43,193 nucleotides of DNA from the NCBI GenBank assembly GCA_021772705.1, contig JAJFLN010000112.1:1-43193 (forward strand). Reading direction: 5' to 3'. This document shows, one piece after another, positions 1-43,193 of this stretch (positions are counted from its first letter, which is position 1; every line of letters starts with the position of its first letter). The position numbers and the translations under genes are program-made. Origin of the DNA: Candidatus Cloacimonadota bacterium (GTDB lineage Bacteria; Muiribacteriota; UBA6191; JACPRK01). The notes under the pieces are model-generated. The model made no database searches and was not told the DNA's origin. It saw only the letters and a program-made list of their open reading frames with translations.

Positions 1-86
1 CCTGGACCCCGATTGAACAGGTCAAGCTCTCGTATGTCATTCAAGTGCTCATCAGCACTCTCAGTCGCACCAGTCCCATTGGGGGT

Positions 87-131
87 TTGGGGGAGCTGGC
101 TCCCCCAACGGGGTGTGGGGCTGAGCCCCAC
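87..131 (-). other. Two tandem GC-rich stem-loops downstream of the TPR gene (possible terminator or REP-like structure)
   Basis: TTGGGGGAG-CTGG-CTCCCCCAA (87-108, 9-bp stem) and GTGGGGC-TGA-GCCCCAC (115-131, 7-bp stem), 37-80 nt beyond the stop at 168. No U-tract follows on the minus strand. Confidence 0.35.
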
Positions 132-167
132 TACAACAAAATTCGTCTTATCTCACCGGCATTGACC

Positions 168-911
168 CTAAGGGGCCATCTCCGAGAGCTTCTGCCGGGC
201 CGTCACGTTCTCGGGATCCAGGATCTGGATGTTCAGCAAGATGTTCCTGGCTGAATCGGGACGCTCCCGGTCGATCTCAATCAATGCAAGCTCGGTCAGA
301 TAGGGAACATCGGTTGGATAGAGCACGAGCATGGCGTTGACGACGAAGGCTGCCTGCTCCAGCTTATTCTGGGGCCGGAGAGCTTGTGCGAGACGCAGGT
401 TTCCGTAGTAGCTCGCGGCATCGATCTGCAGGATCTGCCGGGCCAGCACCTCAGTCTCCTCGAATCGCTGCTGGGCCATCATGGGCAGCAGACAGCCGAG
501 CTTGGCCTCGATGGACTGGGGCGCGATCTGGATGGCCCTTTGGTAGTGCAGCTCGGAGTTGGCGAAGTTCCCCTTCATGTAATACAGCCAGCCCAGACGA
601 AGGTTGATCGTGTAGCCCCTGGGATAAGCCTTTCGGATGGGCAGAAGGACCTTGATGGCGTCAGCGTAATTCTGGGTCTTCTCGTATCGATAGGAGCTGC
701 TGTAGCCCCGTCGAATGTCCCTGTCGCTGAAGTCTGCCTGGGCCGTCGCCGTTGACAGCAGGAGGCCCGCGGTCAGGAGGAGAAAGAGCGCGAGCCTGAG
801 AACGGCAGCACCCCGGAGGCGTCTATCTTCACGGGGCTCGGTGTCAGAACGAATGCCCGAGACTGACTGAGAATCCGTCGACGTTGGAATCTGCGGTCTG
901 GGCGATATCAT
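168..911 (-). CDS. TPR-repeat protein with hydrophobic N-terminal signal/anchor
   Basis: ORF 168..1043. Hydrophobic AAVLRLALFLLLTAGLLLSTATAQA is followed by TPR-like helical repeats (YADAIKVLLPI, GNFANSELHYQRAIQIAP, EEAERLARQIL-type). No ATG/GTG/TTG exists after the upstream stop at 844, so ATG 911 (68-nt overlap with the upstream gene, no SD) is the nearest start. Start uncertain. Confidence 0.6.
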   Translation of the reverse strand: MISPRPQIPTSTDSQSVSGIRSDTEPREDRRLRGAAVLRLALFLLLTAGLLLSTATAQADFSDRDIRRGYSSSYRYEKTQNYADAIKVLLPIRKAYPRGYTINLRLGWLYYMKGNFANSELHYQRAIQIAPQSIEAKLGCLLPMMAQQRFEETEVLARQILQIDAASYYGNLRLAQALRPQNKLEQAAFVVNAMLVLYPTDVPYLTELALIEIDRERPDSARNILLNIQILDPENVTARQKLSEMAP

Positions 912-1707
912 TGAAGAGTTCTCGAGTGTACTTGAAGCGGATTGACGTTGCGTCTTCCAGGGCGATCTTGATGTCAGCACCATAGCCGCCAGTATGCCGC
1001 TCAGCGAGATTGTAAACCGTGAAGCCCCCATCGCGCACGGCAAAAGCCTGCGTTCCGGACCATCCGTATGCCGAGAAGGTCCAGGGCTGCCAGTAGAAGG
1101 TGAGCCGCTGCTCGACGGAGCGGAAGTCCTGCCTGCCGAGACCGATGTCGTCGTCGAGATGAACCCAGTAGCCAGTCAGGTCAGTCCGGAAGGTGAAGTC
1201 CTTCTCCTCCGTGACGGTGTATCCGATGTGAGGTGTGAACTGGAGGGCGGAGATCTCCGGTACGGCGTCGGCATATTTGGAGTAGTAGATGTCGGCTCCC
1301 ACGTCCCACTTGTTCAGCTCGTAGTAGTGGGCGCCCACGATACCGGTCCACCCATCGCTGGCGAAGACGCCGTCGGCGCTGACGATGTGTCCGCCGAACC
1401 GGAACTTCCAGTTCGGGACCGAGAAGTTGCTGTACACCGTCGTGTAGTCTCGCTGGGTGTACTTCCCTCCGCCGACCAGGTCGATTGTCAGTTCGTCATA
1501 GGACACCTCGACCAGGTCTTCCAGGCCGAAACCGAAGTAGCCATAAATCCCGTAGAACGCGGCGTTGTCCTTGGCGATGGAGTTGTCATAGTCAAGGGAT
1601 CCTGCATAGGCGATGGCGTCTACCCGGGTCTCCTCCGCTTCGACGGGGGTGGCCATGAACAGGGTCAGAACCAGCAGGAACAGTAGCTCAGGCTTCTTCA
1701 ATTTCAA
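844..1707 (-). CDS. Outer-membrane beta-barrel protein (porin-like) with signal peptide
   Basis: TTG starts at 1707 and 1701 lie behind GAGGAG. Signal peptide KKPELLFLLVLTLFMATPVEAEE. Aromatic/Gly-rich alternating strand pattern. The C-terminus ...SVSLGHSF ends in Phe, as in OMP beta-signals. Confidence 0.65.
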   Translation of the reverse strand: MKLKKPELLFLLVLTLFMATPVEAEETRVDAIAYAGSLDYDNSIAKDNAAFYGIYGYFGFGLEDLVEVSYDELTIDLVGGGKYTQRDYTTVYSNFSVPNWKFRFGGHIVSADGVFASDGWTGIVGAHYYELNKWDVGADIYYSKYADAVPEISALQFTPHIGYTVTEEKDFTFRTDLTGYWVHLDDDIGLGRQDFRSVEQRLTFYWQPWTFSAYGWSGTQAFAVRDGGFTVYNLAERHTGGYGADIKIALEDATSIRFKYTRELFNDIAQTADSNVDGFSVSLGHSF

Positions 1708-3754
1708 TTCTCCTCAACTCCAGTTCTTCGCTCCAGATTCGGTACATTCCAGGCTTGTCGCCCAGGGTCACCTCGATTTTCTCATCCAGGTCCAGGAACG
1801 CCGACTCCACCTGGGTCTCAAATTTGTTCTTCGACAGGAAACGGGAATGGGTACGGACTTCGGCGAAGGGAGGATGGAAGGACCCGAGGAATCGGGCCGC
1901 CTCACAACGGACGCCTGAAGAGGCGACACCGGCGGGCACGAAGTCATGCCAGGCCAGTCCATCCCGGTGTACGAGCGGTATCCGGGACATGGCCTTGAAG
2001 ATCAACTGCAGCCTGTCGTCGTTGCCCTCGAGGCTCTGGAAGTAGAACGTTCCTTCGTGCTTCCCGAAGAAGAGCTTCCCGTCATCGGAATCGAGATAGT
2101 AACTGCCGGCAGGCGACATCCGGACCGTCAGGCGCAGGAACTCGGCATTCTTCCCATGTCTCTTCACCTGGAAGTCGAACTGCTGATCGAGGATGAAGCA
2201 GGTCAGCCGGTCGAGGTGGCGATCGATGCTGAGGGGTTCGATCCGATCGTTCTCCTCCGGCGTGGCGTTGGCGTGATGGTGCTCGCCATCAGTGTAGCTG
2301 GCAAAGCTGAAGGGCAGGGTCCGGGCCCCCAGTCTCTCCTCTGCTTGGACCTGAACGTGAATGTGCGGTTGCGGCGAATGGCCCGAGTTGCCGCAAAGGC
2401 CGAGGAAGGTGCCTCGCTCCACCCAGTCGCCTTGCTTGACGGCGACGGAATTCTGCGCCAGATGCGACAGCTCGACGTGGAAACCTCTGGGATCATGGAT
2501 GACGATGGCGTTGCCCCAGTTGTTGATCCTGTCCACGTCACCCACATTGTTGTCCGGCAAGTCGCTCACGATGTTGATGATCCTGCCCCGTACCGGTGAG
2601 AGCACGGGCTTGCGATAGGCGTGGTAGTCCTTCAACTCCGTTCCGGCTCCTCGGAAGGTCTCTCCATCGGTGCCGGTGATCACGAAGTCATAGGCATACT
2701 TCCAGTTTCCCTTGTGCGTCCATCTCCCGTTGAAGCCCTGCCAGACTGTCCACTTGCCGGCGAAAGGAAGGGCGAGAATCCTGTCACTTCCGGTGTATCG
2801 GGCTTTCATGGAGAGGTGCTGATCGAGGGTTTCCTCAGGGGTCTTCTTTATGTATCGGGCGATCAGGGGGCTTCCCAGCAGTCCCAGGACATAAATCATC
2901 GTCAACGAGATCATGTTGAAGGGCAGAGTGAAGGCGGGAATACCGTAGCTGGACCAGAAAACCATGGTGGCATCGAGAAGGATCGTGGAGATGACGACGG
3001 CGATGACCGCAAGGCCGTAACTTCTGGGGGAAGGAATGAGGAAGACCCCTCCCAGTGCCATGGCGATGAGGATGAAGTTGAAGCTGTTGATATCGGCGAA
3101 GGCCTGGACGCTGGACCCGAGCAGAAGCCCTCGTATCAGCGTCCCGGTTCCGTATCCGATAACAGCCAGAAGGGTCAGTATCCGGGACCGGCAGAAGATG
3201 AGCAAGAGGAGCAGGAGGCCCGTCACGGAGTCCGGCGAGAAGAGGATCGCCCCAAGAGACTTCAAGAATCCCGATAGCCAGCCGGGCAGGTCGAAAGGCA
3301 TGGGAAGTGGCTGCTCCCGAGAACCGACGACGAAGAGGTTCGAGTACCGAAGCGATGCTAGATAGCTCAGGGAACTGACCAGGACGAAGGGGACGCTGAG
3401 TATCGGGAGTCCCAGATAGGTGGAGAACAGGTTGGCCAGGCTGATGGTGACCACCAAGGTCAGGACGCCAGCGCTGCAGACTAGAAAGGCCGTCAAGGGA
3501 GAGAACTGGAACAGACTGCCGAGAGCAAGACCGACCAGAAGCGGGTTGTAGGTGTAGTAACCGGTGCTCAGGAACTCCTTCTCCAGGTTGATGAGCCTGG
3601 CGAAGGCGTAGGCGGCGACGACGGCCAGCATGCCAGCAGCGGCCATGCCGGGCCGCAGGAGCAGCAGGGCGAACATCACCGCTCCCAGGGGTAAACCCTG
3701 CAGGAACAGCAACTCGGAGTAGCTGTTCAGGATGGCGAAGAAGTGGGCTTTCAC
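1688..3754 (-). CDS. Urea-transporter-like membrane domain fused to an M23 (LytM) metallopeptidase domain and an unassigned ~200-aa C-terminal domain
   Basis: UT-like polytopic N-half (ILNSYSELLFLQG..., GYYTYNPLLVGLALG). Intact M23 motifs (ELSHLA, GNSGHSPQPHIHVQVQ). The maximal ORF reaches 3874 but overlaps the upstream gene by 80 nt. GTG at 3754 (read from sequence) lies just before the first TM segment and after the upstream stop at 3795. Confidence 0.75.
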   Translation of the reverse strand: MKAHFFAILNSYSELLFLQGLPLGAVMFALLLLRPGMAAAGMLAVVAAYAFARLINLEKEFLSTGYYTYNPLLVGLALGSLFQFSPLTAFLVCSAGVLTLVVTISLANLFSTYLGLPILSVPFVLVSSLSYLASLRYSNLFVVGSREQPLPMPFDLPGWLSGFLKSLGAILFSPDSVTGLLLLLLIFCRSRILTLLAVIGYGTGTLIRGLLLGSSVQAFADINSFNFILIAMALGGVFLIPSPRSYGLAVIAVVISTILLDATMVFWSSYGIPAFTLPFNMISLTMIYVLGLLGSPLIARYIKKTPEETLDQHLSMKARYTGSDRILALPFAGKWTVWQGFNGRWTHKGNWKYAYDFVITGTDGETFRGAGTELKDYHAYRKPVLSPVRGRIINIVSDLPDNNVGDVDRINNWGNAIVIHDPRGFHVELSHLAQNSVAVKQGDWVERGTFLGLCGNSGHSPQPHIHVQVQAEERLGARTLPFSFASYTDGEHHHANATPEENDRIEPLSIDRHLDRLTCFILDQQFDFQVKRHGKNAEFLRLTVRMSPAGSYYLDSDDGKLFFGKHEGTFYFQSLEGNDDRLQLIFKAMSRIPLVHRDGLAWHDFVPAGVASSGVRCEAARFLGSFHPPFAEVRTHSRFLSKNKFETQVESAFLDLDEKIEVTLGDKPGMYRIWSEELELRRIEIEEA

Positions 3755-3794
3755 GGTGAAACCGAGAGGCTGAAAGGCCGGGACCCGATGGACT

Positions 3795-5180
3795 TCATCC
3801 GGTCCGGGACGCTGTCGGCCGGGACTTCGGGTAGACACGCAGCCGATCGGGCAGACGTTCCCTCCGGGCGACATCTGTCAGGTCCTCCGCTTCTCGGATG
3901 ACCTCTACCCTCCCATCTTCGCCAACGAGGACGACGTTGGGCCGATACTCGATGAACTGGAGCCACTGGGTGTTGTTGTAGGCGCCGACGGGAGTGAAGA
4001 TCAGCCGGGTTCCGCGAGACAGGGGAGGCAGTAGGGTTCCCTCGTCGATGGCGTCAATGTTCATACACATGGGGCCGTAGACCACTGATGTCTCGTTTGG
4101 ACCCGAGGCGGGACGATCGAGGGCCACGTCGAACTTGTACCAGAATGACGTAAACAGCAGGTTGATACCGGCGTCGGCGACGTAGGCTCGGGTCCCGTCC
4201 GGAAGCCGTTTCGATGCCCAGATGGTGGTGATCAGCGAACCGGCGTCATCGATCAGGGCCCGTCCGGACTCGAGAATCAGCTTCGGGAAGTGATTCGGCT
4301 TCAGGTTCTTCCAGAGGGCCTCGCAGATCTCCTCGGCATACTCATCGAGGGATGGGATTCCCACATCGGGAGACAGGTAGGTGCCCTTGAGGCGGATCTT
4401 TGACGGAAACCCGCCCCCGAGATCGAGATACTCGATCTCGAATCCGAACTCCTCTTCCACCCGGTAGGCGAACTGGATCATCTTCTCCACTTCCCGGGCG
4501 TAGGCCTTCGGCTCGAGAATGAATGTCCCGATGTGGCAGTGGAGCCCGCCGAGAGCGAGCTTGCCGCCCTTGGCCATGCGCTTGACCGCATCCATGGCCT
4601 GTCCCGACTCCAGGTTCATTCCGAAGCGGGACCACTGGGGGTAGATCCCGGTGTTCATGTTGAGCCGCATGCCGACGGTGAGCTTCTTGCCCAGCTTGTC
4701 GGCGACCTTCTCGAGGTCGTAGATCTCGTCGAAGTGATCCAGATTGACGGTCACTCCATCAGCCAGCACCGTCTCGAGGGTCTCCATCGGCTTATGGGGG
4801 CCGTTGAGGATGATCTGATCTCCAGGGATGCCCAAGTCCTTGGCCTTCTCGTACTCCATCTGTGAGACGAGCTCGGCCATGGCTCCTTCCTGATGGAAGA
4901 TCGCGCAGATGGCCTTCAGATAATTGGTCTTGTAAGACCAACCGAATGCCACGTTGGGGTAACGGGTGGAGAAGGAGGAGTAGGTCTCCCGATACTTTTC
5001 GCGCAAGGTCTTCTCGGAGAAGACGAACAGTGGGGAGCCAAACTCCTTGACCAGGTCGTCGACGGCCACGCCATCGATGTGGGTTGTGACTTTGCGGGCA
5101 TAGAGAGGGCTTTGGCCAAACTTGTTCATCATGCCGCTCTCAAGTTTCCGTATCAGAGGGCGGATGTATTCTCGCTTCAC
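3795..5180 (-). CDS. PLP-dependent decarboxylase, Orn/DAP/Arg decarboxylase family (fold type III)
   Basis: Motifs WSYKTNYLKAI (PLP-Lys), GLHCHIGT, LDLGGGFP, GPMCMNID. GTG start at 5180 with GGGGAGAG 5 nt upstream. One nt separates it from the ATP-grasp stop. Confidence 0.85.
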   Translation of the reverse strand: MKREYIRPLIRKLESGMMNKFGQSPLYARKVTTHIDGVAVDDLVKEFGSPLFVFSEKTLREKYRETYSSFSTRYPNVAFGWSYKTNYLKAICAIFHQEGAMAELVSQMEYEKAKDLGIPGDQIILNGPHKPMETLETVLADGVTVNLDHFDEIYDLEKVADKLGKKLTVGMRLNMNTGIYPQWSRFGMNLESGQAMDAVKRMAKGGKLALGGLHCHIGTFILEPKAYAREVEKMIQFAYRVEEEFGFEIEYLDLGGGFPSKIRLKGTYLSPDVGIPSLDEYAEEICEALWKNLKPNHFPKLILESGRALIDDAGSLITTIWASKRLPDGTRAYVADAGINLLFTSFWYKFDVALDRPASGPNETSVVYGPMCMNIDAIDEGTLLPPLSRGTRLIFTPVGAYNNTQWLQFIEYRPNVVLVGEDGRVEVIREAEDLTDVARRERLPDRLRVYPKSRPTASRTG

Positions 5181-5181
5181 T

Positions 5182-6228
5182 TCAACTCTCCCCTCGGGTG
5201 ACGATCTTCTGGAAGACCGTCAGGTCTGTTACCAGCTCGTAGGTGTAGCGGACGAAGAGCTTGCCGGCTTCGTAGTCAGCTGCAATGTCCACCGGATCCC
5301 CCATCGCTTTTCTTACCAGGTTCGCAGCCAGGTTATGTCCCACACCGGTGGAGAAGTACGACCAGGCCGGGAATCGGGGGTTGATCTCGATCAAATAGAT
5401 CTGACCCTTGCTGCCGATGATGCACTCGAGCTCGAAGGGGCCTCGCCACTGGGTGTGAGTCATCAGGTCCTGCGTGGCCTTCAACATCCCATCGTGGCGC
5501 ACGGTCATGCCGGTCCAGATCTTGCCCTGGGAGGTGATCCAGCTCTTCTTGATGCCCACCAGTCCCAGGTGACCGCCTTCACCGTCTCCGACACCCACCA
5601 CGTTCAGCTCCTCGCCGGTTACCACTTCCTGAATGATCACCGGGTAACCCCACTCGTTGGCCAACTCCTGGAAGTGAGCTATCGCCTCCTGCCGAGTGTA
5701 GGCTCGCTTCGCCTTGTAGAAAGTGCCCTTCACCATCACTGGAAGTTGCAGTTCCTCCAGGCAGGGGATCAACCGGTCCGGTGAAGAGACGACCCGGGTC
5801 TCCGGCACGTCGACCTCGATGGCCTTCGCCAGATCCGGCAGATTGTCCTTGCCACGAAGCTGGAACTGCTTCCGTGTCGGCAGGAAGCTCTTGATCCCGG
5901 CTTTCTCGAGATCCCTGGCATACTTGATGTAGACAGGCAGCTCTGAATCGAGGTTGGGAATCACCACGTCCAGGCCAAAGTTCTGTTTGATGTAGAGGAG
6001 CCGCTCCACCAGCGCTTCGCCTCCCCCTGATGGGTAGGGCATGATAAACGACCGATCGATGATCCAGTCCATGTAGATGCCCGGTTCCATGGCATCGTAG
6101 GCGAGACCGAGCACCTCGATGTCGAGACCCTCGGCCTCCTTCAGGCTCCGGGCAACTCCGGCACCAGGACCAGGATTGTCGACGGCATTGATTCCCGAGA
6201 CAGCGACCGTTAGCTTGGCTGCGGCCAT
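5182..6228 (-). CDS. ATP-grasp family carboxylate-amine ligase
   Basis: ATP-grasp core (PVMVKG, VIIQEVVTGEE, YLIEINPRFPAW). ATG 6228 lies 2 nt after the PqqD-like stop (TGAGGATG). The ORF track uses TTG 6234. Confidence 0.8.
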   Translation of the reverse strand: MAAAKLTVAVSGINAVDNPGPGAGVARSLKEAEGLDIEVLGLAYDAMEPGIYMDWIIDRSFIMPYPSGGGEALVERLLYIKQNFGLDVVIPNLDSELPVYIKYARDLEKAGIKSFLPTRKQFQLRGKDNLPDLAKAIEVDVPETRVVSSPDRLIPCLEELQLPVMVKGTFYKAKRAYTRQEAIAHFQELANEWGYPVIIQEVVTGEELNVVGVGDGEGGHLGLVGIKKSWITSQGKIWTGMTVRHDGMLKATQDLMTHTQWRGPFELECIIGSKGQIYLIEINPRFPAWSYFSTGVGHNLAANLVRKAMGDPVDIAADYEAGKLFVRYTYELVTDLTVFQKIVTRGES

Positions 6229-6230
6229 CC

Positions 6231-6467
6231 TCAAATCACCCCGTAGGATCGCAGGCGCTCACAGAAGTCGCCCAGGTCGCGTTCAGCTTCCTCGGGTCCG
6301 ATGTCATAGGTCTCCACCAGGCCATTGATGATCTCAGCCGCCGGCACCTCAGCCGTGAGCCCCTTCAGAATGAACTGACCTGTCTCGTTGACAACGAAGC
6401 TGTCGCCGGTGGAGGGATCAAAGGCGAAACCCTCATCGTTCAGCGCCAGTGACGAAAGCTTGGACAT
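6231..6467 (-). CDS. PqqD-family small protein (peptide-chaperone / RRE-like fold)
   Basis: 78 aa. The pattern FVVNETGQFILKGL...AAEIINGLVETYDIGPEEAERDLGDFCERLRSYGVI matches the PqqD-family layout (LNxTGxxIWxxL ... DVxxFLxxLxxxGLI). Strong SD GGAGAGGAG upstream. Confidence 0.7.
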   Translation of the reverse strand: MSKLSSLALNDEGFAFDPSTGDSFVVNETGQFILKGLTAEVPAAEIINGLVETYDIGPEEAERDLGDFCERLRSYGVI

Positions 6468-6704
6468 CCAACCATCTCCTCTCCCGAATGGCAGGTCCCG
6501 TGGGAGACTGCGGACATCTGCCTGGGCTGCCCGAAAGGGCCGTTGCGACTCAGGGGTCGTTGAGAGGGTACCGTGCCAGCCTCACAGGGGGATTGCAACA
6601 ACCGATTGAACCCTACCGTTGATCCGGCGTCATTCGGAGGTAGACTATCTCTTGTGACACCAGTCTCCCTGGTGCGACATGGATGAAGGTTCGAAGAGGG
6701 CGTC

Positions 6705-7421
6705 ATGGAATTGACCGAGAAAACCCCGCGAAGCTGGAGAACCTGGTTGCCGGCAGCCAAGTTTCTCCTGTGGGTGACACTTGTCCTGTCCATTGCTGTG
6801 ACAGGATTGATCAGGGTCGGAACGGGAGAGATGCCGGACCCGGTGTCGATTCGCCGGCAGATCGACGGTCTGGGTAGTTGGGCGCCCCTGCTGTTCGCCG
6901 GGATGCTGACGTTTCGGCCATTCCTGTTTCTTCCCAGTTCGATCGTGATGATGGGGGCCGGTCTTGCCTTCGGTCCCGGACTCGGAGCGCTGGTGACCAC
7001 CTTCGGCCTGATGCTGGGAGCCTTCACGACCTATCTACTGACCCGGTTTCTGGGCTACGAATTCGTTCATCAGAGAGGGGGCCGGAGGCTGGAGAAGCTC
7101 TCTCAGGACATGGGGCCCGGGTTCGTCCTGATCATGAACATGATTCCGATCATGCCCCTCACCCTGCCGAATTACCTGGCAGGTCTGGCAGGTGTGCCCC
7201 CCCTTCAATTCATGGCAGCGACGTTTCTGGGGCTTCTGCCCAGAGTCTTCGCATGGACGACGATGGGGAACATGCTAGTGGAGCGAAACTGGTTCGTCAT
7301 CCTGCCCGCTTCGCTGCTTCTCCTGATACTCATGGCGATCCCTCTGGCCTTCCCGTCGGTCAGGAGATACCTGCGGGAGCTGAAGAATGCAAGTCCAGAG
7401 CCAGTGGAAGAGTTGCCCTGA
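6705..7421 (+). CDS. DedA / TVP38-TMEM64 (SNARE-associated) family membrane protein
   Basis: Polytopic protein. FRPFLFLPSSIVMMGAGLAFGPGLGALVTTFGLMLGAFTTYLLTRFLG is typical of the family. Confidence 0.75.
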   Translation: MELTEKTPRSWRTWLPAAKFLLWVTLVLSIAVTGLIRVGTGEMPDPVSIRRQIDGLGSWAPLLFAGMLTFRPFLFLPSSIVMMGAGLAFGPGLGALVTTFGLMLGAFTTYLLTRFLGYEFVHQRGGRRLEKLSQDMGPGFVLIMNMIPIMPLTLPNYLAGLAGVPPLQFMAATFLGLLPRVFAWTTMGNMLVERNWFVILPASLLLLILMAIPLAFPSVRRYLRELKNASPEPVEELP

Positions 7422-7430
7422 TCCAGGATC

Positions 7431-8309
7431 TCAGGGCTTGGACTTCAAGGCTCGGCGGATCTCTTTCACAGCTTGCCGAGGATCCACTACACCGGTGGAC
7501 ACTTCCAGTCCCCGGCGCTGAAGTTGCATCAGGACCTGGACCCAGACCGGTGGCCGCAGCCCGGCCCGGATCAAGATGTCCGGGTCTCCGTAGACATCGG
7601 CTGGCCGGGCGGAAGCGACGAGGCGTCCTCGAGACATGATGAGGAGCCTGTCCACCAGGGAGGCGAGCATCTCCATGTCGTGACTGATGAGAATCACCGT
7701 CCGGCCCCCTTCCCGTTGTAGACCCTGGATGTGGTTCAACAGCTGAGTCCGGCCGGAGGAGTCGAGACCCGCCGTGGGCTCGTCGAAGATCAGCACATCA
7801 GGCTCCATGGCCAGTAGACTGGCGATGGCGACCCGGCGCTTTTCGCCGCCCGACATCTCGAATGGAGAGCGGGACAACGTCTCCTGCTCCGGCAGACCGA
7901 CGGCCTGAAGCGCATCGCGGACTCTGCGATCAATCTCCTGAGGATCAAGCATCAACTGCTTGGGGCCGAAGGCGACTTCTTCGAATACGGTTCTCTCGAA
8001 TATTTGGTCCTCGGGCTGCTGAAAGACCAGGCCGACGGAGGTGGAAGGATTGCCGGCATCGATTCCCTCGCCGTACTCGATCTCCCCAGAGCTGTAGTCG
8101 AGCAACCCGCAGAGAGTCTGAACGAGAGTGGACTTTCCGGACCCTGTGGAGCCGACGATCCCGAGCAGGTCCCCGGCCCCGATATCGATGTTGACACCTT
8201 CGATGGCGGCGGTCTCGAAGGGGGTCCCTTCCAGGTAGATGACCGAGATGCCTCGGGCTCGAACCATTGGCGCCGGCGGGGCCTGTTCCACACCGTTGGA
8301 TGCGGTCAT
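7431..8309 (-). CDS. ABC transporter ATP-binding protein, EcfA2-like
   Basis: Walker A GSTGSGKST, signature MSGGEKRR, Walker B LIFDEPTAGLD, H-loop ISHD. The FQQPEDQIF motif is typical of ECF/CbiO ATPases. Confidence 0.85.
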   Translation of the reverse strand: MTASNGVEQAPPAPMVRARGISVIYLEGTPFETAAIEGVNIDIGAGDLLGIVGSTGSGKSTLVQTLCGLLDYSSGEIEYGEGIDAGNPSTSVGLVFQQPEDQIFERTVFEEVAFGPKQLMLDPQEIDRRVRDALQAVGLPEQETLSRSPFEMSGGEKRRVAIASLLAMEPDVLIFDEPTAGLDSSGRTQLLNHIQGLQREGGRTVILISHDMEMLASLVDRLLIMSRGRLVASARPADVYGDPDILIRAGLRPPVWVQVLMQLQRRGLEVSTGVVDPRQAVKEIRRALKSKP

Positions 8310-9271
8310 GATGAGGGTAGACCTGCCCGGTCCGCCACGGCGTCAGCGAGCAACCTGGGCCGAAGGTCGTCCAGATCACCCAGGAGGTTCGCCTGTTTCA
8401 ACTCGTGGTACAGCTGGGCAAGGGGGGGCAGATCGAGGCCAAGGCGGTCGAGAAGCGACGGGTCCTGGAAGAACTCGGTGCGGGGCCCGTCGAAGACGAT
8501 CCGGCCCCGGTCCATCGCGATGATCCGGTCGGCGCCCAGCAACTCTTCGAGCAGGTGTGTGATCTGGATGATCGTGATGCCTTGATTCACCTTCAGGTCT
8601 CGCGCGACCTGGAGCAGCTCCTCACGACCGGCGGGATCGAGCATGGCCGTGGCCTCGTCGAGGACCATGTGAGAGGGGCGCATTGCCAGGACTCCCGCCA
8701 CGGCCAGGCGCTGTTTCTGTCCCCCGGAGAGAGTCATGGGAGAGCGGCGAGCCAGCTCGGAGAGCCCCGTGTGTGACAGGGCCCATTCCACCCGTTCCTG
8801 AATGGCTTCGGTCTCGAGCCCCATGTTTTCGGGGCCGAAGGCGACGTCGTCCTCGACGATGCTTCCCACGATCTGATTGTCCGGGTTCTGGAATACCATC
8901 CCTACCCTCTGTCGGATGAGGGCCAGATTCTCGGGCCGGGCCGTGTCCAAGCCGTCGACGACCACTCGTCCCTGGCTCGGCACGAGCAACCCGTTGGTGA
9001 GCTTCGCCAGGGTCGACTTGCAAGACCCGTTGGAACCGACGAGGCCGATGTGCTCACCATCGACGATCTCGAGATCGACGTGGGCCAGCAACCGAGGGCC
9101 GCCGGGGTAATTGAAATGAACGTCGGAGAACTCGATCACTGGTTTCGGGTCCTCCGGTCGAGGGAGGGAGGGGTACAGAGGCAAGGATACATCACAAACT
9201 TCATGAGCATTGAGCCCGCAGACCATATAGCATGGGGGGAGATGCCCGTGATACGGGTCACCCGAATTCAA
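8306..9271 (-). CDS. ABC transporter ATP-binding protein, EcfA1-like
   Basis: Walker A GSNGSCKST, FQNPDNQIV, signature LSGGQKQR, Walker B MVLDEATAMLD. 4-nt overlap with the downstream ATPase. The N-terminal ~45 aa may be over-extended (alternative start at 9226). Confidence 0.8.
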   Translation of the reverse strand: MNSGDPYHGHLPPCYMVCGLNAHEVCDVSLPLYPSLPRPEDPKPVIEFSDVHFNYPGGPRLLAHVDLEIVDGEHIGLVGSNGSCKSTLAKLTNGLLVPSQGRVVVDGLDTARPENLALIRQRVGMVFQNPDNQIVGSIVEDDVAFGPENMGLETEAIQERVEWALSHTGLSELARRSPMTLSGGQKQRLAVAGVLAMRPSHMVLDEATAMLDPAGREELLQVARDLKVNQGITIIQITHLLEELLGADRIIAMDRGRIVFDGPRTEFFQDPSLLDRLGLDLPPLAQLYHELKQANLLGDLDDLRPRLLADAVADRAGLPSS

Positions 9272-9370
9272 GGATACTCGGGTGCCGGAAGAGTCCCACC
9301 CGGATCGGGTCCCGTCGGGTCATGAACAGAAACAGCGGGCCCCGGAGCAGGTAGTGATCCCCCCAATCGA

Positions 9371-12082
9371 ATGCGAGCGAAGCTCCTCTTCAATATCGCG
9401 GAGGTCGTCCTCCACAGACCTTATGTGATGCTTGCCCTGGTGGCTAGCATCACCCTGGGTTGCATCGCCTACTCCTCGTCTCTCCCATACAGTTCGAGCC
9501 GGATCGACCTGATTCCTCCGGATCATCCCGCCAGAATTCAATTCCTGGAGGTGGTCAAGGAGTTCGGTCCCCAGAACTCGATTGTCGTCGTCGTCGAGGG
9601 AGGCGGCCAGGACCGGCGCCGCCAGTTCATCGAGACCTCCTCGGGCCGGCTCAAGTCGGACCCGGAGTTCCGGGGCACGATCCTGGATCGAATCGACCTG
9701 CAGCCCATGCGCAGTCGCGGTCCTTACTATCTGGAGCGGGATCAACTGACGACCATGTTTGCGGACATCCAGGAGAACGAGCCCTTCCTGGATGCATTGC
9801 CGGACTTGGGAATGGCCTTGCGGGCCATGAATCGCCGCCTCGAGGCTACGAGGAACCTGGGGTACAACGCCCTCGAGAAGATCATCCCCAATTGTGAAAA
9901 GATAGGACTGCTGTTCAAAAACATGAACCAGCAGCTCGGCGGCAAGACCCTGGATCGCAAGAGCTGGGAGAGCTTCCTGGGGGTCGGGCCCATCTCCGCC
10001 CTCGAGCTGTTTGACGAGGCAGGGTTCCTGGCCTCCAGGGACGGGTCCACCCATTTCGTCTTCCTGACGCCGGATCGGCAGAGTGAAGAGCTGGATTATC
10101 TGGTTCCCCTGGTGGCGCGAATCAGGGGCCACCTGTCAGCGGCCGAAAGTCCCGGTTCCCCGGTTCAGTGGAGTCTGACCGGGATTCCAATCTCTGTCCT
10201 CGACGAGTTCGAGAGCACCGAGAAGGATCTGCCTCGATCCACTGCTGCCGCTATTCTCGCGAACATCCTGATCTTGCTGATCGGACTTCGCCATCGTCCC
10301 CTTCTGGCTCTCATTGCCATGCTCAGCCTCGGCGCTGGCATCGCCTGGACCCGGGCATTCGCCAAGCTGACCGTGGGCTACCTGAACCTGGTCTCCTCGG
10401 TTTTCATCCTGTTCCTGCTTGGGATGGGCATCAACTACGGCATCTACTTCGCCACCCGGTTCGACGTTGAGAGGCGCAGGGGTCTGGACCTGCAGACCGT
10501 GATGAGAAAGGTCTTCCGCGAGCAGGGCAGAGGGATCTTGACTTCTGCTCTGGCCGGGAGCCTGGCATTCTTCACACTCTGTCTGTCCCCTTTCAAGGGT
10601 TTCCAAGAGCTGGGTCTGATAGCTGGAACGGGTCTGATTCTCTGCCTCGTGGCAGGGACCCTGCTCATGCCTCCCCTGATCTTGCTGATAGGCAAGCGGG
10701 TCGAGACGAGTTACCCCGTGGAGCGGCATATCTTCCGGCGAATCGTCAGGGCCGTCGAGAGCCATCCCTACCGGCTCGTTGCCCTGTTCACGGCTCTCAC
10801 TCTCTACACGGCCAGCATCGGAGATCTCTTTCCCTTCGACTACGATCTGAATCGAATGCTGCCTCGCGGGGCAGAGTCCCTCGTGGCGGGCGAAAAGCTC
10901 CGTGCAGCCCGAACTCTGTCACCGTTATCGGCGATCGTCGTCTGTGATGACCTGGAAGAGCTCTACAGGAAAGACAAGTACTTGCGAGCCCGGAGCGATG
11001 TGGGTCTCACTCTCTCCTGGGCGACATTCGTCCCGGCGGGGCTGGACCAGAAGCAGAAACTCCTGGCGGACCTTCGTCATCACCTGAGACGGAATCTGGC
11101 AGTGGAGGAGACCGCTGAAAACCAAGACGAGCGGCAAATCGGACGCCAGCTGGACGAGCTGGAGACCAGTCTGGCGAACTCCCTGGAACTGTTTCGTGCT
11201 CTGCAGTTCGCACGGGAGGCGCAGGCGGCGGAACAGGCCCATGATGAGGTGACAAGTTTCCGGGAGACACTGGCCCGTCTGCCGAAAACAGGCCGGTCAA
11301 CTCAGCTTTCAATCCTGGGAACTCAGCTGCACAACAGCTGGCAGGATCTGGCCACGGAGGTCGAGGAATGGGCCCAGATCAAACCACCGAGTGACGATCT
11401 GGTACCCGAGGGCCTGCGTCGACGCCTGCGGAGTGAAGGGGGCCGTTATGCCCTGATAGTCAGTCCAGCCGCCGACATCAATCAGAAGCAGGCCTTCGAG
11501 CGGTTCCACGCCGCCGTGTCGGAGGTGGACCAGGACCCGACCGGATATCCTGTGATCATCCACACCATGATCGGGCTTCTGCCTCAGGTGCTTCAGGAGG
11601 TCATGGTCGAGGCTCTCCTCCTGATCGCGGCGTTGCTGATCCTGGACCTGCGTAATGTTCGGCGCCTGTTGCTGACCCTGTTCCCTGTGGTGGTCGGCTC
11701 CATCTGGCTCATGGGACTCATGAAGTTGATGGGATTGAAGTACAACCCCGTGAATTTCCTGGCCTTGCCGATGATCCTCGGCATCGGGATCGAGAACGGG
11801 GTGAACTTCGTCCACGGCTTCCGGGACGAGGACAGCGCCGAGGCTCTGGAGACCCAGGGCCGGGGAATGTTGCTGTCGGCTGGCACCAGTATCGTCGGTT
11901 TCCAGGCCCTGGCCCTCGTATCCCACCGCGGACTGGCCAGCTTTGGCCTACTGCTCACTCTCGGAACTCTGACCTGTCTGGTCGCCTCTCTGTTCTTCCT
12001 GCCGGCGGTGGTGGAGATCGAGTCTCGCAGGGCTCAAATCTTCTCCTGGCTGCGGAACCTGATGGGACATCGGTTCTATTGA
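9371..12082 (+). CDS. MMPL / RND-superfamily transporter (HpnN-like lipid exporter)
   Basis: 903 aa. Two TM bundles, each preceded by a large soluble loop. Conserved GINYGIYFATRF and GIGIENGVNFVHGF motifs. Paralogue of 16802..19543. Confidence 0.8.
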   Translation: MRAKLLFNIAEVVLHRPYVMLALVASITLGCIAYSSSLPYSSSRIDLIPPDHPARIQFLEVVKEFGPQNSIVVVVEGGGQDRRRQFIETSSGRLKSDPEFRGTILDRIDLQPMRSRGPYYLERDQLTTMFADIQENEPFLDALPDLGMALRAMNRRLEATRNLGYNALEKIIPNCEKIGLLFKNMNQQLGGKTLDRKSWESFLGVGPISALELFDEAGFLASRDGSTHFVFLTPDRQSEELDYLVPLVARIRGHLSAAESPGSPVQWSLTGIPISVLDEFESTEKDLPRSTAAAILANILILLIGLRHRPLLALIAMLSLGAGIAWTRAFAKLTVGYLNLVSSVFILFLLGMGINYGIYFATRFDVERRRGLDLQTVMRKVFREQGRGILTSALAGSLAFFTLCLSPFKGFQELGLIAGTGLILCLVAGTLLMPPLILLIGKRVETSYPVERHIFRRIVRAVESHPYRLVALFTALTLYTASIGDLFPFDYDLNRMLPRGAESLVAGEKLRAARTLSPLSAIVVCDDLEELYRKDKYLRARSDVGLTLSWATFVPAGLDQKQKLLADLRHHLRRNLAVEETAENQDERQIGRQLDELETSLANSLELFRALQFAREAQAAEQAHDEVTSFRETLARLPKTGRSTQLSILGTQLHNSWQDLATEVEEWAQIKPPSDDLVPEGLRRRLRSEGGRYALIVSPAADINQKQAFERFHAAVSEVDQDPTGYPVIIHTMIGLLPQVLQEVMVEALLLIAALLILDLRNVRRLLLTLFPVVVGSIWLMGLMKLMGLKYNPVNFLALPMILGIGIENGVNFVHGFRDEDSAEALETQGRGMLLSAGTSIVGFQALALVSHRGLASFGLLLTLGTLTCLVASLFFLPAVVEIESRRAQIFSWLRNLMGHRFY

Positions 12083-12825
12083 AAGGCAGCTCCCGTCAGT
12101 GTGCTAGGCTTGCCTCGATGATCCGGAAGCGGTTCGTGAAGATCGAGCGGGGAGTCGCGTCGAAAGAGCGATTCGATCGGGTCTTGCCCGATCACCTCAG
12201 ATGGACCGAGGAGCTGGACCGGCAGGGGCGGAATGTCTTCGATGGTTACTGGAGCGAGAGAGGGGGGGGCATGATGATCTTCGATGCCGCCTCGATGGAC
12301 GAAGCCCGGGACCTGATCGCCAAGGACCCCTTTGTCGTCGAAGGCTGTGTCGAGTTCGAGTTGAAGGAATGGTGTGTCGTCTCCGAACCGAGAGGGCCGA
12401 TTCCCTCTCCCGGCAGGCATCCCGGCTTTCATCATGTAGCCTTGAGAGTGGTTGATCTGGCCCGGTCCGAGGCGTTCTACGTCGACGGCTTCGGCATGCG
12501 CGTCGAGTGGAGGCCCGACGAGGACAACGTCTATCTCACTTCGGGGCGAGACAATCTGGCCCTCCACCGGCTCGAGCGCATCCGAGATCCCCAGGAGCCC
12601 GATCTCAGCTTGGATCACATCGGTTTCGTAGTTCGCTGCCCGGAGGACGTGGACGCCTTTGCAGACCGCATGAAGGCCCTGAAGGCTCCATTCCGGCATT
12701 CCATCAAGACTCACCGTGACGGTGCCCGCTCGTGCTACGTCGGCGACCCGGACGGCAACACGGTGCAGATCATCTATCATCCGCCCTTGTCGGGATCCGT
12801 CCCGCCTGCAGCGGCGGAGGAGTGA
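12079..12825 (+). CDS. YCII-like domain fused to VOC/glyoxalase-family domain
   Basis: N-half: HLRWTEELDRQGRNVFDGYW...DEARDLIAKDPFVVEGCVEFELKEW (YCII-like). C-half: FHHVALRVVDLARSEAFYVDGFGM...LDHIGFVV...DPDGNTVQII (VOC). TTG 12079 overlaps the MMPL stop (TTGA). ATG 12118 is an alternative. Confidence 0.7.
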   Translation: MKGSSRQCARLASMIRKRFVKIERGVASKERFDRVLPDHLRWTEELDRQGRNVFDGYWSERGGGMMIFDAASMDEARDLIAKDPFVVEGCVEFELKEWCVVSEPRGPIPSPGRHPGFHHVALRVVDLARSEAFYVDGFGMRVEWRPDEDNVYLTSGRDNLALHRLERIRDPQEPDLSLDHIGFVVRCPEDVDAFADRMKALKAPFRHSIKTHRDGARSCYVGDPDGNTVQIIYHPPLSGSVPPAAAEE

Positions 12826-12837
12826 AGCAGGCCGGCG

Positions 12838-14844
12838 ATGTCGAAGGTGGCGGCACGAGCCTCGGAGGAACTGTCCCGTTTGCAGGGCAGAATCGGCCGC
12901 TCGCTCATGCTCTCTGGCTTGGTCCTGGTCCTAGGTCTAGCTCTGGGTCTTCCCCTGGTCGGTCTCCTGGTGCAGAAGGTGACCGTCGCCCGTCTTGACG
13001 GCGCCGCCTTCCAGATCGAATGCGCCGGACTCAAGACCCATCTGGTTCAGGCCATACCAGTCGGGCTCGATCGATACCGTCTCTACTTCGTGCTCCTCGA
13101 TGGTAAGAACGCGCCGGTCCGGTCGTTGCGACGGGAGAGCATTGGCCTTTCGGCTGAACCGGTGGGTCCTGTTGACGATTTTGATCTGACGGCAGCAGCC
13201 AAGGATCCGCTGACACTGCTCGTGGCTGTCGATACGAGCAACGAGATGACACTCGACAATCGAATGGGCGCTGTACAGGACGGTGTCCGGGAGTGGCTAC
13301 AGGGCCTGGAGGTATCCCGGCTGGGACTGATTTCATTCGGGAACCAGGCCCGGGTAGAGCGGGAAGTCGACATCAATAGGCCCCGATTCCTGAGAGCTCT
13401 GGATCGAGTCATCGCCGGAGGCGAGCGGGCCATGTATGACGCCGTGGCCTCCTCCGCAGGCCAGGCCTGGGGCCTGAATTCACGCTCTGCTCTGGTCTTG
13501 ATCACCAGCGGAGAAGACCGTTCCAGCAAGGTCCGTCTCACGGAGGCAGCATCCCGAGCCCGCAACTCGTCGCTTCCGGTCTTCGTCGTCGGTGTGGGCC
13601 CTAAGGTCCCGCGAGCGTCGCTGGAGAAGCTTGCCGTCGAGACTCGCGGGCGGGCTTTCTTTGCCCCCACTTTTGTTGACTTACCATCGACGCTGACCGC
13701 CGTGTCGGAGTGGCTCACGGCGGAGTTCCGGATTCAGGTGCCTGCCGTGCTGCCCTGGGCGAGGGCCCCGATCTGGATCGCTGGTTCCATGGGCATCTGC
13801 GCCCTGTTCCTGATCGTTCTTTATCTTTCCGTGACCCGCTGGCTAAAGCTCCCTCGTCTCGTCGTTCTCGGAGGGCCCAAGCACGGCACGTCAGTTCACC
13901 TGGCCTCGGACATCATTGTCTGCGGCAGTGATCCGGGATGTCACCTGCAGGTACCGGGGGATCCGAAGACCACGGCCGGACGAAGATTCGCCATGGAGCG
14001 GCGAGGGGGCGTGGTGTCGTTCCACCTGCTGGATCCCAGCGGGGGTACTGCCGTGAACCGAGCCGTCGTGGAGTCACGCGACCTGATGACGGGGGACATC
14101 ATCAAGGCCGGCCTGGCCCGATTCGTGTTCTTCCGCTACGAGTCGCAAGGCAACTGGGGAGGGCTGGGAGGCGCCCCAGGGACCTCTGCCAGCCAGCGGG
14201 TCCAAAAAGTTTGCTGGCTCGTCTCCTCCGATGGGGGACCGGCTTTCGCTGTAGAGCGGGACAGAACCCGGGTCGGCCGGGAGCCGGACAACGAGATCGT
14301 CCTGGAGGACCCGTCGGTCTCCCGACGGCACGCAGAGTTCATACGGACCGAAGAAGGACTGTTCATCGCCGACCTGGGAAGCCGGAACGGCACCTATCTG
14401 GAGAAGTCGCGAGTGGGTTCTCAGGCCCCGCTGTTCGAGAACACTCGTCTGCGGTTCGGCCGTGTGAAGTTCCGGATCAAGCTGGAGCCTCCCGGCGAGG
14501 AGCTGAGCGACGCGGAGGAAATCGGAGTTGCGGCGATAGCCTCCATCGAGTCTGCTGATGGAAACATCGACGACACGGCGCCTGACATGATGCAGGAGCG
14601 AAGAGCTGGCCAGGACGACCCGGCAGGGCAGGCATCACAGGAGCCAGTGGACCCTGTGGATCGGCCTGATCTGCCCGATGTCGGGGGAGAGCAGAAGCCC
14701 GGCGGCGCTGACACCCTCAGCTGCCCCGTATGTAGTCATATCAATCGAACAACGGCGAAGTACTGTACACAGTGCGGAGAAAAGCTGACGCCGGCAGTCG
14801 GACCCGATTCGAAAGGCGAACGGGACGATCTCGCCGGCGAGTGA
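12838..14844 (+). CDS. Membrane protein: N-terminal anchor, vWA domain, TM segment, two FHA domains, C-terminal zinc ribbon
   Basis: vWA LLVAVDTSNEM...LVLITSGEDRSS...VFVVGVG. TM WIAGSMGICALFLIVLYLSV. FHA-like LVVLGGPKHGTSVHLASDIIVCGSD and canonical RVGREPDNEIVLEDPSVSRRHAEF...GSRNGTYL. CPVCSHINRTTAKYCTQCG. Confidence 0.8.
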   Translation: MSKVAARASEELSRLQGRIGRSLMLSGLVLVLGLALGLPLVGLLVQKVTVARLDGAAFQIECAGLKTHLVQAIPVGLDRYRLYFVLLDGKNAPVRSLRRESIGLSAEPVGPVDDFDLTAAAKDPLTLLVAVDTSNEMTLDNRMGAVQDGVREWLQGLEVSRLGLISFGNQARVEREVDINRPRFLRALDRVIAGGERAMYDAVASSAGQAWGLNSRSALVLITSGEDRSSKVRLTEAASRARNSSLPVFVVGVGPKVPRASLEKLAVETRGRAFFAPTFVDLPSTLTAVSEWLTAEFRIQVPAVLPWARAPIWIAGSMGICALFLIVLYLSVTRWLKLPRLVVLGGPKHGTSVHLASDIIVCGSDPGCHLQVPGDPKTTAGRRFAMERRGGVVSFHLLDPSGGTAVNRAVVESRDLMTGDIIKAGLARFVFFRYESQGNWGGLGGAPGTSASQRVQKVCWLVSSDGGPAFAVERDRTRVGREPDNEIVLEDPSVSRRHAEFIRTEEGLFIADLGSRNGTYLEKSRVGSQAPLFENTRLRFGRVKFRIKLEPPGEELSDAEEIGVAAIASIESADGNIDDTAPDMMQERRAGQDDPAGQASQEPVDPVDRPDLPDVGGEQKPGGADTLSCPVCSHINRTTAKYCTQCGEKLTPAVGPDSKGERDDLAGE

Positions 14845-14859
14845 AGGAGCGGCACGTTC

Positions 14860-15501
14860 ATGCGAATCTGCGAGAGCTGCAAACACGAGAACGAGGAGAA
14901 CAGCCGGTTTTGCGAGAGCTGCGGCTCGACCCTGGAACAGCCAACCAGCGGAGGTGGGGTGATCGGCAGCTGTCCCGCTTGCCACGAACCGGTGGCTCCT
15001 GGCAGCCGGTTCTGCACTCGATGTGGACAGAAGCTCTCCCCACCCAGAGAAGAAGGAGCCGACTCCCAGGCCTGTCCGGCCTGTGACGCTCCTGTCATGG
15101 AGACGGACTACTACTGTGGCCGCTGCGGCACAGGGATCGATCACCTGTCCCCCGGAGAGGCAACAGATCCCATCGGTGTGCCCGTGCCGGTCTCGGTGGA
15201 AGGCGCCCGTCTTCTCGTGCTGGCGGGCAGGGAGAAGGATCGAGTCTACTCCCTGGGTCGAGAAGTCCTCACCATCGGCCGGGCCAGAGACAATGACGTT
15301 TCGACCGATACGGATTGTTACGTCTCCAACGTCCACGCCAGGATTCTCTACAAGGACGGCAGTTACTACGTCGAGGATGCCGACAGCATCAACGGGACAT
15401 TCCTGAAGGTGCGCGGCAACACACATCTCAGTCACGGTGACGAGTTGAAGATTGGTCAATCTCTCCTTCGATTCGAGTCTGGCAACGCCGACACGGACTG
15501 A
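14860..15501 (+). CDS. Triple zinc-ribbon plus FHA domain protein
   Basis: CESCKHENEENSRFCESCG, CPACHEPVAPGSRFCTRCG, CPACDAPVMETDYYCGRCG. FHA LTIGRARDNDVSTDTDCYVSNVHARILYKDGSYYVEDADSINGTFL. AAGGAG SD upstream. Confidence 0.85.
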   Translation: MRICESCKHENEENSRFCESCGSTLEQPTSGGGVIGSCPACHEPVAPGSRFCTRCGQKLSPPREEGADSQACPACDAPVMETDYYCGRCGTGIDHLSPGEATDPIGVPVPVSVEGARLLVLAGREKDRVYSLGREVLTIGRARDNDVSTDTDCYVSNVHARILYKDGSYYVEDADSINGTFLKVRGNTHLSHGDELKIGQSLLRFESGNADTD

Positions 15502-15607
15502 TTAAGAATGGTGAAACGGGTTACTGTCCTCCCTCGGTCTCGATGTGGCATGATGCCGACGGGACCTGGATAGAGGCGACGCCGCCCAGAAGAATCACGG
15601 AAAGGCC

Positions 15608-16510
15608 ATGCTGCTCGAGGCACGAACTCACGTCGGAATGCAACGGGATCACAACGAGGATGGGATCCTCGTGACGTCGTTCTCCTTCTGCGAGTCCGAC
15701 AAGGCCCAGGAGTATCACCTGGCAGTCCTGTCTGATGGAATGGGCGGGGCTGCTGCCGGCGAAGTTGCCAGCGCACTGACCATCGATACCATCGTACGAG
15801 AAGTCTACCTGTCCTTGCTGGAAGCTCACATGAACAAGGACCAGAACTTCGTCAATCTGAGACGAATCCTGTTCTATGCCGTCGAGCGGGCAAACGAGCG
15901 GGTCTACACCGCCTCTCGTGAGAACCAGAGCTACTACGGCATGGGAGCCACGGTGGTCACCTCCATCGCCTGCCAAGGCAGGATCTACTTCGGCCATGTG
16001 GGGGATTCCCGGGTCTATCGCCTCCGCAAAGGCGAACTGAAGCAGATCACGGAGGACCACTCATTCGTCAACGAGTTGATGAAGGAGGGGAGGATCACCG
16101 CCGAGGAGGCGAGACACCACCCTCGGAAGAACGTGATCACCCGGGCCGTCGGGTCCCGGCAACGAGTGAAGGTCGACAGTCTGGTGGGTACACTTCACGA
16201 GGACGACCTCTATATGCTTTGCTCCGATGGGCTATCGGGGATGATTGAAGACCCGGAAATCGAGGACGTCCTGACGAAGTGGTCTGGAGGCCAGGACAGC
16301 CTGCAAGACCTCTCGAAGGAGCTCATCGATAGAGCCAACCGTGCCGGCGGAAACGACAACATCAGTGTTGAGCTGATGGCTGTGGAAGACGGGGATATCC
16401 CGGATCCCCTGCCGGACCAGATCGCCCTCGACCCGAGCCACGTACTGACCTGGGACGAAGCCGCCCAGCTCGGAATCCCGGACCAGGGTTTCGTAGAGAT
16501 CGACGTCTAA
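15608..16510 (+). CDS. PP2C-family Ser/Thr protein phosphatase
   Basis: RTHVGMQRDHNEDG, SDGMGGAAAGEVAS, GDSRVYRL, LCSDGLSGM, GGNDNISV. Confidence 0.9.
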   Translation: MLLEARTHVGMQRDHNEDGILVTSFSFCESDKAQEYHLAVLSDGMGGAAAGEVASALTIDTIVREVYLSLLEAHMNKDQNFVNLRRILFYAVERANERVYTASRENQSYYGMGATVVTSIACQGRIYFGHVGDSRVYRLRKGELKQITEDHSFVNELMKEGRITAEEARHHPRKNVITRAVGSRQRVKVDSLVGTLHEDDLYMLCSDGLSGMIEDPEIEDVLTKWSGGQDSLQDLSKELIDRANRAGGNDNISVELMAVEDGDIPDPLPDQIALDPSHVLTWDEAAQLGIPDQGFVEIDV

Positions 16511-16539
16511 TGTGGTGGTTATAACGCTTCTTTCCTTAT

Positions 16540-16780
16540 CCGTTCGTGCCGAGCTTGTCGAGGCACAGAGCGCCGTTTCGCGGACCGCCCCCTCTCCTGA
16601 GCTTGCCGAAGGGTCAGACGATATGGCCACCCGCCCCGTCCATCCCCTTCGGCGTGGCTCAGGACATGCTTCGACAGGCTCAGGACGAACGGATCGGGAA
16701 AACTCGGCCATTCAGTCGTCCTGGATGCGGGCATCCATAGTAGGACGAACGGAACTGGAAAACTCGGCCATTCAGTCGTC
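16540..16780. repeat. REP/MITE-like nested palindromic element plus 39-nt direct repeat
   Basis: Outer inverted repeat 16540-16565 (ccgttcgtgccgagcttgtcgaggca) with 16667-16692. Inner inverted repeat 16595-16613 (tcctgagcttgccgaaggg) with 16645-16664. Direct repeats 16682-16720 and 16742-16780 are 37/39 identical. Pseudo-translation gives the FVLSLSKH / LRQAQERG-type strings typical of this repeat class. Confidence 0.8.
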
Positions 16781-16801
16781 TGTAAAGGAAACAGCGGCCC
16801 C

Positions 16802-19543
16802 TTAGAACCTGAATGAGAGAAGCTCGTCCTTGAGGCGGGCCAAGCGGTTGACCTTCTCTCGACGCTGGAAGCCAATGGCCTCCGCCAGGGCAGGCAGCAT
16901 CACGACGCAGGTCAGGAGACAAACACCGAGGCCCATCAGGATGATCTGTCCCAGACTCGAGAGTCCCCGGTTCTGAGCAATCGACAGGCTTCCGAGGGCC
17001 ACCATGGACGTCATGCAAGACAGCAGGATACTCTTGCCCGTGGATCGTACGGCCCCGACTGTCCCCTCTTCAGGGTGCTGGAGCAAGCGATGAAGAAGGT
17101 AGACACCGTAGGCCATGCCGAGACCCGTCAGAATGGGCAGAGAGACGAAGTTGGCCGGGTTGTAACGAACATCGAGGACCTTCATCATCCCCACTGTGGT
17201 GGCCAGGCTGATCAACAATGGCGTGAGAGCCAGCAGCGTGAGCCGAAGACTTCGAAAGTCGAGGAAGACCAGGATCACCACGGCGGTCAGGCTGTAGATC
17301 GTTGCCTGCTTGAATCCTCGGCGCAGCAGCAGCAGCACTTCGTCCAGGAGAATGGGAACACCTGTGGCCTCCGGGTCGACAGTCTGGGTCTCGGTGATGA
17401 ACTGATTGGCCTGACTCTCGACCCGAACATTCACTCTGGGAGAAACGAACAGAACGTATCGCCCGCTCTTGCCCCGGTAGCGCTTCCGAATTGACGGGGG
17501 GAGCCGGCTGGCGTCGAAAGGCTCGGCACCCAACATGGCCTGCAAGTCGGCGAATCCCTCGCTGAGGTCCTGAAACGCCCGTGCCTGGTACTCCTCGACC
17601 CGAGCCTTCCCCCCCCTGTTCAGTTCCTCCCCCAGGGCCAGGATGGCTGCCCGGGCAGCCAGCTCTGACCGATCTGCCTGAAGGACAACAGTGGCTTCAC
17701 TGGTGATGAGCAGTGGCAGCTTCAGGTTCTTGAGCCTGTCGGCAATCGCCTTGAGGTTGGACAGCAGCTTGTCTCCGTCCAAGTGCGAGGGCTGCTGGAA
17801 GTGAATGTCTTCGACTTCCTTCGCCATCCGTTTGAGAACGATCCGCGTCTCCCCCGGGAACTCGGGCAAGTAATCGCTGTAGCTGTCGATATCACCTATG
17901 GATGGGTGCCCTTGCAGGGCACGCTTCTTTGCTCGAGCTTCCTCGAGGGTAGCTGCCAGGACCATGTTGGTGTCGGGAGTGACCTCGAACTCCTTCTGCA
18001 TGATGGTCTCGTAGATGACCGCCTCTGTGTCCTCCGGCTCTAGGTTCTGGATGTTGTAGTCGAACTCCACTTGAAAGGCCTCGCCGGCCAGGACCAGAGC
18101 CAGGCAGACGAAGACGAGCAACACGACCATGGAGTTGCGAATGGAGAATCGGGCCACCTTCTCGAGAACCACCTCGACCCGGCTCGTACTGCTCGTCCCG
18201 AGGGAAGTGGCGAATCCACCCACGAGCTGGAGCAACACGGGCAGCAGGCAGAGCATGGAGATCATGCAGAACATGAGGCCCACGCCGGAGATCTGACCCA
18301 GCTCTTGAAATCCGGGAAACTCGGTGAGCATCAAGGTGGAGAAGCCTGCGCATGCCGTCAGGCCACCGGTCATCACGCCCGGGCCGGCCCCGCGGATGGC
18401 TCCCTCGACGGCTTCTGAAAGCATCAGCCCTTCCCGGCGTTTCTCGGCAAACTGGCTCACGATATAGATGCCGTAGTCGACACCCAGTCCCAGGAGCATG
18501 GAGACGAAAGCTGTGGTAATCAGGTTCAGATGTCCCGGTGAGATGGAAATGGCGCCGAAAGTCCAGATGATGGCCGAAAGCAGGCTGGCAATGGCGAGCA
18601 GCGGTAATCCGATTCCCCTGAATCCCCAGATGAAGACCAGAGACACTCCCACGAGGGAGAAAGTCGATGTGGTTTGCAGATCCTGGTGGACCGTGTCCCT
18701 CTGGGAGTAGATCAAGGCCGGTTGCCCTGCCAGTCCCACATCGATCCCGGGATACCTGGCCTGCAGCCTCTTGGCCACCTCGCGGCACTTCTCGTAGAAG
18801 GGGATGATGAAATCGAACTCGTCAGTCGAATCCGTGGGATGGATGGCGATGAGGATTCCGTTCTTCCGGGTCGACAGCTTCCAGCCGCCATCGGCGAAAG
18901 GATCGTTGTGGCCTTCGCCTCCGCCGCCGAGCCCGAAGAACTGGGTCCAGGGGATCGGGTCCGCCTCATCCCCCCGCGCTACCTGTGCCAGCCGGATGCA
19001 GACCTCCTCGATGAAGGTGAAGAAGCCCTCGATTTCCTCTGGCTCTGATGGTTCTTCCTTCTGGAGTTCCTTCAGAAAGACGTCAGTGAGACTCACGAAT
19101 CCAGGACTGCTGGCCAGGGTCTGCAAGTTCGGCTTGCCCTCGATGAGACCCTTCTCGAGACCCTTCAGCTTCGACTGAGACAGGAAGTAGAGCTGCTGGT
19201 TCTCGTAGAGCTTGGGGTCCAGGCGATATTCGACCTCGCTGACCAGTTTGGGAAATGCCCTCAGTTCCCGATCGAGTTCGAGGGCGAACTGCTTGGCTTT
19301 ATCAAGCTCCGGTCCTCTTACGATGACGAAAAGATAGGCGTGGATGTCGAAATCGTCGGTGAAGTCGATCCAGCGGCGTACCACTGGGTTGCCCTTGGGC
19401 AACATGTCTATCTGGCTGCTCTTGAGCTCCACTTTGCCTGCGGCGGGCAAGCTGATGACCAAGGCGGCCACTGCGACGAGCAGGATCAGGAAGGGGGCTC
19501 GCTGAACTCCTGCCAGGATTAGATTGAGTAGCCGCTCACGCAT
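16802..19543 (-). CDS. MMPL / RND-superfamily transporter (HpnN-like lipid exporter), paralogue of 9371..12082
   Basis: 913 aa with the same architecture. GVDYGIYIVSQF and GLGMAYGVYLLHRL motifs. Starts 15 nt downstream of the hydrolase stop. Confidence 0.8.
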   Translation of the reverse strand: MRERLLNLILAGVQRAPFLILLVAVAALVISLPAAGKVELKSSQIDMLPKGNPVVRRWIDFTDDFDIHAYLFVIVRGPELDKAKQFALELDRELRAFPKLVSEVEYRLDPKLYENQQLYFLSQSKLKGLEKGLIEGKPNLQTLASSPGFVSLTDVFLKELQKEEPSEPEEIEGFFTFIEEVCIRLAQVARGDEADPIPWTQFFGLGGGGEGHNDPFADGGWKLSTRKNGILIAIHPTDSTDEFDFIIPFYEKCREVAKRLQARYPGIDVGLAGQPALIYSQRDTVHQDLQTTSTFSLVGVSLVFIWGFRGIGLPLLAIASLLSAIIWTFGAISISPGHLNLITTAFVSMLLGLGVDYGIYIVSQFAEKRREGLMLSEAVEGAIRGAGPGVMTGGLTACAGFSTLMLTEFPGFQELGQISGVGLMFCMISMLCLLPVLLQLVGGFATSLGTSSTSRVEVVLEKVARFSIRNSMVVLLVFVCLALVLAGEAFQVEFDYNIQNLEPEDTEAVIYETIMQKEFEVTPDTNMVLAATLEEARAKKRALQGHPSIGDIDSYSDYLPEFPGETRIVLKRMAKEVEDIHFQQPSHLDGDKLLSNLKAIADRLKNLKLPLLITSEATVVLQADRSELAARAAILALGEELNRGGKARVEEYQARAFQDLSEGFADLQAMLGAEPFDASRLPPSIRKRYRGKSGRYVLFVSPRVNVRVESQANQFITETQTVDPEATGVPILLDEVLLLLRRGFKQATIYSLTAVVILVFLDFRSLRLTLLALTPLLISLATTVGMMKVLDVRYNPANFVSLPILTGLGMAYGVYLLHRLLQHPEEGTVGAVRSTGKSILLSCMTSMVALGSLSIAQNRGLSSLGQIILMGLGVCLLTCVVMLPALAEAIGFQRREKVNRLARLKDELLSFRF

Positions 19544-19558
19544 CGTGAAACCATGAGC

Positions 19559-20689
19559 TCAAGGCTCGACCGATCCGTAGCCAGGAGGGGGGAGCCGGGG
19601 GCTCTCCTCCTTCGGAGGCTGGGGACTCACCGCCGGAAATGTACGAGGGATCGGCTTCTGCCTGAATGCGGTTCGAGTGCCTTGGCAGGTGAAGTCCTCC
19701 GTCAGCCGTACCGGAGGCGGGGGCACCGGTCCGGGACTGGCATCGAACCACTGGAGAAGCCGGCGGCGAAACTCGGTTGCCTGCTTCCGGGAGCCGGCCA
19801 GGTGACCTGCTCTGGGGACAATCCAGACCTGGTTGGGGCCGGGGAAGGCGCTCAAAATACCCTGTCTGTGCTGGGAGCTGATGAGGGAGTCTCGTTCGCC
19901 GTAAATGAACAGGGCTCGCCGATCCTGGAGGCCGGCCATCCTGCTCTCCAGATCGGGGAATGTGGAAGCCTCCCGAATCTGGGAATCCACCACGATCAGG
20001 TGGGCGACCATCCGGAGGAAGAAGTCAGGCATCCGCTCCACCAGCTTCTCGGGGATGTAGATCCGGGCCCATCGGCGCATGTAGGCGAAGATTGTTCCCA
20101 GGGTGCTCGACATTCCCTCGCAAGCCAGGCTTCTCAGCCAAGGGTGGGAAGGAGCTGCCATGAACATCGCCGAGGCTCCCTTGGAAGCTCCAAACCCGTG
20201 GACTTCCCAGCCTTCGTGGCTGGCCCGATCCCGGATATAACAGAGTGCGGCATCGGCGTCGCCAACCTCTACCTCCGTTGCCCACTTATGAACTCGAAAG
20301 TCACGAGTGGTCTCACTGGCACCGCAGCCTCGGAAGTCGAAGGTGAAGACATGATAGCCCGCCTCAGGGAAGCTGAGGAGATAGCGAGACCAGGCGGAGC
20401 CGCTGGCGCCGTATTCATGAAAGAAGACGATAACCTTGCGGGTCGGCTGAAGAGAGCGGATCAACCATCCCCTGAGTCTCACGCCGTCGCGACTGAGGAA
20501 ATGAACATCCGGTTCTCTCTCGGCCCGCAGCGGCTCCGTGGGAGGTGCGTCCTCCGGTTCGGCTCTGAGGATGACCATGGGGTGGTCCAGGAAGAGCCCC
20601 ACCATGAACCGGATGAGCCAGCAGGTGAAATAGACAGCCGACAGGGCCAGGAGGCTTGCGATGGCCAGAAGAGAGAGGGCGGCTGTCAT
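19559..20689 (-). CDS. Membrane-anchored alpha/beta-fold hydrolase
   Basis: N-terminal TM region LSLLAIASLLALSAVYFTCWLI. Nucleophile elbow GASKG, plus GERD and AGHL as candidate Asp/His. Confidence 0.7.
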   Translation of the reverse strand: MTAALSLLAIASLLALSAVYFTCWLIRFMVGLFLDHPMVILRAEPEDAPPTEPLRAEREPDVHFLSRDGVRLRGWLIRSLQPTRKVIVFFHEYGASGSAWSRYLLSFPEAGYHVFTFDFRGCGASETTRDFRVHKWATEVEVGDADAALCYIRDRASHEGWEVHGFGASKGASAMFMAAPSHPWLRSLACEGMSSTLGTIFAYMRRWARIYIPEKLVERMPDFFLRMVAHLIVVDSQIREASTFPDLESRMAGLQDRRALFIYGERDSLISSQHRQGILSAFPGPNQVWIVPRAGHLAGSRKQATEFRRRLLQWFDASPGPVPPPPVRLTEDFTCQGTRTAFRQKPIPRTFPAVSPQPPKEESPRLPPPGYGSVEP

Positions 20690-20735
20690 CAGGAAGACTC
20701 TTTAATCCATCGAGGCTTTCAGGGCCAGGGGTTTG

Positions 20736-22034
20736 TCAATCCTGAAAGCGTCGGACAACGAGGGCCACGTTCTGTCCACCGAAACCGAAGCTGTTGGACA
20801 GGACCGTATCGACGGACATCTCCCGAGGCGTGTTGGGGACGTAGTCGAGATCACATTCTGGATCAGGGGTCTCGTAGTTGATGGTGGCAGGAATGACTCC
20901 CCTGCTGATGGTGAGGCACGAGACGGCCAGCTCCACGGCGCCTGTGGCGGCGATGAGATGGCCCAGGCTGGACTTGATGCTGCTGACCGGGATCTTGCTG
21001 GCCCGGTCTCGGAAGACGGTCTTGATGGCCAGGGTCTCGATCTTGTCATTGCTGGCTGTCGAGGTACCGTGAGCATTGATGTAGTCGATCTGTTCCGGGT
21101 CCAGCTCGGCATCCTCCAGGGCCCTGCGGATGGCCACGACTCCGCCGATGGCCTCGGGATGCGGATCCGTGACACGGAAGGCATCTGACGACGGTCCGTA
21201 ACCAACCAGCTCGGCGTGAATGCGGGCTCCTCGCTTGCGGGCGTGTTCGAGCTCCTCCATGACCAGGATGCCTGCGCCCTCTCCGAGAATGAAGCCGTCA
21301 CGCTCGGCGTCGAAGGGCCGGCTGGCGGCTTCCGGGTCCTCGTTGCGGGTCGACAGGGCGTTCAGCAGGGAGAACCCGGTTAGCCCCAGGGGAGTGATCA
21401 TGGAGTGGCTTCCGCCACAGAGAACCGTGTCCGTCTCTCCCCACTGGATGCTCCGCATAGCATCACCGATGGCCTGGCTGCCGGCAGCACAGGAGGTAAG
21501 ACAGGTGCAGCTCGGGCCCCGGGCCTCATACATCGTTGCCAGCAGTACTGCCGCCCGGGAAGGCTCGGCCTCGATCTCCAGGGTCGGGGGCACGCTTGCC
21601 TGAGCGGCACTCCAGAACTTCTCGAGGTTGAGGGTCTCTCCGTTCTCGATGCTCTTCTCCACTACCGGGACGAGGTAGTCGAGATCACTGAGGCCAGTTC
21701 CCTTACCGGCGCCGAGGAAGACTCCCAGGCGATCGTGATCGATGCTGGCTTCCACCAGCCCTGAATCTTCCCAGGCCATCCTGGCGGCGGTGGTGGCGAA
21801 GCGGGTGTGCTTCTGGACCGATTCGGGCAGGGTATGGCCCTCGGGCAGGTAGCTGTCAGCGTCGTACTCCGGAACCTCGGCGGCGATCTGTGTCTTGAAG
21901 CTCGAGGAGTCGAAGCATCGGATCTTGCCCACACCGGACTTGCCGGCCAACAGGGCGTCCCAGTTGTGCTGGACCCCAGGGCCCAGTGGCGTCACCATGC
22001 CCAGGCCGGTGATGACGACTCGCCGTCGGGACAT
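20736..22034 (-). CDS. Beta-ketoacyl-ACP synthase, KAS I/II (FabF-like)
   Basis: Active-site Cys LTSCAAG and both His motifs (NAHGTST, GHLIAATG). The start overlaps the upstream KS stop (TGATG). Confidence 0.85.
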   Translation of the reverse strand: MSRRRVVITGLGMVTPLGPGVQHNWDALLAGKSGVGKIRCFDSSSFKTQIAAEVPEYDADSYLPEGHTLPESVQKHTRFATTAARMAWEDSGLVEASIDHDRLGVFLGAGKGTGLSDLDYLVPVVEKSIENGETLNLEKFWSAAQASVPPTLEIEAEPSRAAVLLATMYEARGPSCTCLTSCAAGSQAIGDAMRSIQWGETDTVLCGGSHSMITPLGLTGFSLLNALSTRNEDPEAASRPFDAERDGFILGEGAGILVMEELEHARKRGARIHAELVGYGPSSDAFRVTDPHPEAIGGVVAIRRALEDAELDPEQIDYINAHGTSTASNDKIETLAIKTVFRDRASKIPVSSIKSSLGHLIAATGAVELAVSCLTISRGVIPATINYETPDPECDLDYVPNTPREMSVDTVLSNSFGFGGQNVALVVRRFQD

Positions 22035-23368
22035 CAGCTGCCCACCTCGTTGTCCTGGCTCTCCCCGACCGATTCACTCCAGTCGCGGAGAATCACGGCG
22101 GCGTTCTGTCCGCCGAAGCCGAAGCTGTTGGACAGGGCCGTGGTGAGCTCGGCACGCCTGGGCTCATTGGGCACATAGTCCAGGTCGCACTCGGGATCCT
22201 TGTTTTCGTAGTTGATCGTTGGCGGGATGATGTTCTCGTTCAAGGCCTTCATGGTAGCCACGAACTGGGCTGCGCCCGACGCGGCGCCGAGATGTCCGAT
22301 CATGGACTTGATGGCGCTGACCGGAACCCGGTACGCCTGTTCGCCGAAGACCTGCTTGATGGCCACGGTCTCGACCCGGTCGTTCTGCTGTGTCGAGGTT
22401 CCGTGGGCGCTGATCATGTCGATGTCGCTCACGTCGAGGGAGGCGTCGCGGAGGGCCAGCTGCATGGCCCGGATGCCGCCTCGTCCATCGGGATGGAGGT
22501 CCGTGACCCGGTAGCTGTCGGCGGCGGCGCCGTATCCCAGAACCTCTCCGAGGATGGTCGCGCCTCTGTTGCGAGCGTGGTCCAGGTCTTCCAGGACCAC
22601 CACTCCGGCGCCCTCGCCGATAATGAAACCGTCCCGTTTGGCGTCGAAGGGGCGGCTGGCCCGCTTCGGCTCGTCGTTACGCCTGGTCAGAGCGCCCAGG
22701 AGGCTGTAGCCCGTGAGCCCCAACGGTTCGATCCGGGAGTCGCTGCCTCCAGTAAGCATCACCTCTGCCTCACCTCGGGCGATGGAGCGGTAAGCTTCGC
22801 CGATTGCCTGAGTACCGGAAGCGCAGGCCGTGGTGATCGTGTTCGACGTGCCCTGGGCGTTGTAGAGAATCGAGATGTGGCCCGCGACCATGTTCGGCAG
22901 GTGCTTCAGGAGGGAGAGGGGAAACAGCTGGTCCTTCCCTTCCCGGGCAAACCGATTGATGTCGAACTGGCCGCTGTCATCGAGGGAGGCGATGATGGCG
23001 CCGGAGAGTTCGAAGAGGTTCGAGTTCACGATTCCGGCGCCCATGATGACGCCGATCCGGGTGGGATCCTCGGAATCGAGGTCGATGCCGGAGCTCTCGA
23101 CAGCCATCTTGGCCGATGCGATTGCGAACTGGATATTCTTGCCCATGAGCTTCAGGGCCTTGGGCTTCTTGACGTAATTCCGGCCGTTGAAGTCCTTGAC
23201 CTCGGCTCCGATGTGGGTCGGGAAAGAGCCGGCATCGAAGGACTTGATGGTATCGACGCCCGACTGTCCTTCCAGCAGGGACTTCCAGAAGTCCTGGACT
23301 CCAATCCCAACAGGTGTCACGGCGCCCATGCCGGTGACCACGACCCGGCGTCTGGCGAGCTTCTCCAA
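22034..23368 (-). CDS. Beta-ketoacyl-ACP synthase, KAS I/II (FabF-like)
   Basis: TTACASG Cys, SAHGTST, GHLGAASG. TTG start at 23368 (read from sequence) with AAGGAGG about 8 nt upstream. Confidence 0.85.
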   Translation of the reverse strand: MEKLARRRVVVTGMGAVTPVGIGVQDFWKSLLEGQSGVDTIKSFDAGSFPTHIGAEVKDFNGRNYVKKPKALKLMGKNIQFAIASAKMAVESSGIDLDSEDPTRIGVIMGAGIVNSNLFELSGAIIASLDDSGQFDINRFAREGKDQLFPLSLLKHLPNMVAGHISILYNAQGTSNTITTACASGTQAIGEAYRSIARGEAEVMLTGGSDSRIEPLGLTGYSLLGALTRRNDEPKRASRPFDAKRDGFIIGEGAGVVVLEDLDHARNRGATILGEVLGYGAAADSYRVTDLHPDGRGGIRAMQLALRDASLDVSDIDMISAHGTSTQQNDRVETVAIKQVFGEQAYRVPVSAIKSMIGHLGAASGAAQFVATMKALNENIIPPTINYENKDPECDLDYVPNEPRRAELTTALSNSFGFGGQNAAVILRDWSESVGESQDNEVGS

Positions 23369-23391
23369 AACGATGTTCCTCCTTCTTCCGC

Positions 23392-23889
23392 CTAGCAGAT
23401 TCCCGCCGGCATAGCTCCTTTGAGAACTTCCGGTACTCCCAGAGCCCTGAGGCTGGTCGAACGGGCCCGGGCGAACTCGGGGGTGTCGAAGACGGCACCC
23501 TCCGCCTGAGCCAGGTCGAGAGCCGTGAAGAGCCCGGTCATGCGGCCGACCTCCTCATCGCCGACGAGGGCATGTGTCTCCATCCGGCAATGACCCTCCA
23601 TACGCTCCAGGAAGCGGGCACACAGCTCCACCCGATCCCCGGGACGGATCAGTCCGGGGAAGACAGCTTCCTCGATCTTGGCGAAGACGGTCTTTCGCTG
23701 GAAGTCGAACGTCGCGGCGATGAGCATTCCGGCTGTCTGGGCCAGGGACTCCATCAGGAGCGCGCTCGAATAAACGGTCTCGAGACTCGATGCGGGATAG
23801 TAGTCGAGTCCGAGGGGTACATTCTTGTACGCCACGGCGGTCTCGCCCTTGATGAGCTCCGCATATCTGTCGACCAGGACGTACTTCAT
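23392..23889 (-). CDS. Hotdog-fold FabA/FabZ-like protein lacking the canonical catalytic His motif
   Basis: LLMESLAQTAGML aligns to the FabZ central helix. The preceding segment reads DYYPASSLETVYSS where FabZ has HFxxxPVMPG. ATG 23889 with GAGG 8 nt upstream (the ORF track extends to 23928). Confidence 0.65.
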   Translation of the reverse strand: MKYVLVDRYAELIKGETAVAYKNVPLGLDYYPASSLETVYSSALLMESLAQTAGMLIAATFDFQRKTVFAKIEEAVFPGLIRPGDRVELCARFLERMEGHCRMETHALVGDEEVGRMTGLFTALDLAQAEGAVFDTPEFARARSTSLRALGVPEVLKGAMPAGIC

Positions 23890-23899
23890 GATTGATGCC

Positions 23900-24655
23900 T
23901 CAAATGTTCGGGGCCAGCCCGAGCCCACCGTCCACCACGAAGATCTGCCCCGTGATGTAGGCCGCCTGTTCGGAGGCCAGGAAAGCCACCATACCTGCCA
24001 CGTCTTCGGGTTGACCGAACCGCTTCAGGGGAATCTTGTCGAGGTATTTGTCTCCGTGACGCTTACGTAGATCCTCGGTCAGCTCTGTCACGATCATCCC
24101 GGGAGCCACGGCGTTGACCGTGATACCTTTGGACGCGAACTCCAGTGAGATGGCTCGGGTGAACCCGTTGATGGCGGCCTTGGAGGCCACGTAGTTCGCT
24201 TTGCCCTTGCCGCCCCTCTCGCCCACGATGGAGCTGAGGTTGATGATCCTGCCCTTGCGAGCCAGCATCATCCCCCGGGCGGCGGCCCGGGTGCAGTTGT
24301 AGGTGCCGCCCACGTTCACGTTCATGACCCGATCCAGGGAGCCCCGGTCCAGGGAGAGCATGAGGCCGTCCTCATGAATGCCGGCGTTGTTCACCAGGAG
24401 CTGGACGTCCCCCAGCTTAGCGGCGATCTCCTCCATCATGTCCTGGACTTGCTGCTCCACAGCCACGTCGCCCCGGACTGCCATGCCCTTGCCCCCACGG
24501 GAGCGAATGATCTCCAGGACCTCCTCGGCGGCCAAGGCGGAGTGGTTGTAATTGATGGCAACAGCGGCGCCCCGGGAAGCAAGCTCCAGGGCGATGGCCC
24601 TGCCGATTCCCCTGGAGCCACCCGTTACGAGGGCCACGTCTCCGGCGAGCTTCAT
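23900..24655 (-). CDS. fabG: 3-oxoacyl-ACP reductase (SDR family)
   Basis: TGGSRGIGRAIA, NNAG, catalytic YVASKAA. 4-nt overlap with the upstream gene. Confidence 0.85.
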   Translation of the reverse strand: MKLAGDVALVTGGSRGIGRAIALELASRGAAVAINYNHSALAAEEVLEIIRSRGGKGMAVRGDVAVEQQVQDMMEEIAAKLGDVQLLVNNAGIHEDGLMLSLDRGSLDRVMNVNVGGTYNCTRAAARGMMLARKGRIINLSSIVGERGGKGKANYVASKAAINGFTRAISLEFASKGITVNAVAPGMIVTELTEDLRKRHGDKYLDKIPLKRFGQPEDVAGMVAFLASEQAAYITGQIFVVDGGLGLAPNI

Positions 24656-25140
24656 GCCCGGGTCTCCTGCTCGGAGGCGGTCAACAACTCCGGCCCTCCC
24701 AGGATGGCGAAGGTCTCATCGAGCTGGTCCAGACCGCGCTTGATGCGGGGGATGCCGCAGTCGAGAGGCCGATGACCGAGCTCGAAGCGGGCCGAGCCGA
24801 CCTTCTTGCCTTCGATGTGAAGAGTCCCCTTGTAGCGCGAATCGTTCAGCTTTTCGACGGTGATTTCCAGGACGCTTCCAGGCCGGACGTAGTCCGAGAA
24901 GACGGCTCTCTCCAGTCTGGCCAGAGGAAAGTCAGCCACCGGGAATCCTTCCTCTGCTCGCTTCAGCCACTGAGCGCTCTGCACCATCGATTCCACCATC
25001 AAGGCTCCCGGCATCAAGGGAAAGCCGGCGAAGTGATCCTCGAAGTGAGGCTCGCCGTAGCTCGGTGCCTTGATGGCCCGGACCCGGTCCGGTGGAGACA
25101 GCTCGATGAGTCTGTCGATCGAATGGAGTGGAAGTGCCAT
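24652..25140 (-). CDS. 3-hydroxyacyl-ACP dehydratase, FabZ-like
   Basis: Canonical PHFEDHFAGFPLMPGALMVESMVQ motif. I prefer ATG 25140 (MALPLHSIDR) over the extended ORF start at 25206. Confidence 0.75.
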   Translation of the reverse strand: MALPLHSIDRLIELSPPDRVRAIKAPSYGEPHFEDHFAGFPLMPGALMVESMVQSAQWLKRAEEGFPVADFPLARLERAVFSDYVRPGSVLEITVEKLNDSRYKGTLHIEGKKVGSARFELGHRPLDCGIPRIKRGLDQLDETFAILGGPELLTASEQETRA

Positions 25141-25221
25141 GACTCGGAAGGAAAACAGAGTAAAGGAAAGACGTCCGGAGGAGCGCCGGGAGCGGAATTC
25201 TATCAAGAGAGAGCCGTCTGC

Positions 25222-25470
25222 TCAAGCTATTTCTACGCATCCACGGGCATTCTGGGTTGTTCGGAGGCGCTGCGGAAAGGCATGATCCCTCGGGTCTCCC
25301 AGGGACCTCTGAAACTGCCGGGAATAGAGGAAGCGAGCCCGTCCTGGTTGGACGAGCCCGCGATGTGTGCCGCACTTGATACGGCGAAGAACCTCGGAGG
25401 GGTTGTTCGTCCGCGCCACCTGGACACCGTCGACGAGAACCCTTCCGTCCTCGTGAATCTCGACTCTCAT
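25222..25470 (-). CDS. Hypothetical small protein (82 aa)
   Basis: ATG 25470 is preceded by GGGAGG at 8-nt spacing, 25 nt after the rsmD stop. The N-terminal 35 aa look protein-like (MRVEIHEDGRVLVDGVQVARTNNPSEVLRRIK). The Arg-rich tail is less convincing. No recognisable motif. Confidence 0.35.
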   Translation of the reverse strand: MRVEIHEDGRVLVDGVQVARTNNPSEVLRRIKCGTHRGLVQPGRARFLYSRQFQRSLGDPRDHAFPQRLRTTQNARGCVEIA

Positions 25471-25494
25471 GGAGATCACCTCCCGATGGACTAG

Positions 25495-26085
25495 CTATCG
25501 GTCATCCCGGTCTGCTTCATGAGAGGCCTTCTCATCGTCTGTCTCTTCGCGAGGACGGTAGAAGCTGAGGCTCGTGCCTCCATAGTGCCGGGAATCGGTT
25601 CGATGGAGGCTGCCGGCGACATCGGGAGCCGGCTGTTGGCGCTCGTGTTCCAGGATCAGGAGCCCGCCTGGCTTGAGGAGGTCTCTGGCCGTGAGGGTCT
25701 CGAGGATCGAGACAGGGCTCATATGATAGGGCGGATCCGCGAAGACGTAGTCGAACTGCTCCTTCGTGGTCTCGACGAACAGGGCGGCCTTCTTCTGCTC
25801 AAGCACCCAGCTGGTCCTGTCCGGAAGCTGCTCCAGGTTCTTCCGGATCGTCCAGCAGGCCGATCCTGACACCTCTACCCAGACCACCCGACCGGCTCCA
25901 CGGCTCATGGCCTCGATGCCGACGGCGCCGCTGCCGGCGAAGACATCGGCGAAGGAGACGGACTCGTCCAGGGGGCCGAGCACATTGAAAAGGGCCTCTC
26001 TGACCCGATCTGACGTGGGCCGGAACCGCCCCCCGGAGGGTCCGTTGAGGCGCCGGCGACCGTACTTCCCCGCCACAATCCTCAC
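25495..26085 (-). CDS. rsmD: 16S rRNA (guanine966-N2)-methyltransferase RsmD
   Basis: VRIVAGKYGRRRL...RPTSDRVREALFN...FAGSGAVGIEAMSRGA...FADPPY. GTG 26085 with GGAG 7 nt upstream. The 316-aa track ORF is an upstream over-extension. Confidence 0.85.
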   Translation of the reverse strand: MRIVAGKYGRRRLNGPSGGRFRPTSDRVREALFNVLGPLDESVSFADVFAGSGAVGIEAMSRGAGRVVWVEVSGSACWTIRKNLEQLPDRTSWVLEQKKAALFVETTKEQFDYVFADPPYHMSPVSILETLTARDLLKPGGLLILEHERQQPAPDVAGSLHRTDSRHYGGTSLSFYRPREETDDEKASHEADRDDR

Positions 26086-26176
26086 TTCAGCTCCGAGGTA
26101 TTGCGGTACCGGAACCCGTCGAGGGTCCTGGACCGGTGAGAGGGTTTGGAAGGTGATGAAGCAGACTGGCGGGGCA

Positions 26177-28639
26177 TCAGTGTCTTCGGTGTACGAACTC
26201 GCCGTAAAGGCGCAGCAGTTCCTCACGGGTGGCGAGCAGGTCCGGTGCTTGGAGCTCCGGGTCCCCCTGAACGCAGGCAAAGGCTTCCTTCCGGGCCTGT
26301 TCCAGCAGAACCAGATCACGTGGAAGATCGGCGACCCGCATCTGCAAGATACCCGATTGCCGGGTCCCGAAGAACTCTCCCGGGCCTCTGAGCTCCAGAT
26401 CCTTGCGAGCCACCTCGAAGCCGTCGGCCGACCCTTCCAGGACACGCATCCGGGACCGAGCCAGCTTCGATGGTGTCCCCACGACAGGATGGAAGTAGGA
26501 GGGAGCCGTGCCGCGGCCGACCCGCCCCCGCAACTGATGCAGTTGTGCCAGACCGAAACGCTCGGCGTTCAAGACCACCATGACCGTGGCGTTGGGCACA
26601 TCAACGCCGACCTCGACTACGGTCGTGGCCACCAGCACATCGGCTTCGTGGGTTCGCATCTTCTCCATCACCGCTGCCTTCTGCTTCCCCGGCATGCGGC
26701 CGTGGAGCAGCTCCACCCGGAGGTCCGGGAACTGGTGGTCCCGGGCAGTCTGAAACGTCCTCTCAGCAGCCTCGGCCTCCAGTTTCTCGGACTCCTCCAC
26801 CAGGGGACAGACGATGTAGGCCTGCCGGCCGAGGCTCACTTCTTTCCGAATTCGCTCCCAGGCGAGATCGACCTTCTTCATCTCCAGGGCCTTCGTCTCG
26901 ATGGGCTGCCGTCCCGGAGGCATCTCGTTCAAGACCGTCAAGTCCAGGTCGCCATAAAGAGTCAGGGCCAGGGATCTGGGGATCGGCGTGGCGGTCATGA
27001 CAAGCAGGTTAGGGTTGTCCCCCTTGAGCTTCAGCCGAGCCCGCTGATGTACGCCGAAGCGATGCTGTTCGTCGATCACCACCAGGCCGAGACGCTTGAA
27101 GTCGACGGCCCCTTCGAGGAGGGCGTGGGTCCCGATGGCAATGGCTGCCTCACCTGAAGAGACGGCGGCCACGGCGGCCCGCCGTTCCGGCTTGCCCTGA
27201 CTACCGACGAGGAGCGAGGCCGTGAATCCCAGGCTCGAGCAGAGGCGGTTGATCGCCAGGTGATGCTGTCCGGCCAGGATCTCCGTCGGTGCCATCAGAG
27301 CAGTCTGAAATCCATCTCGGGCCGCGGCCATGGCGGCGGCCAGAGCGACGATGGTCTTCCCTGCACCCACGTCGCCCTGGAGCAGCCGGGCCATGGCGGA
27401 CTGGCGTTGAAGGTCCGCCGTGATGTCGCCGACGGCCCTCTCCTGAGCCGCTGTCAGCTGAAAGGGCAGCCGATGTCTGAGGGAGTCGAGGGTGTCAACC
27501 GAAGCGTCTATTTTGACCCCGGTCCGGGCGGACTTGAAGAGCCTGCGCTTGACCGCCACAGCGAGCTGAAGGAAGAAGAGCTCCTCGAAGGCGATACGGC
27601 GGGTGGCTGCCTCGATCGAGAGGCCGCCGCCCGGGTCATGGAGTGTTGCCAGAGCCTCCTCCCTGGGTGGAAGATCGAGGCGACGGACCAGCTCTGACGG
27701 CAAGACCTCCCAGAACTGGGGCAATCCCCTCAGCAAGGCCTGTTTCACCAGACGACGCAGGGTCTTCTGGTGCAGACCCGCCGTCAGGGGATAGATCGGG
27801 ACGATCTTCGAAACAGTCTGTGACGACTCCTCATTCACCCCGGGAAGAAGCTCGTACTCCGATGAGGTCAGCTCCAGCTCGCCATCCTTCCGCGTCCGGA
27901 GGGTCCCGTGAAACCGGCCTACGACGCCCTCCTGCAGCACCCGGCTCATCCAGGGTTGATTGAACCAGACAGCGGCAACCTGTCCCGTCTCGTCCTCCAG
28001 AAGGACCTCCAGCCGGCGCTGGCGATATCCTGTCCCCGATTCCAGGGGATTCCTGACCGTCCCCAGAAGGGTGACGGTGTCCCCGGCCGCAGCCTCGCCG
28101 ATGGGTGTGAGGGAGCTTCTGTCCTCGTGGCGGAGAGGAAGCAACCAGACCAAATCCCCCAGGGTCCGGACACCGAGCTGGGAGAGCAGCCGGGCTCGTT
28201 GCTCCTGTACCCCTTTCAAGACGGTGACCGGTTGTTCCAGAGGGGGCAGGTCCGCAGTGGCCGCTCGGCGGGACTCGCCGTCCTGTCCTGCGGTCTGCCT
28301 GTCCCGGGGCCCTCTGCCCCCCCTTTCTGGCCCGAGGCTTCGATCCGGAGCCTGTTTCCGGCTCGACGGGAGGCCCGATTCCTGATCCAGCAGCAAGTCT
28401 ACCTCGCCGAGCAATGCCTCACGTGCAGGACGGGACAGGCTGCCATACTTTCGGAAGCGTTCTCGAAGCTCGGCCTTCAAAGCAACTGTCAGGTTGCCGG
28501 CTGTGGACCATCCGTCGACGGTCTCGGCCAGGCGAACAAATCCGCCAATGACAGCCCGATCCCTGCAGCCTCCGGCCCTTTCGGTTGCCAGTGCCTTCTG
28601 GAGGAACCTCAGTTTGTCTTCGGGTGAAAGCTCATGCAT
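26177..28639 (-). CDS. recG: ATP-dependent DNA helicase RecG
   Basis: GDVGAGKT, VIDEQHRFG, MTATPIPRSLA, QLHQLRGRVGRG. OB-wedge-type N-terminal region. Confidence 0.9.
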   Translation of the reverse strand: MHELSPEDKLRFLQKALATERAGGCRDRAVIGGFVRLAETVDGWSTAGNLTVALKAELRERFRKYGSLSRPAREALLGEVDLLLDQESGLPSSRKQAPDRSLGPERGGRGPRDRQTAGQDGESRRAATADLPPLEQPVTVLKGVQEQRARLLSQLGVRTLGDLVWLLPLRHEDRSSLTPIGEAAAGDTVTLLGTVRNPLESGTGYRQRRLEVLLEDETGQVAAVWFNQPWMSRVLQEGVVGRFHGTLRTRKDGELELTSSEYELLPGVNEESSQTVSKIVPIYPLTAGLHQKTLRRLVKQALLRGLPQFWEVLPSELVRRLDLPPREEALATLHDPGGGLSIEAATRRIAFEELFFLQLAVAVKRRLFKSARTGVKIDASVDTLDSLRHRLPFQLTAAQERAVGDITADLQRQSAMARLLQGDVGAGKTIVALAAAMAAARDGFQTALMAPTEILAGQHHLAINRLCSSLGFTASLLVGSQGKPERRAAVAAVSSGEAAIAIGTHALLEGAVDFKRLGLVVIDEQHRFGVHQRARLKLKGDNPNLLVMTATPIPRSLALTLYGDLDLTVLNEMPPGRQPIETKALEMKKVDLAWERIRKEVSLGRQAYIVCPLVEESEKLEAEAAERTFQTARDHQFPDLRVELLHGRMPGKQKAAVMEKMRTHEADVLVATTVVEVGVDVPNATVMVVLNAERFGLAQLHQLRGRVGRGTAPSYFHPVVGTPSKLARSRMRVLEGSADGFEVARKDLELRGPGEFFGTRQSGILQMRVADLPRDLVLLEQARKEAFACVQGDPELQAPDLLATREELLRLYGEFVHRRH

Positions 28640-28737
28640 GGCCGGGCGATTGGGCGCGACTTCTGCGTAGTTATTCCAGCGCGGGTCCTTAGGGCCTCCT
28701 GGAGCCCGGCCGGGATCGGCGGCGGTGTCGAATGAGC

Positions 28738-29088
28738 TCAGGGAGCCAGGTTGTGAAGGCGATCGGCCATGGGGCCGATGAAGGGGAGTTTCCAGATCTT
28801 ACCCTGGATCACCTGCCGGACGCCGAGAGCCGAGACGATCAGGCAGGCTGCAAGGAGCCCCGAACCGGCATAGAAGCCGATGACGGGCAGGAAGGACACC
28901 ATACCTGCTCCGATTTCGAGAAGGAAAATGACCGTCCCCTGTCTTCCGTGGGACCGGGCGAACTCCGAATCGGTCCGGCTCAAGCTCGGAAGCAGGCAGA
29001 AGACAGGGATGTAGGCGAGGACGGCCAGGAACAACTCTTCCTGGTCCGGCCTCTCCCTGGGCGCGTCATCGGACGCCATTGATGGCAA
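28738..29088 (-). CDS. Small integral membrane protein (DUF4870-like)
   Basis: LAVLAYIPVFCLLPSLSRTDSEFARSHGRQGTVIFLLEI plus two more TM segments. Starts 12 nt downstream of the 795-aa gene. Confidence 0.55.
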   Translation of the reverse strand: MPSMASDDAPRERPDQEELFLAVLAYIPVFCLLPSLSRTDSEFARSHGRQGTVIFLLEIGAGMVSFLPVIGFYAGSGLLAACLIVSALGVRQVIQGKIWKLPFIGPMADRLHNLAP

Positions 29089-29100
29089 GATTGGCAGCGG

Positions 29101-31488
29101 TTACTTGATCTCGCCCATCACCAGCCCGGCCTCGAAGTACTTCTTCTTTGCCAGGTAGTGATTGACCAGTTCCGTTAACTGATAGACCGTGGTGTCACGC
29201 ACGCTCATCCAGATTGCGTAGGTGCTGCCCGGAGTGGACGAGGTGGAGTAGCCCTTGTTCATCCGCTGCAGGTACCAGTGCCACCTGAGCTCCAGATCCT
29301 TCAGGTCAGAATCGAGATTGTCCCGTGCCTTGCTGTTGAGCCTGTCGTCCAGCAGGGTCCGGTCGGCGCGAAGGCTCTGAGAACTCCAGAGGTCATCGAT
29401 GTTACGCAGGACGCGGGTGCTGTCGGTGTTGACGCTCTCCCGGAACTGCTCCAGAGTGATCTCGGGAGGATTCTTCCCCCGGTCAATGTAGAGAGCCTTG
29501 GTGGCTGCAAAGATGGAGGTGCCCTCGACCTGCTTCAGATGCCCGTTGTAACCCTTGAGCTTCCGGGTGATCAGCATGGTGCCCAGGACACTTCTACGAG
29601 CCTTTTCGACCAGCTCGGCCAGACTCGGCTCGTTGTCCAGGTCGATGCCGCGCTCCCGGGCCTGCGCGTAAGTCTTCTCCAGGATGTCGGGCCAGGCCAG
29701 GAAGGTGTTCATGGCGCTCTGGGAGGAGGTCCAGGAGAAGGTCACCTTGCTCAGGTCCCGCAGCGCGGCCTGGCGAGCGTTGTCCGAGAACCAGCCGGCG
29801 TAAAATGACTCGTCCGTCGTCCAGGCCGTGACCATCTTGTGGTCGACTTCCTTGAGCTTCGTGTCGAATACGCGCTCCAGGCTCTCGAGCTTCTCCTTCA
29901 GCTTGGCCATTGCCTCGGGCTGGGCCTTCTCGGCTTCTGTGGGTTCCGGCTCCTCCTGGGGAGTGGGGGGCTCTTCCTCAGACACGGTGGTGGGAGATAC
30001 GCTGGTGGGCGCATCGGGGACGACCAGCTCACTTTCGGGCCTGTTCGTCTCCAGAACCGGTGCTTCAACGGGAGACTCGGCGGGGGCGTTCTTGGCGTAA
30101 ATGGCATCCCGGTCGCCGCCGGCGCGGGAGATGACGTCATCGACGAGCTTGAAGAACTCCTTCAGGGACGCCAGGTGCTTCTGGAAGGCCCGCTCCGCCA
30201 TTTCGCTCTTCTGGGCGCTGCCCTGGTCGGCCAGGAAGCCCCGCTCAGCTGTCAGGTAGGCGGCGTAATCGGCGGTGGAGCTGGTGAGGGCCGAGGAGAG
30301 GGAGGAGATGAGCGCCTTGTCGCCCGTGTTCTCCTCCGCGAGCCTCTTCACTTCGTCCACGAGGCGAGTGTAGGCCTCGCCGGAGATCTTGTCCGTACCG
30401 GCGTTGCCCAAGTAGAGCTCCACGAGCTGTCCGCTGTCCAGGTTGCGGCGCTTTGCTTCGGCTTCGACCTTCTCCAGAGCGCTGGCGATGTCCTCCTCAT
30501 CCAGGGAGGCGTCGTCGCCGGCCTTCTCGATGGCTGCCAGCAGTTCCTGGAAAGCGTCCTTCATCGACGGGTCGAGCCGCGTGGCCTGGTAGAGGCTGTT
30601 CACCTTCTCCTTCAGTGCCGGGTCCTTGATGCGCTCGATGAACTTCTGGACCTCGTTGTCCTCCGTGACCCGCTGGGCCGTGAAGACGTCCTCCACTGCC
30701 TGGCCAATCCAGCTCTCAGGCGACAGGGGATTGACGCCATCCTCGGGCTTCAGCCGTCGTCCCTGGGCGCGTTCGAATACCCGGCTGGTGAAGTCCGGAT
30801 CCAGCTCATCGTCTCGATCGCTGCCGGCCCGGGTCTTCTCACGGATTCCCCTGAGCTGACTTCGCTGCTCGATCAGAGCCCGCCTCTGGGCATCGTAGGC
30901 GAAGATGGTGCGCTTCAGGCTCTCTGCCTCGGAGGCATCCTTCGCTGTCTCCAGGAGGCCCCGGTAGGTGCGAATGTCTGCTTCGAGTTCACGAAGCTCC
31001 AGGTCGATCCGGATCAACTCGTCATCCATCAACTCCGTCTCGCCGGAGTTCGACGTCGCTGCCCGGGGACCGAACTCGTCGTCCCGATCATCAGGGTCAT
31101 TGTTTCTCGGCTCGTCCCTGTCGATCTGGAGGTCCTCCAGGCCGTCGAAGTCAGGCATGCCATCGTTCAGGAGATCCGTCGTGTCAGCGGCGCGAGGCCC
31201 GTCGGTGGGACTCCCCACATCCTCGTTATCATCCTGGAATCGGCGAGTATTCTCGCTGATGAACTTCTCCCACTTGTCCCGCTTGTCCGGGTCCAGGTTG
31301 GGTGGGTTGTCCATGGCTCCATCCCGGGAGCGATGGCACTCCATGCAGTTCGTGGTTCCGACCTGCTGGGCAATTGGCTGGGTAGCGAAAACGGGGCTAG
31401 TGAGGGCAAATGAAGCCAGCAGGACGGCAAGGGTGAGGAACATGAACCGGTGCACGGGAGTTCTCCTCTCGGTTCTTGGGGGTGTCAT
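29101..31488 (-). CDS. Secreted acidic, coiled-coil-rich protein with a single N-terminal CxxCH motif
   Basis: Signal peptide FMFLTLAVLLASFALTSPVFA followed by TNCMECHRS. I saw no other Cys in the protein. GTG 31455 (GAGGAG 7 nt upstream) is a likely alternative start to ATG 31488, which has no SD. Confidence 0.7.
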   Translation of the reverse strand: MTPPRTERRTPVHRFMFLTLAVLLASFALTSPVFATQPIAQQVGTTNCMECHRSRDGAMDNPPNLDPDKRDKWEKFISENTRRFQDDNEDVGSPTDGPRAADTTDLLNDGMPDFDGLEDLQIDRDEPRNNDPDDRDDEFGPRAATSNSGETELMDDELIRIDLELRELEADIRTYRGLLETAKDASEAESLKRTIFAYDAQRRALIEQRSQLRGIREKTRAGSDRDDELDPDFTSRVFERAQGRRLKPEDGVNPLSPESWIGQAVEDVFTAQRVTEDNEVQKFIERIKDPALKEKVNSLYQATRLDPSMKDAFQELLAAIEKAGDDASLDEEDIASALEKVEAEAKRRNLDSGQLVELYLGNAGTDKISGEAYTRLVDEVKRLAEENTGDKALISSLSSALTSSTADYAAYLTAERGFLADQGSAQKSEMAERAFQKHLASLKEFFKLVDDVISRAGGDRDAIYAKNAPAESPVEAPVLETNRPESELVVPDAPTSVSPTTVSEEEPPTPQEEPEPTEAEKAQPEAMAKLKEKLESLERVFDTKLKEVDHKMVTAWTTDESFYAGWFSDNARQAALRDLSKVTFSWTSSQSAMNTFLAWPDILEKTYAQARERGIDLDNEPSLAELVEKARRSVLGTMLITRKLKGYNGHLKQVEGTSIFAATKALYIDRGKNPPEITLEQFRESVNTDSTRVLRNIDDLWSSQSLRADRTLLDDRLNSKARDNLDSDLKDLELRWHWYLQRMNKGYSTSSTPGSTYAIWMSVRDTTVYQLTELVNHYLAKKKYFEAGLVMGEIK

Positions 31489-31511
31489 TCTCGAGATCTA
31501 TCCAATTGGAC

Positions 31512-31537
31512 TACGGGTGGAAGCCTGGAAAGGTTAC
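31512..31537 (-). promoter_or_regulatory. ECF-type promoter candidate (AAC-N17-CGTAGT)
   Basis: Minus strand reads TGGTAACC-TTTCCAGGCTTCCACC-CGTAGTCC. Same bipartite motif as 35218-35244 and 42052-42079. Confidence 0.5.
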
Positions 31538-31621
31538 CAGATTCCATGACGCTAGATTGCGACAAAAGGATAGAAGTATATGCTCCGGGTGGCGGAAGCA
31601 GCCCGACCGGGTCCAAAGGCA

Positions 31622-32587
31622 TCAGAAGGTGTCGCCAGTCCTGTCGGTGCCTGTGAAAAGCCTGGCGGGATCGAAGAATCGATCTTGACGCCGGATCTCG
31701 AGGTACAGAGTCGCTTCAGCGCCGCCCTGACCGGGAGCGACGTGGCCGATGATGGTGTTCGGCTCCACCGTCGCGCCCGTGACGAGGGTGTGGGAGTCCT
31801 TCAAGTTGCCGTACTCGGCCACGAAGGGTCTGCCCCGGGCATCGGTGTAGCGAATCTGAACGACGACCCCGAACTCCCGGCTCCGATGCGCCGAGATGAC
31901 CGTTCCCTGTCCAAAGCTCCCGACGGGCTTGTTGGCCAGGTCGTAAGTCCTCTTGCCCTGGCTATCGACGGCGCTGCCGATCAGGACGCCACCGTCGCCA
32001 TCGAATGCCTGGACAATCCGACCGTGGACCGGGGGGATGTTTCGAATCGGCGCCGGTGAGACCCGGTCGAAGAGCCCCTCGGCGTGGGCGACCCAGACTG
32101 AGTTCTCGGGGTCAGAGTTGTCGCCGATCAGGTTCAGGGCTCGGTAGGTCTCTTCCCTGGAGATCTCGATCATCCGGTTCTGTCGCTCCCTGTCGAGCTC
32201 CAGCTTCGATGCGGCATAATATGTGTAGGCCAGGTAGTACCTCAGCTTGGCCCGGCGGGGCGAGGTTTCCACCAGGCGGCGCAAGGTCGTTGCGGCCTGC
32301 TGGAACTTGCCTGCCTTGATGGCGGCCACCACCTCCGTCAGCTGAGCGTCGCCCTGGGTTGAGGGTTGCTGCTGCCGGTCCGTTTCTCTTTCTGCCGTCT
32401 CGGGGGGAGCTTGCTGCTCCTCCTCCTGTCCTGGGTCCCTCTCGACGACGGAACGCAGATAGCTGCTCCGGCGAATCAGATCGCCAAAGCCCGGATCGTC
32501 ATCTCCACTGCCGGCGGCGCCAGCGGCGGAAGTCAGGCAGATGACGGTGAGCGCCAGAGGCAGCAAAAGACGGGGCCTGAGTGACAC
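31622..32587 (-). CDS. Secreted LytM/M23-domain protein with degenerate catalytic motifs
   Basis: GTG 32587 lies 7 nt after the upstream stop. Signal peptide SLRPRLLLPLALTVICLTSAAGA. The C-terminal M23 fold reads FVAEYGNL...IIGHVAPGQGGAEATLYLEIR where active enzymes have xxHL...GxSTGPHLHFEI. Confidence 0.7.
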   Translation of the reverse strand: MSLRPRLLLPLALTVICLTSAAGAAGSGDDDPGFGDLIRRSSYLRSVVERDPGQEEEQQAPPETAERETDRQQQPSTQGDAQLTEVVAAIKAGKFQQAATTLRRLVETSPRRAKLRYYLAYTYYAASKLELDRERQNRMIEISREETYRALNLIGDNSDPENSVWVAHAEGLFDRVSPAPIRNIPPVHGRIVQAFDGDGGVLIGSAVDSQGKRTYDLANKPVGSFGQGTVISAHRSREFGVVVQIRYTDARGRPFVAEYGNLKDSHTLVTGATVEPNTIIGHVAPGQGGAEATLYLEIRRQDRFFDPARLFTGTDRTGDTF

Positions 32588-32594
32588 CGGCGAC

Positions 32595-33677
32595 TCACTC
32601 CTCGGCTGGAAGGTGGGAAGGCAAGTTGAGGCCGCCGGTTTGGTACTCCGGCGTTCCCACCAGGTCGTAGCTCTTGACCCCGCCGCCGACTTCCTTCGTG
32701 GCCCGGACTCGGAACATGTCCAGTTCGATCTCCCGGCGAGTCCGCTCGGACTCCGAGAGGCCCATTTCGAGGAACTCCTCGTAGTCGGACTCGAGCTTCT
32801 GAACCGTCTCTCTGGGCTGCCGGACTTGAACAATGGGAGGAGAATTAGCCACAGCAGCGGCGCTGGTGGCTTCCCTTCCGTTCTCATCGGTGGCTTCATC
32901 CTCGGCTTCGGGGATGTCGAGACCCAGGCGGCGCATCTGCTCCTCGATCATATCGATGTTCAGTTCCAGGGGCTTCAGGTTTCCATTCTCGTCAGTAACG
33001 AAACCGAGACCGAAGATCTTCTCACCGTCCTTGATGGCCTGCCGGACCTTGTTCAGCTCGTTGGCCACGGCCTGGATGAAAGCCTCTTCGAGCTTGCGGG
33101 CTTCCGTCTCGTACTCTTCCGGGACAGTCATGGCGTTGGGAAGAATCGGCTTTCCGAGTTCGTCCTGCTTGTTCATGATCTCCAGGAGCTTGTCGAGGGT
33201 CTCCACATCGGGCATGTAGAAGTTCTTGTTTTCCAGGTCGATGTCTTCCGAGAAGATGTGAGAGCGGGAGACGTTGCCGCTGGCATCGGCCAGGGGCTCC
33301 GGGGCTCCCGGCATCCCCCTGTTCCAGTAGGTGTGACGCCAGCCCATGGGCATGGGGCCCATTATGTCGTCAGAGATTGACGGGAACTGGCGGAAGCTCT
33401 CCCGGTTTCGCTGGCTCGTGGCGGGATCCACCATCATCTCGATGAGGGCGTCCTGGAACGTTCGAAAGGCATTCCACCGGCTGAACTCCAGGTAGCTGGA
33501 GTCGTTGGCCTCCGGATCATCGTAGTGCTTCCGGAACACATCGACCATGGACCGGTCTCCCGCGTCGGTTCGCTCGAAGGGCACCAGTTCCCCTGCGAAG
33601 ACCGTCGTCGTCACCGCCACAGTGGCCAGAAAGAGCCAAAGAGCGCAAAAGGCGACCGGGTGGGCACTCGCTCTCAT
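32595..33677 (-). CDS. Secreted hypothetical protein
   Basis: GGAGG 8 nt upstream of ATG 33677. Signal peptide AFCALWLFLATVAVTTTVFAGE. No recognisable domain. Confidence 0.65.
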   Translation of the reverse strand: MRASAHPVAFCALWLFLATVAVTTTVFAGELVPFERTDAGDRSMVDVFRKHYDDPEANDSSYLEFSRWNAFRTFQDALIEMMVDPATSQRNRESFRQFPSISDDIMGPMPMGWRHTYWNRGMPGAPEPLADASGNVSRSHIFSEDIDLENKNFYMPDVETLDKLLEIMNKQDELGKPILPNAMTVPEEYETEARKLEEAFIQAVANELNKVRQAIKDGEKIFGLGFVTDENGNLKPLELNIDMIEEQMRRLGLDIPEAEDEATDENGREATSAAAVANSPPIVQVRQPRETVQKLESDYEEFLEMGLSESERTRREIELDMFRVRATKEVGGGVKSYDLVGTPEYQTGGLNLPSHLPAEE

Positions 33678-33752
33678 GTGGGATACCTCCGTTTGCCAGC
33701 GTTACCAGCGTGATGGTCCGTCTGTGGCGGCATATGACGCCACGGCCTGGGT

Positions 33753-35153
33753 TCAGTCCTCGAGCTTCTGGACCGTGCCCTGACCCTCGCGGCGATTGGT
33801 CAACTCGTCAGAGAACTCGTCGAAGGGATCGTCGTAGTCCAGAGAGGTGCGGGTCTCGCCCGTGAGGGGGTCGTAGATCTTCTTTCCGCCCTTGGGGACT
33901 CGCTCCTGATCCTTGTCGTTGGACTGCCAGTACTGCTGCAGGTTCCACTCTTGAAGGGCTCGGAGATACCAGTCGGGAACGTACTCGACGGAGCCATCGG
34001 TGTCTTCGAAGTACTCGCTCTCGGTGTCGATTCCACCTGAACCGGCCAGCCGGTCATCGGACTCCGTCTCCGTCGCGTCATCCTGGTTCTCACGGACGGG
34101 AGGTTTGCCGCCATCCTGATCAGCTCGGGGCTTGTCGCCCTTGCCGGTGTCCCCTGCTTCGGGGTTGTTCTTCTCGCCCTTCAGCTTGTCCCTCCGGGAC
34201 AGCTCGGCCTTGATGCGGGCTGCTGCTGACCGAGCCTTGTCGCGAAGCGGGTTGTTGGGATCGTTGGCCTGTCGCTCCAACAGGGGCAGGACAGCCCGAA
34301 GGCCCATCTCTCGCTCGCCCTCGAGTTGTGCGGCCGTCATGGTGTAGAAGCTGCGATCCGAGTCCTGCTGGCTCTCTTCTTCATCGCTTCGCGAATCGTC
34401 GCTGCCATCGCCCTTACCGTCGCCGTCCTCACCGTCCGGTGCGTCGTCGTCATCTTCCTGGGGGATCGGCTTGCCGTCCTCGTCCAGGAGGGTCTCGTCG
34501 GCTCCGGGAGGCTCGTCCTCCAGATCCTGTCCCTGTTGCAGACCCTCGAGAATTTCGTCACCGACGCCGTTCAGGTTGGCGTCGCTGGCGGTCTCGAGCT
34601 GACGGACGGCCTCGGCGTCCCGCAGAACCTCATCGGAGAGGTTGTCGCCGGTCTTGGACTGCTTGATCACGTCCTGGTTCTCGGCGACGTCGGAGAGCAC
34701 GACGTGCATCAGCTGATCTCGCTTGGCTGCTGAGACCGGCTCTCCCGGCGATGCGGGCATGAGTTCGAGGATTCGATCGATGACCGCCTTCGGGGGCATG
34801 TAGATCTTCTCCCCCGGGTAGATCAGATCCTCGTTCTCGATGACCCGGCCGTCATGCTTATGGCCGGCGAGAGCGTTGTGATAGACCTGAACCGCCAGAG
34901 CGTTGCGCCACATCTGATGCTGCTCGTTCCGGGACAGGTCGCTGATGCCCTTCGACTGCGTGTCGGGAGGCATGTAGCGGATCGACAACCCGGACAGGGT
35001 TCCGTCCCGCAGGCTCTGGGTGGCGTCGCCCACCGTGACCGCCTCGGGTCCGGGCTCGCCGGACGCCGTACCTGCGACTGCTGTTCCCGTCGCCAGAATG
35101 AGGCAGATCGCTGCCAGCACCAGTCCTGTCTTTGCCAAGTTAATCGCTCTCAT
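33753..35153 (-). CDS. Secreted, highly acidic low-complexity protein
   Basis: ATG 35153 with AGGTGG 8 nt upstream (the track starts at GTG 35165). Signal peptide LVLAAICLILATGTAVAGTASG. D/E-rich central region (QEDDDDAPDGEDGDGKGDGSDDSRSDEEE). Confidence 0.65.
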   Translation of the reverse strand: MRAINLAKTGLVLAAICLILATGTAVAGTASGEPGPEAVTVGDATQSLRDGTLSGLSIRYMPPDTQSKGISDLSRNEQHQMWRNALAVQVYHNALAGHKHDGRVIENEDLIYPGEKIYMPPKAVIDRILELMPASPGEPVSAAKRDQLMHVVLSDVAENQDVIKQSKTGDNLSDEVLRDAEAVRQLETASDANLNGVGDEILEGLQQGQDLEDEPPGADETLLDEDGKPIPQEDDDDAPDGEDGDGKGDGSDDSRSDEEESQQDSDRSFYTMTAAQLEGEREMGLRAVLPLLERQANDPNNPLRDKARSAAARIKAELSRRDKLKGEKNNPEAGDTGKGDKPRADQDGGKPPVRENQDDATETESDDRLAGSGGIDTESEYFEDTDGSVEYVPDWYLRALQEWNLQQYWQSNDKDQERVPKGGKKIYDPLTGETRTSLDYDDPFDEFSDELTNRREGQGTVQKLED

Positions 35154-35217
35154 CAGGTTCACCACCTGTTTCCCATGATCTTTCTGGACGTAGACCTGAT
35201 CCTCTACATCCTCTACC

Positions 35218-35244
35218 TACGAGGCAGAGACCGCATTGTTGCGG
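35218..35244 (-). promoter_or_regulatory. ECF-type promoter candidate (AAC-N16-CGTAGG)
   Basis: Minus strand reads TCCGCAACA-ATGCGGTCTCTGCCT-CGTAGGTAG, about 65 nt upstream of ATG 35153, in a locally lower-GC spacer. A sigma70-like TTGACG-N17-TAGACT also lies at 35258-35286. Confidence 0.5.
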
Positions 35245-35338
35245 AGAGGTCCATCCAAGTCTAGAAGTACCTCAGGTGGCCGTCAACTAGACATGACGAC
35301 GGCGCTGGCCCGAAGGGTAGATTTCCCGAAGACTGAAT

Positions 35339-35965
35339 CTACTTCGGGTTCGGTTTCCAGAGGTCATCCCGCACCTCCGGAGCCCGCTTGCTCACCAGGG
35401 TCCTGAAGGTGTGGATCGACTTGCCTGGTTTACCTTCCGCCATGGCCTTCGCCTGTTCCTGATTGGCAAACTCCAGGCGGATCTCATAGAAACCCAGGAC
35501 GTCAATCTCCCGGGTGAAGTTGCCGGTGGTGACCGAGATCCGGGGATTCCGGGCGAAGACCTGGAAGGAGGTGATGAAACCGACGCTCCTGCCCGAGAGG
35601 CCGAAGCTCTGCTCCCGATCCTCGTCGCCTCCCTTGGCAGTTCGTTTCACGTAACGCTCGGTCTCGAAGAACTCGTAGGTCACGGTCTCGGTGGAAGGGG
35701 GGGCGTCGGCGTCCTTCGAGTTGGCCTCCCGGGTGATGGTGACAGTGGAGCCGAGCTGGATTGAATCGCCCCGGCCGGCGCTTCGGATGTCGCGGCGCAC
35801 GTTGTCCAGGAGCAGCGTCGCCTGGCGAAGGAAGTCGAGGGTCGCCTCGGCTCGGCCCACGTTTCTCTGAACCCCGGTGAACATCTGGAGAAGGATCAGG
35901 ATGATGATCGAGGCCACGGCCATGACGAACATGGTCTCGATGAGGGTGAAGGCCCGTCGGCTCAT
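35339..35965 (-). CDS. Prepilin-type N-terminal motif protein (minor pseudopilin-like)
   Basis: MSRRA|FTLIETMFVMAVASIIILILL has Phe+1/Glu+5 and Ala at -1. ATGA overlap with the upstream gene and GGAGG SD. The track ORF extends to 36070. Confidence 0.7.
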   Translation of the reverse strand: MSRRAFTLIETMFVMAVASIIILILLQMFTGVQRNVGRAEATLDFLRQATLLLDNVRRDIRSAGRGDSIQLGSTVTITREANSKDADAPPSTETVTYEFFETERYVKRTAKGGDEDREQSFGLSGRSVGFITSFQVFARNPRISVTTGNFTREIDVLGFYEIRLEFANQEQAKAMAEGKPGKSIHTFRTLVSKRAPEVRDDLWKPNPK

Positions 35966-36573
35966 CCTCCACCTCCCAGGGACCGGTAGGGATCTCCCAG
36001 GACGGTTCGAAGCTCCACATGCTGTTTCTTCTGAACCTCGCCGGCGTTGCTGGATCGCCTGACGGTCCATTCGACTCGGATGATGACGGTCAGGGTCTTC
36101 TCCCGCCGCACGCTGCCCGTGGGGGCGCTGGGATCCGCCGGGGCCCCACCGCCAGAGTCTCGGATGGCGAAGTAGCGAATGTAGTAGTCCTCCATCGGCG
36201 GCACGATGGGGTCGTCGCTGGCAAAGAAGGCCTTCTCGAAGGAATCCCAGGCCTTGAGCTGATCATTGGTGGGGGCGTCCGAGGAAATGGGCGCGAAGAG
36301 AACCTCGTCCAGGGACTGAGGGACGCCCCACTTGCCCTTTCCCAGCTGCTGCATGATGGGTGGAAACTGGCTGACGGCGTCGAATCCGACTGCCCGGATC
36401 GCCTCGATCAGGTTGGAGGCATGGTTGGTGGCCTGAACCTGGCTGACGGTCAACCGCGCCGTCTGGGTGCTGCCGGACATGACCCAGAATATGGGAATGA
36501 TCCCTGCGAAGAGGATGATGATCCCGATGAAGAGCTCCAGGAAGCTGAAGCCTTGATTTCGGCGCTGCTGCAT
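35962..36573 (-). CDS. Prepilin-type N-terminal motif protein (minor pseudopilin-like)
   Basis: MQQRRNQG|FSFLELFIGIIILFAGIIPIF has Gly-1, Phe+1 and Glu+5. TGATG overlap with the upstream 1106-aa gene. Confidence 0.7.
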   Translation of the reverse strand: MQQRRNQGFSFLELFIGIIILFAGIIPIFWVMSGSTQTARLTVSQVQATNHASNLIEAIRAVGFDAVSQFPPIMQQLGKGKWGVPQSLDEVLFAPISSDAPTNDQLKAWDSFEKAFFASDDPIVPPMEDYYIRYFAIRDSGGGAPADPSAPTGSVRREKTLTVIIRVEWTVRRSSNAGEVQKKQHVELRTVLGDPYRSLGGGG

Positions 36574-39500
36574 CAGATCTTGCCGGAGCTGTACTTCCGA
36601 ACCCGGGGTTCGATGTTGGTGATGAAGGAGTTTAGGTTCTTGAACGCCGGGTTGTAATCGATGACCCGCTTGCCAGAACGAGTGAAGCTCGACTTATCCC
36701 AGCCGCCAGCGACCACGCTGCCCTGGATGTACAGGGAGTCCGTGGGGGCGCCGGACAGGGAGATAGTCTTGTGGGCGATGAGGCCGGCCTGCACGATCTT
36801 TGCCTCCCCGCTGATGGTGATCTTGTCCGCCACGAGCCAGACCGTTCCCTTGGCCTTCAGGTCGTTGACGATGGAGATCTCTCCGGGAACGACAATTGCA
36901 CCGGACCCCTGGATGGTGATGGGACCCTCCGTGCCCAGCTCCACCTTGCTGCTGGCCACGCCCAAGATGGTGTTGAGGAACAGGAGGTTGTCTCCCGAAG
37001 GGTCCAGGACCAGGAACCGGCGGCTCGCTTCGTCCCAGGTCATCAGACCCTCGGCATCGCCGTCACCTCCGGTCCCGTCGGCCCAGAAGGAGCGGCCGCC
37101 GAAGGCCTCCTTCGTGTCGGGATCGCTGGGAGCCGAGACACCCTTGCCGTATTCATCCATGAAGAAATAGGCTTCCTCCAGGCGCTTCGTGCCCTTTCGT
37201 TTCTTGTAGATCTCCTTCAGGACGGCGTCGTTGAGCGGCATGTCGTTGTTCTCGCCATACTTCTCCGGATCCAGATAGTCATTCTCCCCTTTCTCGATGT
37301 AGCCGATGCCGTCGGTGATCTCGGCGGGGAACTCGTTCATCAGGAGTTCCTTCCGCTCCTTCACGTCCTTGGAGAAGATCTCCCGCAGATCAGTGCACAT
37401 GAACCGCAGGGAGTAGTTGTAAGGCAGGACCCGGGCTGGGTTGGTCATCAAGGGGGTGAAGTAGAGCTTGAAGAAGTCTTCCTTCGTGTTGGCGTTCTTC
37501 ACGGGCCAGTTGGTGACCCACTGCTTCTCGAAGTAGTCTCTGAAGTTCTCCTTCGCCGATCCGGGCCGGTTGTCCCAGGGGTCGGGCAGAGAGAAGGGGA
37601 AGAACTTCGGAGCGTTGGCTCCCTTGGCCTCCCAGAACTTGCGCTTCTTCTCGTCCTTGATCTGAGAGGGCTGGATCTCCTTCACCTCCACCCGGCTTCG
37701 GATGTCGTTCTCATCGTCCACCAGAGCCTTCCACCGGGTCTTGGCGCCCAGCAGGGCCGCCTTCATGGCCTCCTCCGACTGGCCCGTGGGACCTGACTGA
37801 CCCTCGGCCTGGGCTGCATCCCGGACCTTCTGAATCGCCTCGTCCACGGGACCGAGACCGGAGACGCTGTAGCTGAAGCAACGAAGCAGCTCTTCGAAAT
37901 AGGGCGTGACGCCCTTGTAGAGATAGCCGTCACCGGCCTCGTACTTACCAGAGCCCCAGAAATTCTTCTTGCCCAGGAGTTGAAAGAGAGGGCTCATTCC
38001 GACAGCGAACTGAGGGGCGCCGTCGTTCTGGTCCGTCTTGGTCGCGTTCTCCGTCTCCGGAGGAGGGGCCACGCTCTTCAGGAAGAGCCGCTTGGCGTAC
38101 TGGACCCGGCTCTTCTCCCAGAGCTTGGCAAGACCGGGCATGAGCCGGCCGAAGAGGGCCGCGCCTGAGAGAGGCAGATAGGTTCCATTGGCGGACTTGT
38201 TCGCCACGTTGGGGTCCATGTTCCACCGGACCCGGGCATCCCAGACCCAGATAGGCCGTTTCTCCTTGTCCTCCGTCGGGTCCTGGCTCCGGTCCATCAG
38301 GTCCTTGTATCCCTCGAAGAACTCCACTGGCCCGGCTTGGACCTCGAACTTGCGATCCGTGCTCGGTTCCTCCTGACCCTTCGGGTCCGACTTGCGCCGC
38401 TGCTTGTATCCTGACAGAGACAGGCAGCGCCGGTAGACATTGCCGAGGACCACCGTGGGGCTGGCGAAGTTGCCCTGCAGATACTGGCCCGGTTGCTGGG
38501 GGTTCCGGATACCCAGGCTGGGTCCGTTTCCGTTGGAACCGAAGAGGTGAAGGCTGGAGCTGACGATGGTTTGGGTCCCCCCTTCGCCATCGCCGCGAGC
38601 GAAACCGAATCGCTGGTAGGATTTGGTTCCCCACTCCGTAGCGTAACCGTAGTCCTTCCTGACGACGTAGTAGAGCGGCAATGCGTTGGAGTCCGCCAGG
38701 TTCTTGCTGCCTTGCTCGATGTTGTCCAGCTCCAGAGCACGCCTGAGGGCTCCCTTGAGCCATTCCCGGACGTCCTTCACCATCTTGCCGAAGAAGTTGA
38801 CACTCCGCTGGAACCAGCCCTTCTCGCCGGGCCCTTCCGGCGCGTCCTTGCCCGGTGTCTGGACTTCCGACTTCTCGATGAAGTTGGAGAACTCCGTGGA
38901 CCAGACCTTGTAGAAGTCCGTCGTTGCGCCCCGATAGAGGTGGAACGTCTCCGAGTAGGGCGCCTGGTCCGAGATGTCCCCGGCCATCAAGTTCAGGTGG
39001 GCCTTCTCCTCGCCCCCCAGGTAGATGTAGCCGATCTTGTTCTCGAACTGGCCCTTCAAGGTGGCTCCCTGAAAGTCAGCCTGGGGGCCGAAGAAGAAGC
39101 CATCGCCGCTCTTGACGAACAGGACGCCGCCGGTGGCGCTTTTGCCGGTCAAGGGGTTCTGGGCCCAGTTGAAGTTGCCCCGGTTCTGGAAGCTCTCTGG
39201 TTCCTCCTTCTGGGTGATGGCCTTCTTCACATAGAGGGAGAAGTGGCGGAAGTAGGGTGGAATCGTCCGGGCTCGTTTGAATTCGTATTCCATGGAGATG
39301 CTGCGAGCGGGAATCCTGAAGGTGTCGACCTTGCGGTACTGACCGGTGGTGGAATCCTCCCGCAGACCTTGCTGGAGTACGATGTTGTCCTTCAGCTTGA
39401 GCAGGATCTCCACCCGTCCGTGGACCTCGGGAGAGCCCACCTTCTGTAGGGCCGTGGGCAGGGTGGCGCTTCCCTCGTCGGCGGGACGGATGGTGTTGAA

Positions 39501-39893
39501 GCCGGCCATCTTCTTCAGACCCTTCAATCGGGCCGTGACCTCCAGGCTGTCGAGGAAGCTGTCGGCCATGGTGTTGGGGCTGCCATCGGCGCCGGCTTCG
39601 CCCAGGATGCCGGAGGAGGACAACTCCCCCTTCACGTCTCCCGTGATGTCGACCCACTCTCCGGGATCTTCGTCCAGGAGGGCCGTGAGGGTCGATTCCC
39701 GCTGAACCACGGCTCTGGAGATGACGTCGAGGCCGTCGAAGATGGCCAGCACCTTCTCGTTGTAATAGGTGTGGTGAAGCATCCTGGACGTGGACTGGCT
39801 GATCCAGTTGTAGGTGATCACCACGATACCAAGAACGACCATGACGACGATCGCCATGAGCGTGACGGAACCGGGACGAGAGCGCTTGAGCAT
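36573..39893 (-). CDS. Large (1106 aa) membrane-anchored protein with GspK/PilX-like N-terminus
   Basis: The N-terminus MLKRSRPGSVTLMAIVVMVVLGIVVITY resembles GspK/PilX-type anchors (no Glu+5). The body is unassigned. The C-terminus has beta-helix-like repeats (ITIQGSGAIVVPGEISIV, KITISGEAKIVQAGLIAHKTISLSG). Confidence 0.6.
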   Translation of the reverse strand: MLKRSRPGSVTLMAIVVMVVLGIVVITYNWISQSTSRMLHHTYYNEKVLAIFDGLDVISRAVVQRESTLTALLDEDPGEWVDITGDVKGELSSSGILGEAGADGSPNTMADSFLDSLEVTARLKGLKKMAGFNTIRPADEGSATLPTALQKVGSPEVHGRVEILLKLKDNIVLQQGLREDSTTGQYRKVDTFRIPARSISMEYEFKRARTIPPYFRHFSLYVKKAITQKEEPESFQNRGNFNWAQNPLTGKSATGGVLFVKSGDGFFFGPQADFQGATLKGQFENKIGYIYLGGEEKAHLNLMAGDISDQAPYSETFHLYRGATTDFYKVWSTEFSNFIEKSEVQTPGKDAPEGPGEKGWFQRSVNFFGKMVKDVREWLKGALRRALELDNIEQGSKNLADSNALPLYYVVRKDYGYATEWGTKSYQRFGFARGDGEGGTQTIVSSSLHLFGSNGNGPSLGIRNPQQPGQYLQGNFASPTVVLGNVYRRCLSLSGYKQRRKSDPKGQEEPSTDRKFEVQAGPVEFFEGYKDLMDRSQDPTEDKEKRPIWVWDARVRWNMDPNVANKSANGTYLPLSGAALFGRLMPGLAKLWEKSRVQYAKRLFLKSVAPPPETENATKTDQNDGAPQFAVGMSPLFQLLGKKNFWGSGKYEAGDGYLYKGVTPYFEELLRCFSYSVSGLGPVDEAIQKVRDAAQAEGQSGPTGQSEEAMKAALLGAKTRWKALVDDENDIRSRVEVKEIQPSQIKDEKKRKFWEAKGANAPKFFPFSLPDPWDNRPGSAKENFRDYFEKQWVTNWPVKNANTKEDFFKLYFTPLMTNPARVLPYNYSLRFMCTDLREIFSKDVKERKELLMNEFPAEITDGIGYIEKGENDYLDPEKYGENNDMPLNDAVLKEIYKKRKGTKRLEEAYFFMDEYGKGVSAPSDPDTKEAFGGRSFWADGTGGDGDAEGLMTWDEASRRFLVLDPSGDNLLFLNTILGVASSKVELGTEGPITIQGSGAIVVPGEISIVNDLKAKGTVWLVADKITISGEAKIVQAGLIAHKTISLSGAPTDSLYIQGSVVAGGWDKSSFTRSGKRVIDYNPAFKNLNSFITNIEPRVRKYSSGKI

Positions 39894-39924
39894 GGATGAG
39901 GGGAGGCGGAATGGCCTCCTCTAA

Positions 39925-39953
39925 AGCGTAACGGATGGATACCTGGCGGTCAA
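39925..39953 (-). promoter_or_regulatory. Weak sigma70-like promoter candidate for the pseudopilin operon
   Basis: Minus strand reads TTGACC-N17-TACGCT, between the terminator hairpin and ATG 39893. Confidence 0.25.
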
Positions 39954-39969
39954 CGGGGGAGGGCCAACT

Positions 39970-40007
39970 TCCCCAAAGCAGAAACGACGGCCCGAAGGCC
40001 GCCGTTT
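39970..40007 (-). terminator. Rho-independent terminator/attenuator after the anti-sigma gene
   Basis: Minus strand reads AAACGGCGGCC-TTCG-GGCCGTCGTTT: 11-bp stem with one G-U pair, a UUCG loop, then TCTGCTTTGG. It starts about 20 nt after stop 40028. Confidence 0.6.
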
Positions 40008-40027
40008 GTGAGTTCTGGATGGATGCG

Positions 40028-41395
40028 CTACCTGTGTTCCACGCCGTTGTAATCCGGGTCGGTCCGGTCGATGCCGGCATCAATGACGGGGCCGTCGTCG
40101 ACTGGCTGAGAAGTGCGGCCAGCGCCGAAGGTCGTCGTCGGAGCGTCGGAGAGAGGGGCGGGGACGATTGCGGAGCGAGCGGCCTCTTCCTGGACCCGCT
40201 GGAGCAGGGCCGAGTTGGTGGGGAGGCCCCACTTGAGGAAGTCGTTCTCCGTGATGGTCGCGAGACGGGCGAGCTGCATATGCTGGACGTCTGTCTGGTA
40301 GCCCTCCTTCACCAGGACCGTGGAGATTTCTCGCTTCGTGTCGGGGTCGATACTGGCGACCTCGACCTTGCTCTCGAAGACCTGGACCTTGGTCTTGACC
40401 GTCCGGGTCGCGTTGAGGGAGTCGAGGAGCATGTTGACCTGTACGGCGAGGCTGACGGGTGTGGCGTGCATCGGATAGGCCAGCATCGGCATCAGGCCGT
40501 TCATTCGGGAATCTGTCAGGTTTCGGGTGTACTCGTCGAGGAACTTATCGACGACCTTGCTCTCGGTCAGATCACCGTCATAGTAGGCGGCGATGCGCTC
40601 GGGGTAATGGACTTCGGCGGAGTATCGGGTTCCTCGGACGGAGGCCACTGCGTTGGGCGTCTCGGCCTGGAAGCGGCTGCCGATCTTGTCGACTCGAATC
40701 CAGGTGTCTCCGTGATAGACGCGGACCGCATTGGTCAGGATCTGGACGAGAGACCTGGGGCGAAGCTTCAAGGTGGTCTTGTCCTGGGTGTACTCGATCC
40801 GTGCCGTGGCGCCCGGGAGGGTACGAATCTTGTCGCCGTATCCAACCTCATCGGCATCGGAGATGTGAAGCCACTGTGAGGAGTTGACCCTCTGGACCTG
40901 GACATCACCGCTGGCGATACGGACGTGAATCCGCTGGCTCGTGCGCCGTTTGGCCAGGCTGGGCTCCACCAGAGGAGGAGTCTTGGCGATGGTGGTCAGG
41001 GCGCTGTCCTGCTGAGCGTGCATCTCGGGCATCGGCAGGGAGCCGGGTTGCCCCGCCTGGAAGATGAAGATCCCGGCGGTGATGACCACGACGGCGGCTG
41101 CGGAGGCTAGGCTCCAGAACCAAGCGCCAGTGGACTGAGGCTGCAGGTCCGGGATGAGCGGCATCGGCCGGACCGGGTGATTCACCTCGGTCATGACTTC
41201 GCTCGTGATTCGCCCAGGAGGGACGAGATCTTCGAGCTGCTCGAGCCCTTCGACTACCTTGTTGTACAACTTGAAATCCAATCTACACCTGGCGCAGACA
41301 TCGATGTGGTTCATCAGGACGGCGGTCTGACCGCTGTCCAGCGCCTTGTCCAGGTATAGCTGGAGCAAATCCTCGTAATTGTCACACGAAGACAT
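40028..41395 (-). CDS. Anti-sigma factor: zinc-binding (ZAS, zf-HC2) N-domain, TM segment, FecR-like periplasmic domain
   Basis: HIDVCARC fits HxxxCxxC. TM WFWSLASAAAVVVITAGIFIF. FecR-like GDVQVQRVNSSQW...GDKIRTLPGATARIEY...VRGTRYSAEV. ATG 41395 sits behind AGGTGA (the track uses GTG 41404, overlapping the sigma stop). Confidence 0.8.
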   Translation of the reverse strand: MSSCDNYEDLLQLYLDKALDSGQTAVLMNHIDVCARCRLDFKLYNKVVEGLEQLEDLVPPGRITSEVMTEVNHPVRPMPLIPDLQPQSTGAWFWSLASAAAVVVITAGIFIFQAGQPGSLPMPEMHAQQDSALTTIAKTPPLVEPSLAKRRTSQRIHVRIASGDVQVQRVNSSQWLHISDADEVGYGDKIRTLPGATARIEYTQDKTTLKLRPRSLVQILTNAVRVYHGDTWIRVDKIGSRFQAETPNAVASVRGTRYSAEVHYPERIAAYYDGDLTESKVVDKFLDEYTRNLTDSRMNGLMPMLAYPMHATPVSLAVQVNMLLDSLNATRTVKTKVQVFESKVEVASIDPDTKREISTVLVKEGYQTDVQHMQLARLATITENDFLKWGLPTNSALLQRVQEEAARSAIVPAPLSDAPTTTFGAGRTSQPVDDGPVIDAGIDRTDPDYNGVEHR

Positions 41396-41400
41396 CTGGA

Positions 41401-41997
41401 TCACCTCGTCTCGGACCCTTGCAAACGACCCTCTAGATAGCCTTTAAGAAGTTTCCGCGCTCTGTGAATCCTGGCTTTGATCGTCCCCATGGGGAGGTTC
41501 AACATCTGGGACATCTCTTTGTAGGAGAGGTTCTGGATGTGGCGCAGCACCACTACGGCACGGTAGTCGATGGGCAAGAGTTCGATACCTTCCCGGATGA
41601 CCGCCTGCAGCTCCGCTGCTTCTAGCCGGTCCTCCAGCTCCGTCTCGGTGTTGCGCTGAGACGTCGCGTGGGAGAGGATGGCACTCTCAGCGCCGCTGGA
41701 GAGGATGACTTCCAGTGAGGCTGTGTTCTGAGAGCGCGTCCGATGGTAATCGATACAGAGGTTACTGACTGTCTTGAGGAGCCAGTTGGAGAACTTGTAC
41801 TTCGGGTCATAGCGATCCAGAGACTTGTAGATCTTGATGAAGGCATCCTGAGCGATGTCCTTCGCCTTCTCTGGGTTGCTTGTTAGACGATATGCCATGT
41901 TGTAGACCCGACGGTTGTACTTGTCGACCAGCTGGGCAAAGACCTCTTTCTTGCCCTTCAGGCAAAGCTTGATCAGCTTGTAATCTTCGTTTTCCAC
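41401..41997 (-). CDS. ECF-type RNA polymerase sigma-70 family factor
   Basis: Region 2 DIAQDAFIKIYKSLDRYDPKYKFSNWLLKTVSNLCIDYHR. Region 4 LSYKEMSQMLNLPMGTIKARIHRARKLLK. GTG start at 41997. Confidence 0.85.
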   Translation of the reverse strand: MENEDYKLIKLCLKGKKEVFAQLVDKYNRRVYNMAYRLTSNPEKAKDIAQDAFIKIYKSLDRYDPKYKFSNWLLKTVSNLCIDYHRTRSQNTASLEVILSSGAESAILSHATSQRNTETELEDRLEAAELQAVIREGIELLPIDYRAVVVLRHIQNLSYKEMSQMLNLPMGTIKARIHRARKLLKGYLEGRLQGSETR

Positions 41998-42051
41998 AAA
42001 GGCCTTTGCGAGCCTTTCCGGACCATCAAGCTGCCTGACTTCATCAGCTAC

Positions 42052-42079
42052 TACGTGGAGGGGTCCAGAAGGTTGCAGC
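42052..42079 (-). promoter_or_regulatory. ECF-type (autoregulatory) promoter candidate (AAC-N16-CGTAGT)
   Basis: Minus strand reads GCTGCAACC-TTCTGGACCCCTCCA-CGTAGTAG. The -10 element lies about 55 nt upstream of the sigma start. Confidence 0.55.
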
Positions 42080-42175
42080 TTTCGATCGGGAGGGGTCTAC
42101 TTTCTGGCTAGAGACGATGATCCTGAAGTGATGGGGTGTTTCGCTTGCCTGGTACAACGGTCGGGGCTACAGAAG

Positions 42176-42216
42176 TAAAACAAAATACCGGATTCTTCGG
42201 TGGTTTTTGGCCGAAG
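42176..42216 (-). terminator. Possible intrinsic terminator after the transaldolase gene
   Basis: Minus strand reads CTTCGG-CCAAAAACCA-CCGAAG, overlapping ACCG-AAGAATC-CGGT, followed by ATTTTGTTTTAC. The stems are short. Confidence 0.4.
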
Positions 42217-42237
42217 TAAGGGGGTGGATCTTCGGAA

Positions 42238-42900
42238 TTAGTTCTTCGTCATGCCAGGACGAGGGATCTTCTCCGAATCCCGGCGGAACTGCTCGATTCC
42301 TTTGCTGGTGAGGGGATGCTCGCACATTTGCTCCAGCACTTTCATGGGGCATGTGGCGATATCTGCGCCATGACGCGCGACCTCGATTACATGAAGCGGA
42401 TGGCGGATGCTGGCGGCGATGATCTCAGTCTCAATCGCATGAGTCTCGAAGATCTCGGCGATGTCGGAGATGAGTGAAACTCCGTCCTCACTGATGTCAT
42501 CCAGCCGGCCCAGGAACGGGCTGATGTAGGCCGCTCCGGCCCGGGCAGCCAGCAGAGCCTGGTTGGCGGAGAAGATCAACGTCGTGTTCACGGGAATGTC
42601 ATCGGAGCTCAGGGCATAAATGGCCTTCAAGCCCTCCCGGCCCATGGGAATCTTGACCACCGCGTTGTCGCAGTACTTCACGACTTCTCGGCCTTCAGCG
42701 ACCATTCCTTCCGCATCGAGGGCGAGAACCTCCACGCTGATGGGGCCCTTGCAGATCTCGGCGATCTCCCGGATCACTTCTTCGTAGACCCGGCCTTCTT
42801 TGGCCACCAGAGAGGGGTTGGTCGTGACTCCCGCCAGGACACCCCAGCTGGCAACTTCCCGGATATCCTCCACATTCGCTGTATCCAGATAGATCTTCAC
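42238..42900 (-). CDS. tal: Transaldolase / fructose-6-phosphate aldolase family (short, type 3B)
   Basis: [30 protein letters not shown], Schiff-base Lys in [19 protein letters not shown] 42900 sits behind GGGAGAG (the track ORF extends to 42963). Confidence 0.85.
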
Positions 42901-43080
42901 GCTCTCCCGAACCTTTCGCTCCGGATCGCGCCGGAAGCCTTTGAATCGTTGCAGATGCGACAAAATCCGGCGACAGGTTCAAACAGCCTCCCCGGATCGG
43001 AGCCATGATAGTAGTAATGCGGAATGATGTCAATGTAAGGGGGCACGGGAGAGTGCATGTCACCCAGGGGGTCCCCTCCT

Positions 43081-43106
43081 CCGTTCGCCCCGAGCTTGTC
43101 GAGGGG
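43081..43106. repeat. Third copy of the ccgttcg..gagcttgtcgagg repeat arm
   Basis: ccgttcgccccgagcttgtcgagggg matches 16540-16565 at 23/26 positions. It lies 28 nt upstream of the GIY-YIG start. Confidence 0.7.
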
Positions 43107-43133
43107 CCAGGCATGGCGTAGCTCCCTTGAGGC

Positions 43134-43193
43134 ATGAGACCATTCTTCCTGTACATCCTCGAGTGTTCCGATGGCTCCTACTACGTGGGTCAC
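43134..43193 (+). CDS. GIY-YIG nuclease-family protein, 5' fragment truncated by the window end
   Basis: Hand translation from ATG 43134 gives MRPFFLYILECSDGSYYVGH. This is the characteristic YILxCxDGSxYxG GIY motif. Not in the ORF track because only 20 codons are present. Confidence 0.6.
   Translation, partial: MRPFFLYILECSDGSYYVGH

Follow-up and report, generated by a model that had tools for sequence, protein, structure and literature searches.

A widely shared gene cassette that includes a fusion of a urea-transporter domain to an M23 peptidase

Why should genes for a PqqD-family protein, an ATP-grasp ligase, a fold-III PLP decarboxylase, a fusion of a urea-transporter domain to an M23 peptidase (UT::M23), an outer-membrane β-barrel protein (OMP) and a TPR protein lie in one row, and what might their products do together? 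The six open reading frames follow each other in this order, all co-directional, at positions 168-6467 on the minus strand of contig JAJFLN010000112.1 from a Candidatus Cloacimonadota bacterium, the whole analysed stretch of 43,193 nucleotides being called the window. The features are:

6468..6704, minus strand: 5′ intergenic region and leader, 237 nt, common to the cassette and a divergent VTT/DedA-family gene
6231..6467, minus strand: PqqD-family (RRE-type) small protein, 78 aa (PF05402)
5182..6228, minus strand: ATP-grasp carboxylate-amine ligase, 348 aa (gene call P0121), its ATG 2 nt past the PqqD stop
3795..5180, minus strand: fold-III (alanine-racemase fold) PLP decarboxylase of FslC/FigC type, 461 aa (Pfam, PDB profile)
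2855..3754, minus strand: UT-fold membrane domain of the fusion protein, residues 1-300 (PF03253)
2267..2854, minus strand: K/R-rich TPEETL linker and M23 zinc-metallopeptidase domain, residues 301-496 (PF01551)
1688..2266, minus strand: C-terminal β-rich domain (CTD), residues 497-688 and stop (AF2 model)
844..1701, minus strand: outer-membrane β-barrel with signal peptide, 285 aa (gene call P0241), its start overlapping the UT::M23 stop by 14 nt
168..911, minus strand: secreted TPR protein (several TPR Pfam families), first ATG at 911, longest ORF from 1043
87..131, minus strand: two G+C-rich stem-loops directly 3′ of the TPR stop, both in the centroid fold

Gene order and its conservation

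The junctions are tight. Two bases (GG) separate the PqqD stop codon (TGA, 6233-6231) from the ATP-grasp ATG at 6228, and one base separates the ATP-grasp stop codon (TGA, 5184-5182) from the decarboxylase GTG at 5180. A 40-nt gap follows the decarboxylase stop at 3795; the public gene call for the fusion protein (P0001, 688 aa) starts at the GTG at 3754, while the longest ORF begins with an ATG at 3874. The UT::M23 stop at 1688 overlaps the two candidate TTG starts of the OMP gene, 1707 and 1701, by 20 and 14 nt. Where the TPR gene starts is uncertain, since reading from its first ATG, at 911, gives a 68-nt overlap with the end of the OMP gene (stop at 844).

Upstream of the cassette, the region 6468..6704, presumably its promoter, has no Rfam family, no sigma-70-like match and no small ORF conserved with respect to other loci, and its RNA fold is not better than that of shuffles (z +1.0). 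At the other end, the transcript may stop at the stem-loops at 87..131; their energy is likewise not better than that of shuffles (z -1.16) and no T-tract is present, so the evidence for this is weak.

The PqqD, ATP-grasp, decarboxylase and UT::M23 genes have the same order on one strand in each of the 22 related loci for which 3.5 kb or more of upstream sequence exists, and also in two further contigs. Since this order recurs in every informative locus, the arrangement is not due to chance. The four-gene core occurs in more than ten phyla with unrelated flanks, in which no additional gene family is held in common; its hosts include Aquificota, Ignavibacteriota, Verrucomicrobiota, Planctomycetota, Wallbacteria, Calditrichota, Thiotrichaceae/Thiomargarita, Desulfobacterales, Aminicenantes and Anaerolineae. 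TPR orthologues lie downstream in most diderm loci, and the two Anaerolineae loci (L007 and L016) have neither an OMP nor a TPR gene. The initial annotation had taken the six genes for one unit, and this holds: they are confirmed as a conserved unit and, judged from gene order, would form one horizontally spread functional cassette, made up of the four-gene core and a two-gene outer-membrane module (TPR and barrel).

The PqqD-family protein and the soluble enzymes

The 78-aa protein had been called PqqD-like, and its match to PF05402 (E 6e-13, 49 bits against a cut-off of 23) bears this out. Its best NCBIfam matches, the lasso, ScmD and HPr-rel-A PqqD chaperones, are all under their own cut-offs. 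Its orthologues, 41-58% identical, share the motif LA-x-N-x-EGF-x-FDP-x-TG-[DE]-S and end in a variable C-terminus without a conserved acidic tail. In line with the initial annotation, no ACP is found at the cassette loci, and no precursor peptide or conserved small ORF in or around 29 of them.

The ATP-grasp protein has weak matches to ATPgrasp_Ter and PRK12767. Its profile matches 2pn1 (2e-17) and CPSase (1e-12) in the PDB, followed by pyruvate carboxylase and PurD, and biotin carboxylase is matched as well; by these matches it is a member of the CPSase/PurD-like branch and not a LysX/RimK or graspetide ligase. K167, E268, the E281-x-N283 motif and R285 are invariant, and the enzyme looks active.

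In the decarboxylase, Pfam recognizes Orn_Arg_deC_N (E 3e-34) and Orn_DAP_Arg_deC (E 2e-9). Its nearest solved relative is the FslC/FigC type (7kh2, N-citrylornithine decarboxylase, 1.6e-53), followed by DAPDC (about 1e-38), while BtrK is a much weaker match (1e-19). The FslC/FigC subfamily acts on N-acylated amino acids (PMC7857480). The aligned active-site motifs, SYKTN, HCHIG, GGG, ESGR, GPMCMNID and GAY, and the N-terminal Y5, R7-P8 and NKFG19-22 are conserved across 24 orthologues; with its PLP-binding and catalytic motifs invariant, this enzyme also looks active. The DAP-binding Arg of DAPDC is replaced by Thr and the CE[ST]GD motif is missing, which, together with a TIGR01048 score of 210.6 against a cut-off of 297.9, rules out a housekeeping LysA. 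The analogy drawn with the carrier systems LysW/LysX and BtrI/BtrJ/BtrK is not supported: the ATP-grasp profile is not of the RimK/LysX type, the PqqD C-terminus is not acidic and the BtrK match is far below that of FslC.

The fusion protein and the outer-membrane module

A single protein matches both UT (PF03253, E 1e-58) and Peptidase_M23 (PF01551, E 3.5e-10). The UT domain has PDB matches to UT-A1, dvUT and UT-B and retains most of the residues that line urea channels. Relative to hUT-A2, in which the N-terminal Pa helix forms a cytoplasmic urea pocket (PMC11589576), Y123, F287, T338 and F341 are kept as Y69, F225, T276 and F279, while Q67, T176 and Q231 are changed to E14, S120 and A/T169, so that E-S-T-A replaces the Q-T-T-Q relay. 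Y69, S120, F225, T276 and F279 are conserved in the pore. Since one of the two relay positions is occupied by Glu in dvUT as well, these changes do not exclude plain urea as the permeant.

Across 33 homologues, the M23 domain keeps H347, D356, H431, H464 and H466 without exception, and the 'HL' and 'PHxH' motifs fall within its alignment with TagE and lysostaphin. The spacing of H...D departs from the usual one, and HMMER gave no alignment to canonical M23; from the invariant H/D/H/HxH set, the peptidase looks active. Membrane-tethered M23 relatives occur in Thermus and haloarchaea. The linker carries 6.2 K/R per 48 residues and no extra transmembrane helix. The M23 domain and the CTD are predicted to be cytoplasmic because of the UT topology, the K/R-rich linker and the fusion proteins described below, which argues against the periplasmic peptidase proposed earlier.

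The CTD, of about 190 aa, is a further, unannotated third domain. It has no sequence match in Pfam or the PDB. Its AF2 model has a pLDDT of 92.3, and a Foldseek search of the PDB gives nothing under E 0.04 and no TM-score over 0.35. It occurs almost only at the same position in UT::M23 proteins of about 690 aa.

The OMP has a weak match to OMP_b-brl and ends in ...GHSF, with a C-terminal Phe. Its AF2 model, built on a four-sequence alignment (pLDDT 76), has 14 strands and its best TM-scores are with OmpG (0.67/0.69); on this model, a 14-stranded OmpG-like small-solute pore fits best and a barrel of the AlgE, PgaA or BcsC type is not supported. The TPR protein has a hydrophobic signal segment (...LFLLLTAGLLLSTATAQA), and signal peptides are present in the free-standing TPR proteins. 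In three natural fusions, P0250, P0273 and P0275, the CTD of UT::M23 is followed by an Arg-rich stretch, one transmembrane helix and TPR modules (UT-M23-CTD-TM-TPR), and in four Verrucomicrobiota loci the TPR protein is fused to the barrel. Because of these fusions, the inner-membrane protein, the TPR protein and the barrel appear to form one trans-envelope unit. Of the export pair likened to AlgK/AlgE or PgaA/BcsC in the initial annotation, the coupling of TPR protein and barrel therefore stands while the barrel type does not; the fusions also back the proposed route from cytoplasm to outer membrane.

Possible roles of the cassette

The reading that we tentatively prefer, with well under even confidence, is that a small polar product is made by ligation and decarboxylation, released by hydrolysis and exported through a channel. 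As its family suggests, the ATP-grasp enzyme would join a carboxylate and an amine as an amide, and the PqqD-like protein, on similar grounds, might present the ligation partner. The decarboxylase, which needs a free α-amino acid end, would take the α-carboxylate off the conjugate, in keeping with the FslC/FigC-like active site; the substrates of its nearest relatives have an acylated distal amine. Placed by topology and fusions at the cytoplasmic side of the UT-type channel, the M23 domain would cut the amide and free a small polar product, which would exit by the UT-type pore. The periplasmic TPR protein would couple the inner-membrane protein to the OmpG-like barrel as the product's way across the outer membrane, a direction of flow that we infer; the chemical steps are all taken from family membership. 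Several points count against this reading: no scaffold or precursor peptide for the PqqD protein is found at the loci, the OMP model rests on four sequences, the CTD has no recognizable fold relative, the M23 spacing is unusual, and the Aminicenantes locus (L021), probably diderm, has neither OMP nor TPR within the 3.7 kb available downstream. A cycle of ligation, decarboxylation and hydrolysis also looks wasteful unless a scaffold serves some purpose.

A RiPP-type pathway with its precursor encoded elsewhere, in which PqqD binds the leader, the ATP-grasp enzyme forms a (macro)amide, the decarboxylase tailors the product and M23 cuts the leader, would formally follow the logic of lasso peptides, which use an RRE, a protease and an ATP-dependent amide synthetase, though its enzymes are not homologous to theirs. 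The canonical PqqD protein, with a lasso-peptide chaperone as best NCBIfam match, and the presence of both a peptidase and an ATP-dependent ligase favour it, and overlooked small scaffold ORFs have a precedent in fosfazinomycin FzmZ (PMC13622209). This is nevertheless unlikely, given the lack of a conserved small ORF at the 29 loci (in Persephonella the 79 nt upstream of the cassette leave no room for one), an ATP-grasp enzyme not of graspetide type, a fold-III decarboxylase that requires a free α-amino acid, and a sole membrane component that is a urea-sized channel, unable to export a peptide. Flow in the opposite direction, with urea or a related small amide or amine taken up through barrel, TPR protein and UT channel for ligation, decarboxylation and hydrolysis, is similarly improbable. 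Proteins of the UT family ordinarily serve as passive channels for the uptake of urea, OmpG-like barrels mostly work in uptake too, and the ATP-grasp enzyme is nearest to the CPSase/biotin-carboxylase group, which activates bicarbonate or carboxylates; but genes for nitrogen assimilation, those for urease and allophanate hydrolase among them, are not linked to the cassette, the fused cytoplasmic peptidase, the PqqD chaperone and the amino-acid decarboxylase would have no obvious role, and a polar Glu in the cytoplasmic pocket with loss of the polar residue in the periplasmic one fits recruitment from inside.

That the cassette edits peptidoglycan precursors or recycled muropeptides in the cytoplasm is decidedly unlikely. 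Here the decarboxylase would act on the free D-centre of peptide-bound meso-DAP, the ATP-grasp enzyme (by Ddl-like chemistry) and M23 (at the D-Ala-mDAP bond, as in MepM and ShyA) would add or remove a residue, and TPR and barrel would tie the system to the envelope. M23 enzymes typically cleave bonds to Gly or mDAP (the NCBIfam matches are MepM, ShyA and Pgp3), and the residues lost from the decarboxylase are precisely those that bind DAP at its free distal end, a loss to be expected were this end acylated; yet this M23 subfamily has close relatives in haloarchaea, organisms without murein, there is no linkage to Mur, Ldt or recycling genes, and both the UT channel and the PqqD protein are left unexplained. 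Very improbable, finally, is synthesis of a small metallophore or polyamine conjugate resembling the NIS pathways of rhizoferrin (FslA/FslC), staphyloferrin B (SbnH) and vibrioferrin (PvsA ATP-grasp and PvsE decarboxylase). The pairing of an FslC/FigC-like decarboxylase with an amide-forming ligase speaks for it, as does the Ni/Co uptake operon (CbiM, CobW) adjoining the cassette in Persephonella, but such flanking metal genes are not conserved at other loci, NIS synthetase, TonB-dependent receptor and MFS/ABC exporter are all absent, and a citrate-type chelator would not get through the UT pore.

A literature search for this gene combination found no description of the cassette, in agreement with the earlier impression that it is not a described system. 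The cassette is real and widely shared and seems hitherto undescribed, and the product most compatible with its parts, under the preferred reading of channelled export, would be a urea-sized amide or a short amine or diamine.

Organization and spread of the cassette

The cassette comprises six open reading frames (ORFs) arranged head-to-tail, all on the minus strand, at 168-6467, which confirms the unit seen in the initial annotation. Gene starts were chosen from public gene calls (P0001, P0121 and P0241) or from conservation of the N terminus.

6231-6467, minus strand: PqqD-like protein, 78 aa (start from the ORF)
5182-6228, minus strand: ATP-grasp ligase, 348 aa (start from P0121)
3795-5180, minus strand: decarboxylase, 461 aa (N terminus conserved in 24 orthologues)
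1688-3754, minus strand: UT::M23 fusion, 688 aa (GTG start, from P0001)
844-1701, minus strand: barrel, 285 aa (start from P0241)
168 to about 911, minus strand: TPR protein, 247 aa from the ATG at 911 (first ATG; start uncertain)

The sequence bears out the junctions given in the initial annotation, namely TGA-GG-ATG at 6233-6228, a single base between the genes at 5181, and an overlap of 14-20 nt at 1688-1707. A 40-nt gap separates decarboxylase from UT::M23, and the TPR gene would overlap the barrel gene by 68 nt if it begins at its first ATG. The 237-nt region 5' of the cassette, which is shared with a divergent gene, yielded neither an Rfam match nor a credible small ORF and shows no significant fold; a riboswitch or leader RNA was rejected, since the window has no Rfam match and the leader fold is not better than that of shuffles. 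Two G+C-rich hairpins without statistical weight lie 3' of the cassette.

The divergent gene (6705-7421, plus strand) encodes a VTT/DedA-family membrane protein (PF09335, E 1e-21) and is not kept beside the cassette in other loci. It is followed at 7431-9271 (minus strand) by two adjoining ABC ATPase genes with a 4-nt overlap that resemble the EcfA/EcfA' pair of an ECF transporter, with a 270-aa ORF upstream of them at 9320-10132. Two large MMPL/RND-type membrane proteins of 903 and 913 aa, encoded at 9371-12082 (plus strand) and 16802-19543 (minus strand), flank an FHA and VWA protein (12838-14844). Three long ORFs of 795, 470 and 1106 aa at 29101-31488, 33753-35165 and 36573-39893, all on the minus strand, match no Pfam family at E <= 1e-5; RecG is encoded near them, at 26177-28639.

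More than 100 distinct relatives of the UT::M23 protein, with 50-58% identity among the matches listed, are all about 690 aa long and contain both domains. About 1,100 homologues lie above threshold in the UT::M23 search and about 1,900 in the ATP-grasp search. Hosts of UT::M23 include Wallbacteria, Verrucomicrobiota, Calditrichia, Persephonella, Planctomycetota and Melioribacteraceae, among others, and the cassette ranges over thermophiles, sulfur bacteria, Verrucomicrobiota, Planctomycetota and candidate phyla. A scan with one genome per species yielded 26 loci. Cultured carriers include Hydrogenothermus marinus and Persephonella sp. IF05-L8. In the latter, all six genes are present, flanked by a hydrogenase gene and a uvrB that contains an intein, at about 1,112,000-1,118,500 of JNLJ01000001.1 (assembly GCA_000703045.1).

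When the six proteins were compared with 28 loci by tblastn, the order PqqD, ATP-grasp, decarboxylase, UT::M23 was found to be kept in all 22 loci with enough upstream DNA, and two further long contigs have the same four-gene order. The barrel and TPR genes lie downstream in 18 loci. In a few, a TPR or barrel gene is found upstream instead, and both are missing from two Anaerolineae loci and one Aminicenantes locus. An all-against-all comparison of every remaining ORF revealed no other gene family common to the loci. Since the core order is the same and no other family is shared, the cassette is self-contained, with four core genes and a two-gene module for the outer membrane; its neighbourhoods are unrelated, and it moves from one phylum to another. 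Neighbouring genes were rejected as functional hints, since none is conserved and each of three candidate contexts is seen once: one locus has aspartate kinase with aspartate-semialdehyde dehydrogenase, a second has MurJ and Amt, and Persephonella has Ni/Co uptake genes. The first pair, the entry steps to diaminopimelate (DAP), lysine and diaminobutyrate, directly follows the cassette in a single case (L031, 12721-14971).

Individual loci have their own peculiarities. The uvrB gene just upstream of the Persephonella cassette (L027, 3713-7261) holds an intein with a LAGLIDADG endonuclease (PF14890, PF14528). The spacer between the PqqD and ATP-grasp genes consists of tandem palindromic REP-like repeats in a Thiotrichaceae metagenome-assembled genome (MAG; L015, 7390-7570) and of 'CTAATCA/CTAATTA' simple repeats in two Verrucomicrobiota MAGs (L010, 7090-7300; L013, 5460-5620). 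Melioribacter-type loci carry a small inserted gene of selfish appearance at the decarboxylase/UT::M23 junction (L005, 5145-5432; L023, 5664-5951; L026, 9555-9947); the L005/L023 insert encodes a 95-aa protein that is GIY-YIG-like by eye, and that of L026 an unrelated 130-aa protein. This junction tolerates insertions. Locus L017 has an identical second PqqD gene with the first 128 ATP-grasp codons 0.9 kb upstream (4709-4951 and 5606-5848), probably an assembly duplication.

The PqqD-like protein and the two enzymes

None of the six proteins reaches a curated NCBIfam cut-off and no named equivalog fits. A known anti-phage defence system was rejected, since the PADLOC models match none of the six. 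The 78-aa protein does pass the PqqD model PF05402, scoring 49.3 bits where the cut-off is 23.4 (E 6e-13, profile positions 4-67 of 67), but falls below the cut-offs of the subfamilies: lasso B1 (35.4 versus 70), ScmD (32.7 versus 100), HPr-rel-A (28.9 versus 35) and PQQ PqqD (18.9 versus 46). It is a typical PqqD with a conserved N-terminal sheet region and variable last residues, the C-terminal residue of its orthologues being L, I, A, Y or C. This variability makes a LysW-like carrier role unlikely, and a LysW-type carrier was rejected on that ground.

A precursor or scaffold peptide was sought in cis, and no conserved small ORF of at least 30 aa was found in an all-against-all comparison of 29 loci. 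ORFs of at least 8-12 aa 5' of pqqD and in the gaps within the cassette gave no conserved candidate either, only lineage-specific ORFs, REP-like repeats, the L017 duplication and inserted selfish genes. In Persephonella, the upstream space of 79 nt leaves no room for a precursor peptide gene, and the gaps at the PqqD/ATP-grasp, decarboxylase/UT::M23 and post-TPR junctions are 10-18 nt. The PqqD protein could act as an adaptor, with a peptide or a protein as its partner, or could belong to the ligase or the decarboxylase as a subunit.

The ligase matches ATP-grasp weakly in Pfam, as the barrel does its own family, and its nucleotide and Mg motifs are invariant. Its profile matches, which are the structural-genomics protein 2pn1, carbamoyl-phosphate synthetase, pyruvate and biotin carboxylases and PurD, place it in the CPSase/PurD branch. 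No RimK/LysX match at E <= 1 and no graspetide ligase were found in the profile search. A graspetide ligase of the MdnB/C type was rejected, since the matches lie elsewhere, no precursor adjoins the gene and the graspetide survey has no such locus.

Both halves of a fold-III decarboxylase are found by Pfam in the third protein. Of the solved structures, that of the N-citrylornithine decarboxylase FslC/FigC is closest to it (E 1.6e-53), ahead of DAP decarboxylases (about 1e-38) and BtrK (1e-19). The PLP lysine and the HCH, GGG, E/R, Cys and GAY motifs are retained in the alignment, with 'DAGINLLFTSFWY' in place of the 'DAGMNDLIRPxxY' of DAP decarboxylases. The DAP-binding Arg of 'DAGMNDLIRP' is replaced by Thr and 'CE[ST]GD' by 'CMNID', as in FslC, and both active-site replacements are invariant in 24 orthologues. 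The score against TIGR01048 (LysA) is 210.6 versus a cut-off of 297.9, and that against the FslC model NF041039 is 211 versus 500. Since the LysA score is below the cut-off and the residues that bind the distal end of DAP are lost, the enzyme does not group with housekeeping LysA, a check named in the initial annotation, and LysA was rejected as a candidate. FigC represents a subfamily for amino acids with an acylated distal amine and is not involved in polyamine synthesis (PMC7857480); by its sequence the cassette enzyme is probably of the N-acyl-amino-acid type as well. Its first 25-30 residues are unusually conserved (Y-E-x-P-x-I-x-K...MNKFG) and might serve the PqqD protein as a docking site.

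The channel-peptidase fusion and the outer-membrane module

The fourth protein carries a UT domain (PF03253, E 1.4e-58, positions 3-290 of 292) and Peptidase_M23 (E 3.5e-10) in one chain. The UT domain matches UT structures in the PDB with E values down to 6e-43, and scores 110 against the Yut equivalog cut-off of 274.6. The urea recognition motif of human UT-A2 is Q-V-Y-T/Q-V-F-T (PMC11589576). It is not matched by the pore motif here, E14-L/I-Y69-S120 and A/T169-I-F225-T276, but in an alignment to UT-A2 the pore retains Y(3a), F(3b), T(5b), the flanking Phe residues and the LPxxTxPF repeats. The Q-T-T-Q relay of UT-A2 corresponds to E14-S120-T276-A/T169. Since dvUT has a Glu at the Pb position, which is one of the relay positions, the permeant is best called urea-sized and polar, and urea is still among the candidates.

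The M23 domain scores 40.4 bits against a cut-off of 28.7. Residues H347, D356, H431, H464 and H466 are invariant in 33 homologues, and the domain aligns with TagE and lysostaphin at its 'HL' and 'PHxH' motifs; the first H...D pair, with an atypical H-x8-D spacing, was assigned by inspection. From these residues the domain looks catalytically competent. The C-terminal domain (CTD, residues 497-688) gives a confident beta-rich model (pLDDT 92) with no relative in Pfam, PDB-sequence or Foldseek searches. A LolA/RseB/FABP-like fold was not adopted, the resemblance being weak and the PDB having no relative despite the confident model. In a search of 1.84 billion representative proteins, the CTD occurred in UT::M23 proteins, at this same position, and hardly anywhere else. 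One hit of that search, P0266 (1029 aa), has a truncated CTD, beyond which come TPR repeats with several hydrophobic helices before them and further helices after; it may be another architecture or a mis-assembly.

The M23 domain and the CTD are predicted to be cytoplasmic. The N-terminal Pa helix of UT-A2 forms a cytoplasmic pocket (PMC11589576), and in the fusion the linker after the last UT helix is rich in Lys and Arg, with no membrane helix beyond it. In three long homologues (1073-1085 aa) the CTD is followed by an Arg-rich stretch, one hydrophobic helix and two cassette-type TPR modules. Since the free-standing TPR proteins have signal peptides, the helix in these fusions should carry the TPR modules outward, leaving the M23 domain and the CTD inside. 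The Pa-helix topology, the linker and the TPR fusions thus contradict the earlier proposal of a periplasmic M23 domain. Thermus and haloarchaea have relatives of this M23 subfamily that are likewise tethered to the membrane by a 'TPE'-type linker. Haloarchaea lack murein, so that these relatives argue against a classical peptidoglycan role. A murein endopeptidase of the MepM, ShyA or LytM type is disfavoured on both grounds, the predicted cytoplasmic location and the haloarchaeal relatives. Free-standing tethered M23 proteins on a Thermus plasmid (L029, 5803-6762) and a Haloferax plasmid (L030, 5653-7122) have the 'TPE' linker and 'QRYAYD' motif of the cassette protein, and such proteins look like a distinct, unstudied M23 subfamily; the contexts of its free-standing members in Thermus, Haloferax, Haloplanus and Listeria plasmids share nothing.

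TPR repeats are confirmed by Pfam in the last protein of the cassette. Four Verrucomicrobiota loci encode the barrel and a TPR domain as a single protein (E 1e-45 to 1e-55 for the barrel, 1e-30 to 1e-37 for the TPR part), and a further TPR gene follows. Taken with the UT::M23-TPR fusions, these proteins tie TPR to the barrel on one side and to the inner-membrane protein on the other. The model of the barrel, built from four sequences, has 14 strands (pLDDT 76) and superposes best on OmpG (TM 0.67/0.69; 0.51 for BcsC). The AlgE/PgaA-type barrel suggested from the sequence alone does not fit, since the model is OmpG-like rather than 16-18-stranded and no glycosyltransferase or synthase is present. 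A Slam/DUF560 barrel likewise lacks Pfam support: the DUF560/Slam model matches none of 15 barrel homologues at E <= 1, and TPR matches to PgaA and TPR_Slam are weak. The most conserved barrel motif, Q-x-FAVRDGGF-x-VYNL-x-E-x-H-x-GG (residues 220-241 of the protein encoded at 844-1701), falls in a low-confidence loop of the model, which may be a constriction or plug loop.

Known systems and the proposed function

The rhizoferrin enzymes FslA/FslC (FigA/FigC), and SbnH, pair an amide-forming ligase with an alanine-racemase-fold PLP decarboxylase for a distally N-acylated amino acid, and FslC shares its CM-x-x-D loop and the Thr at the DAP-binding Arg position with the cassette enzyme. However, the cassette ligase is an ATP-grasp enzyme whereas FslA is an NIS synthetase, the cassette has no siderophore transporter, and no NIS cluster is known to contain PqqD, UT::M23, TPR or barrel partners. 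Metallophore synthesis, which these likenesses might suggest, explains fewer parts of the cassette than the function proposed below. BtrI/BtrJ/BtrK of butirosin synthesis form a similar trio of small protein, ATP-grasp enzyme and fold-III decarboxylase, and both they and LysW/LysX perform amino-acid chemistry on a protein-tethered substrate. Membership in the Btr group was rejected, since the cassette has no ACP and BtrK lies far behind FslC and DAP decarboxylases. The ATP-grasp enzyme is not of the RimK/LysX type and the PqqD protein lacks the conserved acidic C terminus of LysW, so that the carrier analogy drawn earlier with both systems falls.

PQQ, mycofactocin and pearlins are peptide-scaffold small-molecule pathways and, like fosfazinomycin, combine a PqqD/RRE protein with modifying enzymes and a peptidase that frees a small product. 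ATP-dependent addition chemistry on a peptide scaffold has a precedent in fosfazinomycin (PMC13622209). In these pathways, however, the scaffold is encoded within the cluster, whereas none was found in the cassette loci. Nor are these pathways known to use an M23 peptidase, a UT channel or the pairing of an ATP-grasp enzyme with a fold-III decarboxylase. A RiPP whose precursor is encoded in trans would accommodate the PqqD protein and the empty loci, but leaves more of the parts unexplained. The same is true of the editing of murein precursors, to which the M23 fold might point and the haloarchaeal relatives do not, and of an uptake route for a small amide. All four of these rivals keep some, smaller probability. 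The uptake route would draw on dvUT, Yut, UT-A and UT-B, which have the same fold and conserved pore residues; the cassette UT differs in being fused to a peptidase and CTD, in its E-S-T-A relay and in never lying beside urease in the loci seen.

For the membrane components, the PCATs, in which a C39 peptidase is fused to an ABC exporter, also place a cytoplasmic peptidase on a membrane conduit, an arrangement that could couple cleavage to exit. Gly-Gly, the classical cleavage site of M23 enzymes, is also recognised by PCATs. The two differ in peptidase fold (C39 versus M23) and in conduit, an ABC pump versus a passive UT-fold channel whose pore is urea-sized, not peptide-sized. PgaA, BcsC, AlgK-AlgE and Slam (T11SS) couple a periplasmic TPR to an outer-membrane barrel, as does the cassette, where in Verrucomicrobiota the two form one polypeptide; the Slam barrel, like the model here, has 14 strands. 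The cassette differs in having no polysaccharide synthase and no lipoprotein or hemophilin cargo gene.

The proposed function builds on a conserved unit with intact catalytic residues, a UT-fold channel with a modified relay, and inner-membrane-TPR and TPR-barrel fusions. The ATP-grasp enzyme would ligate an amide, the FslC-type enzyme would decarboxylate the conjugate, the cytoplasmic M23 domain would free the product by hydrolysis at the channel mouth, and the small polar product would be exported across both membranes. We offer this function tentatively, as having well under an even chance of being right. The fuller picture, a new trans-envelope machine, is if anything a little less likely. 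In it, a trimeric UT-fold channel with its own cytoplasmic zinc peptidase would be tethered by TPR to a dedicated 14-strand outer-membrane pore and fed by a PqqD-guided ATP-grasp/decarboxylase pair; a small amine or amide, perhaps reactive or with a signalling role, would be assembled on a carrier, freed at the channel mouth and delivered outside, bypassing the cytoplasmic and periplasmic pools. The outline given in the initial annotation, of one undescribed unit with amide/amine chemistry and a cytoplasm-to-outer-membrane route, is partly borne out, while its carrier analogy, periplasmic M23 domain and alginate/PGA-type barrel are not.

No description of the cassette was found in full-text sources, in which subscription journals are thinly covered, and it is absent from a graspetide survey and a structure-based RRE survey; the architecture has no counterpart described in these sources. 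The database labels 'urea transporter', 'diaminopimelate decarboxylase' and 'carbamoyl-phosphate synthase' are probably all three misleading here. The natural fusions predict an inner-membrane/TPR/outer-membrane complex for a small molecule. On the proposed reading the UT fold would do more than take up urea, the M23 peptidase fold would act in the cytoplasm on something other than murein, and PqqD would have a new class of partner, an ATP-grasp enzyme with a fold-III decarboxylase. If the proposed machine is real, it would do for small molecules what peptidase-coupled export does for bacteriocins, in more than 10 bacterial phyla.

Follow-up and report, generated by a model that had tools for sequence, protein, structure and literature searches.

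Three copies of a bipartite motif, AAC-N16/17-CGTAG, stand on the minus strand of the window, by which the whole 43,193-nt stretch of DNA analysed here is meant, and they are probably SigW/ECF01-type promoters that are read by the neighbouring ECF sigma factor (gene 41997-41401) and define a local regulon. A 13-kb island of an uncultured candidate phylum, running from a transaldolase gene to recG, thereby receives a concrete regulatory map that can be tested, which separates the operons likely to be stress-induced via the ECF sigma factor from those that are not, and in which three start codons are corrected.

Position and spacing of the three sites

All three sites are present with the very letters given in the preliminary description, and a scan of both strands of the window places each of them in an intergenic spacer and on the coding strand, as had been claimed. 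Site 1 (42050..42077, minus strand) is the predicted ECF promoter for autoregulation of the sigma/anti-sigma operon and combines a -35 element TGCAAC at 42077-42072 with a -10 element CGTAGT at 42055-42050; its AAC (42074-42072) and CGTAG (42055-42051) leave a spacer of 16 nt from AAC to CGT, and CGTAG ends 53 nt before the GTG at 41997. Site 2 (35216..35243, minus strand), the predicted ECF promoter of an operon for a 466-aa protein, a 360-aa protein and an M23 peptidase, consists of CGCAAC (35243-35238) and CGTAGG (35221-35216), with AAC at 35240-35238, CGTAG at 35221-35217, again a 16-nt spacer, and distances of 51 nt to GTG 35165 and 63 nt to ATG 35153. Site 3 (31510..31538, minus strand), the predicted ECF promoter of a 784-aa/116-aa operon, pairs GGTAAC (31538-31533) with CGTAGT (31515-31510); AAC (31535-31533) and CGTAG (31515-31511) are 17 nt apart, and CGTAG ends 55 nt before GTG 31455 and 22 nt before ATG 31488.

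All three show the bipartite AAC/CGT arrangement, 16-17 nt apart, of ECF (SigW/ECF01-like) promoters. The motif as first formulated stands, but in the family as a whole the consensus extends further, to TG[AC]AAC...CGTAGT, and sites 2 and 3 deviate from it at flanking bases: site 2 has other bases in place of the T of TG and of the T that follows CGTAG, and site 3 has GGTAAC where the family has TGCAAC.

Excess over chance and matrix ranking

A pattern scan for background frequency had been proposed along with the motif; run over the whole window on both strands, it gives four matches against about 0.8 (0.82) expected from dinucleotide-preserving shuffles, with three observed versus 0.31 expected for N16 and one versus 0.51 for N17. 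Three of the four are the intergenic, coding-strand sites, and the fourth (33814-33837, plus strand) lies antisense inside the gene first read as 470 aa. Since the intergenic share of the window is about 6%, the shuffle expectation amounts to about 0.03 intergenic coding-strand matches by chance, compared with the three seen.

The motif had been picked after inspection of the window, an objection that is removed by a weight matrix built solely from sites in other genomes and from none in the window. With these foreign sites, sites 1, 3 and 2 take ranks 1, 2 and 3 among all window positions, at 29.4, 18.3 and 9.9 bits, and the next matches, both intragenic, reach 9.1 and 8.4 bits. When 200 random first-order Markov windows were scored with the same matrix, a score of at least 18.3 occurred in 0.5% of them and a score of at least 9.9 in 40%, with a mean of 0.54 hits per random window as good as site 2. 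By these rates the scores of sites 1 and 3 are significant in themselves, whereas site 2, with its weak score, gains significance only in combination with its location and conservation.

The narrow lead of site 2 over intragenic matches and the frequency of comparable scores in random windows favour a more restricted reading, in which site 1 alone works, in autoregulation, the other two are chance or near-chance look-alikes and the secreted-protein operons depend on housekeeping promoters. The deviation of both sites from TG[AC]AAC/CGTAGT fits that reading as well, whereas the score of site 3, so seldom reached in random windows (86 kb of strand), argues against it. Together with the comparisons among relatives given below, these points make it unlikely.

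Conservation upstream of orthologous sigma genes

Of the 25 orthologous sigma loci compared, 24 have TG[AC]AAC-N16/17-CGTAGT at 28-62 nt before the gene; they span protein identities of 52-93% and GC contents of 30-66%, the exception having a GC content of 70%. In an alignment of 18 upstream sequences, with a mean column identity of 42%, TG.AAC and CGTAGT are the sole invariant or near-invariant columns. More distant sigma homologues (36-41% identity) carry TG[AC]AAC-N16/17-CGTA upstream in 15 of 21 loci. The exceptional orthologue (locus L005, 70% identity) was found to have no such motif upstream of its sigma gene; a weak GAAAC-N16-CGTAGT lies between its sigma and anti-sigma genes. Conservation of a motif upstream of orthologous sigma genes is the usual mark of an autoregulated ECF promoter, and the proposal that the ECF sigma gene is autoregulated gains support from the 24 orthologues and 15 distant homologues, so that positive feedback through site 1 appears likely.

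The -35 element varies by clade, being GCAAC in the Wallbacteria clade and GAAAC in the distant clade, and sites 2 and 3 mostly bear the clade-specific GCAAC variant of site 1. Distant relatives also have the motif before conserved genes for secreted or membrane proteins, at most 10 kb from the sigma gene.

As an observation apart, distant sigma orthologues have an in-frame ATG 5 nt after CGTAGT in about 8 of 12 lineages, a possible sign of leaderless mRNA. It was not kept as a general feature of these orthologues; the ATG is missing in L008, L012, L014 and L090.

Sites 2 and 3 in related genomes

Other Wallbacteria assemblies have counterparts of sites 2 and 3 at the orthologous positions, with the boxes kept and the spacers diverged, upstream of proteins that are merely 36-38% identical. 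The sample behind this footprint is small, three genomes for site 2 and two for site 3. For site 2, the three-genome alignment shows CGCAACAAT and CGTAG unchanged in all three, with 13 variable nt in between. The orthologue of site 3 in locus L124, CTGCAACC...CCGTAGT, has the highest matrix score in that locus and stands upstream of an 828-aa homologue; its boxes are conserved although the downstream protein is only 36% identical. A strict search for the motif in the closest relatives, over 45 kb, gives six matches, and all six fall at these three promoter positions. Two further strict matches in L086 both lie within coding sequence and represent background. The DNA after the M23 gene in L003 has no motif, and the L003 locus stops before any homologue of the gene first read as 795 aa. 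The suggestion of a local regulon with sites 2 and 3 as its promoters is supported by this conservation at orthologous positions, and comparison with related genomes supports viewing all three sites as real but ordinary promoters.

These observations weigh against sites 2 and 3 being chance look-alikes, for bipartite boxes are kept there across diverged spacers and strict matches in relatives are confined to promoter positions. The case for a housekeeping promoter is more specific at site 2, where a sigma-70-like TTGACG-N17-TAGACT (35258..35286, minus strand; 9/12 matches in a promoter scan) is located 14 nt before the conserved CGCAACAAT block. Both hexamers and their spacing are kept in L003, and this element could be the main promoter of the site 2 operon; in L124, whose spacer is shorter, it is missing and the ECF boxes are still present.

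Conservation by itself does not name the binding factor, and the boxes might in principle be regulator binding sites or parts of an RNA element instead of promoter elements. This we regard as extremely improbable: the boxes are neither palindromic nor repeated, unlike typical operators; their spacing is fixed at 16-17 nt with variable sequence between; and the motif is identical to the experimentally defined ECF promoter consensus (PMC5758882). The leader downstream of site 1 likewise has no conserved RNA structure (-2.9 kcal/mol, no covariation).

The sigma factor, its anti-sigma factor and known systems

The 198-aa product of the sigma gene (41401..41997, minus strand) matches Pfam Sigma70_r2 (4e-19, residues 23-89) and Sigma70_r4_2 (3e-15, residues 134-184) and reaches 120.7 bits with the TIGR02937 sigma70-ECF model, whose cut-off is 42.9; it has regions 2 and 4 alone, as is characteristic of ECF sigma factors. 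Its best models are of the SigW, RpoE and SigE types. SigW is both its best NCBIfam match, at 166.7 bits and under the 209-bit cut-off, and its best PDB match (5wuq, E 4.8e-33). Both SigW equivalog models (NCBIfam NF007223 / TIGR02948) score it below threshold, 166.7 versus 209 bits and 149.6 versus 243.1, and the factor is SigW-like in sequence and predicted specificity, not a SigW orthologue.

The gene that follows (40028..41404, minus strand) overlaps the sigma gene by 4 nt in the same orientation and encodes a 458-aa anti-sigma factor. The protein combines an N-terminal Pfam zf-HC2 domain (4e-8, residues 7-41) containing H-x3-C-x2-C (HIDVCARC), one transmembrane segment (hydrophobic at about residues 94-115) and an extracytoplasmic FecR-like domain (Pfam FecR, 1.6e-6, residues 191-264). 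The pair accordingly has the make-up of an ECF sigma factor with an adjacent, co-oriented, membrane-anchored anti-sigma factor, and the order of sigma gene, then anti-sigma gene, is kept in every orthologous locus whose sequence extends far enough. Behind it lies a terminator-like hairpin (39975..40007, minus strand) with an 11-bp stem, a UUCG loop and a following CUGCUUU; it folds at -27.9 kcal/mol (z = -4.0), a value matched by 0 of 200 shuffles, and has no entry in a simple terminator scan.

The B. subtilis SigW consensus, group ECF01, has tGAAACnTTTt as its -35 part and CGTA as its -10 part (PMC5758882). It is the same motif as found here, which, together with the NCBIfam and PDB matches, makes the analogy to SigW drawn earlier an apt one. 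The likeness to SigW/RsiW extends from the promoter consensus, with 16-17 nt from AAC to CGT, to the autoregulatory promoter before a sigma/anti-sigma operon and to an anti-sigma factor with an N-terminal zf-HC2 domain (H-x3-C-x2-C) and one transmembrane segment. There are also clear differences from the B. subtilis system: the sigma factor stays under the equivalog cut-off, the host is a Candidatus Wallbacteria MAG and not a Firmicute, the anti-sigma factor is FecR-like on its extracytoplasmic side, the -10 element is extended to an invariant CGTAGT and the -35 element is TGCAAC in the Wallbacteria clade. The predicted targets differ too: they are acidic, secreted and lineage-restricted proteins together with an M23 peptidase, and have no recognisable counterpart among annotated families. 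The FecR domain recalls FecI/FecR cell-surface signalling; however, the sigma factor resembles SigW and not FecI, the N-terminus of the anti-sigma factor is of the zf-HC2 type, and no protein of the cluster has a TonB-dependent receptor domain.

Overlapping promoter recognition among sigma-W, -X, -M and -V of B. subtilis (PMC5758882) lends some substance to another alternative, that the sites are genuine and site 2, site 3 or both are read by a further ECF sigma factor of overlapping specificity encoded elsewhere. The flanking bases in which these two sites are unlike site 1 would suit it, and so would the setting, the analysis having covered 43 kb of the genome and found no second sigma gene there. 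Set against it are the location of the sites within 11 kb of this sigma gene, the same clustering of genes in relatives (L003; L124, which belongs to the same MAG as L004), the GCAAC variant common to the sites and the -10 sequence CGTA, which is linked with selective recognition by sigma-W (PMC5758882). We consider a second factor decidedly unlikely and infer that the sites are read by the neighbouring sigma factor rather than by a paralogue.

Operons inside and outside the predicted regulon

The first gene behind site 2 (33753..35153, minus strand) encodes a secreted acidic protein. Its length of 470 aa in the preliminary description does not hold up well: the start is more likely ATG 35153, from which the product has 466 aa, including a signal peptide, and the Shine-Dalgarno sequence AGGTGGTGA and this ATG are conserved in L003 and L124. 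It is followed by the gene for a 360-aa protein with a signal peptide (32595..33677, minus strand), for which a homologue search found a single relative, in L003 (45% identity). Neither the 466-aa nor the 360-aa protein has a Pfam or NCBIfam match. The third gene (31622..32587, minus strand) encodes a secreted, LytM-like protein with Pfam Peptidase_M23 (2e-7) and TPR_16 (1e-5) domains; on the basis of start-codon analysis and its signal peptide, its start is probably GTG 32587 and not ATG 32899.

Behind site 3, the gene at 29101..31455 (minus strand), initially read as an open reading frame of 795 aa, encodes a secreted acidic protein of 784 aa that is largely helical. GTG 31455 had been favoured over ATG 31488 as its start and is indeed the better choice, because the Shine-Dalgarno sequence GAGAGGAG and the GTG are kept in L124 and the upstream ATG is not. 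The protein has one CxxCH motif (residues 37-41), possibly haem-binding, and a single homologue was found (P0106, 36% identity), in which C37, C40 and H41 are invariant. The unit closes with the gene for a 116-aa small membrane protein with three hydrophobic segments by hydropathy (28738..29088, minus strand), and a 116-aa gene likewise follows the 828-aa gene in L124; in the window recG comes next, the 820-aa open reading frame downstream being RecG. PDB sequence searches with the regulon proteins gave no match, and their AlphaFold2 models, with pLDDT of 50 (360-aa protein) and 41, were unusable.

Between these operons and the sigma operon lies a pseudopilin-like operon for proteins of 1106, 203 and 243 aa. 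The absence of the ECF motif before it, reported earlier, is borne out, and in its place, behind the terminator, lies a sigma-70-like promoter, TTGACC-N17-TACGCT (39925..39953, minus strand). The exact pattern also precedes the 1106-aa homologues in L002 and L124, and L003 has a TTGACC...TAGTCT variant there. Terminator and conserved promoter part the sigma operon from the pseudopilin-like operon, which by these features has its own predicted promoter and falls outside the putative ECF regulon.

Proposed mechanism and significance

In the model favoured here, RNA polymerase carrying the ECF sigma factor would read all three sites through the -35 element TG[CA]AAC and the -10 element CGTAGT, with 16-17 nt from AAC to CGT. 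In the resting state the sigma factor would be held by its membrane anti-sigma factor, through a ZAS-type N-terminal domain linked by one transmembrane segment to a periplasmic FecR-like domain. An envelope signal would release it, and the sigma factor, once free, would increase its own expression from site 1, in a bicistronic operon that would end at the hairpin terminator, and switch on the two neighbouring operons: that of site 2, whose products are two acidic proteins and a TPR-M23 peptidase, all three secreted, and that of site 3, for the secreted 784-aa CxxCH protein and the small membrane protein. The transcription starts, the signal and the mode of anti-sigma release all belong to this inferred model. 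It is tempting to go further and propose that the sigma factor controls a lineage-restricted extracellular module, of which these five proteins may be the parts, as an undescribed envelope or surface system of Wallbacteria whose signal is sensed via the FecR-like periplasmic domain; this extension is doubtful.

In the literature collection searched, no paper connects Wallbacteria with sigma factors. ECF regulons have been predicted elsewhere from autoregulatory promoters and phylogenetic footprinting (Todor et al. 2020, PMC7776599; Casas-Pastor et al. 2021, PMC7826278), and the same logic applies here, from a motif upstream of the sigma gene that is kept in orthologues to its occurrence before nearby targets. 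The result leaves the concept of ECF sigma action unchanged. Its wider use lies in regulon prediction for metagenome-assembled genomes, as SigW-type specificity (TGAAAC/CGTA), judged from promoter and protein sequences, is conserved far beyond Firmicutes and was seen in Wallbacteria, Eisenbacteria and Zixiibacteriota and in loci that carry the label Cloacimonadota or UBP17.

A repeated putative promoter motif upstream of three operons

The three copies of an AAC-N16/17-CGTAG motif reported in the preliminary description are all present on the minus strand of the window as quoted. Site 1 (AAC 42074-42072, CGTAG 42055-42051; spacer 16) precedes the sigma/anti-sigma operon, site 2 (AAC 35240-35238, CGTAG 35221-35217; spacer 16) precedes the operon of the 470-aa gene, and site 3 (AAC 31535-31533, CGTAG 31515-31511; spacer 17) precedes the gene of a 784-aa protein. 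The earlier inspection covered intergenic DNA only; scanning the whole window on both strands returned four matches, the fourth (33814-33837) being antisense within the 470-aa gene. Dinucleotide-preserving shuffles of the window give 0.31 matches by chance for N16 and 0.51 for N17. As only ~6% of the window is intergenic, ~0.03 intergenic coding-strand matches are expected by chance, against three observed.

Site 1 was followed across orthologous sigma loci gathered from genomes and metagenomes, of which 25 with sufficient upstream DNA were counted (protein identity 52-93%, GC 30-66%). TG[AC]AAC-N16/17-CGTAGT is found in 24 of them, 28-62 nt ahead of the aligned N-terminus, and in an alignment of 18 upstream sequences (mean column identity 42%) TG.AAC and CGTAGT are the sole invariant or near-invariant columns. 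Even among homologues at 36-41% identity, from Eisenbacteria, Zixiibacteriota and Ignavibacteria, TG[AC]AAC-N16/17-CGTA is kept in 15 of 21. Two short boxes at a fixed distance with a free spacer before a sigma/anti-sigma operon are the usual hallmark of autoregulated ECF promoters, a hallmark on which published prediction pipelines are based (PMC7776599). Among the orthologues, only that of locus L005 (70% identity, GC 70%; region 8362-9500) lacks the motif ahead of the sigma gene; a weak GAAAC-N16-CGTAGT is placed there at 9404-9434, between the sigma and anti-sigma genes. In the majority of the distant orthologues (loci L006, L007, L010, L011, L013, L091, L092 and L093) an ATG in frame with the sigma ORF stands 5-6 nt past the -10 box, which suggests a leaderless sigma mRNA there. 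Loci that lack this ATG (L008, L012, L014, L090) still share a conserved block resembling GAGCTCGAAGG.

Sites 2 and 3 were assessed with a weight matrix built from 18 sites, none of them from the window. Scanned on both strands, the window yields sites 1, 3 and 2 as its top three positions (29.4, 18.3 and 9.9 bits), followed by two intragenic hits at 9.1 and 8.4 bits. A score of at least 18.3 occurs in 0.5% of 200 random windows and one of at least 9.9 in 40% (mean 0.54 hits per window), so that site 3 is significant by itself and site 2 is not. In the spacers before the 470-aa homologues of the window and of the close Wallbacteria loci L003 and L124, CGCAACAAT and CGTAG are invariant, while none of the 13 nt between them is; the sole further conserved block is the ribosome-binding site with the start region. 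This conservation decides the case for site 2 as a predicted promoter. At site 3, the homologous protein of L124 (828 aa) shares just 36% identity with the 784-aa protein, and no position in that 11-kb locus scores higher with the matrix than CTGCAACC ... CCGTAGT upstream of its gene. The four closest loci (45 kb) contain six copies of the strict motif. Three of them precede sigma genes, two precede the genes of 470-aa homologues and one precedes that of a 795-aa homologue (the unrevised ORF of the 784-aa protein), with none elsewhere. The motif is in excess over chance and is conserved at all three positions, sites 2 and 3 each being supported by no more than one or two other genomes.

The sigma/anti-sigma pair and a putative local regulon

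The genome of the window belongs to Candidatus Wallbacteria, and its nearest loci come from groundwater Wallbacteria MAGs with 92-93% identical sigma proteins. The ECF sigma factor ORF (41997-41401, minus strand) encodes Sigma70_r2 and r4_2 domains and overlaps by 4 nt the anti-sigma ORF, whose product combines an N-terminal zf-HC2 domain (HIDVCARC), a single hydrophobic segment and a FecR-like domain. The anti-sigma factor is of the ZAS type and the sigma factor is SigW-like: among NCBIfam models it scores highest with SigW (166.7 bits, under the equivalog cut-off of 209), and its best match among solved structures is B. subtilis SigW (5wuq, E 4.8e-33). A FecI/FecR system was rejected on two grounds: the sigma factor does not resemble FecI, and the cluster lacks a TonB-dependent receptor gene.

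Sigma-W, a member of group ECF01, recognises a -35 element tGAAACnTTTt and a -10 element CGTA, the latter a variant conferring selective sigma-W recognition (Gaballa et al., PMC5758882). The consensus derived here, TGAAAC[ACT]TTT ... CGTAGT (TGCAAC in the Wallbacteria clade), is identical to that motif except for two extra fixed bases. By analogy, the pair would work like SigW/RsiW, yet its sigma factor is no orthologue of SigW and its anti-sigma factor has a FecR-like periplasmic part. The sigma factor would be kept at the membrane by the anti-sigma factor until released by an envelope signal; once free, it would use site 1 to transcribe the operon that encodes it, and sites 2 and 3 to transcribe the two operons for secreted proteins. 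Transcripts would begin a few nucleotides past CGTAGT, giving leaders of ~45-55 nt.

The sites could also be read by one or more paralogous ECF sigma factors encoded outside the 43 kb examined, a possibility to be kept beside the fact that the window, the sole part of this genome examined, contains no second sigma gene. The ranking by a matrix of foreign sites and the conservation at orthologous positions support the earlier interpretation of ECF promoters governing a local regulon, and sites 1-3 are best described as a putative set of well-behaved promoters of the SigW/ECF01 type in a candidate phylum. Such a predicted set is useful for annotation and will not surprise a specialist.

Strong motif copies near the sigma gene also precede conserved genes in a distant lineage labelled Cloacimonadota or unclassified (L011 162-192 and 4521-4551; L012 4773-4804; L092 683-714 and 4744-4775; L009 19719-19750). 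Those of L011, L012 and L092 stand before genes that encode secreted proteins (561 and 627 aa) and membrane-anchored proteins (~205 aa), all without Pfam hits; one copy in this lineage precedes the gene of an SH3_3-domain protein. These genes are probably regulon members there; having a local regulon thus seems typical of this sigma family in general.

Neighbouring transcription units

Between the anti-sigma gene and site 2 lies a pseudopilin-like operon (1106/203/243), before which no ECF motif had been seen. This absence is explained by a strong hairpin terminator after the anti-sigma gene (40007-39975, minus strand; UUCG loop, U-rich tail, z = -4.0) and a separate sigma-70-like promoter, TTGACC-N17-TACGCT (39953-39925, minus strand), conserved before the 1106-aa homologues of the close loci L002 and L124, with a variant form in L003. 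The operon thus forms a transcription unit of its own. Its two small pseudopilin-like proteins (35962-36573 and 35339-36070, minus strand) weakly match PilV and "Verru_Chthon cassette protein C" (TIGR02599), and together with the 1106-aa protein they may form a distant analogue of the Verru_Chthon cassette.

A second sigma-70-like promoter, TTGACG-N17-TAGACT (35286-35258, minus strand), stands just upstream of site 2. L003 shares this conserved element; L124 lacks it and keeps the ECF boxes of site 2. The 466-aa operon (the 470-aa ORF from its revised start) may therefore have tandem promoters, one basal and one inducible.

Putative target genes and start codons

Past the pseudopilin operon, the island, bordered by a transaldolase gene and recG, encodes secreted 466-aa, 360-aa and TPR-M23 proteins, followed by the secreted 784-aa protein and a 116-aa membrane protein. 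The putative target proteins gave no family hits (NCBIfam among the models searched) and no PDB relatives, and their structure models were unusable.

The proposed start of the 784-aa gene at GTG 31455 rather than ATG 31488 is supported: GAGAGGAG-N6/7-GTG ... GGTTCATG is conserved in L124 and ATG 31488 is not, the latter lying only 22 nt past the -10 box and without an SD. For three other minus-strand ORFs the true start probably lies downstream of the mechanically assigned one. The 470-aa gene (33753-35165) more likely starts at ATG 35153, and the M23 gene (31622-32899) at GTG 32587, a start that leaves it clear of the 360-aa gene, which it would otherwise overlap by 305 nt; the pseudopilin ORF 35339-36070 probably starts at Met36, giving 208 aa, as called in the related locus L001.

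Right after its signal peptide, the helical, acidic 784-aa protein has a single CxxCH motif (CMECH, residues 37-41; 31345-31333, minus strand), a possible attachment site for c-type haem. C37, C40 and H41 are invariant in P0106, the 828-aa protein of L124 and the sole homologue found (36-40% identity).

Other loci in the window

A cluster at 12838-16510 (plus strand), encoding a VWA-FHA protein, a double-zinc-ribbon-FHA protein and a PP2C phosphatase, resembles a module for Ser/Thr phospho-signalling and has MMPL transporter genes on either side (9371-12082 and 16802-19543). The 728-aa ORF at 1688-3874 (minus strand) joins a urea-transporter (UT) membrane domain to a C-terminal Peptidase_M23 domain, an unusual pairing.

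What the first reader, a model, noticed from the sequence alone, without database searches (positions are those of the whole stretch)
35339..39893. Orphan pseudopilin-like operon: giant GspK/PilX-like protein plus two prepilin-motif proteins, with no pilus or T2SS machinery nearby
Three translationally coupled genes (TGATG and ATGA overlaps) encode the following. The first is a 1106-aa protein with a GspK/PilX-like N-terminal anchor (GSVTLMAIVVMVVLGIVV, no Glu+5). The second is a 203-aa protein with G|FSFLE. The third is a 209-aa protein with A|FTLIE. This parallels the GspK/GspI/GspJ tip-complex logic of type II secretion and type IV pili. But the K-like protein is about three times the usual size and ends in beta-helix-like repeats. 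No major (pseudo)pilin, ATPase, platform, secretin or prepilin peptidase gene lies in the window. The operon sits between an ECF sigma/anti-sigma pair and a set of secreted proteins of unknown function. It may cap or nucleate a surface fibre, or deliver those neighbouring proteins.
Basis: partly seen in the sequence, partly recalled or inferred. Interest (0 to 1): 0.7.

Follow-up and report, generated by a model that had tools for sequence, protein, structure and literature searches.

The report
Giant cap-pilin plus two minor pilins
Three overlapping genes encode a 1106-residue pilin-like protein of unknown fold and two ordinary prepilin-type proteins, a trio kept together in several uncultivated bacterial phyla that most likely forms the tip of a type IV pilus-like fibre whose assembly machinery is encoded elsewhere.

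Summary
On the minus strand, A (36573-39893, 1106 aa), B (35962-36573, 203 aa) and C (35339-35965, 208 aa, not 209) overlap by TGATG and ATGA. B and C carry the only two prepilin motifs in the window. A has a basic leader, Gly-1 and no Glu+5.

A-B-C is kept together in every related locus with readable downstream sequence: 15 long-form loci and three cassettes with shorter (695, 716 and 783 aa) relatives of A, from Wallbacteria, Riflebacteria, Cloacimonadota and unnamed MAGs. No secretin, platform or prepilin peptidase was found in about 400 kb of flanks.

A confident AlphaFold2 model of A (pLDDT 86.9) shows a 57-residue N-terminal helix, a beta-sheet, conserved beta and helical domains, and a C-terminal beta-solenoid. 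It matches no solved structure (Foldseek E > 0.2) and no Pfam or NCBIfam family.

My reading: a free-standing tip or priming module of a type IV filament, capped by a giant modular PilX/GspK-class pilin. The closest analogues are Thermus ComZ, cyanobacterial beta-solenoid PilX/HpsA with HpsB-D, and GspK-I-J. It is not a detectable member of any of these families.

An ECF sigma/FecR-type anti-sigma pair precedes the trio only in the Wallbacteria/Riflebacteria clade. The downstream secreted proteins are not conserved across clades.

Verdict: a new variant of a known kind. Function is untested.

The parts
36573..39893 (-). Gene A. A 1106-aa modular pilin-like protein. Leader MLKRSRPG|S with no Glu+5. 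Helix 8-64, then a beta-sheet at 117-222. Conserved beta-rich regions at about 240-330 and 408-575. A helical region at 577-960 that falls largely within the stretch the short-form relatives do not match. A beta-solenoid at 961-1065 and a terminal strand at 1090-1103.
   Evidence: ORF. The in-frame GS motif is kept across loci with changed Ser codons TCC/AGC/TCT. AlphaFold2 gives pLDDT 86.9 and pTM 0.85. There are 17 close homologues and 308 profile hits. No Pfam, NCBIfam, PDB or Foldseek match.
35962..36573 (-). Gene B. A 203-aa prepilin-type protein (QG|FSFLE) of the PilV/GspI class, judged by its N-terminus. Its start overlaps the stop of A (TGATG).
   Evidence: The motif is present in 15 of 15 homologues, with invariant F+1, E+5, G and P in alpha1. 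All 15 hit TIGR02523 PilV and 10 hit XpsI, both below threshold. Pfam N_methyl is hit by 12 of 15 homologues but not by the window copy.
35339..35965 (-). Gene C. A 208-aa prepilin-type protein (RA|FTLIE). Its start overlaps the stop of B (ATGA), and a GGAGG ribosome-binding site lies upstream.
   Evidence: PF07963 scores 22.8 bits against a cut-off of 21.2. TIGR02532 scores 21.1 against 16.3. The motif is present in 15 of 15 homologues, with Gly or Ala at -1. N_methyl is hit by 14 of 15.
39925..39953 (-). Promoter-like element TTGACC-17 nt-TACGCT upstream of A.
   Evidence: The same element lies upstream of A in L001, L009, L010 and L011. It scores below the generic scanner's threshold. Whether it is functional, and which sigma factor would use it, is inferred only.
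39975..40005 (-). Terminator-like hairpin (ACGGCGGCC-TTCG-GGCCGTCGT) followed by a T-rich tail, just after the anti-sigma stop codon.
   Evidence: Read from the sequence. A similar hairpin lies upstream of A in L010. The scanner did not call it.
40028..41404 (-). Anti-sigma factor, with zf-HC2 and FecR domains.
   Evidence: Pfam. It is syntenic upstream of A in L003/L013, L007, L009, L011 and L012.
41401..41997 (-). ECF-type sigma factor.
   Evidence: Pfam Sigma70_r2 and r4_2. It is 93% identical to the copies in L009 and L011, and 68-70% identical to those in L007 and L003.
33753..35165 (-). Protein D. A 470-aa signal-peptide protein with an acidic tract and no known domain. It has its own promoter-like site, TTGACG-17-TAGACT, at 35286..35258. 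It is an accessory conserved only within one clade.
   Evidence: It is homologous to the D proteins of L001, L010 and L011 (BLAST) and of L007 and L012 (hhalign 96.7%). It is not related to the Cloacimonadota-type D.

Best explanation
A-B-C is a free-standing tip (priming) module of a type IV filament, more likely a type IV pilus than a type II secretion pseudopilus.

Proposed mechanism:
1. All three proteins insert into the inner membrane through their hydrophobic N-terminal helix.
2. A prepilin peptidase encoded elsewhere cuts them after Gly/Ala-1.
3. They associate through their alpha1 helices into a heterotrimer. B acts as the PilV/GspI-like subunit, C as the PilW/GspJ-like subunit, and A as the capping PilX/GspK-like subunit.
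4. A lacks Glu5, as cap pilins do, because no subunit sits above it.
5. The trimer primes polymerisation of a major pilin by machinery encoded elsewhere and ends up at the distal tip.
6. There the roughly 1000-residue ectodomain of A (conserved beta domains, a helical domain and a beta-solenoid) serves as plug and adhesin or ligand binder. This is the role PilY1 or the ComZ/PilX beta-solenoids play in other systems.

Shown: the gene structure, the signal motifs and their conservation, strict co-occurrence of the three genes, the domain layout of A, and the absence of machinery nearby.

Inferred: processing, trimer formation, tip location and ligand binding.
For: - Motifs and overlaps are confirmed.
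- The trio is invariant in 15 long-form loci and 3 short-form cassettes. Each has exactly one protein without Glu5 followed by two with Glu5.
- Family-wide, the A leader has Gly (106) or Ala (14) at -1, and +5 is never acidic in 120 sequences.
- The leader of A is translated. The Gly-Ser motif is kept while the Ser codon switches between TCC, AGC and TCT.
- All 15 B homologues hit the PilV N-terminal model and 10 hit XpsI.
- C passes N_methyl and TIGR02532.
- AlphaFold2 on A gives a 57-residue alpha1 helix, a 6-strand sheet and a C-terminal beta-solenoid at pLDDT 86.9.
- Strong hits to C (E < 1e-40) come only from the contigs that carry A; after that the scores drop to generic pilin N-termini.
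- Precedents exist: modular tip pilins (PMC8179133), ComZ (PMC6561018), beta-solenoid PilX as a PilY1 substitute, HpsA with HpsB-D (bioRxiv 10.64898/2026.02.12.705559; PMC6495340), and minor-pilin clusters remote from the machine (PMC7541494).
- Type IV pilus machinery is reported in Cloacimonadota. PilT-like ATPases lie 8 kb from A in L005. Extra pilin-like genes lie near the cassette in L007 and L011.
Against: - No Foldseek or sequence match links A, or the globular parts of B and C, to any solved pilin.
- The pilin fold of A rests on predicted secondary-structure order only.
- B and C were not modelled.
- No major pilin, GspH/FimU-like fourth minor pilin, peptidase, platform or secretin was seen in about 400 kb of flanks.
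- Whether this genome has such machinery is unknown.
- Several paralogous cassettes can occur in one genome (L023).
- The recurrent ECF/FecR neighbours could point to a different, filament-independent envelope role.
Confidence: 0.6

Rival explanations
1. The trio is the tip of a type II secretion-type pseudopilus. In this reading A-B-C are the GspK/I/J equivalents of a periplasmic piston that recruits and expels the signal-peptide proteins encoded just downstream. This follows the TcpB-TcpF and CofB-CofJ precedent, in which a tip minor pilin binds a secreted protein.
For: - The K-I-J-like trio lacks an H-like pilin.
- In most loci with downstream sequence the trio is followed by two to four signal-peptide proteins of unknown function.
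- 10 of 15 B homologues hit the XpsI model.
- There are precedents for tip pilins that bind secreted partners (PMC6048534, PMC9565799, PMC10120004).
Against: - The downstream proteins are not conserved between clades, and the D position is differently occupied in L003 and L008.
- D has its own promoter-like site.
- No GspD, GspE, GspF, GspL, GspM or GspC homologue lies near any cassette.
- A protein of about 120 kDa capping a short periplasmic pseudopilus has no precedent.
Confidence: 0.17
2. The trio is a filament-independent envelope complex. The pilin-like N-termini serve only as membrane anchors. A-B-C form a periplasmic or surface assembly that signals to, or is controlled by, the adjacent FecR-type anti-sigma/ECF sigma pair. 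It would be a family of envelope sensors or adhesins that has expanded by paralogy.
For: - Machinery is absent around more than 20 cassettes.
- The sigma/anti-sigma pair lies directly upstream in all 7 loci of the Wallbacteria/Riflebacteria long-form clade that have upstream sequence. In L014 only the sigma gene was detected.
- ECF and FecR genes also lie near the short-form cassettes.
- L023 holds two cassettes, one in an operon headed by sigma-FecR-FecR.
- The ectodomain of A matches no pilin.
Against: - Glu5 is strictly kept in B and C and strictly absent in A. That pattern is the signature of filament packing, not of simple anchoring.
- The Cloacimonadota-type clade keeps A-B-C without any sigma/anti-sigma pair.
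- A-B-C has its own sigma-70-like promoter and is separated from the anti-sigma gene by a terminator-like hairpin.
Confidence: 0.15
3. The pilin resemblance is a chance or annotation artefact. A would be an ordinary signal-anchored secreted protein that merely lies next to two pseudopilin genes.
For: - A hits no pilin model.
- Gene callers often start A homologues after the Gly-Ser motif.
Against: - The in-frame leader is kept with synonymous Ser codon switches.
- Leaders have Gly or Ala at -1 and no acidic residue at +5 in all 120 sequences examined.
- The long alpha1 helix followed by a sheet is predicted with high confidence.
- A is invariably linked to B and C by overlapping or closely spaced genes, across phyla.
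Confidence: 0.04

Closest known systems
Beta-solenoid PilX-class cap pilins: Thermus thermophilus ComZ (with PilA2), and cyanobacterial PilX/HpsA with HpsB-D pseudopilins
   Same: - An N-terminal pilin module is joined to a bulky beta-solenoid in one polypeptide.
- It is co-encoded with small PilV/PilW-like pilins.
- No PilY1 is present.
- The set is encoded away from the core machine.
- The expanded forms (HpsA) also carry extra domains of unknown function.
- hpsA-D depends on alternative sigma factors.
(PMC6561018; bioRxiv 10.64898/2026.02.12.705559; PMC6495340.)
   Different: - There is no detectable sequence or Foldseek similarity. A gave no NCBIfam hit at E <= 1. Ice-binding-type solenoids appear only at E 0.5-5.
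- A has about 700 further residues: conserved beta domains and a helical region of about 380 residues.
- Those systems carry a fourth FimT-like pilin; here there are only three pilin-like proteins.
- Whether the solenoid is inserted into the pilin sheet, as in those proteins, could not be checked.
- The hosts are Wallbacteria, Riflebacteria and Cloacimonadota.
GspK-GspI-GspJ tip complex of type II secretion
   Same: - One cap subunit without Glu5 plus two subunits with Glu5.
- The genes are translationally coupled.
- The leader of A (basic residues, then Gly, then a hydrophobic stretch) resembles E. coli GspK, MNNEQRG|VALLIVL.
- 10 of 15 B homologues hit XpsI (GspI) below threshold.
   Different: - A is 3.4 times the size of E. 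coli GspK (327 aa).
- A has no T2SSK Pfam hit, hhalign gives nothing and Foldseek gives nothing.
- The gene order is K-I-J rather than I-J-K.
- The trio is not inside a gsp operon, and no GspC-O homologue is nearby.
PilV-PilW-PilX plus PilY1 priming complex of type IVa pili (P. aeruginosa, M. xanthus)
   Same: - The set of minor pilins is encoded apart from the machine.
- Alternative sets can occur in one genome.
- A large protein of about 1000-1500 residues sits at the tip.
- The set has dedicated regulation.
(PMC7541494, PMC9109919.)
   Different: - Here the large protein is itself pilin-like rather than a separate beta-propeller protein.
- A has no PilY1/PilC domain.
- No FimU or PilE equivalents are present.
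- The PilX_N model is not hit by the window protein. One of 10 relatives tested hits it at E 0.019.
Verru_Chthon cassette (NCBIfam TIGR02600/02598/02599/02596)
   Same: - From my own knowledge of the TIGRFAMs description: a multi-copy cassette with one very large protein and small proteins bearing prepilin-type N-termini, found in little-studied phyla and not linked to machinery.
- The top NCBIfam hit of C is TIGR02599.
   Different: - The TIGR02599 hit covers only the 59 N-terminal residues and scores 28 bits against a cut-off of 256.5.
- A does not hit TIGR02600.
- That cassette has three small proteins; this one has two.
Modular type IV pilins (S. sanguinis PilB/PilC, CofB, TcpB)
   Same: The concept is the same: a pilin module carries a grafted functional module that is displayed at the tip (PMC8179133).
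   Different: - Those pilins keep Glu5 and sit in pilus operons.
- Their extra modules are known folds (vWA, lectin, beta-sandwich).
- The most extreme multi-domain case singled out in that survey was 860 residues. A has 1106, and its modules have no recognisable fold.

Membership tests
Type IV pilin-like proteins (class III signal peptide; Pfam PF07963 N_methyl, NCBIfam TIGR02532) | A short basic leader ending in Gly (rarely Ala) at -1, followed by about 20 hydrophobic residues. | tested here: met
   B and C show it in 15 of 15 homologues each. Among A relatives, 106 have Gly and 14 have Ala out of 120, with a mean of 2.6 basic residues in positions -8 to -1.
Type IV pilin-like proteins (class III signal peptide; Pfam PF07963 N_methyl, NCBIfam TIGR02532) | Glu at +5 of the mature protein. 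| tested here: met
   Met for B and C, where it is invariant. Not met for A: none of 120 relatives has an acidic residue at +5. This is the known exception for the GspK/PilX class.
Type IV pilin-like proteins (class III signal peptide; Pfam PF07963 N_methyl, NCBIfam TIGR02532) | A match to the curated HMM above its cut-off. | tested here: inconclusive
   C passes: PF07963 22.8 against 21.2, and TIGR02532 21.1 against 16.3. The window's B has no Pfam hit, while 12 of 15 B homologues hit at E <= 0.1. A has no hit.
Type IV pilin-like proteins (class III signal peptide; Pfam PF07963 N_methyl, NCBIfam TIGR02532) | The pilin fold: a long alpha1 helix packed on an antiparallel beta-sheet. | tested here: inconclusive
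   The AlphaFold2 model of A has helix 8-64 followed by strands 117-222 at pLDDT 84-97, but Foldseek finds no pilin.
Type IV pilin-like proteins (class III signal peptide; Pfam PF07963 N_methyl, NCBIfam TIGR02532) | Cleavage and N-methylation by a prepilin peptidase, and incorporation into a filament. | not testable with these tools
   This needs the whole genome and experiments.
GspK (type II secretion minor pseudopilin K) | Sequence or profile match to the GspK family. | tested here: not met
   No Pfam or NCBIfam hit at E <= 1. hhalign of alignment A1 against E. coli GspK gives probability 0.5%.
GspK (type II secretion minor pseudopilin K) | The GspK structure: a pilin fold with an inserted alpha-domain, as in the solved GspK-GspI-GspJ complex. 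| tested here: not met
   Foldseek against the PDB found no match with E < 0.25, using the model with pLDDT 86.9.
GspK (type II secretion minor pseudopilin K) | Encoded within a gsp operon next to gspI and gspJ and the machinery genes. | tested here: not met
   No GspC-O homologues occur in the window or in about 400 kb of related loci.
PilX (Pfam PF14341 PilX_N) | A match to the PilX N-terminal model. | tested here: not met
   The window's A has no hit at E <= 1. One of 10 short-form relatives hits at E 0.019, 15.4 bits against a cut-off of 25.5. UniRef labels relative P0039 as PilX N-terminal domain-containing.
Beta-solenoid PilX/ComZ/HpsA class | A pilin N-terminal module plus a bulky beta-solenoid in one chain, co-encoded with PilV/PilW-like pilins. 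| tested here: met
   AlphaFold2 shows a solenoid at 961-1065. B and C are adjacent in every locus examined.
Beta-solenoid PilX/ComZ/HpsA class | Homology to ComZ or HpsA, by sequence or by structure. | tested here: not met
   PDB profile searches and Foldseek give no ComZ hit. A has no NCBIfam hit at E <= 1.
Beta-solenoid PilX/ComZ/HpsA class | The solenoid is inserted between the penultimate and the last strand of the pilin sheet. | not testable with these tools
   The model coordinates cannot be inspected. Only the order of secondary-structure elements is available. A long terminal strand at 1090-1103 follows the solenoid.
PilY1/PilC tip adhesin | A C-terminal beta-propeller domain (the PilC/PilY1 domain, IPR008707). 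| tested here: not met
   No Pfam hit. The secondary-structure pattern of the model shows no propeller.
Verru_Chthon cassette (TIGR02600 A, TIGR02599 C) | Full-length matches to the cassette models. | tested here: not met
   A has no hit. C scores 28.1 bits on residues 5-63 only, against a cut-off of 256.5. Ten short-form relatives of A have no hit.

The most novel reading that the evidence does not exclude
A-B-C defines a previously undescribed class of type IV filament tip. Its cap pilin is a roughly 120-kDa protein built from folds with no solved relative. In the Wallbacteria/Riflebacteria clade it is functionally coupled to a dedicated ECF sigma/FecR-type anti-sigma pair. The tip complex, or its periplasmic pool, would then be the input of a surface- or ligand-sensing circuit. 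Paralogous cassettes would give one machine several alternative sensing or adhesive tips.
Probability: 0.15. Interest if true: 0.75.

Novelty: new variant of a known kind. Interest (0 to 1): 0.55.

Why it matters
- It would extend the emerging idea that PilX-class cap pilins can replace PilY1 by carrying their own bulky tip domain. That idea currently rests on Thermus and cyanobacteria. This case would add three uncultivated phyla and a much larger, structurally unassigned ectodomain.
- The family has about 300 representative sequences at 50% identity and carries no annotation.
- Its confident AlphaFold2 model has no solved structural neighbour, so it is a source of new folds that are probably displayed on the cell surface.
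- The recurrent ECF/FecR neighbours give a testable link between a pilus tip and extracytoplasmic signalling.

Tried and rejected
- Pfam and NCBIfam on A gave nothing.
- PDB profile searches with A1, A2, A3 and A5 gave only weak pilin N-terminal helices or noise.
- hhalign of A1, A2 and A3 against E. coli GspK, GspI and GspJ gave nothing for GspK and only the N-terminal helix for GspI and GspJ.
- Foldseek with a first model of moderate quality (pLDDT 67.7) and a second, confident model (pLDDT 86.9) gave no match with E < 0.2 against the PDB or BFVD. Only generic beta-solenoids appeared (left-handed beta-helix enzymes, ice-binding proteins, bactofilin, hemolysin A).
- A 144-sequence alignment was too large for the structure job, so it was cut to 94 sequences.
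- I looked for a shared ECF-type promoter upstream of the sigma gene and of A. Only a sigma-70-like TTGACC-17-TACGCT element was conserved in the closest relatives, and a TCCGTTACGC 10-mer was shared with L003. The sigma factor that uses it could not be assigned.
- I tested whether downstream proteins D to G form families that co-occur with A. This holds only within clades.
- Literature searches for Wallbacteria with pili and for the Verru_Chthon cassette found nothing useful.
- I considered PilY1, TadG-like and phage tail-fibre readings. I rejected the PilY1 and phage tail-fibre readings for lack of any domain or fold match; TadG was not specifically searched.


Full report
**1. Observation**

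The three minus-strand ORFs are as described. A is 36573..39893 (1106 aa) and B is 35962..36573 (203 aa). The junctions read ATCTGATGCAG and GGAGGATGAGCC. So the TGATG and ATGA overlaps are real, and a GGAGG ribosome-binding site precedes C.

B begins MQQRRNQG|FSFLE. C begins MSRRA|FTLIE. A begins MLKRSRPG|SVTLMAIVVMVVLGIVV.

A six-frame regular-expression scan of the whole 43-kb window finds only two prepilin-type motifs. They are exactly the N-termini of B and C, so this is not a chance pattern.

Pfam scans of 31 ORFs covering the window found no pilus or type II secretion machinery. tblastn with E. coli K-12 GspC-O and a PilT-like ATPase also found none.

Upstream lie an ECF sigma (41401-41997) and a zf-HC2/FecR anti-sigma (40028-41404). 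Downstream lie four signal-peptide proteins:
- D, 470 aa.
- E, 360 aa.
- F, which carries M23 and TPR domains.
- G, 795 aa.

D, E and G have no Pfam hit.

**2.

- C passes N_methyl (22.8 bits against a cut-off of 21.2) and TIGR02532.
- The window's B gives no Pfam hit. Its best hit is a sub-threshold match to the PilV N-terminal model.
- A hits nothing.

At family level the picture is clear:
- 12 of 15 B homologues hit N_methyl.
- 14 of 15 C homologues hit N_methyl. The exception is a truncated gene call.
- All 15 B homologues hit the PilV model, and 10 hit XpsI (GspI). These hits are below threshold and cover about 55 N-terminal residues.
- C's hits are spread over ComGE, PpdB, ComGF, Verru_Chthon C, and single hits to HpsC and GspJ.

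**3. Conservation**

A has only 17 close relatives among 5.8 billion clustered proteins. The named ones come from Candidatus Wallbacteria.

Fetching contexts and scanning GTDB species genomes gave loci from Wallbacteria, Riflebacteria, Cloacimonadota and unnamed MAGs. These reach down to 24-27% identity with A.

In all 15 long-form loci with readable downstream sequence, A is followed at once by one B-like gene and one C-like gene. B-like genes read [KR]G|F[ST]xxE and C-like genes read [GA]|[FVM]TxxE. No other Glu5-type prepilin ORF lies in the cassette.

Strong hits to the C profile come only from contigs that carry A. After them the scores fall to generic pilin N-termini.

**4. The leader of A is translated**

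Gene callers often start A homologues at a Met after the motif. However, the in-frame upstream sequence keeps basic residues followed by Gly-Ser. The Ser codon switches between TCC, AGC and TCT across loci. That is conservation at the protein level.

**5. A wider family**

A profile search of 1.84 billion representative proteins found 308 hits at E <= 0.001. About 29 of them (E <= 1e-30) are long-form proteins or fragments of them. Most of the remaining listed hits are proteins of about 650-900 aa that match the profile in two to four stretches. The commonest stretches are profile positions 1-300, about 410-470 and about 880-1050. They are therefore short forms that lack the long-form-specific middle region.

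The named examples are again from Wallbacteria and Riflebacteria. One is labelled by UniRef as PilX N-terminal domain-containing.

Of 144 family members, 120 show a recognisable N-terminal leader motif. Position -1 is Gly in 106 and Ala in 14. Position +5 is never acidic.

Two short forms were looked up, and both are followed by two prepilin-motif genes. L023 holds two convergent cassettes.

**6. Structure of A**

With the 17-sequence alignment, AlphaFold2 gave pLDDT 67.7. With a 94-sequence alignment that included short forms, it gave pLDDT 86.9 and pTM 0.85.

The order of elements is:
- A helix at 8-64 (57 residues, the length of a pilin alpha1).
- Short helices, then six strands at 117-222.
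- Beta-rich conserved regions at about 240-330 and 408-575. These hold the most conserved motifs, including GYIYLGG...LNL, YYVVRKDYGY, VYRRCLSLSGYKQRR and WVWDARV.
- A disordered loop at 333-372.
- A helical region at 577-960.
- A regular beta-solenoid at 961-1065.
- A long terminal strand at 1090-1103.

Foldseek found no match better than E 0.25 in the PDB or BFVD. The weak hits are generic solenoids. Profile searches of PDB sequences also found nothing.

The pilin-like N-terminal module is therefore supported by motif and by secondary-structure order. It is not supported by any fold match. The rest of the protein has no recognisable relative.

**7. Context**

No GspD, GspF or GspO homologue occurs in about 400 kb of fetched flanks. 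The only ATPases of the family are two PilT-like genes about 8 kb from A in L005. Extra pilin-like genes lie beside ruvX in L007 and L011. Cloacimonadota genomes are reported to encode type IV pilus machinery.

The sigma gene was found upstream of A in all seven long-form loci of the Wallbacteria/Riflebacteria clade where it could be checked. In six of them the anti-sigma gene was detected too. In L014 only the sigma gene was found, about 4 kb upstream of A. The sigma factor is 93% identical to the copies in L009 and L011, where A is only about 60% identical. ECF and FecR genes also lie near the short-form cassettes.

The Cloacimonadota-type clade has no such pair. There a class I aminoacyl-tRNA synthetase gene lies upstream on the opposite strand.

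Between the anti-sigma gene and A lie a terminator-like hairpin and a promoter-like TTGACC-17-TACGCT element. The element is also kept in L001, L009, L010 and L011. A similar element precedes D. A-B-C therefore looks like its own transcription unit. Which sigma factor drives it remains open.

Downstream secreted proteins recur in position but not in sequence. The Wallbacteria-type D is homologous to the D of L007 and L012 (hhalign 96.7%). It is not related to the D-E-F-G set conserved in the Cloacimonadota-type loci.

**8. Interpretation**

The invariant set of one Glu5-less cap-type pilin plus two Glu5 pilins is the signature of the tip core of type IV filaments. Known examples are GspK-I-J and PilX-W-V.

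The large size of A and its terminal beta-solenoid fit the modular-pilin concept (PMC8179133). They fit most closely the beta-solenoid PilX class:
- Thermus ComZ (PMC6561018).
- Cyanobacterial PilX, including the expanded HpsA, which is encoded together with the pseudopilins HpsB-D. The solenoid in this class is proposed to replace PilY1 as the tip plug (bioRxiv 10.64898/2026.02.12.705559; PMC6495340).

Minor-pilin sets encoded away from the machine, and present in several copies, are normal in M. xanthus (PMC7541494).

I therefore read A-B-C as a free-standing tip or priming module whose machinery lies elsewhere (confidence about 0.6). The rivals are a type II secretion-like pseudopilus tip serving the neighbouring secreted proteins (0.17), a filament-independent envelope complex tied to the ECF/FecR pair (0.15), and an artefact (0.04).

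**9. Membership and novelty**

B and C are members of the type IV pilin-like superfamily. A works like a GspK/PilX-class cap pilin but fails every membership test I could run for GspK, PilX, ComZ/HpsA, PilY1 and Verru_Chthon protein A.

It is best called a new variant of a known kind. The family is unannotated and consists of giant cap pilins with structurally unassigned ectodomains, always paired with two dedicated minor pilins, in uncultivated phyla. Function is untested.

Noticed in passing
window 29101-31488 (-): The 795-aa secreted protein G has a CxxCH motif near its N-terminus (NCMECH). The motif is kept in the L001 homologue (SCLECH). It recalls the non-canonical cytochrome c TfcP encoded in a M. 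xanthus minor-pilin/PilY1 cluster (PMC8833165).
   Followed up: no
window 41401-41997 (-), compared with L009 and L011: The ECF sigma factor is 93% identical between loci in which A, B, C and the anti-sigma factor are only about 53-65% identical. The cytoplasmic regulator is much more constrained than its extracytoplasmic neighbours.
   Followed up: partly
window 35258-35286 (-) and 39925-39953 (-): Only three matches to TTGAC-N16-18-TAnnnT occur in the whole window on both strands. Two of them lie just upstream of A and of D. Equivalent sites precede A and D in related loci.
   Followed up: partly
window 1688-3874 (-): A 728-aa ORF joins a urea-transporter domain (PF03253) to a Peptidase_M23 domain. 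This is an unusual fusion.
   Followed up: no
window 9371-12082 (+) and 16802-25206 (-): A lipid or polyene-like biosynthesis cluster. It has two ketoacyl synthases, two FabA-like dehydratases, an SDR reductase and an alpha/beta hydrolase, together with two MMPL/RND-type transporters.
   Followed up: no
window 12838-16510 (+): A Ser/Thr signalling trio: a VWA-FHA protein, a double-zinc-ribbon-FHA protein and a PP2C phosphatase.
   Followed up: no
L023 8216-18035: A Riflebacteria locus holds two convergent short-form cassettes. One is preceded by two OmpA-domain proteins. The other lies in an operon headed by sigma-FecR-FecR and has an extra 122-aa gene between A' and B'.
   Followed up: partly
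L015, L017, L019 and L020, about 14400-20700: In the Cloacimonadota-type loci, A-B-C is followed by a conserved set of four signal-peptide proteins of about 610, 700-750, 420 and 140 aa. In L015, the locus scanned, none has a Pfam hit. They may be clade-specific partners of the cassette.
   Followed up: partly
L007 4146-6079; L011 about 5530-6300: Additional small pilin-like genes lie next to ruvX, a few kb upstream of the sigma/anti-sigma/A-B-C block. One has a Glu5-less leader (RRG|TSLVG) and one is of the Glu5 type.
   Followed up: no
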